A DNA stretch of 63,016 nt, filler included, from Asterionella formosa (taxonomy: Eukaryota): assembly GCA_002256025.1 (NCBI GenBank). It is 4 parts of 4 records of this genome, joined end to end, with 100 filler letters (N's around TTAATTAATTAA, not from the genome) between each part and the next. Parts side by side here need not be neighbours in the genome. Positions count along the whole stretch, not along the records: positions 20,594 to 41,076 come from NKIB01003343.1; 3 more parts are not named here. The stretch is one strand, 5' to 3'. Both the position numbers and the translations under genes were made by a program. This document shows positions 1 to 63,016 of the stretch, in pieces; position 1 is the first letter of the stretch; every line of letters begins with the position of its first letter. A model generated the notes under the pieces. That model did no database searches. It saw only the letters and a list, made by a program, of their open reading frames with translations, and was not told the DNA's origin.

Positions 1-161
1 AGATTAATGTAATGCATCAGAAGAATTCTCCAACGATGATGCTGCCCCTGCAAAAGTGTAAAACGTAAAGTAATAAGAAAATAATTTTTGTAGTATTAAC
101 GGAGTAAAAATAAACACGGTTTGGGGGGAAAATATATACATGTACAGATAGAAAAATATGC

Positions 162-368
162 ACTGTAAGCCACCGCTATGCAATAATCTTAGTGACTTTG
201 GAAAAATTATTTCTTCATGGCTAGATACACTGAATCAAAACTGATTCCTTAATAGTATAGCAGAGAGCATTGTCTAACATAAGCTTTGTACTTGCGTCAA
301 GTTTTGATCGTTGAATTACATAAATATTTTTAGTCGAAAGATAGAGTAAAATAGCGGTGGCTTACAGT
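162..368. mobile_element. MITE-like element, about 207 bp, with perfect 18-bp terminal inverted repeats
   Basis: ACTGTAAGCCACCGCTAT (162-179) is the exact reverse complement of ATAGCGGTGGCTTACAGT (351-368). The interior is AT-rich and non-coding. No clean TSD. Confidence 0.7.
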
Positions 369-1695
369 TTTTAAGTGGTACCGGTATTATTAGAATTGTT
401 CCTTCTTAGCTACAGTACCGGTACTGGTATTCTTGCTTGACAGATTTAAACTTGTTCATTGACCTCCTCTCGATGCTGCAAACACGACAGACTGATGGGT
501 GGGTGAACTCGGGCACCGTTACAGTCCCAGGTACCGGTACTAGTACCAGGCAGTAGGGATTACATCTTGTAAGAGGAAGCCAAACCACGACTGGGCCTGA
601 GAGCCAGATTGAATCGTGTTGTGTGTGGATCTGTTCGGTTATTTAGCAGTACACCATCTGGTACATAGTGGTAGTCCTCGCCTTCTTTTGTGCATCGTGT
701 TAAGGTGAGTGAAAAAGGACGGATGTGGCAGCAGTGTACCTGGTAACGGTACCCTGGTTCCGTACGTACATGGCAACGGTAGAGTGACTCACGGTGGCAT
801 GAATCACAAGAACTATGCACGAGCCCAACATTTCATTTGAATACCAGTTACGATCCGGTATGCACACCTGTAGTTAGCGCTGTATCATTTGGAAATCATG
901 TATATTTACTTGGTACTACCGGTAGGTAGACTACCTTACATGCTGCATGATAAAGTGCCAGGTAAGGTATTCTAACGGTATTCGAATTCGAGCCTCCTTT
1001 GCAACAGCCAACTTGAATCATATATGGGATACCTTTTTACCGGTATTTGATATTTAAATGAGAATCAAATATTCGCTTCTTTGAAAGACTAATATTTGAA
1101 TATTTTTGGCGCTCATGTTCATATCAAGACGAGATGGGTAGCCCTTTTTGCATATTTCAAAACGCATACTTACCACTGTAGGATGTACGTAAGGATGTAT
1201 TTTTGTCCCAACGCACGCATCCCCGGAAATTAACTGTATAAATAACTGTCTGATCTGATGCGTGTGACCAAAAACAGTAGGGTTTGCACGCCCTTGACTC
1301 GATTGCAAGTACGAAACGGTGTAACCACATCAAGGAATTTGCTCGAAACATTTTGAAAGTCAAAGCCGTCAACGTCGAATTGAATTGTCGTCGGCGTGCT
1401 TCGTTCAAAGCCCTGCGGAATTCATAAGCTGAGACTTCCTTTGCGTGGCTCATTAATCCGCAGCCGCCGGAGTAGCATCCGTCGATATAAATTGCTTCCG
1501 GACCTCGCCAGTCGATTAGACACACATTAGCTTCTCGAACGGAGCGTCAAACACAGGGAGGATTATTGGAGTAGAGAAGGAGTCAACGCTAATTCGCCTC
1601 TCTCTCTCGACGTTTTACCTCTCTTTGTCCCTGGATCCATTTAATTCACAACTCTACTCTGAGTTGTGTTCTCTCAATCGACTGCAGCAATTACA

Positions 1696-4042
1696 ATGTC
1701 TATCCGAAGTACCACCATGCTGTGTCCACAACAAACACCTCGGAAGGAGGTCATTGTCCGACGGCACCTGATAAACACGTCCGACATGCTTCACACACCT
1801 GCAAACAGCAGTCCATCTTGCAAGTCCCAGCTGACCACACCGATGACCGCAGCCACCGTAGCCATGACGCCTTCTCCATCGATGACCAACGTCACCCCCG
1901 ATACTACTGGTTATCTTGGCGATTCCAGTCCAGGTCGGGCTCTTTTTCGAGATTCGACACCCCCAAGAGCCATTTTCCGGGACGCTTCGCCATTAACTGC
2001 ATCGTCGCATACAATTGCTCGTTCGGATTCTTTGCCTGCAACCTTGAGGGACCCATCGCAGAGGTCGATGGAGATAAATCCTGCTCAGCGTCGAAGACCC
2101 AGAAAACCAGCCACACCCCCAAATTCTTCACAAGTACACTTTGGAATAGAACGAAGGAAATCCTTCAGTAGACGACCGCAATCTCAGTATCCTTCATTTC
2201 ATTCAACGATTAAGGTGCCAACAGTGGCATCGACTCCGTTAACGTCTAGCTCCTCGGACGACGACTCCTCGCCAGATCGGAGCAGCTTTAGACGTTTGCC
2301 TTCGAAGCCTTTGCTGGAAATCGACAAGACGATGGCGATTTCTTTATGCCATCGACTGTCGAGAATCAATGTTAATGGTCTGGTGTTTCTCCTTTGTATT
2401 TTTGCAATTATTTCGTTTGCATGGATGTGCAAGACATTTCCACAGTTATCCCGCTTGCAGGATTCGCAAATGGCTGCCAGTCGCTATGAATTCTTTCAAG
2501 AGGTAAAGGCGCCTAGTGCTGGTGGTCTCCGAGGAAAGATGGTGCAAATGGCGGGTCGCAAAGAGTATTGGAAGCAACGGGATGCCCATGCCCGGCATCA
2601 GGGCCCCCCTAAGGATCGCAAGAGTGGAAGCAGTACGAATGCGAGAAAGAATCGTGACACTAAGGAAATTACCAAGAAACATGAATTTATTAAGACCAGC
2701 AAGAAAAATGTAAAGCCAAACCGGGCGCTCAAGTTTACGCCATCACCCGTTGCTACTCTGAAACCCAGTTTTGATGCTTGGGACGCTGCGTTTTTCCCCG
2801 ATTCCAAGAAGAACGACCATACTCCTCGAGTTGTGTCCTTTGGATCAACGGAATTTCATTCTACGACTGTCGATGTTTATCCGGCAGAGTTTACTGACAA
2901 TACGCAATATTATGGGCTTTTTGACTCGGAAGATGGGCGCTTGAGTCAAATGGAAGTGCGTGATCCCTATGAAACTGATCAATGTGTCCCGATGCAAGAT
3001 TGGCAAACCACTTATCATCCTTGGTGCAATGGCATGCATGAGTTAGCTCTGGAAAGCATGGGGATTCAAGCGGAGGACGACGCTCATTTGTTTGGAACAA
3101 AGGGATATTGGAGAAATGCCTGGCGACTAGATTTGCTGGGTGGTCAGCATCATCCAGGCGATCGCGAAAAGATTGTGCTGAAGACGTTAAAGTGAGTGTT
3201 GACTTGCACGTCTTTGTCTTTCTTCGTTAATTTTTTTATGAATACCATTAACTCTTGCCTTGTTTAGATTCCAGCACAATTTTGAGGATGCTCACTTTGA
3301 GCATGATCGAGTTGACGCTGTTGCTATGGAGCGATTGACATCATCTCCTCATGTTATCAACATTTTTGGATTTTGTGGGCACTCTGTAATGACGGAGTTT
3401 GCAGACGGAACATGCGTTGGTGAGTTGGCTGACAAATCCCGCAAGACAAAGCTAGCTCGATTAAGAATTGCCAGAGATATCGCCAATGGATTGGCGGACG
3501 TTCACGGAATTGATGGAGATGGAAATGCAACCTTTGTTCACTTGGATATTAACCCCGCCAATGTCGTAAGTGTTGGTGGAACACTGAAGTTGAATGATTT
3601 CAATATTGGCATCATTTTGAAATGGAACACTACTTCCAATAAGCAATGTGGCTTTCCTGCTCAGTATCCCAATCCGCAATGGCGTTCGCCCGAAGAAGCT
3701 CGCGGTGAGCAGTTTTTGACGGAAAAAGTGGATGTATTCTCTATGGGTCATATTTTCTTTCGATTGATATGTGGACATGAGCCATGGAACAAGTTGGAGA
3801 TTGGTGGTAAGCCCTCCAAAGAGGAAATTCATGAAAAGGTCCAACGAGGAATCCTTCCGTTTATCCCGGATCATGTGTTGAATACCCTTAACCCCGAGGT
3901 TGCTGCGATACGGCAAGCAATGCTTCAATGCTACACTTTCAACCCTGTGGAACGTCCTAGTGCTCGAGCGATTGCCAACGAGTTGCAGGTTGCATTGGAA
4001 AAATTGACAATAGAGTATGCCACGGTTAGCCCCCCGACTTGA
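1696..4042 (+). CDS. Single-pass membrane protein with a C-terminal atypical protein kinase domain; 2 exons
   Basis: Exons 1696-3191 and 3268-4042. Intron 3192-3267 (GTGAGT...TTTAG) joins the two ORFs in frame (KTLK-FQH). Motifs: LFGTKGYWR, VLKTLK, FVHLDINPAN, LNDFN, WRSPEE, KVDVFSMG, ERPSAR. A hydrophobic segment GLVFLLCIFAIISFAWM follows a Ser/Pro/Thr-rich N-terminus. Confidence 0.9.
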
Positions 4043-4733
4043 ATAATATCCTATATTGTTGACTATTGACTCTGAAATTTATCAAGGCGAATCATATAAT
4101 GAGGATGTTTGTATACAAACCAAAAAATACCGAGAACATGTTACCATAATTTTGTATTCCGTTCCGTTGCTTCAAGGAGGTTAGTGTGCATGTACGAAGC
4201 CCTTGACCTTCCATGGCCGTCTAATGCAGCCGACGTGACTGACAAGTACACGGGGTCTTGTGCCGTTACAGTCTTTTGACCTTGAATGTCTATTCGCACT
4301 GCACCTGTGCATAGAATTCCAAGGCCAATACGTAAATTCTGTGGTGTTCCCAAGTACCGGTAATTGTAAAACCATTGATGCGGTGAATGTAGTCATGTAC
4401 ACTCGATGAATTCGAAGGCAAGGGTCAAGTGGTGAACACCAGCATGGGGAGCGGCGCTACCAACTAATGGTCGTAACAGGCCATGGAGTTTGGGTCCTTG
4501 CAAGAGCGCATGTAGCAAAACTAAATGCGACCTCAAAGATTCAGACAAATTTCATAGAAAACAGGTCTGTCAAATGTTCTACATTCATCTAAACATTAGC
4601 TATTAATAAAGGTATGCATGCATGGTGACCCTCGATACAAGAAATTCATCGTGATCAGATGGGATAGTTTAGGGGATGCCACTGCAAGCGCGGCCAACAT
4701 GGAGCATGCAAAAAGTTGACACAAAACGCCTGC

Positions 4734-5282
4734 TTAGTTGCCTTCCCCAATAAATCGGTTTCTCTCATTGAATATTTTTCGATAGTCTTCATTTTGCAAA
4801 GTCACCCTCAAGTTGTACATACTCGCTGCCACATCCCGATCGCTGTGTTGCTCGTTGACTAGCCTATATTGTTCATTTTCACTCTTAAAGACATCAGCAA
4901 ATGCTCTGGCTTCCCATTCTTCGTCTTCCGATAGGCGTGCCATTTTTTCTCCATCAGTCGTAATGAGACCATTCCCGTCTGTCGATTTTGTTACTTGACC
5001 ACGTTTGTCTGCCACAGGTTGTTTGCTCATAGCAAAAAAGGGGAGCTCACCACCTCCTCCCGCTTGTTCTTGTTCTTGTCGCGCAGCAAGCTTGGCCTTT
5101 GACTTCTTCACCAATTCCTTGGCGCGCTCTACTTGACGTGAAATGTCATCTTCCATACTTGGCAGCGCCTGTAGAAGTGAACTTGCACGAGGATGTGTCG
5201 TGGGAACAAACGCCGCTGTCGCTGACGGTCCGAACAATAGCAGCACAAGCGACGAGAGATGGACACGGCGTCGGACTGTCAT
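4734..5282 (-). CDS. Hypothetical protein with a probable bipartite plastid-targeting peptide
   Basis: Intact ORF from ATG 5282. Signal-like SSLVLLLFGPSATA followed by AFVP (ASAFAP-like motif), a Ser/Thr-rich transit region and a charged coiled-coil body. Confidence 0.75.
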   Translation of the reverse strand: MTVRRRVHLSSLVLLLFGPSATAAFVPTTHPRASSLLQALPSMEDDISRQVERAKELVKKSKAKLAARQEQEQAGGGGELPFFAMSKQPVADKRGQVTKSTDGNGLITTDGEKMARLSEDEEWEARAFADVFKSENEQYRLVNEQHSDRDVAASMYNLRVTLQNEDYRKIFNERNRFIGEGN

Positions 5283-6859
5283 TATCACTGTTAAATATGC
5301 AAGGCAGTGGATTAAAATATGCTGATGTTGTTCGTTGTCAATCCGAGCAGTTCTGTTTGCTTTACACTTTTCGTTCCAGTGTATAATAATGAATAAGCCC
5401 TTACGATTTTTTATTTGTCACCATCATCAGTTACCGGTACACCACCAGCATAGCTATTAACTCTCTGTACATACCGGTACGATAACTCGATGATATGCAT
5501 ACTGGGACGAGGTAACAATTACCACTGCTCCCAGTACGATGCTTGATTGTTTGCAGTTTGCATTAGTATCATATGCATGAGAATACATAGACAACGTATA
5601 GGGGTATGTATAATATACCAGATCATATTCCGAATGTACAAGTGCGTCATTGACCTGATATGATATGGCATGATGTACCAGTAGTCTACCTAATATGTGG
5701 TTACCAGTATGTATTTGTACTGGCACGAGACTATTGGTACAAGGAAGGTCTGGTACTGACGGTAGTAGCACAACTTTAATGTGCACCTTTTGTTCAGTTT
5801 CGACTCTTGTTCTCTCCTGATCATGATTCATACCACCATGCCTGCCAGGTGAGATCAAGTCCTTATTATTTTTTGCCTCTTGACCAAACAGACAAATCTC
5901 CAGTTTGTAACCTAACCACAGACAATGGCATTCAATTCCCAAATTCTGTTCTCAAGCTGGCTGGCTTCTCTTTGGTTGGATGACCCTTGGATGATGGCAT
6001 TGAAGGCTGGTATCATACAAAATACCAGAGGCCTTTTGCAAGTCAACAATCAAGAAAAAGAAAGCCCCCCATTCTATGATGCCAATCCAGACGCCATGAA
6101 AAATTTTACTTTCAAGAAATTCAGAATTGCAAATTTGAATGTGCTCTCTCAAAACTGTCTCAATATTGGATGCATTCTGTATTGGATGTGGATATCAACA
6201 CAAAATCAGATTCACAATGTATCCGATTTAGTGATATTATCTAAATGGCTCAACGTTATAATACAATACTGTCACTGCTGGTATACATAGCTAGTACATT
6301 TAGACTAGCTATGATAGTGTCTATGTAATTTATGTGCAATGTATACACAATTTCACATCACATCAATAATACCTACCATGAGTGCCTCGTGAAAGCCCAA
6401 CTAGTTGTCATCTTGGAATGAAAATGAAGGCCTCTCCCTAGAGACTAATCATGATGAGTCGGTTTCAGTATTGATGGGTAACGAAAAATGCAATTATGCT
6501 GGCGAAGTTGACAAATTTTAAATGCTACACCAAGACCAAAGCTTTCATTAATGAGTACAACAGGGTCTCCCACAAATCTTCTCTCAATCATCCCGACAAG
6601 CCATCCAAAATCAAGAAAATTGTCCCATGGGGGGGGGGGGGGAAATTCTTACATAATCTGCATCTTTTGATTCTTCGATTTTGGTGGATGAATTATGGAT
6701 CAAGATCAATTTTGATAAGATTGTCGCTCAAAATGCTGCTTCTTGTGGACTTAATTTTTTGCATGATCAGTTGTATGCTGCTCAACTTGAGTGTAAAGAA
6801 GTAAGTCATAGAGTGTTAGCCGCAACACTTGATTCAAAAAAGCAGAATAGTAAATCAAT

Positions 6860-7770
6860 AATTCTTATAGGGCATTAGTACTAGCCTAGCCACAGGATTG
6901 TATTCATTGCGCTCCATGGCCCATAGGGATTGGGGCTGGCTGTGGATGGTGTGATTTGGTAGTCACTCCTCCCTTATGTAGGAGTCGTGTAAAAAAATTG
7001 TGTTTTCTATGATCTCTTCCTGGTTTAGAGATACCGCTGGTTGTTTACACGGGTCTGAAACCTGGATGTTCTCACTGAGTTGTGTTCCTTTTTCTTCGTC
7101 TATGTTCTGCTGGGGCATATTTGTTGGCTGCTCGCACTTAAAGCGTTTATTGAGGTGAAGTGTGTTGTTAGTGTTACTTGGCATGTGACCGCGAATTTTC
7201 TAGATGCAACGAGCGCTTTTTGGTCGTTCTCGATTTCAAAAGTATTTTCAATACTTTCCCAAAAATATGTTTGTCTCGGTTGCATATTTCGCTTTGGAGC
7301 ATATATATCCTTTGTGCCGATTGGGTTATTTCGGCATTTTTTCGTTTAAATTCCTCATTTCTGGCTTTCCAGGCACTATGTGTTACTTTCCAAAAGTTAC
7401 GAGATCGCCTTTCTGGTACTAGTACATTTCTTGCCCTGTTGTCCTCCTCTTGTGGGGAATTCTCCTGAGGAAGTACAAAAGGCATCATTTGTCCATTTAC
7501 TGCTCAAGTATCCCTTAAGCAAATTCAAGTTGATGATCCACTGCTTCCCATAGTTTTTATTTTGTGAATTCCAGCGTGTGGGGAGGGAATTTAGGTATAA
7601 AACCGCCTGCTTCTCCTGCATGAATAAATTTCGCAGCTCTATCAGTAATATTATCCTGGTTTCTTGCTTCATTATATAATGAAACAATGAGTCGCTAATT
7701 CCGATTCATTTTTTCGCTGAGACATATTCTTTGATCTCAACTGCCAAAGAACAGGACATGGCATGCAAAA
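6860..7770 (-). mobile_element. 5'-truncated, decayed 3' fragment of a non-LTR retrotransposon related to the element at 51-55 kb
   Basis: Peptides LLKGYLSSKW and NFWKVTHSAWKARNEEF match TLRGHLGKGW and QFWKVIIGAWNDRNEVL of the 51.8-52.3 kb ORF. The DNA motif TTGCGCTCCATGGCCCAT is shared (6907-6924 vs 51401-51418). Confidence 0.8.
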
Positions 7771-8119
7771 GGAAGATTAACACAGTACAATTAAGCAGAC
7801 TTGTTAGTAGACACATTAAAGCACATTTTTTCATTGTTTAATGTAGAGTTTTCAAAATCCATATTATCAATGAAGCATCTTTGTTGGCTGAGCATCATTG
7901 AACCTCACATATTGCCCTAGTGACTCAAAACTGAGATGTGCCACAATGTTATTCTCCTTTTTGGAGTGGCTAAAAATAGTCTACAACGATAGCTAACTCT
8001 ACTGGAGAAAGACTTGTTGAAGGCAGTTTTTGTCGTAGATTAATGAAGAGATGTCCAAATCAAGAGAGGTTTTATTGTTGTTTGGACTGTTCCAAGGCTC
8101 CGAGGGACAAAGCAATTAT

Positions 8120-8810
8120 TTTACACTGTTACAACAGTAAACAATAGGAAAAAATAGTAAGGAGATTGCAGTTATCAATATATTACTAGCAACATTTCCA
8201 TGGAATGATTTGTCATCGTGGAGTACTATGAAGAAATATTTCTACACAGTTGCCAATTTAAAAAAAGGAAAAAATAGTAAGGAGATTACCGTTATCAATA
8301 TATTACTAGCAATATTTCCAAAGCCAGATTTTTCATTACCGAATACTATGAAGAAACGATTCTACACAGCTGTGACAAAAAACAATAGGAAAAACGAGTA
8401 AGGAGATTGCCGTTATCAATAAATGAATATTAAGTAAAGGTTATAGTACGCTATTTCTAAAGAACTCGACAATTGTGGACGAGGTTGTGAAGTCTCACTT
8501 GGCCCCCCAGAGGGCCTTACACAGCCTGCTTGTTGTATGACATACCACCCGGAGCCCAAGGGACTACTACATAAACAAAGCAGGTGGAGAATGCGGAAAT
8601 CGAACCCGCCACCTCGGCAGGTGAGCTAACTAACTAAGCTATTCCCCAGATTACCGTTATCACTATATTACTAGTTATATTTTAATAGAGAGATTTGTCA
8701 TTGTAGAATGCTACGAATAAAATTCTACAACAATAGGAAAAATAGTAAGGAGATTGTCGTTACCAATATATAACTATGTTATAGTTACGATCTAAGCACG
8801 AGTACAGCAT
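8120..8810. repeat. Degenerate tandem array of about 120-bp units, interrupted by a SINE-like insertion
   Basis: AAAAATAGTAAGGAGATTRCMGTTATCAATATATTACTAG-like motif recurs near 8150, 8271, 8390 (resuming at 8648) and 8737. Confidence 0.85.
8421..8647 (-). mobile_element. tRNA(Ala-like)-derived SINE, family A, copy 1
   Basis: The minus strand begins GGGGAATAGCTTAGTTAG...GGCGGGTTCGATTTCCGCATTCTCCA (A-box-like, B box, tRNA-Ala-type ends). It is flanked by a 17-bp direct repeat, AGATTGCCGTTATCAAT (8404-8420) / AGATTACCGTTATCACT (8648-8664). Confidence 0.8.
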
Positions 8811-8879
8811 TGAGATATAACCAATAGTATAATTGTAAGAATTTTTCTAGAGGGTATTACTTAATCAATTCTTCAAGTA

Positions 8880-10200
8880 AAATGGCGGTAGATCAACATC
8901 ATTCGAAGGAATGGTAGAAGGAGAAAAACAATAGGTTTCTATACCCATCACAATCAGGCGGTCAGTAACCACTGGGTTGGACGATGACGATGAAGAAAGT
9001 AATGACGATATTTTTTCGGCAAAATGGACGATTTTGATGAGGAGGCAAGTCGATCAGAGGGAAATTAAGAGGTAAAAATTGACCACAAGAATTATACTAT
9101 CGAAGAAGAAGGAGGGCGGAGGTGAAAAATTGGATGCTACTGAAAATGGTTGCAATATTGAAGGTAATGAAAAAGTTATTGAAGTTATTGACAAGGAACT
9201 TACCCCTCATTTATCAGCTGAAGCACAAATTGATGTATGAGTCAACAATTTTTTCAAGAAATGTGATGGCTGGTGGCATTGAAGGTATTCTGGGCCTGTG
9301 GGGCGGGACAATGCAATTAAGGAGGTGATGGAAGTCTATCCTGGATAGTAAAAAGTCTTCCATGTCTGAGAGGTGATGGCATGCTAGTTGCGAAAAAATG
9401 TACCCTTTTTTCATCCTTGTAAATGCCACTTTGTAATTTGGGAGTTGTTCAATACAAAACGCGATGTGTTCACAAATACTACCATTCTGTGATGATTGCT
9501 TTGCCAAGTAAATTGAAAGAAACTGCCTGTTACATTTTTTATGCCATGGCTAAAGGAGTTCCTGTTAGTAGCATTGAAATTGATGAAGTCCTGCCTTTAA
9601 ATGACCGCAAAATTTTTTATGCAATAAGTCAGATGGATTAATCAATGGCCAAGCAAACATCTGGGGTGGAATCTTTTCTGAGCTTGAATCTGGCAAGAAC
9701 GAAGGAATTGTCAATTTCACTGAACATTTGATGTTCCAACTTGGTATAGACTGTTGGTCACACAATGATTCTTTGGTAGCTGTGCTATCAACAGAGCATC
9801 TGTTGCTGAATGCCTACAGACAGTTGTTCTCGGGCAATCCCATATTCCTTGCTGCTGATGCATCATGCAGACTCACGCAAGAAGGAAACAGTGTGGTGTT
9901 TCCGGTGATTACAACCAACTTGGCTCACCAAACGATATGTTTAGCATACATAGTACTACCTACTAACAGTAAGTCAATTTGAATTTGTACTGCCATAGCT
10001 AGTAGGAGGTGATGAATCGTCAGCATCTCCATCTTGACCAGTCATGACAAACTTATTGGACTGAATGTCTCCAAGAATATTGACAATGAACCAATCCTGT
10101 TTCGTACATATATCTAGCCTAATATAACCAAGGTGGTCATTCAATAATAATTTTTGCATTTGTATTGACAACGACAACTGAAATTGTCACTGGAATGCAT
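8880..10200 (+). pseudogene. Decayed Mutator-like (MULE) transposase remnant
   Basis: The fragment VLSTEHLLLNAY...IFLAADASCRLTQEGNSVVFPVITTNLAHQTICLAY (9728-9982) resembles the start of the MULE DDE domain. Surrounding frames are broken by stops and frameshifts. Boundaries are approximate. Confidence 0.55.
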
Positions 10201-11122
10201 TTTGGCCATCATTTGCTCAGCTATCAATATATAATCAAAAGTGACACTATTGAATCCATAGTGACTCACTTGACAGCTTATACTAGTTGATTATTTCTAT
10301 CTACTGTAAAATTTATGGAGGAAACTTGAAACAAAGAAAATCACAGACTGGGTGCAGTTTAAAATGCAATATAATACCATCTTTGTGCTGATTTTCATGC
10401 ATGTCGTGATTGTCATGGTTTATAATTCTCAGGAAGCAATTTGGAATATAAGTGGTCATTTTGCAGTTTAAAATAGACATGTATACAGACATTCCGCCCA
10501 CATTACACTACTCGTTCCCTACGGCTGATGGACAATCGAGCAAAAAACCGGTCATCGCGGCATAGAAATGCCTTCTTTTTGTGAACGAAGCAATTAATTT
10601 TGAAATGCCCTTTCACCAAGCAGGCGGACATATCATTTGTTTCTTTGCTGGCGCAAACGCATTTCGTACGCACTTCGCTGGCTTAAATGATGATGAGAAG
10701 CGAAGTATCAATTTTTAATTGCCCTCTCCCTTGTTGGTCACGAGAACGTGCGGACTTACCGTTCCTTGTTTGACGGTATTCACACTACGGGCCGGCATGC
10801 CGGTAGCTAACTTGCTGTTTACTATACAAAAAGTGTGCTTTGATTTTCTTCGCATATGTGTATATATATACCGGTACATCAAAATGTATTCACCATGTAA
10901 CATGATACTGTATTATGTCATGTTCACAGGGTACATACTGTCAATCGGTACAGATTGGCACCATTGGCTGACAGTGATGAGCGTCATCATTCCATTTGAT
11001 TTAATTTCTGCGATTTCTCACATTTATTCTCTTTTAACCTTGCCAGCGATTGGTGATACTTTCTGAGATTAGTTGATACTATCACTACGACCAGATCTAC
11101 AACTCCTTTTCCATTCATCACT

Positions 11123-11488
11123 ATGAGTACAATGTCGTTCCAAGGCTCATGTCCTGGCCGGATTACATCATCACAAACCAAGCGGTCACTATCTCAATCC
11201 TCGGACGATTCCTTCTCCACGCCGTTCTCCTCGTCACGCAACATTCCTTCGTGGCGATCTGACAAGTCGTCGAAACAACGTCCTGGTCGGCCTTACTTGT
11301 CCACGATGGCGAGTCGAACATCTTCACGAGGAGCCAAGGCCATAACAAGGACTGAAGTGCGACTCGGCAGCTTGTATGAGGAACTTCGTCAACAAGGTGT
11401 TCCCGAAGACATTGCATACCGACGCCAACATATTTACAACCGATTAGTTGCAACAATGAGTGAAACGTGTGGTGATGAGTGTGATTAA
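11123..11488 (+). CDS. Small Ser/Arg-rich hypothetical protein (121 aa)
   Basis: ATG-initiated ORF with gene-like GC and CpG content, and a TACCGGTAC motif about 250 bp upstream. No recognised domain. Confidence 0.5.
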   Translation: MSTMSFQGSCPGRITSSQTKRSLSQSSDDSFSTPFSSSRNIPSWRSDKSSKQRPGRPYLSTMASRTSSRGAKAITRTEVRLGSLYEELRQQGVPEDIAYRRQHIYNRLVATMSETCGDECD

Positions 11489-12287
11489 ATAGTCATTTAC
11501 TTCTGCACAACAACTCAGGCTAAGATAAGACTCCAACAACTACTACATAAATGTTGGTTGTCACAAATAGTGACACGACGTTGCGACCAATCAATGTGAT
11601 TGATACAGCGAATAACCAAATCCATATTGCTACTACTGATATAGCCTTACAAGCGCACAGTGTCAAAACGAAACATGTATATACATTCATTTTGCAAACT
11701 ACAAGTTCTCCCTGAATGAGTTCTCTAGCTTCATTTTTATCAAGTGACACTTTTCAGTCTCATTAGGGGCATGTGGAAACATGGATAAACGCGAAAACCT
11801 TGAGTCTCGTCTCCTGTGGAAAACTCGATGTAAGGACAGAAAACAAAAGATTCAATGCTGAAAAGATGGAACCATTATTGAGTTAATCCTAAGCTGCCTT
11901 GCAAACAGTATAGCAGTACATTACCCAGACGGGATCATCAGAAGACTGTTGGGACCTAACTGTAGTTTCAATATGAGTCAATATGTCATCCCGAGTTAAG
12001 TTTGTCATGCCCGACACCAAACAATGGCCTTCTCACCATGACCAGTACACTCACACTTCTACACAGTACACAACCAAAGCGCAGGCAGTGGAAAGGGGTA
12101 CAAGACTTTTACGTAGTGAGCCTTTAAATCAAACCTCAACAGCAAAGTGATATTTTGAAAGTTAAAACATGTTTAAACAAGTGTAGATCGTAATGAGCAT
12201 ATAGTAGATTTGGCTTAAAACAAATGAATCGAGAAGTCATTTTTTAGGGAGTAGCATGTCGCCATCTTTTCGTTGGTAGCGAGCACC

Positions 12288-13440
12288 TTATGCTACACTC
12301 TTCTTTTCAGACGCAACTTCAAGCTCCCATTCAGCCTCTCGTTCGGCAGCAGCAATAGCTTCTTCGGCCTTTCTTTCAAGTCGTTCTGCCATTCGTTTCT
12401 TCTCTCGAATTTCAATTTCCTTCATCATCGTCTCCATCATGTCAAGCTTATCCTTGATTTTGAAGAACAAATCGCTGTCTGCCTGTAAGTAGTTAAACGA
12501 AAAGTAAATGTGTGTGAGTGCGTGATTTGGGCAAATGCAATTACATGTAAGTGCCAACCTATGAAACAATGCAGTACTGTTCAACGTACACAGGCTGTCA
12601 GGGTCGACTTTCCCAACTTCTTTCCCATCCAATCTTCCACAATGGGGTACACTTCATCCTTGTCCATTTCAATTCCAGCTCCCTCCATCAACTTCACCAA
12701 ACCAATTGAAAAATAACGAGAGTACATCCAAAATTCATCATCCTTGATCGATTTGGCTACCGCAGCAAGGGGAGAATCACCTTGCCCCTCAAGGGCAGCT
12801 TCTAATTCAGCCTTGGTTTTTCCAGTTGCCCAATCGTCCAACGCCTTGGCCTCTGCACGTACATCAGCTTCGTCAATACCCACAGCCTTGAACAAGGCTG
12901 ACACAATTTTGCCTCCAACTTCTGGTTCTGGGTAGTTCTTCAGCAACAAATCCATAGATGTCAAAATTCCCAAACTCCAGACCGGATCCCTAGTAAATCT
13001 AGCGTTGACGGCGATCAAATGGGTTGTCCCGACCAAATCTGTGACCATGTTCTTGTAAAGCGCATTGACAGAATATCCAAGTTCGGCGGTAAAGTCCGCA
13101 AAGGCTTGGCCTACAGTCTTGACTTGCTTGCCTGCCAAGTGACCGTATCGTCTCGCGAATTCCGTATCAGCCTTTCCGGGAATATAGTTGAGCTGGCAGA
13201 GAAATGAGTGAGCTTCAAAAGTAAGAATCAATAAACCCTTGCGAAGAAGGGCCGTGTCCACTGTCGTTGTACTAAAACGGCACGCACCTCGGACAAAAGT
13301 TCGCCTTGCATGGATGGATCTTTCAGCACGGAAGAAGTCACATGACTTCTGGTGAATGCGTTAACGTTATTGGAAACCACAAAGGCACTAGTAGTAGAGG
13401 CAAGAGCAAAGGAAACGAGAGCGATCTGTCTGACTAGCAT
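12288..13440 (-). CDS. THF1: Thylakoid formation protein THF1/Psb29, plastid targeted; 3 exons, about 316 aa
   Basis: Exons 13440-13288, 13192-12590 and 12482-12288. Introns GTGCGT..CAG and GTACGT..CAG are both phase 0. Signal plus SAF motif ([10 protein letters not shown]). Family motifs [38 protein letters not shown] and a C-terminal EKKR coiled coil. Confidence 0.9.
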
Positions 13441-13579
13441 GGTAACAGAGTTCTTGAGAGAATAGTTGGTAAAGGATCGAAATGGAACTCAGCGGATTTT
13501 ATGAATAATACTCGTGTGTTAACCTGTTAGGTCCATGTGTTACGGCTTCGTTTTAGTTCTGCATCATCCCGTGTGCAGT

Positions 13580-14463
13580 CTACCAGTTCCATGGTACCAG
13601 GTACCTGGTACTCAATTAATCTTGGCTGATGTCGATGGTGCCAAGCAAGCATTGTTCTCATGGAGTTGGCAATGCGTACGTGTTCTATATATCATAAGCG
13701 AATCAATGACTGGATCCATACGTAGTTTTAAAATGTAGAGGAAGCAATACGCAGATAACCAAGCAAACGCACCCGGATTTTACCAACTGACCCGCTACTA
13801 CATACCGGTATACCTGGTACCTGGTACCAGGAATCAGGAAGGTCCGGTACAAAGCTAAATATCTCGATTACCGGACCTTCCAGGTACCATTATCCTGATG
13901 CACACTAAGATAGGTACCAGCTATCTAGTACCCTACCTAGTAACTGGTGTACCGTATACAAGCAAGTTGAGACGAATGAGAAACTTATGTACCGGTATGT
14001 AACTGTGCTTCTTGTTAGCGTCTATTGCTAAAACGTCGCTCCCGTCGAAGGTCGGGTAAAGCACGGGTTTTAGCTACTTAACAGGTATTAAATAATGCTC
14101 GGAGTAAGTACGTACGGGGGATTCCGAGTACCAGGTACCAGCTAAACCAGGTACAAATTCAACCACGTGGTCTCTTGTTGTAAAGGTAGTCATTACGTAC
14201 GCCCTCCCCACCCACACAGGTGACTTCTCACCGACCTTTGCAGCCACCAATAAATTCAAAAAACTCTCTGTACATGCTACATACTACCAGGGTACGAAAT
14301 ACTCCGTACCACTGTGAAATGCATTACCACAGCATGCATCATTCTTGCGCTGCGTCACCTCCCTCTCCTATATACACACACATCACACACACAAAAACAC
14401 ATTTTCACACATCTATCTATGCTTTATATGTAGACTACTGGTAGACTACTCGGAGTACCGGTA
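13580..14463. promoter_or_regulatory. Divergent promoter region (THF1/DNAJC2) rich in CCWGGTA/GGTACC repeats
   Basis: TGGTACCAGGTACCTGGTAC (13592-13611), TACCTGGTACCTGGTACCAGG (13811-13831) and many single units. The regulatory role is inferred from position only. Confidence 0.5.
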
Positions 14464-14596
14464 GTGTGCTTGCTGTGTAGGAATGATACAAAATACACAA
14501 CGTGAGATTTGTTCGCCATTGAATGCTCAGCGAGAACTTGAACCACGAGTGCAATACAGTCCACGTCCGACATCATCTTCCCTCACCAACCACAAC

Positions 14597-16507
14597 ATGA
14601 GCGGTTGCGTAATTAAAGTCGCTTCCCTTGACTGGCCGTCACATCAGCACCATGACAAACTGACCGTAGAATGCGCTGGCGAAGCCTTTGTGGATTTATG
14701 CTTGCGCCAGAAAGCCAGACGAGTCCTTCATCACGGGAGTTCATTCTTTGGCTGTGAAAGCGGTGAGCTCCTAGTAGAAGACGAAGAGTCAGCTGCCAAG
14801 CAAAAGAAGAGCATCAATCTACTCCTGTTGTCGCATCGGAAACTGGAGAAGCTCACGTACTACCAATGCCTGGGCGACCTGCCGCTACATTCCACGGCGG
14901 AGCAGATCAAACGAGCCTATCACAAGGCTTGTCTCAAGTACCACCCCGACAAGACAGGCCGTGGAGAAGACGATGAAGTATTTTTGAAGGTCAAGGCGGC
15001 CTTTGACACATTATCTGACCCTTACAAGAAGAAGGCCTACGATTCGACCATGGACTTTGATGATTCGATCCCCAAGGGAGGAGAATCTCCGCAAGACTTT
15101 TTCGCCATTTACGGGCCCGTCTTTGAACGTAACCTACGCTTTGATTCCAGATTAGACCCTACCAAACAGCAGCCGACACCGGCGGAAAACGCTACTGCCA
15201 ATGGCACTCCGAGCGGGAAGAAAAAGAAGAACAAAAAGGGGGGAGCCAAGAACAATGCTTCCGCGAACGCAAAACCCAAGGAGTTTCCAACCCTTGGCGA
15301 CGATGACACTCCCATCGCCACAGTGCACGCTTTTTATGAGTATTGGATTCACTTTGAATCATGGCGAGACTTCTCCTTAGAGGCCGCCAAACAAACTGGG
15401 GACCATTACGATCCGGACTCCGCCGACAGTCGGTATGAGAAGAGATTCATGCAGAAGGAAATTGAAAAGAAGTCCAAATCACTCAAAAAAGAGGAAATGA
15501 CAAGACTAAATCTGTTGGTCGAACGGGCCATGGCCAACGATCCAAGATTGAGACGGGAAAAACAAAAAGAAAGAGACGACAAAGAAAAACTGGCGCAACA
15601 AAAACGAGACGCGGAAGAACAAGCTGCCAAGGCTGCATCGGAAGCGGCACTCCGATCGGCAGAGGAAGCAGCACGACAAGAACAAGAAGAGAAAGTACAA
15701 AAGGCCAATGCCAAGCAACAGAAAGAGACGGAAAAAAAGATTTTGCGCAAGGCGAAACAAACATTTCGGAAACTTGCCATGGCAGCATGGCAAATGGCAT
15801 CTGCGACTGGTTCTACATCAACAACAACCACCATGGATATGATGAACGATCAAGTGGAATTCCTGTGTGACAATTTGATTGCCGCAGAATTGGATGACTT
15901 GTCTGATACTTTTGGTGGAATTGACTCTGTTGATGCTCCCAATGTAGCAGCATTGAAACGGCTCAATGAGCGTGTCGCAGATGTTAAAGAGGGGCGTTTG
16001 GAAGAGCAACGCAAGGAAGCAGCAAAACGTAAGGAAGAGCTCGCCAAGAAATCTGTGGCCAAACCCATTAGCACAATGGTACCATGGTCCAAGGAAGAAT
16101 TGACGGCTTTGACCAAGGCTGTCAAAAAGTTTCCGCCAGGAGGTGCCAGTCGATGGGACGCTATTGCCTCAATGATCAATACCTTGTGTAAGCCTGATAA
16201 TCCTCGCACCAAAGAAGATTGCATTCATACGTATAATAAGATTGTTTCCTTGTCTGGAGCACCTGTATTGACAAGTTCGAATGGTAATGGGGCGCCGGCA
16301 TTGGTAGATGAGGTTGTGTGGACAGAAGGGCAAGACAAGGCTCTACAAGATGCCCTGAAGAAGTATCCTGCGACTATGGAAAAGAATGACCGATGGGCGG
16401 CTATTGCCAAGGATGTCGAGGGAAAGACCAAGAAGGATTGTGTAAATCGCTTTAAGGCGATTCGCGATGCCCTTCAATCGAAGAAGCCCAATGAAGTGCA
16501 GCAGTAG
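14597..16507 (+). CDS. DNAJC2: DnaJ subfamily C member 2 (zuotin/MPP11/ZRF1), ribosome-associated J-protein
   Basis: J domain with YHPDK, zuotin motifs GPVFERN and FYEYWIHFESWRDFS, DPR plus a charged region, and two C-terminal SANT repeats (WSKEELTAL..RWDAIA; WTEGQDKAL..RWAAIA). An upstream in-frame ATG at 14483 is possible. Confidence 0.95.
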   Translation: MSGCVIKVASLDWPSHQHHDKLTVECAGEAFVDLCLRQKARRVLHHGSSFFGCESGELLVEDEESAAKQKKSINLLLLSHRKLEKLTYYQCLGDLPLHSTAEQIKRAYHKACLKYHPDKTGRGEDDEVFLKVKAAFDTLSDPYKKKAYDSTMDFDDSIPKGGESPQDFFAIYGPVFERNLRFDSRLDPTKQQPTPAENATANGTPSGKKKKNKKGGAKNNASANAKPKEFPTLGDDDTPIATVHAFYEYWIHFESWRDFSLEAAKQTGDHYDPDSADSRYEKRFMQKEIEKKSKSLKKEEMTRLNLLVERAMANDPRLRREKQKERDDKEKLAQQKRDAEEQAAKAASEAALRSAEEAARQEQEEKVQKANAKQQKETEKKILRKAKQTFRKLAMAAWQMASATGSTSTTTTMDMMNDQVEFLCDNLIAAELDDLSDTFGGIDSVDAPNVAALKRLNERVADVKEGRLEEQRKEAAKRKEELAKKSVAKPISTMVPWSKEELTALTKAVKKFPPGGASRWDAIASMINTLCKPDNPRTKEDCIHTYNKIVSLSGAPVLTSSNGNGAPALVDEVVWTEGQDKALQDALKKYPATMEKNDRWAAIAKDVEGKTKKDCVNRFKAIRDALQSKKPNEVQQ

Positions 16508-17173
16508 GTTACCAGCAGGGAGCAATGTCTGAATGATTTGATAGTAGAAGTAGTTGTTTTTCAAAGATTTTTTAAAGGACATAAATTATTTCTCTGTTTG
16601 CACATAGGCAACACCTTGTTTGTAGACACAACGCATACTCCTCTCCTTCTGTTGCAGAAACAAAATGAGAATGCCCATGGTTATTGCCTAATTGTCGGAG
16701 AACCAAACGAATGAAAATAAGACCATAAAGGGAGTTAACTTTCTAATAGGATACCAAGCTATGAAAGAATTGATAGAGAACATCATCAGAATAGTCCGAG
16801 AATCTATTATACCATTTTGCTACCACTATTGAGAGCGCATTGGGAACAGTACCTTCTCTTGCTTTAAAATGGCAACCATGACTTTAGATTGCCTACTCCT
16901 ATCATCATTCAAATTGCTCCGGAACGCCTTTCAATGTCAATCCGACCATATTTCATCGACTCGACCTCCTAATTCCCAGTATGCACATTATTGTTATCTA
17001 AGGTCAAACTACTATCAGGTTTATTCTTAAACTAATATGAATGATTGTATCTCCAGACGTTCGGCAAAATCAAATGTTGTCTGTCCCTCCATATCTATAC
17101 ATGCCCATACAAAGGTAAAGATACGACGACCGCAACTCAGCTACTTCACCAAAAGCATATACATTCAGTATCC

Positions 17174-17899
17174 TCAAAGCAGCAGCGCCAAGTCGGCACG
17201 ACTTTGATTGGCCACTTTGGCCAATTTCAAAATATTCGATCGCAAGGTCCGAATGATTTTTTGATCCAACATGGATTGAGCGGGACGGTCCAGCAAGGTG
17301 CGCAATTGCTCTTCTTGGTATGGAGACACGTTCAAAGTGACGAACGCTTCCTTCAATTCCACATCGTCGTGCTGTTTGTCGTTTTTGTTCTTGTTGTTTT
17401 TGTTGCTGGTATTGCGAACAAAAGACTGTGCCTTAAAAACCTGCGACTGCATCATCATCCAAAAGGAAGTCGTGGGTGGCTCTTGTCCCGTTTCAGGAAT
17501 CAAATCAATGAAGTGCAGCCGCTTCGCAATGGCGATTACAGGAGGGGGTGGCATGGCAATGATACCGACGAGCATGGTGGCTACCGTGGAAGCCATTACG
17601 TTGGGATGAAGGGCCACCAACGCGGATTGGGACATGGCTAAAGGATCCCGCTGCGCCAACCAGCGCTTGGTTATCTGTAGCACGATTCCCTGTTCGTGTG
17701 GAGCCACATCAGCTGTAGCAACGCCCAGAGGAGACGACATGAAGCAGGGATGCTGCTTGTCTCTCAGTGCAATCTTCGCAGTCGTCAATGTCATTTGGGC
17801 CTTTGTGTTCGTTGAGGAGGGAGAAACAAGAAACGAGGCCGCATTGGATGAGTAGATGCCCAAGAGACAGAGGAACGCTGCCACTCTCGAGATCGTCAT
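17174..17899 (-). CDS. Hypothetical protein with a signal or plastid-targeting peptide
   Basis: ATG 17899 gives MTISRVAAFLCLLGIYSSNAASFLVSPSS, a signal peptide followed by Phe and a Ser/Thr-rich stretch. Intact ORF. Confidence 0.65.
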   Translation of the reverse strand: MTISRVAAFLCLLGIYSSNAASFLVSPSSTNTKAQMTLTTAKIALRDKQHPCFMSSPLGVATADVAPHEQGIVLQITKRWLAQRDPLAMSQSALVALHPNVMASTVATMLVGIIAMPPPPVIAIAKRLHFIDLIPETGQEPPTTSFWMMMQSQVFKAQSFVRNTSNKNNKNKNDKQHDDVELKEAFVTLNVSPYQEEQLRTLLDRPAQSMLDQKIIRTLRSNILKLAKVANQSRADLALLL

Positions 17900-19028
17900 G
17901 ATGTTTGATCTGCTGATATCCTGTATCGCACTGCAACAATTGCTGTGGTGTGATTTCATTGAAGAGCAGTGAAGCGAGGAGATATTTTTGAAAACAACGA
18001 CCACCCGTATGATTTTACATTCATTTCCTGTAGCTATTAGTCTAGCAGTGTTTGTAAATCATGACACCACAGCATAGTACATGTAAGATACTCCCTACTA
18101 CTACTTGTTTGTTCCCTGAGGGAGGACGTGCCTGAATCCTATAATCTACTGGCACGTACCAGGTACCTGGCTGGCTGCCCAAATTTGTTCCTTGTTCCGA
18201 GTTCCGACTCTGTGGCAGATGGTACAAGGTACCTGGTAACAGGTGCCAGGTATTGACTGTACAGAGTATGTCAGTCCACGTCAACAGGACGTCATTGGGT
18301 ACGTCAGCAATCAATCTGCATTGTTTATACTTACGTGTTGTTTATATCAACGGGATGCAAGCAGTCCCTCATTCTTCAATTTAAAAAAATTTACGAACGT
18401 ATTTTCTACGTACTACATGCAGTTTGCCAAGTACCTGGTATGATTGGTACCTGGTACCTGGTACCAGCATGTAACTTGCCATAATTGTGCTGAAACTAAA
18501 ACTTTAGCTTCTTTTATCCAATATTAAATTGTTTATTAAAGCGAAATGTACTCCGTACCTGGCACCTTAAATAGCAAAGCGTCTTTCTCAATTTTCGTTG
18601 AGATACCGCTAATTCGTATTTTCGTGCGTGATGATGGTCAATGCAGAGACGACACGATGCAGGATTCTCCAGCTGCTCACAACCACTATACCTGCACACT
18701 CTACTTAGTCTTGTTTTATAAGAACAAGGTAATCGCAATTAAATAACAGTTCCCATGGCAGTATGACAAACTGAATTATATCATGTGGTTACTTTGTCTA
18801 TGTCTAGAAGAATATGGGTGTTTGGTGCCACCTCGAGAAAAATGTAAAGGGGGATCCATCAACCTCAGGGGGTCCAGGATACTGAATTATTCACAAAGTA
18901 ACTTTGACACAATTACTGTCTCGTCCATTTCCTAATTCTACATAGTATAGATTTCCCAACCCCCGTGTTTCGAGGAGTTTTTCGACGTTTTCCGTGACTA
19001 AGAAAGTCAACACAGAAAATTACTCCTT

Positions 19029-19500
19029 CATCTAAGCCGCGAAATACGTCACTTTTCGAAATTTGTTCTACGTAGGAGTGTTAATTATGTGGTACTTCAC
19101 ATGAATTAATGCTACTCTTCCCATAGAAAAGGTTACTTTTAACGGTTTCATGTGAAGATTTCACAAAAAACTTTGAACTCGAGACTAAATTAGTTGATGT
19201 TTCAAATAATTCATTTCAAAGTTCAACTAAGCCCTGCTCTCGAGGCTAATTCATTTACGACATGCATCTTCCTTTGTGAAATAATAAGGATGTTTGTGGT
19301 GTCTTAATTCAGCTACAGTTTATCATGGTGCACTTCACGTAAATAATATTTACTATTATACTGAACAAGATTACTTGTCGTGGTTTCATGTGATGGTTCA
19401 CAATCATATGGTTACTTCAAAGGCAGGACTAGTTGATGTTACAACTAAATATTTTAAAAGTTCAAGATAAATTCTTTAGAGAATAAATCATTGCGAAAGA
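19029..19500. repeat. AT-rich repeat element starting with a conserved terminus, with an internal duplication of about 240 bp
   Basis: CATCTAAGCCGCGAAATACGTCACTTTT at 19029 recurs at 41049 and in part at 20213. GGTTTCATGTGA..TTCACAA and TAGTTGATGTT..AAAGTTCAA each occur twice about 240 bp apart. Confidence 0.6.
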
Positions 19501-20410
19501 TAACTTCACTACTAGTTGTTTGATTTCAATCTGCCCTTATTTGATTGAGAAAAACGGAGCGAAATGGATCTCGAGAAATACTGCGACATGATTCGTGATG
19601 TAAGCAACAACCAACACTAATGAGCACAAAACAGGTATGGAACGAATCATTTATTATTGAATTTGAAATGCTAAACAAAATATCTATTCGAATTAGTGTG
19701 TGTTATTGACTGCAAATCTTTGGAGTGCTATCGGGCATGAATTGATGGAGAAAATCGAAGCGATGTGGTTGTCGGCAACTGGGTGCATGAAGCATATCAA
19801 CAATCATCCTTACCGTCGAAATTGTCAGCATCCAATATGAATTCTCTTATTCTTTTACATAAACTATATTTCGTATGAATTTTAAAGATACAAAATATAT
19901 GAATAACATACCTGTATTGTGAATATGTCTGGAATGGCATCGTGATGCTGAGTGTGTTGACCCCAGCTAATGAATAGGTATGGTACCAGGTACCGGTATA
20001 GAAGGCCTACACAGGGCTACGATACATACTACCAGTACCAGGTACCAGGTACCAGGTAGAGACTGCGCCAGGTTTTTTCGTGTAGATTGTAGGTTCTGTT
20101 GGTACAAAGATGAAGTCATGGCTACGCCAGGATTTTTGACCCCCTCTGAATTCATAAAGACAACATTTAACCACCACTGTGCACAATATGTTTTCAACAT
20201 GGGGATGACCCTCATCTAAGCCGCGTATTACGTGAAGTGACCATCACATAAATAAGCCTAGTTGATTTTGAACGCATCACATGAATTAGTTGAATACATC
20301 AAAATACGTAGTTGAATATATCTATATATTATCTGAATACATCACGTTAAATATTTGATCAAAGTATCATGCATGCATTCCTGATCATCACTATATTATG
20401 TGATCACGTT

Positions 20411-20493
20411 CACATAATTATTTGAAATACTTCACATAATTATTTGAAATACTTCACATAATTATTTGAAATACTTCACATAATTATTTGAAA
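20411..20493. repeat. Perfect 22-bp tandem repeat (CACATAATTATTTGAAATACTT), about 3.8 copies, running into a gap
   Basis: Units start at 20411, 20433, 20455 and 20477. Confidence 0.95.
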
Positions 20494-20593
20494 NNNNNNN
20501 NNNNNNNNNNNNNNNNNNNNNNNNNNNNNNNNNNNNNTTAATTAATTAANNNNNNNNNNNNNNNNNNNNNNNNNNNNNNNNNNNNNNNNNNNN
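20494..20593. other. Scaffold gap with an artificial TTAATTAATTAA linker
   Basis: N44-TTAATTAATTAA-N44. The same construct occurs at 41077-41176 and 42437-42536. Confidence 0.97.
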
Positions 20594-20904
20594 AGTACAT
20601 CGACAAATGCGCTCTTCAATTGAATGATGCATATTGTTGCATTCCATTCATTTTCGTCAAGCTCCTTGAGTTTCTTGTTGTTTCTGTTGATTCTTTCATA
20701 TGTTTGTATCTCATTGCATAAATTGTGGAGGTTTGGTAGCAAGAGAGGTCTGATTTGATTGCGTGGCTGTATATATACATCGCCCTCCATGGTGAGAGGG
20801 GGCGGAGCTTACCAGTGCTAGTAGGATCGCTGTGACAGTACTAGCTTAGTTTCTTTTATTTACATTTGGATGCTTTGACAAAATTTTGAGGAAACAATTA
20901 AAAA

Positions 20905-21050
20905 ATTTTACGTTTGTTCATACAGACGGTACAATGGGACCTGTCTTTTTGTCAGCTGCACCTCATCTGGAACCCTAGGGACTAGGTGAGGAATGCAGGA
21001 ATCGAAGCTTCCACTGCAAAAGAAGGTGTACGAACCACTAAACCATTCCC
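20905..21050 (-). mobile_element. tRNA-derived SINE, family A, copy 2
   Basis: Minus-strand head GGGAATGGTTTAGTGGTT...TTTTGCAG...TTCGATTCCTGCATTCCTCA. The body shares GGTACAAYGGGACCTGTCT and GGAACCCTAGGGACTA with the 34-kb copy. The 3' boundary is uncertain. Confidence 0.7.
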
Positions 21051-21391
21051 TTATTCATAGAGGTAAATAATGTCAAATATGTTAGTTATTATCCCTGTTG
21101 TTTATTTGTTGGCAAGACAAAAGGCTAAAAAGCAACCTAGGACATAAGTGCAGACAAGCACACTCCTAAGTAAAAGCTGACAATTAGCCCTATGTCACGG
21201 ACATCAAAGTCCTGCAAGGAAGTGGTTGTGACAGTTGAAGGATTATCCAAATTTAGTTATCTCATTGTTTTGCAGATTCAATTCGAATTGTGTTCAAGCC
21301 AATTCTTTACAATCCCCCACCCACCCAGGCAGATTTGAGTCCTCAGAGTAAATTTTGATCCGGGTTTCTTGGAACACAAATACAGACACCG

Positions 21392-21743
21392 CTACCGTAC
21401 CAGTGGTGAGTCACAATTCGTAACATTCCTTCCGGTACACTTATTACCAAATTCTACGAGTATATTTTATTATCATTCGACGTATGTAGTGAGAGTACTA
21501 AAAGTTCCGTTCTATGCATGTCTGACCACATTGACGCAGTTCATGATGACTGAGGCGGGACTGGGGAATCTTGATTCTAGGTATGATGAGGGTGTCGTAG
21601 GGTTACTTTACTTTCCGGCGGCTTTTTCTTTTACAGGACAAGAGCGTTACTCCCCCAGGTACCTGGTACCTGGTACCAGGTACCATAGAGACCATAGTAC
21701 CTGGTACTGATGAGTTTCTTTCACCGTTCCCCAAATACCGGTA
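21392..21743. promoter_or_regulatory. CCWGGTA repeat cluster upstream of the 21855 gene
   Basis: CCAGGTACCTGGTACCTGGTACCAGGTACCA at 21655-21685. The role is inferred. Confidence 0.45.
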
Positions 21744-21854
21744 GCTTCAGGAAATATCATACCTCCACCAACACCACATCCACTGACCAGTGCTGCTCTC
21801 GATCTCCCCTTCACCATTCATTGACAGGCTGACATCTCTCAGTAGCTTCAAAGG

Positions 21855-23507
21855 ATGGCGATACCGCAATCCAGAGTCGCATCAAAGATACCTGAGCAAT
21901 TTTCGGGTTGCTCCTTTGTTCCGATCACCCAGACTGATTTGCCCACATCTCTCATTCTCAGCTCCGACAATGACAATAGCTTTTCAACGACGTCCTATTT
22001 CTTGGATTCCTCAGGTCGCACTCGATTTCGCATTCTTTTGGAACTGGACTGCCGCTGCAAGGAACGTCTTGAGAGTTTGTTGGCAGCCCATGTGATCAGC
22101 CCAGCCCCGACCAACTACACATTTCCCGAACACGACGTCGGAGATGTTCTAGAACCACCAACATGCGCACTTCGAATAGAAGTCAAATCACTCACTACAG
22201 ATGGAACCAAAATTGTCACTGTTGAACAGATTTCCATTTTATCCACCACCATCCATGGCGAAGCGTCGCTGCTCATGGACACTGAAATTGTCGTTCGGGC
22301 TGCCACTCCTGTTCCCATGGATGGACCACTACCCAAAAATTGGTCGACACGCGACCTTTATATTAAGACGAATGATAACTCAATGTCACAAGAAAAGGAG
22401 AATGATACGTTGTCCACTCGGCTGGAAATTTGCGCCACTTTGGTGACCAAGGTGGCACCCTCTGCGACTATATCATCCACCAATCCCCCTCTTGGGCTGT
22501 TAGCCTTGGAATTAGGATCCCTCTCCTTTCCAACCTCACATCATGTAAGATTGACTCCAATTCAGTTGAACTTAAACATGACGAGCGCGTTGTGTGTTTC
22601 TGTGCGAAATGTCAGCGGGTCCTCGGGTGGATCGACCTTGGTGTCACTGACTATTCGACATTCCAACACTCACTCGGAGCCTGTCACTATCACCAATATT
22701 GCACTCCATCCAGGTCACTCTAGAGCTGATCTTCCTTACAGTAAGACTGATCATTCCATGCCAGGAGGAGAAACCAGTGTCACGGACATGTCACGATTTG
22801 TCAAGTGGGGATACGCACCACGCACTGAACCACAATTGCCATTGGTGCTTCATCCAAATGATGCGTATTCGACGGTCTTGACCATTGACGCAGGACAAGA
22901 TTTACGCAGTCGATCCTTTGTTAGTCCCATTTCTGTCACGGCTGCTGTTGGCTCGTCGTCCAACACTGTTGTTGTGGTGGTCGCAACCGAAGCACAGTGG
23001 ACGACAGGACGCGTTGCCGTGGAGCCTGCAGATGCCTTTCGAGTGGATATGAATGTGGCTCAGCAATTTAATTATGTTGGTGCACCCTTGGTAGTTTCCT
23101 TGAGAGTTATGAATTTAAGTACCAAAACACGAGATCTGATGTTACTCATGGCCAAAGACGACGATAAGAATACGATGACGTCTCCACAGCGACAGAGTGG
23201 AGCTGTCACTGCAGCTGTTGTCTCGCAAGTAAATGGATATACGTTCGGTGTATGGGGTCTATCAGAAGATGACGATGGAACCAAACGACAAAATCGAGAT
23301 CATGATCTGTTGGCTGTTGATGCCGCTCTGTTGTTGGGGGAAGTTAAGGGGCAGCATTCAGTCGATGCGGAGTTAAGATTTGTACCCTTACGAGAAGGGA
23401 CATTAGATGTACCAAACTTGAAATTATATGATAAGACGGAGAGCAAGTGGTACAATTGTGTCCATAAGCTTCAGATCGTGGCGACAGCACAAAAGTCAAT
23501 GGCGTAA
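21855..23507 (+). CDS. Conserved beta-rich protein, possibly a TRAPP-complex subunit (Trs65/TRAPPC13/14-like C-terminus)
   Basis: Intact 550-aa ORF. The Ig-like segments [11 protein letters not shown] and [21 protein letters not shown] resemble TRAPP subunit C-termini. The CDS is solid but the family call is tentative. Confidence 0.7.
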
Positions 23508-23641
23508 TTCGACCCTGGTCGAGTAGATGCAAGAAGGAAAGCTGAAACGAATGAAAATCTTCAGGTCATAACGTACGTGTCGCATTCATTTCTAGAAAAA
23601 TAATGTCATTATTAGCTAGCTATGTAAGTCCACATGGCTAA

Positions 23642-24784
23642 TTAGTTGACTCGAACTCGTTGTAAATATTCCAACAGCAAGGGATGGACCAATTCTGGGG
23701 CTTCATCATGCGGGCAATGTCCCACTTCCGGGAATCCTACCACTCGCTCCACCGCCTCATTCTTAATTAATGCTTCCACACGAGCAGCAGGTGTCCATGG
23801 GTCATCGAGGCCATAACAAATCCAAACTGGTTTATTGTTTGGAAAGGTGGATAACTGAACCTCAGGGAGTGGACCTGCGGAATAGGAAAGTGTATCAAAG
23901 ACAACTTGTGATGCTCCTTCTGTAAGAAGTGGTGTCAAGAGAACATCAACCAACGTGTCATCAACCGCATCAGTGATGGCATATGGCACCATGAGAATTT
24001 GTTTCACTGTACTTGGCGTGGCAAGTGCATCAAACAATCCTTGACCCTTTTCCCGTAGTAATTTTTGAATGGTCCGAACAATTGGCATAGTAATGGCTGG
24101 TAGCGGAATTTCAGCAGAATGCAATTCTCTGAAATTGGGCGACACAATGAAGACTCCTCGGAATAGTTCAGGCTTGTCCAAAACGGCTTGTAAACTGGAA
24201 ATGGAACCGATCGAGTTCGCCACGAGAGTTACTTGCGTTTTGGAGTTGACAACATCTTGGCAAAAGTCGGAAATCAAGTTACTCCATGTATAAAAGTTGT
24301 ATGGCGACTTGAGGGGATGGCTAAGATCCACATCTCTGATTCTTACGCCAATGCCCGCTGCAGTCCCTAATTGGCAGTTCCGGAGAATACTGCCGTGCTT
24401 TCCAAATCTTCCATTTTCTCCGTTGACCGATTGTGCTTCTGGTGAGTCGCTCGGTGGTTTGCTGCTATATCCGCAGCCCCATAGATCCAATGCATATACT
24501 CGGTATCCTTGGTCTCCAAGGAATTGGAGTGCTTTCCTCCAGTGATCCGAATTGACGAACAGGCCGTGTACTAGGACAACAGGTTCCCCATTGGTCGGAC
24601 CGTTGACTTGGTATCGAATCTGCTGTTGCGCCTTCCAAGAGTACAGTTGATTGGGAAGTTTAGTGGCTGGTGATATCTTGGGTGGGATGGCAGAGTAGCC
24701 TTGAATGCTGGTCGTTCCGAGAATCAGGAGGAGTGCCAAGGTCAGGATGAGGTTGCGAGGATATATACCCCTATCGAGACCCAT
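23642..24784 (-). CDS. Alpha/beta-fold hydrolase with an N-terminal signal (pheophytinase-like plastid hydrolase group)
   Basis: Motifs VVLVHGLF, VYALDLWGCGYS, nucleophile elbow LVANSIG, GLDDPW and catalytic His in VGHCPHDEAPE. Hydrophobic leader LILTLALLLILG. The start could also be 24808. Confidence 0.9.
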   Translation of the reverse strand: MGLDRGIYPRNLILTLALLLILGTTSIQGYSAIPPKISPATKLPNQLYSWKAQQQIRYQVNGPTNGEPVVLVHGLFVNSDHWRKALQFLGDQGYRVYALDLWGCGYSSKPPSDSPEAQSVNGENGRFGKHGSILRNCQLGTAAGIGVRIRDVDLSHPLKSPYNFYTWSNLISDFCQDVVNSKTQVTLVANSIGSISSLQAVLDKPELFRGVFIVSPNFRELHSAEIPLPAITMPIVRTIQKLLREKGQGLFDALATPSTVKQILMVPYAITDAVDDTLVDVLLTPLLTEGASQVVFDTLSYSAGPLPEVQLSTFPNNKPVWICYGLDDPWTPAARVEALIKNEAVERVVGFPEVGHCPHDEAPELVHPLLLEYLQRVRVN

Positions 24785-24894
24785 GGCGCATCGCTTTGGA
24801 TCTAACATGCAGGTGCAGACGATCACCCAAAAAATCAGTTATGATCATGCTGGCGGCGTTCTTTTGGTAAAACATAGCGGTAGACTACTTACTA

Positions 24895-25248
24895 CTACCT
24901 GGTACCGTACCTGGTATCGGCTATCAAAAACTCTATATGTGTAGAGCTCCTTGCAAGTTGCGGTAATTTTGCTGAAACTAAAGATTTATGTATCTTTAGC
25001 TTGCTCACCGGTAGATTAAAATGTTTATTACATATAAAAAACTAATTTTATATTATAGGTATGTAGTTCCCTATTACTGGCAGTAGAAGACTTCCGGATA
25101 CCGGTACTGGTACGTAGTACCAAGACGCTGACTAATCAGCAATCAGCAGTATAGTGCGTACCCTGGTACCAGGTACTAGGTATCTGCCAGTTAGCTACAC
25201 CAATCAATCGTATGAAGTTTACAGTGTATCTAGGTACCAGGTACCGGT
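24895..25248. promoter_or_regulatory. Divergent promoter region (hydrolase/GNAT-Tudor gene) with CCWGGTA repeats
   Basis: TACCTGGTACCGTACCTGGTA (about 24895-24915), CCTGGTACCAGGTAC (about 25162) and GGTACCAGGTACCGGTA (about 25233). The role is inferred. Confidence 0.45.
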
Positions 25249-25423
25249 AGTAGATATCACAGGGATCATCTGGTTTACCGTTAAAAATGTATCCTACTCA
25301 AAAATTCTGTTCTCCAATTTGCTTTGCGCTTTATGTGAATTAGGAAGGCGATGGGCCTAACACTGATTGGTTTTGCCGCTCCTCCCTGAATATCAAGAGC
25401 GCACGTCTTCATACAGTATTGTG

Positions 25424-28400
25424 ATGAATCTACAAAGTGAGGATCACGTGTCCAGATGGAATAACGCGAATGAAAAAAAAAGTAAGACTATTCCTATTAA
25501 TACCCGTCGAGGTGCAGTGTTCTAAATTAGATTCATTCCGAGAAACTTCTCCTGCTCATGTGATATATTTTCCTTTGTGATGTAGCTAATTCTTGGGCGG
25601 ATGAATCGACTGATATTGAATTCAAAGACCATGAGACTGGCTTTGAAGCACATAGAGAAAATGTGAATTGGAGTGAAGTTGATACAAATGGGGCGAATTT
25701 TGTGTCAAGGCAAGGGAAGCAGGTGGAGGATTCGAATGAAGTCATCTCTTGTATTAGTGTGACCTCTCCTAGAATCGATGACAGTGGTACTGCCCTCCTT
25801 TTTGCTTCAATAGAAGCACCAAAACTTCCTACAGAACAGATGAGTTCGAGCACAGGCATCCTTGCAGTTGATTCAACAATGGACTCCTCAAACGACACAG
25901 CATTAGATCAGGAAGGTGATGAAGTACCAACATCTGAAGTTGAAAATACCTCATCATTAACTATAGAAGGTACATTCCCTTGGAGGCACTCTGTTTTGAC
26001 AAATGAGGACACAATTTCTTGTGATCACATGAATAGAATCGAACCTTCCCCGCCTCTTGATTCTACAAACAGCTTGTATGGAGAACCTCGTGGTGTACTT
26101 GATACTTTCGGAAAAGTTAACTCAGGTGTTGATAATACTTCTTTGAATGAAGACGCCATTGATAAAGTATTCACATCTGCTTCCTCGGAACAACGTTTAA
26201 ACATGCAAACTGTGTTGCTTCCTTCAAAAGAGGCAATCCTTACGAGGGCTGCTGTTACAACACTTTCAGGCAAATTTTTTTGCAATCATTCGACCTCCTC
26301 AGTTGCAAGCATATCGGAATCATCTCTGGATTCTCAAATGGCCAAAATGATTGACCAGGATTTTCTTCACAGGGTGTGTTCTCACAGGTCCCATGATAAC
26401 GAGGATAGTGAGTCATCCATGGAGAGCATACCCCCTCCCAGAATGGATAAGGTGACAACCAATAAATCTTGGACAAGTACTGATTTGACGTGTGTAAATC
26501 AAACTTCCCCAATGTGGCCTTTGCCACAAAATATTGCTATGAAGAACAAGGATATTCCAGGTTTATGTGGAACTTCGGATGACACTGGTCATAGTGATGA
26601 TGAACAATATGCATCAGAGTTGAGTGCATGTGAGTTTTCAAATACGCCGGTATCATCACATAATTATTTCATGGATGAGGATGGATCGTCTGAAAATAGC
26701 AGCTTAGCCAACAGTTTCTCTTCTGATCCACTTTTGATGGGGATAGAGCAACATGTGAAGCAGGGCCAGAAGGTAAGTTTTGCAAGGGCATGAAATTGTT
26801 TTGTTGGAATTTTCAATTGACACCTCTGCAAAAAACGTGTGTATTCCACAGCCAGTTCTATTGAGTCCATCGCCATTTTGGATTGTGCTTCCCCATATTA
26901 GCATCCAAAACATGCGTTTAGAGGCAATTTTTGTCGGTGCCAAGCCCGCTTTCAAAGGCAATAAGTTCTGCTTTGATTGGGATTCAAGAATGTGGAATGC
27001 AATTGAAACAAGGCCCACTGGTGTTTGTTCTCGTAGGACCAGCAATAGAAGCAATGTATCTCTAATTGAAGATATTTCAATTGCTTGTGAACTCACTGCA
27101 GAATGCTTTGATCACGATGTCACCAGGGATCTGCTCAAGCCCAGGGCTAAGTGTTTGGGGCTACTGTTTCTTTGGTGTGATTCACATCTTGTTAATGTGG
27201 TTGCATGTGTAGCCCCAAGTGCGATGGAAAAACACAAGGCTATTGAAATTCTTCGAATTGCTACCCCAGAAAGTCATCGACATAAGGGATACGCTCGACT
27301 TGCTTTGACTCTCATCATGAATGCAGTCACGAACTTGGCAACACAGACTCACAAGAAAATATTCCTGAATGGATTTCGGTGTTTAACTAGGTTTTACATC
27401 AAGTGTGGTTTCTGTAAACTTGAATCAGCTAATCAATACGAAGACATGCAAGGGGGAAATGGCAGTCTCCTGACTGCATTTCAGATTGATTTGAATCCTG
27501 CTTACTTGCATTACCTATTGAAAACTGCAATACAGAAGCTGCGTCGACGCAAATTTGGAGAGGGCCTGTTTTCTTCATGTCAAGACGAAGTCATGCAGCA
27601 AGACTCACCACCTCCAAAAAGAAAGAAATGCAAACGCATCCACAAAAAACAACTAGCAAGCAATCCTGATGAAAGCATGGTTGTAGTTGTCGATGAAGGC
27701 TGTCCACTAACATCTTGCATCAACATTGGCATACAGCAGGTCAAAGATAACCCAGACTGCAACAATTTCATGCTCAAAGTTGTCAACAAAGGCAATCCAC
27801 TTCTGGCTAACATGGATGTTGACCTTCAAAACCCAGACAGGAACAATTTCAAGCACAAAGTTGTCAACAAAGACAGTGCACATGCATCTTGCATTGACCT
27901 TGACCTTGACCTTCCACAGGATGAGGAAAACCCAGATGGGCACAATTCCAAGCTCAAAGCTGTCAACAAAGACAATCCACTGGTATCTTGCCATGACATT
28001 GGCCTTCCACTGGACAAGGGCAACCCATACTGCAAAAATTTCAATCTCAAAGTTGTCAATAAAATCAATCCACTTGCACCTCGCATTGGCGTGAACCTGC
28101 CAATGGAAGAGGAAAATCCAGACTGGAACAATTTCATTGGGGTAGGACAGGCCCATTACAAGAGTCGCAAATGTAAGAAAACAGAGGTAGTTCTGAGATC
28201 AAGAAGGGCAATTGATGAGGATATGCTGCAAGAAAAGTGTCGTTTAATCAACCAACTACTAAATGTTACACGAAGAATTGGAGATATTGTTCTTGTGTCA
28301 TGGAGAGGGAAGTTCTATCCTGGCACAATTGAAAAAGTATCATGTTTAGAATATTTAATTCGTTGGCTGGATGGCAGTGGTACCAATACAGTTGACAAGG

Positions 28401-28462
28401 GTGCATATATCCTTCCATGGAATGTGGCCATTTCTCTTGATGATGCTGAAGTGGAGGAATAA
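25424..28462 (+). CDS. Predicted 3-exon, about 951-aa protein: acidic Ser-rich N-terminus, GNAT acetyltransferase-like domain, NLS, tandem repeats, Tudor-like domain
   Basis: Exons 25424-25481, 25586-26772 and 26852-28462. Introns GTAAGA..TGTAG (phase 1) and GTAAGT..CACAG (phase 0) give one continuous frame. Motifs EILRIATPESHRHKGYARLAL, FYIKCGF, PPPKRKKCKR and IGDIVLVSWRGKFYPGTIEKV..YLIRWLDG. Confidence 0.75.
27680..28140 (+). repeat. Coding tandem repeat, about 5 units of 27-33 aa
   Basis: Consensus roughly ENPDxNNFKLKVVNKxNPLASCIDIxLP. At DNA level, AACCCAGAC..AATTTCAAGCTCAAAGTTGTCAACAAA-like sequence recurs. Confidence 0.9.
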
Positions 28463-29019
28463 AGATTTTACAACGCCCTTTTTCATTACTCATATGTTGA
28501 ATGCATGCATCTTATAATGAACTTGTTACTAAGCTGTACAAGGGATTTAGAGAGTGATGGCCAGAATACATATGCTGACAAAGTGGGACAGCTTGTCAGT
28601 AACACAAATTCAAAATCACTCATCCTGACTGGATCAAAACTCGAGATGTTGCACAATTGTTTAGAGTTTTCAACATAGTTTTGATAGCAAACAAAATATC
28701 CTGAGCATTTGTTACACAAATCAAAAATAAAATGTTAACATTGCATTAACCCCTGTGAAGACATATCCTTTATGCTAGAAGCTGCAATGTATCAGCATAA
28801 CCATAAGCATTTGCCACACAAATCCACAGTAAAAATAGTAACATGGATAGTTTAGCCACAACAACATAACCCATTGCTATAATTGTACTATCAGGTACTC
28901 CCTCGGTCTGGTACATCAAAAATTCAAATTTCTCCAGGGCCATTTTGACTTGCACAATTTTCTCCGGCTCAATTGCCCTATTGTGCGGCTTGCTCTAGCT
29001 AAGCTACAAATCCATGTAT

Positions 29020-29399
29020 GAAATATAAAAAGATAATATGTTTTATAGCCCATTTGTACTCCCCTTCCTTATTTCTAGGCAAGTATTTCATTGTGTTACC
29101 TGCTGACAAGATCTGTGCTTCCCTAGTTTTGTTGACATAGGTGAGCCCCCAACCACCCTTGTTGCAAAAGGTGATTTTCTTAGCCGCAGCATTAGGGGAA
29201 ACTCCTACCGCCTAGGAAGGCGGCACAAGCTGCTTGTAGGGGGGCAACCCATTATTTCTTGCACACCTGGCAAGACCGTGCGATATGGTAAGGAGTGTGG
29301 GAGTCGAACCCAACAATTGCTTCTCAAAACAATTGCGGGAACCGGCCTCATAACCTCAGATCAAAGACAATGTGCTAAACCATTGAGCCATCATTCCCT
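29020..29399 (-). mobile_element. tRNA-derived SINE, family B, copy 1 (apparently full length)
   Basis: Minus-strand head AGGGAATGATGGCTCAATGGTTTAGCAC...TGGGTTCGACTCCCACACTCCT. The body is homologous to the 31.2-kb and 46.4-kb copies. Flanking direct repeat CAAATCCATGTAT (29007-29019) / CAGATCCATGTAT (29400-29412). Confidence 0.8.
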
Positions 29400-29953
29400 C
29401 AGATCCATGTATATAATATCCATAGAACGATTAAAATTGGCAACTACATTAAAAAAAGAGTTTTTCGGCTTTTTCGATTTTCACTTTGTTAAAGTGAGCT
29501 CATCTATGTAGTTATGACTCAGAGTCAAACAAGTCAAATGATTCAAATGAGTTAACTTTGATTTACCAAGCTCTCATCAACCACACATTTTACGTTGTTA
29601 CTCCGCCTATAATGAGCCAGTCAATATAAGCTATTTCGGAAGACCGATAGTTTGAAAATGAATGATCATGGTTAAAAACCTATGATCAGTAAGTGTGAGA
29701 TAGACATGGGTCTATCTATGATTGTATGTTTCTAGAAATGCAAACAGCATTTGGAGAATAGCTCGTTTGTTTGTTCAAACAGAACAACCTAAACTAGTTG
29801 ATTAAACTCAAAATAAGAATATAGAAATGGAAAGAGAAACGAACATCTCTATCTATACTAGTCTTCTTTGTCTAACAATATACTAGATCTATCAAAAAGG
29901 TAATACTTTAACACGTTTATAAACGGACTTAAGTGCTTAACATGTCTACATAA

Positions 29954-30870
29954 ATGTCTGAAGAGAGCATGAGGCTCATCAAGTTTGATGGGAACGAGAC
30001 AAACTGGTATCAGTGAAGCGTTAAAACGCTTGCTCTTGCCAAGGCCAGAGGATTCCGAACGATGTACTCGAAGAACCAAAACCCATGCTCTGACGAAGAT
30101 TACGAAGTCGAGACAGACAAGAAAGTCAGGGCAAGAATTTACGTGGCAAACGACAAGGTGTACCAGTTGCTCATCATGAGCTGCACTGGAATTGCCTTCG
30201 GACTCGTAAACCAAGCAAAAGCGAAAACGTTGATCGATGGCGATGCATATATGGCGTGGGAGAACCTCGAAGCGAGGTATGCCCCCCATTCTGTGTCGGA
30301 CCTGATCCCGCTGGCAAGCGATTTTAACAAATGCAAGCTGAACGATAGCTCCTCTGATTCAGAGGAATGGATCATTGAGCTCGATCTTATACAAAGCAAG
30401 ATGATGGCGATCGACCCTTGATTTGAGAAGAAAGAAATGGAAGTGATTGCGAACGTTATCAACAAGCTTCCAGTGGAGTACAGCGAGGTTGTTACAGTCG
30501 TCAAAGGCATGACAACAATCAGCCTCAACGAATTGAAAAGCAAGATCCGAGTATTCAACAAACTAAAGCTAAAGGGCACAAAGAGAACAAAGGAGATTGC
30601 CCTATTCACGCAGAAATACAAAGGTATCTGCAAGAACTGCGGCAAACAAGGGCACAAGGCCGACGTGTGCCGATCGAAAACGAACACAAGCAGAACGAAT
30701 GCAAACGGTACGAACGAAAAAATGAGAAAAAGTGCTATAATTGCAATACATATGTCGGGCATATTGCAAGAGACTGCCCAGAACCAAGCCGCGCACTATG
30801 CGGCGAGAAGAAAAAAGAAACCGGCATGTACATCGGAATGTGCGAGGAGATTATGTATTCTAGGTACTGG
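29954..30870 (+). pseudogene. Ty1/copia-type gag remnant
   Basis: MSEESMRLIKFDGNETNWYQ*..GDAYMAWENLEARY..EEWIIEL..INKLPVEYSEVV. Zinc knuckles CKNCGKQGHKADVC and, after a frameshift, CYNCNTYVGHIARDC. In-frame TGA at 30014 and 30419. No pol follows. Confidence 0.85.
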
Positions 30871-31170
30871 AATTGTGACAACACATCCCATTGCCAATTG
30901 CTTTGTGGCAAAAATATATCATGGCATAAATCTTCAGTAAAAATATTAGTATGCCTATTTTAGCGATTATTTCCCTGACGCTAGCTTCTAGGTAGTAAGA
31001 ATGAGTCAGCATTACCATATGCGGATAAGTTTACCACAAACGCGATGACACATGCCATAAGAGGGTTAGCCTAACTCTACGACAAAAGTGTATAAATCTT
31101 AGTACAGCAACCACTGCAATAATAGATCCCGTCGCTCATTATAATTAGCACACCTAACTCTAAGCATTTT

Positions 31171-31475
31171 GGGGAATGGCTTCGTGCGTCTGGTTAGGAG
31201 ATTTCTCTTCAAACATAAATTTGTGGGCTAATATCTTGCTCCTTTTGAGGAGAAATTGTTGTTTTCAAATCCCACACTCTCCTTGCCGTCATACACAGTC
31301 TTGCCTGATATGAAAGAAAAGTGGGCTCCTGTACCGGTGTAAACCGCTTGTGCCGCATTCTTTGGCAGTCAAAGTTTCCCACGACGCAGCAGCTAAGGCA
31401 ACCACTTCTTGCAGATGGTGGGAGATGTGGACCCACCAATGCTAACAAACTAGGAGAGTACAGGTCGTGCCAGCA
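31171..31475 (+). mobile_element. tRNA-derived SINE, family B, copy 2 (more diverged)
   Basis: Begins GGGGAATGGCT. Colinear matches to the reverse complement of 29100-29399: AATTGTTG..TCCCACACTC, GTCTTGCC, GCTTGTGCCGC, AGTTTCCC, GCTAAG, AACAAA(A)CTAGG. Confidence 0.7.
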
Positions 31476-34048
31476 AAGAAGCCGTGCTGTGAAAAGCCGA
31501 TTTTCAAAAATGAGGACTTAACAGGCGCATTATTCATTCCTTAATTTAGCTCTACAAGAAAAAGAACAATAGTGCAAATAGGAAGAAAGGCTTTAATACC
31601 AATTGCACACTTGAGACAGGAAAACGAAGAATCATGTGATTCTCCGTCACACACAGGGGAAATACTATTCCAGGAATGGGGAAGAAATTTTGTCACAGGA
31701 AGAGGAGGGTTTTGCAGGAAAACAGTTAAAGGACGAAGAACCAATGGCAAGATAGCAACATACCTAACAATTACAAGAACTCGCCCAGGGTATTTGGTAC
31801 CAATCCAAACTATCCAAAATTCCCAATAACTGTCAGTGCAATCATTTCTGTTTTTGGCGACAATTGGTTCAGTAATATAAAGGATTTCTGGATTGTGACT
31901 AGACATCATGAGAGGTGTGGTTAGAGAAATGTTGTTTTTGATGTTGAAGCATGCATATGCTTGCACTCTTCACGTATTATTCATTTTTTAATCAGCTGGA
32001 TAACTGAATGTGAGGGAGTAGATTCGATTTTCAATATCGTCCAGTATTTTTCAAGAGCTAACCAAGTTGGATAGCTCTTGAAAACTCCGATATAATTTAT
32101 CTTCACTCTGTATGAGACTGAATTTTTTGCCATGCACACATTATATTGAGTTCGACAAAAGATGAACTCGCAATCAATTGTGAACACCTCTGCAATGTTC
32201 TGGTTGTCACTATTGAAATCGAAGATTACTGATAAAATATAGCTTTGCCTTTTTCGCTCGTATCTATGCCAGAAACGGGCAGTGGATTGACTATTAAATA
32301 TGATATAGTGCACAGATCTGTGAAGAATGCCTCAAAAATAATCTCTTTTTGAGAGATCTTCAAGCAGAATATGAATGAAATTAGCTGTTATCTGTTGCCT
32401 ATTATCGAAAAACAGCTGACAACACTTTTCTAGGTTTCTGATTTGCTGCTATGAGCTGGTAATCCAACTAGACATAAATTGAACACATTCATCTCTATTC
32501 TTCTATGAAGAAGATTTCCTCACTATTTTAAACAATGACAAGCCTCTGAAGCATCAGGCAGAACCAATTATTCAATTCTCTTTTATGTCAAGCAAAAATC
32601 CTCCATCTTAATTATCATTATATATTCAGTTTTTAAGATACAGCAAAGGAGGGACACCATTGAATGCGAAGCGATGTGTTTGATGAATGTTGCTATAGGC
32701 ACCATATGATTATATGAACCTAGTGTTACCGTGGTTGTCTCCATAATCAAAATTTACTAAGAATGGAGAATTTTTTTGGAAAGTGATTTCTTTTTCTCAG
32801 TTCCATGTATATCAATTGCGGCTTCCTTGTCAGCATAATTTGAGCCTAGCCGGCTGGCTGCTGCTGACTGTCCTAAGAATATCATCATCAGTGTTTAGGA
32901 TCAAACCATGTTCTTCAGTAGTAATGAATGAACTGATCATTATAGCAGCGCCATCATCCTCTGGGTAGTAGTGTACTCTTGCCATGGTTGGGACCTGTCC
33001 GCACTTTTTTATTCAACAAAATTTGTTGAAAATTGCTTCATTCTGTCCAGCGATCATAAAAGCTTGCTCTTCATTGTTCTTTTGCAAACTACAACTGCCT
33101 TAAGATCTCCAAGTTTTGTTAATTTTACTGTTACCATAGTGACACATCTTCGTGCTGGCAATAGTGATTCCAATATCAATTGATACATGTGTATTTTGAT
33201 TTCAGTTTAATTAACAAACCCGGCTGGCTTTTGGTTTCGAATCATATTTAGCTTCAGTGTGATTTAGCCTAAAATATTTAAATAAACCTTTTTTCTAATT
33301 CTGCCACTTACTTCCATATGTTTTTCTTCAAGTTTTACCGTTTTGCTTAAAGTTGTTTTGCGTGAACTAGGTTTACTTAAACTTTCAATTTTGCTTAATT
33401 TTCGACTACATCATTTCAACCAAACTGCCATCACAATCACATATCTAGCTACAGAACACTCCTGTGCACCTTTGCTACTTATGCTAACCCACCTCTAGCT
33501 ATATTGCACACCGGTAGTAGCATATTAAACCTAGCTGGATCACTCATGCACAGGGTGCCCGAGGTATCACTTGTAGCCGCTAGTGGAAAGTAATTATTTA
33601 TCACATATTATGCAATGTTTTTGTCTTTATAAATCGGTGCTGTGTAGTCGTTCTGAGCGGCTGGAGAAAATTGCATCATGTCATCTCAGACTTGACCATG
33701 ACGAAAATACAGAAAAAAAAACTCCATAAAAAGGAGAACGTCGTTTTGCTGTTTGAAAACTATTTCAATCGCGATACAGACAACACAATCATAAAAGAAA
33801 TTTCCTAATAACACTAATATTGACAACGAAAATTGAATCGCCGAATGTTACGAACAGCTTTGACACTTTTGAAAATAGATACATAAGACTACGGCTACAA
33901 CAATAACCTGAATAATTGTAGCAGCAGATGTGAAATAAGTTATTTATCCACAGAGAATTCATTGATGGCGAATTGACAATTTGAATAGTGGTAGAAGCCG
34001 AGAAATGTAAAGTATGCTGTGAGAGTCCCAACTACCAGTGATATCCTA

Positions 34049-34299
34049 TAAAAGATGTCAATTAAATTTTATGGTACGTTAAAGCTATCCAATAATCGCA
34101 TGTGCCCAAATGAATGGAAATAATTTGTACCTTTTTCGTCCGTATGGTACAACGGGACCTGTCTCTTGATAACCGGACCTGTCTCTTTGTCCACCTCACC
34201 CCTGGAACCCTAGGGACTACATAAAAGAAAGACAGATGGAGAATGCAGGAATCGAACTCGCCACCTCATAAGGTGTGCTAATCAATCAATTCATTCCCC
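34049..34299 (-). mobile_element. tRNA-derived SINE, family A, copy 3 (apparently full length)
   Basis: Minus-strand head GGGGAATG...CACCTTATGAGGTGGCGAGTTCGATTCCTGCATTCTCCA. Flanking 16-bp direct repeat TACCAGTGATATCCTA (34033-34048) / TACCGGTAATATCCTA (34300-34315). Confidence 0.8.
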
Positions 34300-35429
34300 T
34301 ACCGGTAATATCCTAAAGTAGTGTGCAGCAGCCCCTTCGTACATCAAATGAAATGCTACAGTAGCGAAACGGTATAGCTGGTACATTGTTGACATATCGG
34401 TAACAAGTAGACCGATGCCGGTAAATGCATCACTTGTTTCTTTCCTTACGCCCATGGTAATGCAGCAGCTATGTACATGTGTTGGCCGGCAGGCGCAAAT
34501 CATTAGTAGTTACAAAATTTGATTTCCCAAAAGCTCCAGAGTCAGGAAATATCTGTCCGTTCTTGGGGGAATAACACGATGAATCAAATTTACCGCAACT
34601 TGCTGATGAGGTCTCGAAGTTGTCAGGACTACATGCATTCTACAATAGGGATTCCATTGTTATCATGGGCACTAAAATTAAATCCAGTTTTCTTGACAAC
34701 TAAGCAATATTGTGACTCTATAAGTTAAGATCATTCTGTGGTATTAAATTGCACCCAACACCTCGGAGCATTCAACTCTGGCTTGAAGTATTCAACAATG
34801 AAAAACTGGTGGAAGTTTACGGTTGCTTGTGTCAGCCATGCTTCTCATGACCACCATCAGAGTAATACTTTTGTCAAGTCTCATAATTAAAATAGACTGC
34901 ATTCATCCACCTTTCAATTATTGATATGGATCATATCTTGTTTAATCGAAACATTGAAAGAAAACTTCTAATTGATAGCTATGTGTGTCATTATAAATTG
35001 ATTTCCGAAGAGCAGGGATTTCTTTGTCACTCCGCATCCTCCAACTCCTTGATTTCCAAACCCAAATTTGAATCTAATGTGGGAACCACATGTACATATA
35101 CATATACATGTACATGCACATACTCATACTCATAAATTTTCTCCACTAAGCGAGATTTAAATTCCGAATTTCTTGAAAGCTTTCATGGCATCTGAGATGG
35201 ATTTAAAGAATGGTGGGGGAAATCCTATTCTTTCGATAAATACATATTGATCAAACGATAAACGATGTCATTCATAATATAAAATGAGTGATTTGTGATC
35301 TTAGAAAGATTACATTTCTGTTTGTAGACGACGTATAATCTACTTAGGATACTATACTATTTCTATGATCTGCTCCACTTCATTGTATTAATTCTTCTGT
35401 TTTTTAGTTGATGGGGTGAAATTCTCCAC

Positions 35430-35808
35430 ATAATCAACTTTGTCAACATCAATGTCAATAACCTCCTTATGGACAATGACATCAAGACAGGTAAAGCATG
35501 CCACTCCAACTTCATGTTCGCTCTTTCGTCTCACAGAAATACCTCCCAATGTATTTGGAGGCAAAGGTCTTTAATTGCCTCCCAATAAACCCAACACGAC
35601 AACAAGCCTTGCTATCCTCTCTTGAACCCTCCCCATTGTCTCTTAAGAACAAAGCAACTTTAAGCGCAGTCTTGTCATCAGCAATGATAACTTCTTGAAA
35701 CCCAATGATGTTCCCTGACACGCCATCGCGTCCACAGACATGGTGGATATCACATGTACGCCTATTGTGATTGACCTTGAGGCACAAGACTTGCCCATCA
35801 ATTTTCAT
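35430..35808 (-). pseudogene. Remnant of a small Cys/His protein (RxCxxHxxCG...CRVGF) of a type I associate with diatom repeats
   Basis: RRTCDIHHVCG and CCRVGFIG in ORF 35512-35808, in an AT-rich, decayed context. The family association is from memory only. Confidence 0.35.
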
Positions 35809-36208
35809 TTACATGTTGCCAAATTTCATTAGCAAAGCTTTTTACTCTTGTTTGTTGCATTTGTAGTCAGCCGATCTTGAATATCACATACCAGTCCAGA
35901 TAGAAATAAAACACTATGCTCGCTAGCGAAATTCAAGTAAATTCAATTGTCCTCATAATGCACATGTATCCCTATTTAGTGTTGTACTCGCCCAAATATA
36001 CTATTATAACCAACTCACCCATTGCCTGCACCATTACGCATAGAAAATGCATATTGCGTTCACAGTGGGGTTCGCATAAGTGCATGGAACGAGCCGGCTT
36101 ATTCGCTTAGCTGGTTGCAAATATGCCGGAACAGAGGGAGTAGTTGACAGTGCAAACTGAAGTACTGCAATAAGTTATATTGAGGTCATTAGCAGGCTTG
36201 GATTTTTA

Positions 36209-36504
36209 GGAGTAGTGAGGAAAACCAAGAAGTCCCAGCATCCCTGTTACTATCACCTCAGATCATCCTGCAATTGAGGATGGCCTATTAAAATTGTCCA
36301 TTCTAAACAGCATATCAAGGAAAACAAACAAACCCTCCTTAGTAGTACTACCATCTCAGAACATCCCGCAATTGCGCATTACCAATTAAAATTGTCCTAT
36401 TCTTTATGAGTAGCGAGGAAAATCATTAAGTCCCTGCATCCTTGGCACAATCACCTCAGAGTATCCTGACATTTTGCATTGCCTATTTAAATTTTCCTAT
36501 TCTA
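36209..36504. repeat. Three degenerate tandem units of about 100 bp abutting the YeeE/YedE stop codon
   Basis: CTCAGA..ATCC..AATT...TTAAAATTGTCC(T)ATTCT-like sequence recurs three times, and GAGTAGYGAGGAAAA twice (36209, 36408). Confidence 0.7.
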
Positions 36505-37597
36505 TAAATTCCAAATTTTGTGCTGCCGCCTTCTCTTTCAAGGATTGAGCCAAATAAGAGCCTACCCAAAATGATGGCCACCATCGATAGATGGCAAGAG
36601 TTGATCCTGTTGCGGCATGGAAGATGGCAGGCCCAGGGCAAAGGCCAGCAATACCCCAACCAATGCCAAATACTGCACTTCCTAGAATTAACTGGCAATC
36701 GATTGTTGTGTTCTTAGGAACACAGAACTTTCCTGTTTGGTCGCAAACCTTATTCATTGCAAGAGGACAGTTTATGGTATTGTGGCTCTTCACGAAATTG
36801 TGTCCCTGAACCATTTGATAACTCAAGAAACTTATAAAAACTCCACCTCCCATAACCGTTATCAGAGTAGGATCAAAAGAACCATCTGAAATACCGGATA
36901 GGTTAAGGAAGCCAAATATCTTGGCTGGAAAGACCATGCCACTCTTGAAAAGCCCTGTTGCGAAAAGTGCGCCGGAAACCATAGAAGGCAAAATTTTGCG
37001 ATTATAATTCGATTGAGTAGGTTCTGTAACTTCCTTTCCAGAATTCGCTCGAGAATGTAAAAAGGCTGCCAGGATTGCTAGACCAGTAACAGCGTAGCCC
37101 GCTGAGCTTTCGAAGGCTGGAGCTTGCCCGGATCGTAGAAATTCAGTTTGACTCAAGAGAGGGCCCGTCATAAGAAAGCTGGTGGTGAAAGCTGTTGCCA
37201 TAAACGAGGCAACGGCGACAAAGGACCTCTTGCTCAAGCGAGCCAGTCCGCAGATACCGTGGCCTGATGTGCAGCCGTTGCCGAGTTTGGTGCCGAACCC
37301 GACCAAAAGACCTCCAATTGTGTATCCCAGCGGCGAAACCAATGGAGGGAGTTGCATCAGAGGGCTTGAAACAGCGGAATTTCCCATGAATATTTGAGTG
37401 GTCAGGAGAAAAGATGCCATGAATACAGTTTTCCAGAGCAACGAAGGATCGTGAAGAGTCTTTCTTGGTTGGAGCAAGATTTGTGAGATGATTCCACTGG
37501 CCCCAAGAATATCGCCATTGAAAAGCAGCAGATTAGCGGCGGAGAGACCGATCAGTGAGCCTCCAATGAGGCCTTGTAGAGGTGTGAAGATTGACAT
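36497..37597 (-). CDS. YeeE/YedE-family (thiosulfate/sulfur-compound transporter) membrane protein with two fused halves
   Basis: Motifs GLIGGSLIGLSA..LLFNGDILGASG, GTKLGNGCTSGHGICGLARLSKRS, SGMVFPAKIFGFL..FDPTL and FGIGWGIAGLCPGP. Multiple TM segments, no introns. Confidence 0.92.
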   Translation of the reverse strand: MSIFTPLQGLIGGSLIGLSAANLLLFNGDILGASGIISQILLQPRKTLHDPSLLWKTVFMASFLLTTQIFMGNSAVSSPLMQLPPLVSPLGYTIGGLLVGFGTKLGNGCTSGHGICGLARLSKRSFVAVASFMATAFTTSFLMTGPLLSQTEFLRSGQAPAFESSAGYAVTGLAILAAFLHSRANSGKEVTEPTQSNYNRKILPSMVSGALFATGLFKSGMVFPAKIFGFLNLSGISDGSFDPTLITVMGGGVFISFLSYQMVQGHNFVKSHNTINCPLAMNKVCDQTGKFCVPKNTTIDCQLILGSAVFGIGWGIAGLCPGPAIFHAATGSTLAIYRWWPSFWVGSYLAQSLKEKAAAQNLEFIE

Positions 37598-39281
37598 GTT
37601 TGAGTTTCCGTTCTTGCGTCGTTTTCTTTTCTTTGCTTTGTGATCCTTGTTGTCTGTGATGCTTCGTAAAAATCACAGATGATGCTTTTGTGGCCTTCCT
37701 TTGACGATGATGAGGATGACGTCAAAAAAGCCTATGCCAGTGGTAGAATTTGTATCTGTATGTACCAGTAAACAATAGCTACGATAAAAGCCGGAGAAAT
37801 TTTTTACCCGATACGGCATGCAAACCAGTCAGTACATGGTCCTGGTAATTAACGAAGAGAGGCCGTTCTTTCAATTTCTCCGCCCATGTTCTTACAGTCG
37901 CATGCATACCGGTATACATACTGTAAGGCATGCTGTACAGTCCTGTAAATGCATGGAATCTATTCTGAATTTCTATGCGTCATCGCAGGGAGTTCTGGGA
38001 AAGTCCGAATATTGCGAATATTTGTCCGTAAATATATATTACGGTACCTGGTACCATGATACCGTAGATGTAGGAAAGATAGTAAGTATACTAGTTCTAC
38101 ACAATTAGCCACGTTTCGATAAATCGAAAAAAGCAAGGACCCCTCGCCTATAGGTGGTACCAGGTACCAGGTACCAGCACCGCACATCGCAAGCAGCTAC
38201 CGGTATGTACGTGTATATATTAAGGTTCCTGCAATTGACACACTAGCTCGAGGTAGGGTTTAAAAAATAATATTGAGTCAGACTAATCAGACACGTACTT
38301 TTCACCTCTAAAATAGATCTGTAGAACGCTCAACGGAGCGTTCACAATTACGCAACTTTTCCATATATGCTTTCGTACAGTCTTTTGGTGTACATAAGTC
38401 AACTCAATATTTCGACAGGATATAAGATAGGATCTGGTGAGAAAGTGGGCACACTTCGAAATTAAAAAAAATTTTATTATGTGTATTATAACATAAATTA
38501 CTGTACTGATAACCCCAAAATTTGGTCAACACAAACAAAAATTTTATACTGTTAGAAATAACAGTGCAAACTACAAAACAGTAAATTTTGTATTTTTTGT
38601 ACTTTTTGGTGCCAGTTAAATCTTTGCAGGCCAAAATTTAGTAGATGCAAATGTTCCAAAAGAAATGGCAACATTGCAGGGAGGTTGAGGTACTTGAAAT
38701 TGCTTCGAAGGTTAGTTGTTGAGTTATCATACATGGGGAACCACTGGTAGCAACAGCGGGAAACCCACCACTAACGGAGAGCAAACAAGATCTACTAAGA
38801 AAGGCAGCAGGGGCAAGCAAACTGACTCCATGATGCCAAAAATGGCCACACACGTCTGCAAATAGAAAACATCTAATTTGTGTGATGCATCTTTTAATGG
38901 GGATCATATGATCATATAAATTCGATTTATCATCAAATATAAATAATATTTATCGTCATGTAGAATATTGTATGTATATATATATCGATACATGCATTTT
39001 TGTATGTATACCACCATCACTGGCTGCAAACATCAAAAACCGCTCAATCTGAACTTGAATCATTCGTGTTGCATGAGAAAGACAGTCGTACATGGGTTTA
39101 TGTACATATCTGCTGTAGCAATCTATAGTTTAGAAGACATGATAGATACTCATATATGTATACAGACAAGGTGACGACATTGGTATCGTCTATTGGTGAT
39201 AGAGGGGATGCAATAACACGTTGTTCTCGTACATACAAGGTGACATTGATATCCATTGTCACCTCTTACTTAGGTTAGACT

Positions 39282-39586
39282 AAAAGTAAGATCAAACGAG
39301 CTAAAAGTTGTTACCTGTGATCTTATTTATTGGTAATCATATCTAACCAGAAAGTATGATCTGTAATTTTTTAGTAGTAAGATATATTCATGTTGAAAGT
39401 AAGATAAAAAAGCTAAAAATTGTTATCTGTGATCTTATTTATTGACAATCGTATCTAGCCAAAGTATGATCTGTAATTTTTAGTAGTAAGATATATTCAT
39501 GTTAAAATTAAGATCAAAAAAGCTAAAAATTGTCATTTGTGATCCTATTTATTGGCAATCATTTCTAACCAGGAGGTATGATCTGT
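39282..39586. repeat. Tandem repeat of about 118 bp, about 2.6 copies
   Basis: TAAGAT..AGCTAAAA.TTGT..TGTGATC.TATTTATTG..AATC..TCTA.CC..GTATGATCTGT recurs at about 39286, 39400 and 39508. Confidence 0.9.
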
Positions 39587-40557
39587 GAATCATAAAGATT
39601 GATTCGAGCGATTCATCTACTGGTTAATATTATTATATGATTTGTACCATCTAAAAATTTCGTATGACTCCCGCTAATTGAGGGACTTAAATGAATTACT
39701 TACTTGTAGGTACAAGAATTGACGCGGAAAAATTCAAAGACAGTACATCAGGTCATGGAAAACAATGATATCCTCATGCATTGTATATATTTGAATTATG
39801 TATAAGCTTAATTGATGATAGTGTCAAATTTTTTTAATGTTTACATAGCCTATACATTTGAAATCATGTTTAGAGTTTCCTTGTTATGCCTACCGGTATG
39901 ACATAATCCTGAAATGAAAGATAATCTCTGCCCTGTGACAATGAAAGCTGAAAGAACGATGCTTCAACACACACAATGATGATAAACCTTGCGGCTTAGA
40001 AGGATTGAAAATGGACAAGAGTGAACTGAATCTAGCTATGGAATGTCAAGAGTACATGCCAAGGTGATCAATTGTTGTGTTCACAAAGATTAAATGATTG
40101 CCTCCTTCCCTAGCAATTCAAAAGCACATTTCGCATTCAGCAGTATACCACCAATGTCGACCAAAAACTTGTAAATGCTCTTGTAGGATCAATGATCCGC
40201 TGTCAGAACATCACTGACACATGTATTTTTTTCAATTTTTCAGGATAATTTTAATCAATGATTTTTGTTGTAAGTTATGAATGACATTGGTGGAACGGTT
40301 TATTGATTTATACTTATGTCATGATCATTGACTGACACATTATTTTACTGAATTATGCGAAAAGTTCATCGATTTCTGGTAAGTGGAGCATGCTAAAATG
40401 GGACTGCAGTGACGAGACATAAACAAAACATGGCTAATGAGCGAGTAGTTCCTTCTCATTGTTCTTATGATTAGGAAATCAAAATAGATAAAACAGAATC
40501 GGATCGAAAGGAAATGGGATTTGCAGCATGGATTCAGATGAGTTTCAGAATCTGAGT

Positions 40558-40773
40558 GGAAGGGAGGCGGGAGGCATGCATCAAGAGTTTTGAAGGCAGT
40601 ATGCAATGCATCCTCAAGAGCATTGAAGGGAAGCGGGGGAGAGGCAGGCATCCTCAAGAGCATTCAAGGGAATCGGGAGGCATGTATCCTCAAGAGCATT
40701 GAAGGGAGTTGGGGGAGGCATGCATCCTCACAAGCATTGAAGGGAGGCAGGAGGCATGCATCAAGAGCATTGA
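40558..40773. repeat. Purine-rich minisatellite of about 30-35-bp units (GAAGGGA..GGGAGGCATGCATCCTCAAGAGCATT), 6-7 copies
   Basis: Directly visible head-to-tail units with small indels and no unique spacers. Confidence 0.9.
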
Positions 40774-42620
40774 GACAAGAATCGAAAAGGGGAACATTGG
40801 CTGTTTAACCACACAAAATGTAGAAACATAAAAAAATGATTTCGTGATATAACAGTAAAATTACAATCCATTTCAACCTATTTTTAACAGCTATTTCGAT
40901 TAGAGTTACCATTATATAAGGCAGGATAGGTATATGATAAAAGAATATGATACATCATAGGATAATGTTTTGATAATTATATGGTGGTTTGATTATTATG
41001 GTAAGCTTAGCCTGTTCACTTTCATAGTATGCATTTATCATACATATACATCTGAGCCGCGAAATACGCCACTTTTNNNNNNNNNNNNNNNNNNNNNNNN
41101 NNNNNNNNNNNNNNNNNNNNTTAATTAATTAANNNNNNNNNNNNNNNNNNNNNNNNNNNNNNNNNNNNNNNNNNNNGTTACTTCCATAAGATTGACGACC
41201 ATCAGGGACTGGCGATCGATGTTGATTGCGTGGGGGTCCCGCCGACTCCATTTGAGTGACAGCGAGCTTCTCGTTCGTTCTATTGGAGTTCTTTCAGTAC
41301 ACGTGCTCTTCCTTTCTCGGTATTACAGACCTTGCATCTCCTCTGCGAAAAGGGCGTTGGGTAAGGAATTGGATTGGCAGCGGCTGAGTTTTATAAAGGT
41401 TGATTAACTCAATGGATCTGCTTAGCCTGAAAAATGCCGAGCGGTTTTGTCACAGAGGATGTTTAATACCTGGCTTCTTGGCATATAATGAGGAGGCTAG
41501 TGTACCTACCTGGTACAGCGTGTGGCTGGGGTTGCTTGCTTTGATGCTAGTGTACCGGTAGTATCGAACATGGTACCCTGGTACTCCGGGGTAGCAAATG
41601 ATACATTTACTACCGGTATAGAGAATTTGCGTAGAGGACTATCTTATATATGTATGCCTGTCGTCCATAATTACCAGGTACTGAAAACATACTACATAGC
41701 GGTACTGGTATATTTCTGCACATTGGAAATGCCTGCGTATGTTGTGCCGTCATTAAACGATGATCAGCAGGCTGTCCACCATCAGGCGATGCATGGTGCC
41801 GGTGGGATGCATGCATTAATTAAACAAACGAACGAATTAATGAAATTGCTTTGCGGTAATCCAGACCGGAATATGCATGAATGTTTAAAAAAATATATTT
41901 ACTCTACGGTACCTGGTACTGTATTACCGGCACATACCAAAGTCGTTTACGGTACCGGGTACATTTCCTCTGTTCGGGTACCCAGTGCCACGTAAGCACA
42001 AGGATGCGAACGCACCAAATTCTGATTTGTGTGTGCGGAGTAGTAAAAAGCATGCACAAGACACAATTAATCATCATCAGACATCTACCGGACACTTACG
42101 CTGATTTTCGTAGAAATGTTCGGACAGTAGGCCGGTTTTTCAACCGAAGTCTGAACTTCCGTTCATTCCCATTTTATAATTTAACACGGTATATCTAGTA
42201 CTACTATGTTGAACTTGGAGTGAAGTTTGATCATTTGAGGGAAATATCGGACGAACGGCCGTTTTTTTCTGGTAGCTGTTTTCTCGTGGAATTTTACATA
42301 TGTAGTAGATGTCTTGATGGAATCTGTGTTTATGCACTTCGATGCAAATTACGTAAGTATCATGTGTGAATGGGCAATTGTCAACTATCGTACTGGTATC
42401 CTAGGAACCAGCGTCACCAAGCAAAAAGGCAAGGACNNNNNNNNNNNNNNNNNNNNNNNNNNNNNNNNNNNNNNNNNNNNTTAATTAATTAANNNNNNNN
42501 NNNNNNNNNNNNNNNNNNNNNNNNNNNNNNNNNNNNAACAAATGGCTTGCTAGAGAGCATGAACGACAGAAATGCAAAACATCAATAAAATAGAGCTTCA
42601 TTTAGCAGCCATTGAACACC

Positions 42621-43619
42621 ATGAATGATGAAATGTCGGACCGTCGACTCCTCGAAGCTGCCTCGTCAAGCGAGGATGACTCCTCTGACGACGAGGAGGA
42701 AGAAGAAGAAATGGAAGTGCGTTATGATAATATCAAGTCTCTTGACGACCTCCCTTCAGATGACAGCGCTTCATTAGTGAGCAACGATGAAGACGTTGAT
42801 GATGACCAAGAAACTACTGCATTTGGAAGCCATATCCACAATGACGAGCAAGAAGTGACTGTTGCGGAACGAGTTGAGAAACAACGACAAGTCGGAATCG
42901 ATAAATCTCTGCGGTCTGCAAAACAAGGCCGTAAATCAGCTGCTGTGGCTGCTGCCAAGGCTGCCATCAAGAAGCGACGGGTCGAGGAAGACCAGCACCC
43001 TTCTAGTAAAAAATCCAAGCATGCTCCGACCGAAGCATCCTCCACTAGATCCGCTTTTTACAGTCGTGGGGCGCCACTCCTGAATTCAAGTGGAATTGGT
43101 GTGGAAATAGGAGCGCACAAGTACAAACCGCGAGATCCGCGCATGTCGAGTATGACTGGCCATTTGGATGAACAGCACTTTGCTCACAATTATGAATTTA
43201 TTCAAGAGATGCGGGCTGCTGAAATTGAAAAGTTGAAACAGAGAATCTCTGTACGGAAAGCGACAGGAAAGAAAGGACAAAAGGCGAGAAAGAGAATAGG
43301 CTTAACTAACGAAGATACTACAATTGAGGATGACAAGGCGGAACTTCTTCGACTTTCACAGGAAATGAAAGAATGGGAGCGATCGCAAGTCGTACGAGAG
43401 GCCAAGCAATCGGTGAATCGTAAGTTGCGACAAGAAGTGGAATCCGGTCAACGAGGCGCCTATCACGTCCGGCGCAAGGACCGTAAGAAGTTGGAGTTGG
43501 AGGCCAAATTCGATGTCTTGCGAAAGAAAGGAGGTGACAAGGCAGTGGATAAGGTGTTGGAGAAAAAGCGAAAGAAAAACAAGTCAAAGGATACTAGTTT
43601 GATGAAGGTGAATTTATAG
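42621..43619 (+). CDS. RRP36: rRNA biogenesis protein RRP36 (DUF947)
   Basis: Acidic N-terminus, KHAPTEASS, PRDPRM..HFAHNYEFI, GAYHVRRKDRKKLELEAKFDVL..VDKVLEKKRKKNKSKD. Confidence 0.88.
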   Translation: MNDEMSDRRLLEAASSSEDDSSDDEEEEEEMEVRYDNIKSLDDLPSDDSASLVSNDEDVDDDQETTAFGSHIHNDEQEVTVAERVEKQRQVGIDKSLRSAKQGRKSAAVAAAKAAIKKRRVEEDQHPSSKKSKHAPTEASSTRSAFYSRGAPLLNSSGIGVEIGAHKYKPRDPRMSSMTGHLDEQHFAHNYEFIQEMRAAEIEKLKQRISVRKATGKKGQKARKRIGLTNEDTTIEDDKAELLRLSQEMKEWERSQVVREAKQSVNRKLRQEVESGQRGAYHVRRKDRKKLELEAKFDVLRKKGGDKAVDKVLEKKRKKNKSKDTSLMKVNL

Positions 43620-44005
43620 TTTTCAAAAAGAGTCCAACAACAGTGAAATGACATAACGGTGCTGGTTTCTGTGGAAGTATAGCGAAATTTAGTTTCGGTC
43701 CATGGAATCCTGTACTGAAGTGGATTGCGGTAGTGAAAAACAAATGGCAGGCCTAATAATTACGTACACTCTTTGCCCCTCCGGACTACCGATAGTCTGT
43801 GCCTCGCAAATGGGTCGTGCTTGCGATGAGATTACATTCTTTGGCGCCAAGCACGATTGGTTGTGATAGAGCCAAATGAGAAATTCTTCTTCCCTTATAA
43901 AAGATAATGTAATCTAATAAATTGCAAAAATTATATGATATATTCTATGTAGTCTACTCCTTTTTGTTTTACGCTTTCATGTGGAAATCTTGAAAGTATG
44001 AGCTT

Positions 44006-45316
44006 TTAATTTGAACCGTGCATGCGCTCCCAAATATTGGTGAAAAATTGTTTCCTTGACCCTCTTTTGTTCTTAGAGGCATCGTCGGGTCTTAACTCCT
44101 TGAGTTGTTCCTGAACAGACTCGGGGCATCGACGACATTTGCGCAAGTGATTGTAAATATTACGATCTGAGTTGGCCAATGCAAGAGCATTGATGGAAGA
44201 AGGGAAGTACCTACCGAAACCGGCTTTACCATGGCAGTGCTTACACTCCATGCCGTGAAAGCCAACCCGGAAATCCTTAATCTTACTGCGGCCTCCTTCT
44301 CTGTCTTCTTCGGTAAATTTACAGAGCTGCATTTGATCCATGAGGAGAAAGAGATAGGCGGTAACCAATTCCTTGTCGCTAGGAGTAACAAGCGGAATAG
44401 AAGTGAACGAGATTGGTTGAGCTATCACCAACGATTGAGTGCCGGCATCAACACCAGGTGGACGCACGAAACGGACACCATGAGGAGTATCGACAAGTCC
44501 AATTTCTTTTGCAGCATCTTCCCAGTAGTGCCGACGACCGCCAGCTGCACTTCTTGACGACTGCATCAAATCAATCATGTTCTTCTTGGCCCATCCTGGA
44601 AGTTCGGTGCAGACAGAAGAGTGTCGCCGTTGCCAGGTCTCGATGGAATGATAAATGTTGCGAAGTGAAGATGGGAAACAGGCTGCTCGTTCCGGTCGTC
44701 GCCGGACAGAAAGATGCTTACAATGAAGGCATCGAATCCCGACTTGGCCAACGACGATCTTTCCACCGTGTGACTTTCCGTATCTTGGAGTCGCAAGGTC
44801 GTCTTCTTGAGCCGTAAAGGCTTCGACACAGTACTTGCGCATGAAGCAATGCAAAGGTGACAAGACGTCGTCATCTTGAGGAAGTGCAAGCGAGACACTT
44901 CCTGTGAAAAACACCCCCGGAGATGTCTCATTCCCAAAGAAGCCACTTTCTTCACTTCGGTCGCTGCGAGAATCGATACTACTGATGGAATTTCTTCGTC
45001 GGTCTTCAGTAGGTTGACGCGATTCTTCTGACATGTCACATGCGCTTGGAGAAGCAAAATGACATATTGGAAGTCTCGGATGAAAGGAAAAAGCAGGGGA
45101 AGATGATGGGCCTGGGTCACCAAGAGCAGAAGGGTCGCTCTTGGTAAAATAGGAAGGCATGCTAATGAGAGCAGCTACTGCTTCCATTTCATCAATGCTG
45201 TCGGATTGAGATTGGATGCTGGCACTACCACAACGCCATAACCCTGGAGAATTTGCGAACGGCTTGCGAGCATGTGGTCGGTGAATGAGATGAGTTTGTG
45301 AAAGAGTCGCATTCAT
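44006..45316 (-). CDS. Protein with two related Cys/His domains (putative zinc-binding, unnamed family)
   Basis: Repeat 1: LSPLHCFMRK..VGIRCLHC..FPSSL..RHSSVC. Repeat 2: VTAYLFLLMDQM..GMECKHC..YFPSSI..NHLRKCRRC. Each is followed by a ..(Y/I)W motif. The first ATG is at 45316. Confidence 0.85.
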   Translation of the reverse strand: MNATLSQTHLIHRPHARKPFANSPGLWRCGSASIQSQSDSIDEMEAVAALISMPSYFTKSDPSALGDPGPSSSPAFSFHPRLPICHFASPSACDMSEESRQPTEDRRRNSISSIDSRSDRSEESGFFGNETSPGVFFTGSVSLALPQDDDVLSPLHCFMRKYCVEAFTAQEDDLATPRYGKSHGGKIVVGQVGIRCLHCKHLSVRRRPERAACFPSSLRNIYHSIETWQRRHSSVCTELPGWAKKNMIDLMQSSRSAAGGRRHYWEDAAKEIGLVDTPHGVRFVRPPGVDAGTQSLVIAQPISFTSIPLVTPSDKELVTAYLFLLMDQMQLCKFTEEDREGGRSKIKDFRVGFHGMECKHCHGKAGFGRYFPSSINALALANSDRNIYNHLRKCRRCPESVQEQLKELRPDDASKNKRGSRKQFFTNIWERMHGSN

Positions 45317-46371
45317 TTCTTTAATTCCTTTGTTCTTCTTGTCTTTTGATTTAATAGGAATGCACAATGAAGGGCTCTTGAAAGGTTTGGAATGAAAAAC
45401 CGGTAGTCACCCTGATTCGTTATTGCCTCGAATAAAATGTGGGTAACGGAAATGTATTTTCTTTCGCGGGTCCTCCAACTATACTGCATAAAGATACTAC
45501 CGGTAGTATGATTGTTCGACACTGCTGTTACACCATGGGCACGAGTGAGACTCAAAGCCGCCGGTTGAGTTGTGTTGAAAAGGTGGGTTATGTTACTTAA
45601 CAACGGCTTCCTCGGGTGACTCGTAGTCGTCTCATAGAAAGTCTAGCATGAAACCTTACTTACAGATCGGAAGGCTCAGGGATAGGTCATTATGGTTGCC
45701 GAACGGTTTAAGTACATGTTGGATCTGCATGTTTCAAGATAGTGGGTTTTTTCATGCCGTTCACCTTCTTATCGAATTTATTCGATATGTAGATCTTTCA
45801 ATGATCATTCCCACTTTCATTCGACGTTTTCTGAGTTCATATAATATTAAAGTATGTATTTACATATCCTTCTCCACGAGTCGATATATAAGCAACTGTA
45901 AAATACAAGTCCCACAACATATAATGTGGCAAAGCCGGGAAAGGGGCGGAGTCGACCGCGGTGCACGAAACCACTATTAACCACTCGTACCTCTGTTTGG
46001 ATTGTTGATTACCGGTGTGTGCGTCCCGCTAGCCTACCTTATACACATCATGTATGTAGAATAAAAATGACGAACAGGAGAGGACGAAAAAGAAAATAAG
46101 AAACCAATTCGATTGACTGACATACTGACACCATATTATGGCTTGCTGCTTCCCTAGATATGTATAATAAAGGAAGGAAATGGCTTTTAACAAGAACTTC
46201 TACATCACAGAATACTGTCTCAACTCAAAACAAGCAGAGTTAACCACTTGTGGTAGGATTATGATAGCATAAATGAATAAACAATTCATCAAAGCTGCTA
46301 CTGGTAAAATAGTTTTCATCACATTTATACATGATAAATATATTACTAAACAAAAGAAAAATTGAAACTCA

Positions 46372-46702
46372 CTTATAATGCACTTTCTAGGACCAGAGAG
46401 TTACACATGGAATTCCAAAGCACAGCCTGCCACCAACAAGACCATGTGCTTCCTTAGTTTTGATAGTGTAGTAGGTGAGTCCCCAACCATCTTTTGTGAA
46501 AGGTGATTGTCATAGCTACAGCATTACTAAGTGAAACTCTGACCACCTAGGAAGGTGCCACACTGTTTGTATGGGGGCAGCCCGCTTTTCCTTGCACAAC
46601 AGGCAATACCGTGCAGGACAATGAGGAGTGTGGGAGTTCAACCCAACAATTGCTTCACAACTTCAAATCAAAGGCATGTGCCCAACCAACTGAGCCATTC
46701 CC
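46372..46702 (-). mobile_element. tRNA-derived SINE, family B, copy 3
   Basis: Minus-strand head GGGAATGGCTCAGTTGGTTGGGCAC...TGGGTTGAACTCCCACACTCCT. The body aligns with 29100-29330 (TAGGTGAG.CCCCAACCA, AAAGGTGATT, CCTAGGAAGG, CTTGCACA, ACCGTGC). Confidence 0.8.
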
Positions 46703-47172
46703 TTTTTTCAACAATAAGTCCAAAGTTCATTAAGTCAAATTCAACTACCTACCTCAGTTTCAAAGAGCAATGACTTGCTTACCACTAGTATTGGTAGATG
46801 GTATGATTTATCGTTTTTCTTCTACATAGGTACTGGAACTATCAAGTCTTGACTCTTGACTACTATGTGGTAATAATAAATAGTTATGGCATGCTGGCTG
46901 TGTTGAAACATGAAATTTTCATGTTCCATATTGCTCCTTGAGTGAACAGCCAAACAAATATGGGTAGCAAGTTTGTTATGTAGTATGGGCAGGTATAATC
47001 GTCATTACATAGTAGCTACTCTCCCTTCACTCTCAACCGTCTTAAGATTGTGTACTGGTATGTGCATGTGAAGATAAGAAAACGACCCCGACAGTATATC
47101 GTCATGTACGTGCACTGCTTACCAACAATGAATTCCCGCGCGCCGATCCACAAATCATTCTTAGACACCGCC

Positions 47173-47403
47173 CGGTACGTGGTACCTGGTACCAGTAGTA
47201 AGGCCCATAACAACAGTGCATACATTTATGTGATTACAGTACTACGGTACGTGAGAAAAATGATACCGTTGATCATGCCGGTATGATGTTCGTATCCTTT
47301 TCAGAAGGGTGAGATGCCAATGATTGTCGTTTTATGAACAGGCGGGCATTTTAGTCATAGGCAAAAAGGGTACCAGGTGGTACCAGGTACCTGTACCTGG
47401 TAC
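47173..47403. promoter_or_regulatory. CCWGGTA repeat cluster upstream of PARN
   Basis: GGTACCAGGTGGTACCAGGTACCTGTACCTGGTAC at 47369-47403, about 90 bp before the ATG. The role is inferred. Confidence 0.45.
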
Positions 47404-47494
47404 TTGGAATTGCTGCTCCACAGTTTGGTCAGTCATCGGATCTCTCCTGAACCTTCATTGTCTCTGTTCCTACATTGGTTTTTCATTGACTACC

Positions 47495-49707
47495 ATGGTG
47501 AATGTGACCAAGGAGAACTTCTTGGAGGTGAGCACGTTGTTTGCAATTCATCGTGATGGAAGCGCACGTTTTTAGGCGCTCCAAATTAGTCCTTCTCCTT
47601 GTCTGGTGTCACTGAATATACCTACGGGCGATTCTAATGGTGAACCGGCAAACTGTACTAACCATCGTCCTCCCCATTACTCACCGTTGCATTGCATTTA
47701 GATTTCCAATGAATTCCTCGAGAAGCTCCCTACTGCCTCGTTTATTGCTATCGACGAAGAGATGTCTGGCATCTCCCTTCCTGGCTCGGCACGTTTTAAC
47801 AAGGACGACACTCCAGAAGAGCGCTGTGAGTATCGGTACTGTATCTTTGGACTGTTTGAGACTAATACCATAACAGTGCTTTGATTCTCACTCATTTCGT
47901 TTTACTCACTTTCCCTTTTGCTGTTAGTTTCGAAAATCCGCGCCGCACCCGAACGCTGTAAGTGATACCGTGCTGACTTGTTTGACTATGCTGAAATGTC
48001 GTCCGTCTAGGTAGCTACTGACACACCTCATCACCATCATCATTCCTGTCCTTTTATTCAGATGCTATTGTTCAAGTTGGTGTAGCCATGTTTCATGACA
48101 ATCCAGAGTGGACCAAGGGATCTGCGACGAACGAGTTTATTGTTCGCAAGTACAATTTTTTCCTCTTTCCACCAGCCAATAACAACTACACGAGGGAAGT
48201 CACAATGAACCCTAGTTCTGTGGCCTTTTTGAATGAGCATGCCATGAATTTTGATCTTTGGACCAAACAAGGAGTTGGCTTTGTAACCGGGGACGTTGCT
48301 GAGAGTATTCTCGCAAAGTACAAGAAACAGCGTCAAATGCAGGAGCAACAGAACAAGGCGTCGGCAGATGAAACCCGAAGAAACATCGAACTCACTCGAA
48401 CAGAAGATGTCCATTTCCATGCACGTGCCATGGCTAGCCTTCGCGAATGGATTGACATGGCTAGAGCACCCGATAATGGTTCGGAGGGGTCGTCGTTTCT
48501 TTTGCCACCATGCAATGCCTTTTTGCGACGAGCTCTGTATGAATCCATCAATTCAGAGTACCCATCCCTCCTCGTTGAAAAGCACATGAATCAGATACGT
48601 GTCTTACGCATGAATCAAGTGGAACAAGATGCCCGCCAGGAGAGATTGGCGATGGAGAGTTGGGATTCAGTCATTATGGACTTGGGGTTTTGGCGTGTTT
48701 TTTACGCCATAAGTATGGCGAATAAGGGGTTTGAAGTCAAGAATCATTTGGCCTTGGCCAAGTCGTACAGCGATGTTCCTTTGGAGGGTACTCCAGTTCT
48801 CGTGCCTCTCGATCGTCAGATCCCGGTGGCAGTTCACAACGGGTTAATGGATTTGCTCTTTCTCATGACACACTTACACGCGCACAAGTTGCCCGATACG
48901 TTGTACGAGACGAAGCAGCTGATCAAATCGTACTTCCCTCTTTTGTACGATACCAAGACTTTATCTACGGAATGTTATAGGCAGGAACAGAATACGGAGT
49001 TAGGAAACCTATATTTAAAGTTGGTGGCAGAAGATCCAAATGCGGTCCGAAAATTCCATGTCATTTCCGATGAAGGTGATCAACCCCATGAAGCGTCGTA
49101 TGATGCATTCATGACTGGAGCTATCTTTTGCCGCTTGTTACAATTGATTGGGCAAGACTTGCCAGAATTTAGCGATGGACCTAACGCGTTGCCACTAGCA
49201 TCGCTCGACCGTACGAGATTCGGTCGAAATAAAATCCACTTGATGCAGACCATGTACACTGTTGATTTGGAAGAAGCCGTGGATCCACTCTCGCGTGGCA
49301 TGTCGGCGGCAACAACCTTTCGTGTGGGAGGCAGCGATCCATCAGTGACGACTCGTGACATTGTTCGGTGCTTGACTAATCTCAGCAACGACGACAGTGT
49401 ACGAGTTCACTTTGAGATTGTTTGGGTCGACGATACTACTTTTTTGGTAGCAGCGAGAGATGTGGAGAATCCTGAAACGCTGCAGGCACAGGGAGTGCAG
49501 ATCTTGCGGGCATTGACTGATAGATTTACAAATGCATCTATATGTACCTTGGAGGAACACTTCAAGAAGCAGAATAAGCCGGTTGCAGCGATTCCATTTT
49601 CTTGGACTAGATCAATATTGGAGTGGCTAGGAGTGAAGCGAATCCGGGAGGAGGGCAAGGGATTAGAGGGCGAGCCATTTGCGAAAAGGCAGCGAACACA
49701 GGAGTGA
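47495..49707 (+). CDS. PARN: Poly(A)-specific ribonuclease PARN (CAF1/DEDD family); 4 exons, about 610 aa
   Basis: Exons 47495-47527, 47702-47825, 47928-47957 and 48062-49707, all GT-AG and in phase. Translation MVNVTKENFLE-ISNEF..FIAIDEEMSG..DDTPEERF..YAIVQVG, then HNGLMDL, YDTK, HEASYDAFMTG, R3H-like CNAFLRRALY and RRM-like IVWVDDTTFLV. Confidence 0.93.
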
Positions 49708-49739
49708 ATTGTAAAGTCATCCTAGGAAAATACGAAGAG

Positions 49740-50414
49740 TTATCGTGGGACTAGTACTTGATGAGTCAACCACAAATCGTCGTTGTCGTCGCCACCGTCA
49801 TAAAGAGCAGACACTGTCACGGCCTCTATCGATGTAGGAATGATCAATTTCAGGATCCCTCGTCCGTTGTATTCGAAGAGGTCAGTCATGGATCCAGCAG
49901 CTAGCAATTCTCCAGTTTTTGTATCTTTGACATAGGCCATAATAATGGGATGATTGGGTTTATAGTCAAAGAAAAATCCCGCGATACCTGTTCCCAGTTG
50001 CGGTCGATATTCAAGCGTTGGTCGCAGACCAGTAGGAAATGGCTGAGGTTTGTTCGAACTCTCAATTTGCTGCACGACGCTCACCCATTGATCATGCAGC
50101 CCCTCGGGTTCGTCGTCGTACACACGCATATTATCATATAACTCCTCGTTCTGTTTTAAGCATTGGGCCAGTGGAGTAGCGAAATGAGCGCATCGGTCGA
50201 TCTTGCCATCGCCCTCGTGTCTGTGTTGATCTGTGCATGTCAACCACTTCTGAAACAGTTCACCACAGGGCCCCTGCGAGTACTTCTTGCACAGAGGACA
50301 ATCTTCCTTGTTACTGCTGTCGATTGATGGAAGGTCGTTATGAATGGACCTCACAGACGCACCGAATCGAACGGGCTGTGTTTTCCCTTTGCACGAAGCA
50401 AGGAGCGGAGGTGC
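49740..50414 (-). CDS. Twin CX9C (GCK/CHCH-like) protein; 5' end lost in the gap
   Basis: CPLC..GPCGELFQKWLTC and RCAHFATPLAQC are both CX9C. The frame stays open up to the N run at 50416. Confidence 0.8.
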   Translation of the reverse strand, partial: APPLLASCKGKTQPVRFGASVRSIHNDLPSIDSSNKEDCPLCKKYSQGPCGELFQKWLTCTDQHRHEGDGKIDRCAHFATPLAQCLKQNEELYDNMRVYDDEPEGLHDQWVSVVQQIESSNKPQPFPTGLRPTLEYRPQLGTGIAGFFFDYKPNHPIIMAYVKDTKTGELLAAGSMTDLFEYNGRGILKLIIPTSIEAVTVSALYDGGDDNDDLWLTHQVLVPR

Positions 50415-50415
50415 T

Positions 50416-51076
50416 NNNNNNNNNNNNNNNNNNNNNNNNNNNNNNNNNNNNNNNNNNNNNNNNNNNNNNNNNNNNNNNNNNNNNNNNNNNNNNNNNNNNN
50501 NNNNNNNNNNNNNNNNNNNNNNNNNNNNNNNNNNNNNNNNNNNNNNNNNNNNNNNNNNNNNNNNNNNNNNNNNNNNNNNNNNNNNNNNNNNNNNNNNNNN
50601 NNNNNNNNNNNNNNNNNNNNNNNNNNNNNNNNNNNNNNNNNNNNNNNNNNNNNNNNNNNNNNNNNNNNNNNNNNNNNNNNNNNNNNNNNNNNNNNNNNNN
50701 NNNNNNNNNNNNNNNNNNNNNNNNNNNNNNNNNNNNNNNNNNNNNNNNNNNNNNNNNNNNNNNNNNNNNNNNNNNNNNNNNNNNNNNNNNNNNNNNNNNN
50801 NNNNNNNNNNNNNNNNNNNNNNNNNNNNNNNNNNNNNNNNNNNNNNNNNNNNNNNNNNNNNNNNNNNNNNNNNNNNNNNNNNNNNNNNNNNNNNNNNNNN
50901 NNNNNNNNNNNNNNNNNNNNNNNNNNNNNNNNNNNNNNNNNNNNNNNNNNNNNNNNNNNNNNNNNNNNNNNNNNNNNNNNNNNNNNNNNNNNNNNNNNNN
51001 NNNNNNNNNNNNNNNNNNNNNNNNNNNNNNNNNNNNNNNNNNNNNNNNNNNNNNNNNNNNNNNNNNNNNNNNNNNN
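50416..51076. other. Assembly gap (661 N)
   Basis: Run of N. Confidence 0.99.
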
Positions 51077-51344
51077 CTTAGGGCAGGTCTTCTTAACAGA
51101 GAAACAAAAATTTAAAGAAAGTTGCTCAGTCCAATTTTTTGTATCTCTAACATTCGGGGGTTATGTTGCTTCCAGCAACACTTTTTTGTTGCTCTGAAAT
51201 GTGTATCTGTGTGTATCCCTGCAGATACAGCATTCTAATTTTATATATGTCATGTAATTAAATTAATCAACAAAGACACCATTTTTATCTCTAATGGCAA
51301 CAACGAAAAAAAATTTCGGGAGGAGGGATCAACAGCATTTATGT

Positions 51345-54300
51345 TTTAATCATTTTTATAGCGCATTGTTCTTACCAGTCTATTCCTAGATTTGTCTTCG
51401 TTGCGCTCCATGGCCCATCATAAGAGGTGGGGTGATGGAGGTTTTGGTATATTTGTCACTTCCTCTTGTGGAAGTATTGGAAAAAATTGTGGTACCTTTG
51501 TTCTTGGAACTCTTCTCTTGGTCTGCACTCCTCATGTCATTTGGAGAATTGGTTATTTATGTTGGGTTGTGTGTATAATCGCCCATTTATCGCACTTCCT
51601 GTGGTTTTTCTTGTTGTGTTACGCCTAAATTGATTGTTGTCCTGCTTCTGCAGGGCTGCTCCCTTGGAAGCGGATAAAATATATTTTGCTCTATCTAAAA
51701 GTCTCAGTTTTTTGCTAAGCCTCGCCGTCAATAACTCCTATATCTTTGTTCTGAATAGACGAACATCTCTCATGGATATTTCTCCTTTTCTGCTGTAGTA
51801 CCTCTTTATTTTTCATCATGTTCCCATTGGGAAATCGTGTTGCTTTTACCATTATGAAGCACCTCGTTTCTATCGTTCCATGCTCCAATGATTACTTTCC
51901 AAAATTGATGTATTGCCGTTGTAGCCCAACTGTTGCGCTGCGCTTCTGTTCTTGGTTGCCGATCTTCCTCTGAATGGTAAACCGCGCTTTTCCATCCCTT
52001 GCCAAGATGCCCCCTCAGCGTTAAAATTAGGCCCAATTGGTTTTGCTGTTCTATTGCCTTTGATATATTTCCTTTCATTGTTTCCGAAGTTCCTGGGTCG
52101 AAGTTGATTTTAAATTTCTCCTTGCGTTGTGATAGTATGTGTTTTATGTACTGCAGCCATGGAGATGAGACGAATTTTCCCACCTGAACTTGCTGCGCTC
52201 TGCAGGACATTGCTGATAATCCTGTCTCTCGCTTGTAGATATTCTTTGGACTTTGACACTCGATAATATATTCATTTGTTTCCCTATTTCCACACATTGT
52301 GGAAAATTTCATTTCCTTGGAAGCCATCCATGTAGGTATTTAGTGAGAAATATTTAGTCTATGTATGTCTGATTTTTGTATGCTCTAGCAAGATTGTCCC
52401 AATCCACTAATGTTGCTTTTGAGCTTCCATGGTTTTTCCCAAAATAGATATTGTAGTTTTTTAAATTTATACTCTGTCTCATCCGCTCTGCTGCCGAAGT
52501 GTGTATACGCTGATTGTTGATAATAAGACTTACCTGCATTGTAGGAAAATGGCTAGAGTTATTTCTTGGCCCGCCTTTGGCAACCGAAGGACATCTTTCA
52601 AGAAAATTCGATGCCATTTTGTCGGCCGTAATGATCTTTGCGCCTCCAATGTCAATTTCTTAGCTGTTTTGTCTGTATCCTGACTCCTGACGAGCCTTGA
52701 TCCAATTCAGTGTAACTGTTACTGGTATGGTTTTGATGATCCGCGAAATTAGAGATACAATCATGTCTGCATTGGCTGGTGGTCTCCCAGTATGTAAACT
52801 CCAGGATAAAAATCTGAATCTCGACAGGAGGGCAGTTGCACTGACTGTCAGTCCATATCTGTACCTCTGAAGTCATATCTATCTCAAAATAATTTATGAA
52901 TGCCTTTTAAATTTTACGAACCGAGGCTAGTACTAGTCCAAATAATTACGCTCTGGTTGAGCTGTTTTGAGACGAATCGCCATAGACCGGTCCTGCGCAT
53001 GCCGCTGTTTGAGTGGGAATGGAGTTTCGAGAGCTCTGATTATGCTGCGTCCACGCAAAGGAGCATCTAGAGTCCGAGTCCATGGACCCATCTGCAGCCA
53101 CCTTAATTTTTAGTCCTAGCTGTAGATGACGTCGCAGCCTCGTTTCTGACGCTGGCTGGGCTCATGACTACATCCTTAAACAATCTTTGTTCGTGTAGTG
53201 GAAGTGATCGAATTGTATTAGTACTCCATGTACGTACTCATGGCCTTTGCATTTACTTCCATAAATTAAAATCAAGTGCGAAATAGGCAACACTCCCATT
53301 GTCATGTAAATCACATGGTAAACTATTCTTCGGTTAGTTGAGCCCCCCTGTTGCCCTGTTTGATCAAATCGCATAGTAGCTATGAATTACTTGCGACTTA
53401 CTTGTGTACACCTTCCAATGTTTTGTATTCTTATCCAAAACCCATAATTTTTCCTTCCAATTGGATATATGTTGTTGACCAGTCTTGGGTCGGTGGTGTT
53501 GTCCATCTTCCCAGTGGTTGTCGTAACATCGCTCAGCTTTCTTATCTTAGAGCCATTAGTAAGAAAGTATCTTTGCATTGATAGCTTCCAATCCTATTTT
53601 GCTGGTTGGGACTAGGTTTAGGTTGGTTAGGCCATTCCCATTTTGTTGTTCTGTGTGTGATTCTTTCGCATACTAGAATTTCTGGTCTGAGTTGTTTCCC
53701 ATCTGCTGTTGCAATGTCTGCAACTAACGAAACTTGAAGATACATTCTGCATGTGTTTAGATGAAATAGTCTGTGTTTGCTCAAACCTCTTTCTGCTAGA
53801 ATTTGCATGATCATTGAGTCTCGATAACATTAAAGACCTGGACTCCAGGCATTGCTGATTTCAATCTGAAAGTTAAATGTTTCCCCAAAAATTTTCTCAT
53901 GTTCGTAAGCCATGTTTCTGTCAAGTAAGGTATGGCCACCTTTCCATTTGATAGAATGTGCTCTGCTCTCCCCGATTCCAATTGAATAATTCTTAGTGAG
54001 ATATCCATCAGTTTCGCAACTTCATCTTGTGCATATTTGTGATATAGGAAATTTTCCCTCGCTCTTATGCCTTGTTCAATTGTGAAATCCACCATTTTTA
54101 GACCTCCTGATGTGATTGGACCACCATATACTACTGCTTTCGGAAAATTCTGACTAAAGCCCATCTTGCCAAGGCATGATCTTCTTGCTTTCTTTTGTAT
54201 TCCTTCTAACTGAGATTGGGTCATGCTCGTCACTGGTACTGAGTACCTGCGTCATTTGGGCTGCCCAGATCAAGTGATCTGCTTGACTGGCATCTCTTCT

Positions 54301-55060
54301 CCACATTTTATCGGGCATCGTTTTGATTGCTTGATTATTCTCTGTGCTTCCTCTCCTTCCCATGTTCCCCTTGGATTGGAGAACATCCCCAACGATTTTG
54401 TACTTTTTTCCGGAGATTTGTATTCTATTGTTGTTGAACTTTTGTTCCAGACCAACCTCATAGTCCTCTGGGATTGGATTTGATGTGCTTTGTTTTAAAA
54501 CTGTGAGTCTTGGATACCCTAGCTGATCCCAATGATGCCAGCAGTGCATCGTTGTGATTGTAGCATTTCGATAGTTCCACTGCGCCGCCTGAGGAGAAAA
54601 GCAGATTTTCCCAAAGCTTTGCACATTCCATGAGTGTATTCAGCATTGTGATGATATCCATAGGTGCATTTTTTCGTCATTGACAACTTTCCTTGTATCA
54701 TCTACAAATTGGCAGGATTCCCGCTGTGAGGCGAAGTTCCTCCATCACTTCGTCCTCTTCTACACCGTATTGATGCATTTTATATCTCCGCTTCCAATCC
54801 TGATGATTATACGCCGCTTTACTCAGTTGCTTGGACCAGGAGTGTTTCCCCATTGGTTTCCTTACTGCCTTCTCGCCTATTATTATCGCCCTGCCTGCCA
54901 ATGTCGCGATCCAATTTTTCCCATCCAGCCTGTATTTTTTCCCTTGTTGCACTTAACCCTGCTAGTGCATCTATCCTTGCAACAATCTTGTGAATTCTCC
55001 ATTATTTTTTGCTGCCTTAAGATATTTGCTGCATTCCTCTGGATTTGTAGACTGCTGCAT
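51345..55060 (-). mobile_element. Decayed non-LTR retrotransposon with RT and RNase H (Ambal-like, tentative)
   Basis: Minus-strand fragments in order: KHSWSKQL, FVDDT (54708-54694), LWENLLFSSGGAVELSKC, KMGFSQNFPKAVVYGG..GGL, LNTCRMYLQV..ADIATADG, RNase H AADGS / SSTRA*LFG / IWTDSQ, and C-terminal LRGHLGKGW..WNDRNEVLH. Many stops and frameshifts. Confidence 0.85.
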
Positions 55061-57136
55061 TAATCATAAGCATATCGTATGATCTATTGATTTGAAACTA
55101 ATTGATATATATATATATATGATGAGGAGTGTATACTAAATGTGCTTCGTTATTAATGTTACAAATGCAATCGATTACATATTACATAATATGAATATGA
55201 TCTATGGTAATTATACGTAAGATGAATGCAATAATCGTCTGTGAATAGATTTTCCATTAGATCTAACGTTTTACTCAGCATACGTTAAAAAACTGATTGA
55301 TTATTAAAATATTTTGATATGTTGATGATAATTTTGATATATCAATGGCCATGTCTGTATGATCAATCAAATTTGTACATTGGGTTAGTAGCATACACAT
55401 GTTAGGTTATGCGTATATCATAAGAACTCGAATATATTAGTTACCAAATCTAATCGATTAATCCAAATTGTTGATATATTGATCAAATTTTGTGTTATGT
55501 TGATGATAGTTTTGGTACATCAATGACCGTGTCAGTGTGGTAAATCAAATTTGTTTGTCAGATTACTTTCTTACATACGTCAGGTAACACATAGATAGAA
55601 GTCATATATATCAGTTATCAAATATAATCTGCTAACCAAATGTTTTGATATATTGATATGCTACTTGATTGATCAATAGCTGTTGCTCTTTGATCAATTA
55701 TTGTTTTAGCGAAGGTTATGACTTAAAACAGATCACCTTACGTGTATGTAAACCTTGTATAGCTTAAATACTATACGTAGTGTAGCTTGTCCCACACATA
55801 TGTTCTCGCCACTCCGAAGTGTAAAATATTTATGAGGGTAGCAGAACCATTTTTCAATCAATAGCTGATTCCAATGTCGTACAGCAACAATGGTTGTCGA
55901 AATGAGTCCAACGATGTTGATAAACTTCTCCGTTTTGGGGGCGTTTCAAATGATCCCTGTATTTTTAATAATATTGTTGGTGCTGGTATTGATACAGAAG
56001 AAAAGAGGAACAAGCTTCTGTGCCCATTGCGGCCACAATTGAGAAGCATCGCCAAAATTGGGAAACTTTTTTTCCTGATGAGCCGATGGAATTCGTCATA
56101 CCTGTCATTCCAAATAAAGATCACATTCTCCGTTTATGCATTGACACAGGCAAGTGAAAACGAAATAGTTGATGCCAGTTCATCTTCTCCCAATACCATC
56201 CAAGAAGTAAAGATTGTGTTGCTTGTATGCCCATGGTAGATCTTGTTTCTACTTCCTCAGAGCGTGTAATTGAGTCTATCGAATCTGATAGTAGACTTAA
56301 TATAAAATCTCCCCCTTCCAAAGCAAAAGCAAAATGCAAAATTAAAGGCAACTCCAGACATGGTTGCCAATCCGAAAGATGCAGTCCATGACTTCTCATC
56401 AAAGATTTCCGAAATTGTAGGAGTGATTGGAAAGTAAATAAAGAACAGGTCGAGGAGGAAAGTGATTTGTCCCATTTATCCAGTAAGGAGTTGGAAATAT
56501 TGAAACAGAACATGGTCACCGGTCTGGATGTAGTTCATGGGTGCATTTGGTGGCATGTTGTTGTCTTTCTGATGTAGTCTAAAATCTCGAGGAACGTGAG
56601 TTTTCCAGAAAATCATCGCTGGTCCTATATGATTCCGAGATCTCCTTGAAGTTTCAAATGATGTTTTGTTAAACAAGCCAGACTCTAGGACCACAAAATA
56701 ATTGTTGAGAACAAAATCCAGGATACCTGTCATCTAGTCTCTTCTCCTTGCCTTTGTCATCATGATCAAAGTATCTAATCAATAAGATTCGTTCCTTACT
56801 GTTCCGTTGTCTCTTGAACAGACATGAAATACGCCATAGAAACACGTTTTTCCTGATTGAAAAATCTGCGATCGGTATCCCCTTCACAACCAAGGTTGTT
56901 CCATTCCTTGTAGCACTCGGAACATTTGCCATTCCAGATAACAAGTGATATATGTCGCTATCGATAGCGTGCAAATGTCAAGTTGTCAAGAAAAACGTGA
57001 CTGTTACAGAACAAGGAAGCAGAAAGGGATAATGGTTTGTCAACTATAGGATTATACAGTGGGCAACAAGTGCTGGATCGGAAGCGATGCAGCACCGACA
57101 TAACTCAGTAATAGACATGAGATTGGTAGCGCAAAG

Positions 57137-57407
57137 CTACAGTTTCATAGTACCAGCTTAGTAATAGGTACAGTTTCACTGTAACCACCACTTCATGTTC
57201 CGACCGGGTATTGGAAGAAGGGGAAGAAGGGAATGCTGGTAGGGCAAACCTACAGTTTTACAGTACCAGCGTAGTAATAGGTACAGTTTCACAGTAGCCA
57301 CGTCATGTTCCGACCGTGTATTGAGACAAGGGGAAGAAGGGACTGCTGTTAGGGCAAACCTACAGTTTCACAGTACCAGCGTAGTAATAGGTACAGTTTC
57401 ACAGTAA
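57137..57407. repeat. Tandem repeat of about 112 bp with internal TACAGTTTCACAGTA subrepeats, about 2.4 copies
   Basis: CTACAGTTT.A.AGTACCAGC.TAGTAATAGGTACAGTTTCAC at about 57137, 57250 and 57360. Confidence 0.9.
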
Positions 57408-59964
57408 CGGGTATTCGAATACCTGTTAAGTCTTGAATATTTTATCTAATCATACATACTTGCTGGTAGGGTATTAAATGTTCCTTCGAAAAAGTTACTA
57501 GACATACAGAGATGTATGTTATACACACTTTTTGAAGATGTTGAAATGTTGAGATATTGTTAAAAAATTCATGCCACATAACAAACTGATAAGGGAATGG
57601 TGATAGAGAGCCTTCTACCGGTATCAAACCAATCGGTGAGAAGAGGTAAGTTATATGATTGTTTTGCTTCTCAACTGTGGCGATTAGAACGACGTGAAGC
57701 TACTATGGAGAGATTGTTTATGTCATCAGTTAGTGGCACATGTGTGGCTGGAGATGCTTTAATTGTTACAACACTTTTGCTAACATTAATATTTCTCCTC
57801 AAAATCATACAGGAACCTTGGAGAATGTGGCTTGCTACCATTCTTAATGGAAGCAACAATCAACCATGAGAGCACATTTAAGTTATATGCACAATCTTGC
57901 CTGCTCATACGGAAATTGGAGTGATGGATTGTCCATGTGATCGTTTCGTTGCACATATCTTTGTTTAGATGCCTTGCTTACTTGATGCAACAGTTTTGCT
58001 AAGATTGTTGTTATGATGTCGTACAATAACATTGGAGAATGTGACTTGCAGCCATTCGCAATGGTAGAGGTTCGAATAAAGCATCATCAGTTTTGTTTAC
58101 TCACTCATTTCGTTTTGAAGAGGCAATGATCTAAACATAGCTACCGGAAGTGAAAATTAATGTATTGAAGACGACTGTGTGCTCATTCTGATAGAGGATG
58201 CACATCAGTGGAAAGTATGGGTGACCAGAAGTAGAATGTTTGAGTATTAAATAGCAATCCATTTAATTCGATTTGTGTTCATCATTGATCGAACATGAGA
58301 ATAGGTTTGATCAATGAGTGAAATAATTCAGATCAGTAGTAATGATCGTTAGATCGAAAGCTGAAAATTCAATTTGATATTAGCATTCCAAAGGTTAGAC
58401 CGAATGAATATAGGATTTGATCTCACGATTACTATCTTAAGATTGAACACCAAAACGTTTGTTGATTTCAATCATTTTTTTGTATGATCAATCAGTATTT
58501 CTGTATGATCAATCAGTTTTTTTTGCATGATGATCAATCAAAATATAATAAGTCATACTGAGAATATTTGGGGCAGTGGGTCTTACAGCAAAACTGTTAG
58601 GCCTATCGGTTTTTTATTTACAGACGGCACCATTGCAGATCATTATGGCCACTGAACACGATTCCATGTTATTTCAGCCAGATGATGATAGCGGATGGTC
58701 ATGTGGACCATTTACAATTGCGAAAGTGTTGGAAACTCTATTTAAATTAGAAAGTAATGGCAAAACCAAATTTCTTGGCAAGCGGGCACAATTCCGTTTG
58801 GAGACGGAGTCCTGGAAAATTTTAAAACGTCAGGTGGTAGCAACAGATGGAACAGACGATTTGTTATCTGTAACATCTGACCCACAGACCAAGTCAACAT
58901 ACTTTCATCTTGGAACAGTTTGGTCTTATGTGAAAACGACAAATTCTCGTGAGGATATGTTTCAGTTGGAAAAAATTGTTCTTCAATTTTGTATCGACAA
59001 CATTTTGAGCTCCTATTTAGATTTAAAAATCTTGAACGAAGTATTTGGACGACTTTCTTGCAATTCATCTTTCAAGAAGGATGATGTTGTCTACGTGAAA
59101 TCTATGATGCAACAAATGAATGAAGAATTTTTCCCTTCATATGGTATAGTCATGCACCTCTCGGCCAAATTTCTGGACGCATACTAAAAATTGACAAAAA
59201 GTTGAAAAAATTATTTGTAACTGATGATAGCCTTTCTGGAATCAAATGGAAAACGTCAACAAATTCATATCGAACTGCAGTTGAAAAGTAGAGAAGAAAA
59301 ATTTCGGACGAAACGAGAAGGACCATCTTAGGTTCCTTGGGAGTGAAAAAGAACAAATAATGGACCATTAGTATCATCCAATGTCAACATTTGTTAAGAC
59401 ATCTTAGTTTGTGAAAACCTCCTAATAGCTAACTTAACTAGTATGTAAAAATATATTATCATTATCATTTATATTATTTGATGCACTACCGCAGTACATA
59501 TTTTCATTATGTATTCCAGGAACTCGATGTTCTTGCATGCAATGTCGACAGTGACCATATGCATAAAAAACACGGTTGCTACAATTTCGATTGTGAGATC
59601 CAGGTGGGGATTTGTTCTTCCGAAATTTGTAGTTACACAGGTAATACCATTGATATGTCCGCAAAGACATTGCAAATTTCAAATGTTGACCAAGTCAGGA
59701 TATGAACAGGATAGAATGAAAAATAGTTAATAAGAACAGATTTGGCATCACTTCGAAAATGATGTGCTGAACAGTGCAGTGTCGTGAAATTATCACTCCA
59801 GCGTAGTAGTAAAAATGGAGGAATACCGCTACATATATTGTACAGTCACCACTACTTGTAGTATAGAGCAGCGTCAATGTTTTCTTAACATCTATGATAT
59901 GGTTTGCATTGTAGAAGTCTCACTAACTATATTTTTTGTGTAACTAAGTATGCATTGGATTCTA

Positions 59965-61380
59965 TTAGATCCATTCAAAATCCATATCGTCATCAATGTA
60001 CCGTTGATTAATGCGGTCATTGTAATCATTATTCTTCTCAGGAACATTTGGTTGAAGTGGTTCAACATATTGATGCATATCCTCTTCACTTACGTTGGGA
60101 AATGAGAAGTATGAGTGTGGGTAGATGATATTTGTGGTGGAAGTAGCAATTCCACTAGGATTCCTTCCATATTCAGATCGATTCTTTTGTGAAAGTCCAG
60201 TGTAGATTTCCTTATAATAAACGAGTAAATCATCAGTCCATTGATCAGTGAGACCATTTGAAATTGAACTTTCTTCCCTCACGCTTTTTTGATAAGTGGT
60301 TTCCCTCCAATGTCGATAAAATCAGCAGAATGACGAATATCGTTCTCTGAAATTTCCTGCGTATCTGGATTGAAACCTAAATATTTTTGTTGCAATCGGA
60401 ATTTTCCTTTCAGCATCAAGAAGCAAAATGATTCTGTACTGGCATTGATCAGCGAACCAACAGAACGTGATTGCAATTAACACTGCGCCCAAAGACTTAG
60501 TTGAAATTTGGTCATACCATATTTTTCTCCTGTTGAAAATGGTTCTCCACGGCTTGTCCTGCCTCTAAAAGACACTGGAGCAAGAATATCTCGCCAGACT
60601 TGGTATCCATGCTGGCTTCTCCTGTCAATGTCCTTTGACTCCGCAAAACGATAAAGCGTGAATGCCCACCTAATAAAGTCATCAATATCCATAGTCTGGA
60701 AGTTATATTCTGTTAGAGCAGCTGGTGTGTCATGAATTATATTAGCATTTTTAAATTGCATCATATTTGATAAGAATATAATCACCGACTCAAAACATCA
60801 TGCTTTCGGAGCATCTCCCTGCAAGAACTTACCTAAGATTCCTTTAAATTGATTATTCAATACATTCTGACATTCTCTCAACATTTTAATGCACATGCCA
60901 CCAAATGTTGATTTGATGTAATCTAAATGTGCCTTGTTGATATGTTCAATGGTCTGATTCATTGGAAGTAGTGCATCAGAATCATTCCATATGAAATCGG
61001 CAAGCTCTGGGTCACTCTCCACTTCTTTGCTTAGCTCCAGTTTCACTGTTGTGTATAGCCGAGCTAGGCAACATTCGGCAAACCAATCCTGTTTGTTATT
61101 GGAAATGACTTTCATACTACTTGGACCAGATAGGACGGGATGTTTGATTCTCTTTTGGGACCAGAACAAAGTAAATTTGATTGATATTCTGTTTTACAGT
61201 ACCTATTAATTCACGAACTATAACATCAAACTTACATGGTGTTCACAGCAAAACTTCTTGGTCTTGAAAATAAAACTCACAACCTTTGTTACAATTGATG
61301 GTTCAATTTTAGCCAAGCGGGAACGATGTTCTGATAAGGCTGCTGAAATTGAAAATTCTTGATAACCTCGCTCGTATCTT
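59965..61380 (-). pseudogene. Spliced gene of unknown function with at least one frameshift
   Basis: Phase-compatible GT-AG introns 61235-61152, 60832-60722 and 60517-60434 join four ORF pieces. There is a frame change near the A-run at about 60285 and no clean start. Confidence 0.5.
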
Positions 61381-62329
61381 GTTTTCAATTATACGATTAT
61401 ACAATCCTAAAATATGATGAGTTACTGTCCCACTGCAGTAGCAACAGTCCTGAACATATGGTGTTCTGTTGCTCGCTTACTACTCCTACTACACCCATTA
61501 TATCACTTCTTACCTGCTACTGGTACTCTGTAGTATATATATATGATAAATGTTATGATCATATGATGTACACAGGAATAACTCCCACCAAAAAGGGGCT
61601 CAAATAATTAGTTACCAAAATCCTTGCGTATAAATAATGATACAAATGGGCTATGACTTACACCAATTGAATGGTCTAAAAAATTAGTTCCAACGGACGT
61701 ATAAAATATTGATGCATACAAATTTCAGAAACAGTACCGGTACAAGAAGTTGTGGAAAACAATGGACATATCGTGCATTGAATATTTTCGAATTATGTAC
61801 ATGCAAATATGATCATCTAAACAATACTAGCTACCATTAGTAAGGCACTGCTTGGCACAAGATTCAGAATAGAGGAAGAAAGGGGCGAGACAGGATTATA
61901 CATTGAGACGAGTGGAGAGGAGAGAAACATTCCTCGGGTAGCTGTCGAAACAGAAGTATCATTGTTAAATTTGTTAATTAAATTACGATCCATTCCAATC
62001 CTTCTTTTTGAAGAACAATCCTTGTGATTAGTATTATGATCATGTTTAAGATAGATATACTATGAAACAATTCACATGTTAGCATAGAGTTTAGCTGTTT
62101 TTAGGATGCGTTGTGGTAATAATTTACATTTGGTAATCACGAGAAGTTAAAATAGAATGAGAAGGTCTATGATTTTGATAAGAAATGTTGTTGATCAGTT
62201 GATATACATTGTGTGATGATAATGTTCTTAATATCATTATACTTCAAATTCCGTAAAATTATCATAGTTATAGGATACCTTGATCATAGTTTTGATCCAA
62301 AGATTATCATTGTTTATATGAAAATCCTG

Positions 62330-63016
62330 TGCCACTTAGCGTACGATACCCTTGATCCTATATGCATGATCCTTTTTATTTGCAGATGGGCATTGCACTT
62401 GGTTGTGGTGACATCAACAATGGCATCCTGTTATGGAAACCAACCTTGTCCCGCTTCTACACTCTTGATTCCACTCTTGCTATTGCAGACCCCTTTCCTA
62501 CTAGCTAGCTGTTGCCTTTTTCCGGCGCCTTAACTCTGCTGGAGTTGTATCTGAGGGTATTGTCAATTCTGACCCAACCTCCCTCCATGACTTTTATCTC
62601 ATTGACTTCCTTGATGGGGCCTCTCTTCCCGCCGCATTTGCTTGGCAACCCCATCTCCCCTGATGAGGCCCTTAGTCTTGACTTTGCTCACTTTCCTGGT
62701 GATGATTCCTGCTGTTCCCCCCTCTGGAACCCCTGTTGTGCTCCTTGTAAATGGTTAACATGTGTCTGCCTCCTCCCTCCCTCATAAATGTCCCTCTTCC
62801 CTTGACCGTGCCCTCCTTCCCACTTCCCCTGATCGTCTCATCTGGCTGGCCTCTTATCAGGAGTTTTACGACTCTTTAGTCGGCTCAGGATACCTTTCAT
62901 TTAATTATGCCTCTCAGTTGGTTGTACACAATGCTCACCAGTGTTCCGAAATCTTTGTCATGCATCTCCCAGGGGATACCAATGTTGCTGAGCTGTTCAC
63001 CAAAGAACATAAAGAT
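62330..63016 (+). pseudogene. Ty1/copia pol C-terminal (RT/RNase H) remnant
   Basis: The window ends in HLPGDTNVAELFTKEHKD, matching the copia RNase H terminal motif H(I/V)xgxxNxADxFTK. Upstream sequence is heavily degraded. Confidence 0.6.

Follow-up and report, generated by a model that had tools for sequence, protein, structure and literature searches.

A tRNA-like SINE in Asterionella formosa DNA and the homology between its tail and the 3' end of a non-LTR retrotransposon of the same DNA

Genes, joins and repeats of the window

The window analysed here, that is, the whole stretch of 63,016 nt from the Asterionella formosa assembly GCA_002256025.1, filler included, is eukaryotic DNA. Pfam searches on its ORFs identified a Thf1-like protein, a zuotin-like protein and a PARN/CAF1 nuclease, all of them encoded in long unbroken frames. 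The closest named relatives of the PARN-like protein were those of pennate diatoms, with Seminavis robusta (46%) and Mayamaea (43%) at the top, followed by Cylindrotheca and Nitzschia, and the proteins of centric diatoms ranked after them at 36–38%. The diatom host assumed in an earlier reading of this DNA, made from the sequence alone and called here the sequence-only reading, is therefore supported by the affinities of this neighbouring gene.

Three identical joins, each consisting of 44 N, the linker TTAATTAATTAA and a further 44 N, are located at positions 20494–20593, 41077–41176 and 42437–42536. The linker suggests that the window was stitched from separate contigs, and both order and adjacency across the joins may be artificial. 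A single run of 661 N (50416–51076) lies ∼270 nt past the 3' end of the LINE copy termed LINE1, and short tandem arrays with periods of ∼100–180 nt occur at 57124–57411 (D6/D9), 39294–39571 (D11/D17), 36248–36497 (D12) and 55294–55657 (D8/D15).

Self-comparison of the window revealed three copies of a SINE family B, namely B1, B3 (77% identical to B1) and B2 (70%). Two further SINEs, A1 and A3, form a second family. Each of the five starts with a tRNA-like head, which bears box A-like and box B-like motifs. The sequence-only reading had drawn attention to the tail of B1 at 29041–29100, to the similar ends of two LINE copies, LINE1 (51354–51409) and LINE2 (6865–6915), and to 12-mers at 46373 (B3), 8441 (A1) and 34069 (A3), and each of these strings was found in its place. 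B1, LINE1, LINE2, B3, A1 and A3 all lie on the minus strand, and the strings quoted from the + strand are reverse complements of the 3' ends of these elements.

Within the B family, B3 (46373–46702, minus strand) shares its 77% identity with B1 over the core and carries a different tail, its 3' end being uncertain; searches of B3 against the Rfam tRNA clan gave no match. B2 (31171–31549, + strand) is an older copy with a B3-like tail, so that B2 and B3 have in common a tail that is distinct from that of B1. In the second tRNA-like family, A1 (8419–8647, minus strand) is flanked by the repeat TGATAACGGTAATCT/TGATAACGGCAATCT, and the tRNA-like portion of the tmRNA model in Rfam matches its acceptor and T arm with an E-value of 0.015, below gathering. 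A 120-nt satellite array (8110–8776; D3/D4, with spacings of 120, 121 and 347) is interrupted by A1, and the apparent 15-nt duplication of A1 may partly reflect satellite units. The other member of the family, A3 (34049–34298, minus strand), is bounded by a target-site duplication (TSD) with 15 of 17 positions identical, located at 34032–34048 and 34299–34315.

The SINE B1 and its copies in other contigs

SINE B1 occupies 380 nt (29020–29399, minus strand) and consists of a tRNA-like head, a core and a LINE-like tail, with B3 and B2 aligning over head and core. The head (29289–29399, minus strand) bears a box A-like motif, TGGCTCAATGG, and a box B, GGTTCGACTCC, both of which were read from the sequence against the standard consensus forms of the Pol III boxes A and B. 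Its match to tRNA-Sec in Rfam is weak (29289–29400, 21.9 bits, E-value 0.37, below the gathering score), and ARAGORN recognized no tRNA in the SINEs of the window. At the other end of the element, the putatively LINE-derived tail (29027–29105, minus strand) covers the segment 29041–29100 singled out in the sequence-only reading and ends with CTATAAAAC...TCTTTTT, the closing T run being likely a Pol III stop. A single 13-nt TSD encloses head, core and tail; on the + strand, its downstream copy (29007–29019) reads CAAATCCATGTAT and its upstream copy (29400–29412) reads CAGATCCATGTAT, with 12 of the 13 positions identical.

The idea that the SINE terminates at the TATAAAA box of the tail was considered and rejected, since similarity within the family continues for ∼14 nt, up to the T run near 29027. 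The motif shared with the LINE has the same orientation and belongs to the 3' end of the element, but the TATAAAA box does not constitute the last bases of B1. Some features of the head and 5' part of B1 are also worth recording. Compared with B3, there are ∼26 extra nucleotides at 29313–29339, between the anticodon-like region and box B; a 3-nt duplication is found near the 5' end, and other contig copies vary heavily around 29342–29348.

Contigs of four metagenome-like runs with algal or freshwater labels were aligned on positions 28900–29500 at a likeness of at least 80%; runs sharing a small part of the words (X17–X20), and the coded habitats of the runs, played no part in the evidence. 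SINE B1 is a very abundant repeat, since 9292 contig pieces from run X1, and 1850, 1743 and 1006 from three further runs, were placed on it at this level, where contig depth does not equal copy number and the contigs may derive from more than one species. Being short and non-coding, with three B and two A copies in 63 kb and many copies among the contigs, B1 has the attributes of a SINE.

The limits of the family unit could be drawn from these copies. Among the matches listed, the similarity of other copies to B1 ended at ∼29027 in 19 (X2), 17 (X4) and 12 (X5) contigs, the flanks beyond this position being unrelated, with a consensus agreement of just 0.45–0.47. At the opposite end of B1, the similarity of other copies ceased at ∼29391–29399. 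From both limits it follows that the tail at 29041–29100 lies inside the family unit. Contigs from other loci also spanned the junction between core and tail (29024–29218, 29039–29209 and 29070–29255). In X1, the summed depth of the tail bins amounted to ∼1/4 of that of the core bins, a difference that fits the existence of several tail subfamilies.

In other contigs, position 28997 is joined to positions 29400–29424, and these joints represent uninterrupted sites of the repeat that hosts B1. Such empty sites, which are paralogous and not allelic, confirm the B1 insertion and its TSD. The tail is an integral part of this very abundant SINE: it lies within the duplication, paralogous sites without the insertion occur, and core and tail are connected in contigs of other loci. 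The host of B1 is itself another high-copy repeat (28921–29004 plus 29404–29487), and both flanks of the insertion appeared at very high contig depth.

The LINE copies, their 3' module and the tail of B1

LINE1 (51348–54735, minus strand) is a 5'-truncated and frameshifted non-LTR copy that retains the end of the reverse transcriptase (RT), the thumb, an RNase H-like region, a C-terminal region and the 3' UTR. Its final frame ends at ∼51806, leaving a 3' UTR of ∼460 nt. In tblastn searches, residues 932–1860 of the 1944-aa protein P0006, plus the protein P0001, mapped to 54735–51830, and the window copy is accordingly 5'-truncated, as it corresponds to residues ∼930–1860 of this relative. LINE2 (6856–7395, minus strand) is a short, diverged and likewise 5'-truncated copy of the same LINE group, and all LINE copies seen were truncated or degraded. 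No TSD was found around the LINEs at k ≥9 in the window, and none that was credible in the two related metagenome loci described below; the viral contigs searched contained neither a LINE relative nor the SINE core.

The protein family of the LINE was approached through P0001, a metagenomic protein of 312 aa that is 73% identical to the product of 53814–54251 (minus strand). Its relatives in a representative protein library numbered 1452 at E ≤0.001, many of them of ∼1900–2200 aa, and 15 full-length ones were aligned (A5). P0001 has the motif FVDG where the family consensus of A5 reads GFVDD, which can be read as the putative RT active-site motif. Pfam searches on the 15 relatives, with scores mostly under the gathering scores, detected Exo_endo_phos in 4 (best E-value 2.5e-7), RVT_1 in 3 (best E-value 1.8e-9), zf-RVT in 2, and RNase_H and RVT_3 in one each. 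In these matches, Exo_endo_phos stands for an endonuclease of the apurinic type and zf-RVT for a zinc-binding domain. The A5 profile matched RT structures of R2 retrotransposons (E-value 1.7e-5), and single-sequence PDB searches with P0110 and P0006 returned no match. The identity to P0001, the RVT_1 matches of its relatives and the matches to R2 structures point to an RT of the non-LTR type in LINE1.

As for the other domains, LINE1 positions 52949–53161 aligned to the RNase H region of A5 with an E-value of 6e-4 and a probability of just 28%, and both LINE1 and LINE2 are devoid of the endonuclease part, being 5'-truncated. Among the 21 + 107 ORF pieces of the window, those of the LINE copies gave no Pfam match to RT or RNase H. 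The designation of the resident element as an RT–RNase H LINE is thus supported at the level of the family, but not by Pfam matches on the window pieces themselves. Ambal, the clade to which the sequence-only reading likened the LINE, is a Repbase class of non-LTR retrotransposons. The likeness of the window LINE to this clade is that of a non-LTR element in a diatom, LINE/Ambal being listed in the accessible part of a diatom annotation (PMC12803021), and the comparison is confined to the domain order of distant relatives.

The two window copies are so diverged from each other that blastn detects the tail only. A coding remnant at 7354–7395 in LINE2 is nevertheless collinear with 51863–51904 in LINE1, ∼430–445 nt from the tail in both, and the 3' module, located at 51348–51491 (minus strand) in LINE1 and at 6856–7002 in LINE2, is the best conserved part of the two copies (18/18 nt). 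In LINE1 this module contains ATGGGCCATGGAGCGCAA and ends with AATGCGCTATAAAAATGATT. With a 150-nt profile, nhmmer recovered it at 51491–51348 in LINE1 (E-value 1.9e-35) and in LINE2 (E-value 1.2e-39). A metagenome scan with the 18-mer common to LINE1 and LINE2 yielded 24 loci, two of which, L014 and L019, are true relatives; the other 22 were rejected as chance matches in unrelated, mostly GC-rich DNA. L014 holds the last ∼170–270 nt of the LINE and L019 the last ∼100 nt.

The four LINE ends align over ∼130 nt, and their similarity stops after ...CTATAAAAAYKATT / ...AATGCGCTATAAAAAYKATT (...ATT). This common stop marks the 3' terminus of the LINE, with no poly(A) and no microsatellite, and the module ends within a few bases of the point that corresponds to the end of the SINE family. 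The placement of the shared motif at the LINE 3' terminus is corroborated by the stop in these four copies, which are truncated, none being full-length. Directly upstream of the LINE-tail fragment, L019:4–104 is 93% identical to positions 38853–38953 of the window, where no LINE tail follows; the segment belongs either to a different family of repeats or to a short non-autonomous element that makes use of the LINE tail as well.

A profile of 69 positions was derived from the four LINE 3' ends, two of the window and two of metagenome contigs. In a blind nhmmer scan of both window strands, LINE2 (E-value 2.9e-22) and LINE1 (E-value 2.2e-19) were followed by the tail of B1 as the best non-LINE match, 29086–29035 on the minus strand aligning with profile positions 22–68 (E-value 0.048, 9.9 bits), and the next match had an E-value of 2.6. 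When tested as a target, the B1 tail scored 10.0 bits, a value reached by none of 3000 random 100-nt segments of the window, 3000 context-preserving shuffles and 3000 mononucleotide shuffles. The alignment of the B1 tail with the LINE ends, originally made by eye, is sustained by this profile match and by the 0/9000 controls, the window copy, rather than a genome-wide consensus, scoring better than all shuffles.

Other comparisons gave a similar picture. The 12-mer TTATAGCGCATT with at most one mismatch occurs in the window only in LINE1, LINE2 and B1. With the blastn settings and the E-value cut-off of 0.01 given for bivalve SINE–LINE pairs in the accessible text of their description (PMC11481361), B1 matched L019 over 26 nt (84.6%, E-value 0.006) and LINE1 over 46 nt (73.9%, E-value 0.046), in each case at the 3' ends of both elements. 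By manual count, ∼35 of 52 aligned positions of the B1 tail are identical to the LINE profile, to which a 5-nt insert has to be added.

Variants present in other SINE copies were informative with regard to this insert. A C instead of T at 29096 accounted for ∼97% of the X1 depth among the matches listed, and a 5-nt deletion at 29065, which coincides exactly with the insert assigned to B1 by nhmmer in the alignment to the LINE profile, for ∼25% of the depth (at least 54 contigs in X1). Introduced separately into B1, the substitution raised the score to 12.2 bits and the deletion to 17.4 bits; with both, the score doubled from 10.0 bits to 20.0 bits and the match grew to cover profile positions 10–68. 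Of the 71 possible 5-nt deletions, the observed one scored highest, the runner-up giving 12.9 bits, and 11 of 300 random substitutions equalled 29096C. These effects are what one would predict for a SINE tail that originated from the LINE tail and has undergone some decay in B1. The loose-end consensus of the SINE copies among the matches listed reads ...CATTGTGCTCCT, with CATTGTGCTCC standing against CATTGCGCTCC in the LINE, and B1 is more distant from the LINE than other copies of the SINE are.

The data support a derivation of the B1-type tail from the 3' terminal module of the LINE, from which it has diverged while keeping the orientation and running collinearly up to the 3' end. Tail homology with the LINE was observed for B1 and not for B2, B3, A1 and A3, and hence in one of the five whole SINE copies of the window. 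Neither these four copies nor a tail fragment at 61.6 kb gave any nhmmer match to the LINE-end profile or any blastn match of the tail below an E-value of 0.1. The 12-mer of B3 has three mismatches to TTATAGCGCATT, and sites with at most three mismatches number 40 in the window against a chance expectation of 59; the 12-mers of A1 and A3 have four mismatches each by manual count. The shorter echoes that the sequence-only reading had perceived at the ends of B3, A1 and A3 are therefore at chance level, as 12-mer counts, nhmmer and blastn were all negative.

With regard to secondary structure, a consensus stem AGCGCA/UGCGCU closing inner helices is predicted in the four LINE tails, with one compensatory pair, and B1 retains 10 of the 12 predicted pairs of this hairpin. 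Folding energies compared with those of shuffled sequences indicated no significant stability (z −1.55 to +0.52). A hairpin common to the B1 and LINE tails is possible on the basis of these models.

A candidate partnership between SINE and LINE

We consider it probable that B1 belongs to the tRNA-derived SINEs whose 3' tail comes from a LINE, with a core specific to its family, and that its partner is the resident endonuclease–RT–RNase H non-LTR retrotransposon. The tail of B1, ∼60–80 nt long, would descend from the last ∼60 nt of the LINE 3' UTR. Pol III would transcribe the SINE from boxes A and B in the tRNA-like head, and the RNA would end at the T run after the LINE-like box. The LINE RT might then recognize the common 3' module, possibly the hairpin AGCGCA/UGCGCU followed by AUAAAAAU, and, once the LINE endonuclease has nicked the target, copy the SINE in trans through target-primed reverse transcription, a reaction that would yield duplications of 13–17 nt. 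It is because of the tail homology that we infer mobilization of the SINE by the LINE in trans, and recognition of the module by the RT may be deduced likewise. The proposal that the SINEs of this DNA were mobilized by this LINE clade can be retained for the B1 subfamily, whose tail is homologous to the LINE end, but not for B2, B3 and the A family, which lack such a tail.

Alternatively, the module could be a mobile 3' cassette passed on by mosaic evolution, or the LINE could have taken it from the SINE, and the LINE need not then be the enzyme donor of B1. Tails do differ within one SINE family, as between B1 and B2/B3, the module in L019 is joined to the unrelated 100-nt repeat also present at 38853–38953, and shuffling of modules among SINEs and LINEs is described in bivalves in the accessible part of one study (PMC11481361). 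We regard this origin as unlikely, because two very diverged LINE copies keep the module at an equal distance behind the same coding remnant, and because the module is their best conserved part, as expected of a site needed by the LINE's own RT. A composite locus, in which a tail-less SINE would stand beside an independently inserted and heavily 5'-truncated LINE fragment, seems highly improbable. Short 5'-truncated LINE ends do exist, such as those of L019 and L014, but a single TSD encloses the head, core and tail of B1, contigs of other loci bridge core and tail at the three sites given above, and the similarity of 12–19 other contigs per run, among the matches listed, ends at 29027. Chance resemblance of two AT-rich ends, which would agree with the E-value of just 0.048 of the B1 copy as it stands in the blind scan and with the echoes in B3, A1 and A3 being truly at chance level, can hardly account for a match that 0/9000 control sequences attain, that sits at the SINE tail on the correct strand and extends to the profile end, and whose score is doubled by paralog variants, including a deletion that is the best of 71.

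Stringent-type SINE–LINE pairs are known from the eel (UnaSINE1/UnaL2) and from the tortoise (Pol III SINE/CR1). A tRNA-derived SINE with a LINE-derived tail, the reading that we prefer for B1, resembles these pairs in its head–body–tail build, in a tail homologous to the end of the 3' UTR in a LINE from the same genome and in its TSDs. It is unlike them in the diatom host, in the T run that follows the TATAAAA box in place of a microsatellite or poly(A), in a partner LINE with a putative RNase H domain and in the single tail subfamily that matches. According to the accessible text of a study in bivalves, HCD-SINEs pair with Nimb, CR1 and other LINEs through tail homologies of 35–61 bp at 72–95% (PMC11481361), and the homology of B1, of 26–59 nt at 74–85%, is in or near this published range.

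SINE-class repeats have precedents in diatoms, as far as the accessible parts of the sources go. In Phaeodactylum tricornutum, 13 putative SINE copies (1,454 bp) were called the first in a diatom (PMC5859163), SINEs were annotated in Cyclotella cryptica (PMC7466962), and both SINEs and a 'LINE/Ambal' class in Pleurosigma pacificum (PMC12803021), while RTE-like non-LTR elements are reported from Thalassiosira pseudonana and Phaeodactylum (PMC2806351). In those parts of the sources, the diatom SINEs appear as pipeline classifications without tail analysis or partner, whereas B1 is abundant and comes with a TSD, an empty site and a partner tail. Searches of full-text literature, subscription journals, Repbase reports and supplementary tables aside, turned up no account of a SINE–LINE pair in diatoms. 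The arguments seem to us evenly poised as to whether this would be the first sequence-supported SINE–LINE pair of a diatom, in which a tRNA-derived SINE of very high copy number would be amplified, in a freshwater pennate species, by an endonuclease–RT–RNase H LINE via a conserved 3' module of hairpin plus AUAAAAAU and the tail subfamilies would reflect partner switching.

If the reading as a first diatom partnership is true, SINEs would be a major and overlooked force in some diatom genomes. SINEs have long been considered rare or absent in unicellular eukaryotes. On the practical side, a curated repeat family for the masking and annotation of diatom genomes could be gained, along with presence/absence markers for populations of freshwater diatoms and a defined pair for testing template recognition by a LINE with a putative RNase H domain. 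The mechanism is already textbook knowledge, and the value lies in taxonomic breadth and practical annotation, with no new principle.

For the SINEs of the B2/B3 type and those of the A family, a different partner or a far older version may be presumed. Besides the whole copies, the window contains a B1-type tail fragment at 61617–61656 (+ strand), which has the 14-mer TACAAATGGGCTAT together with flanking matches. It constituted the best non-self Smith–Waterman match of the B1 tail, with a score of 45, and carries the 12-mer with two mismatches. The fragment follows a GGGGCTCA such as that of the B core, and is possibly a 5'-truncated and decayed B copy.
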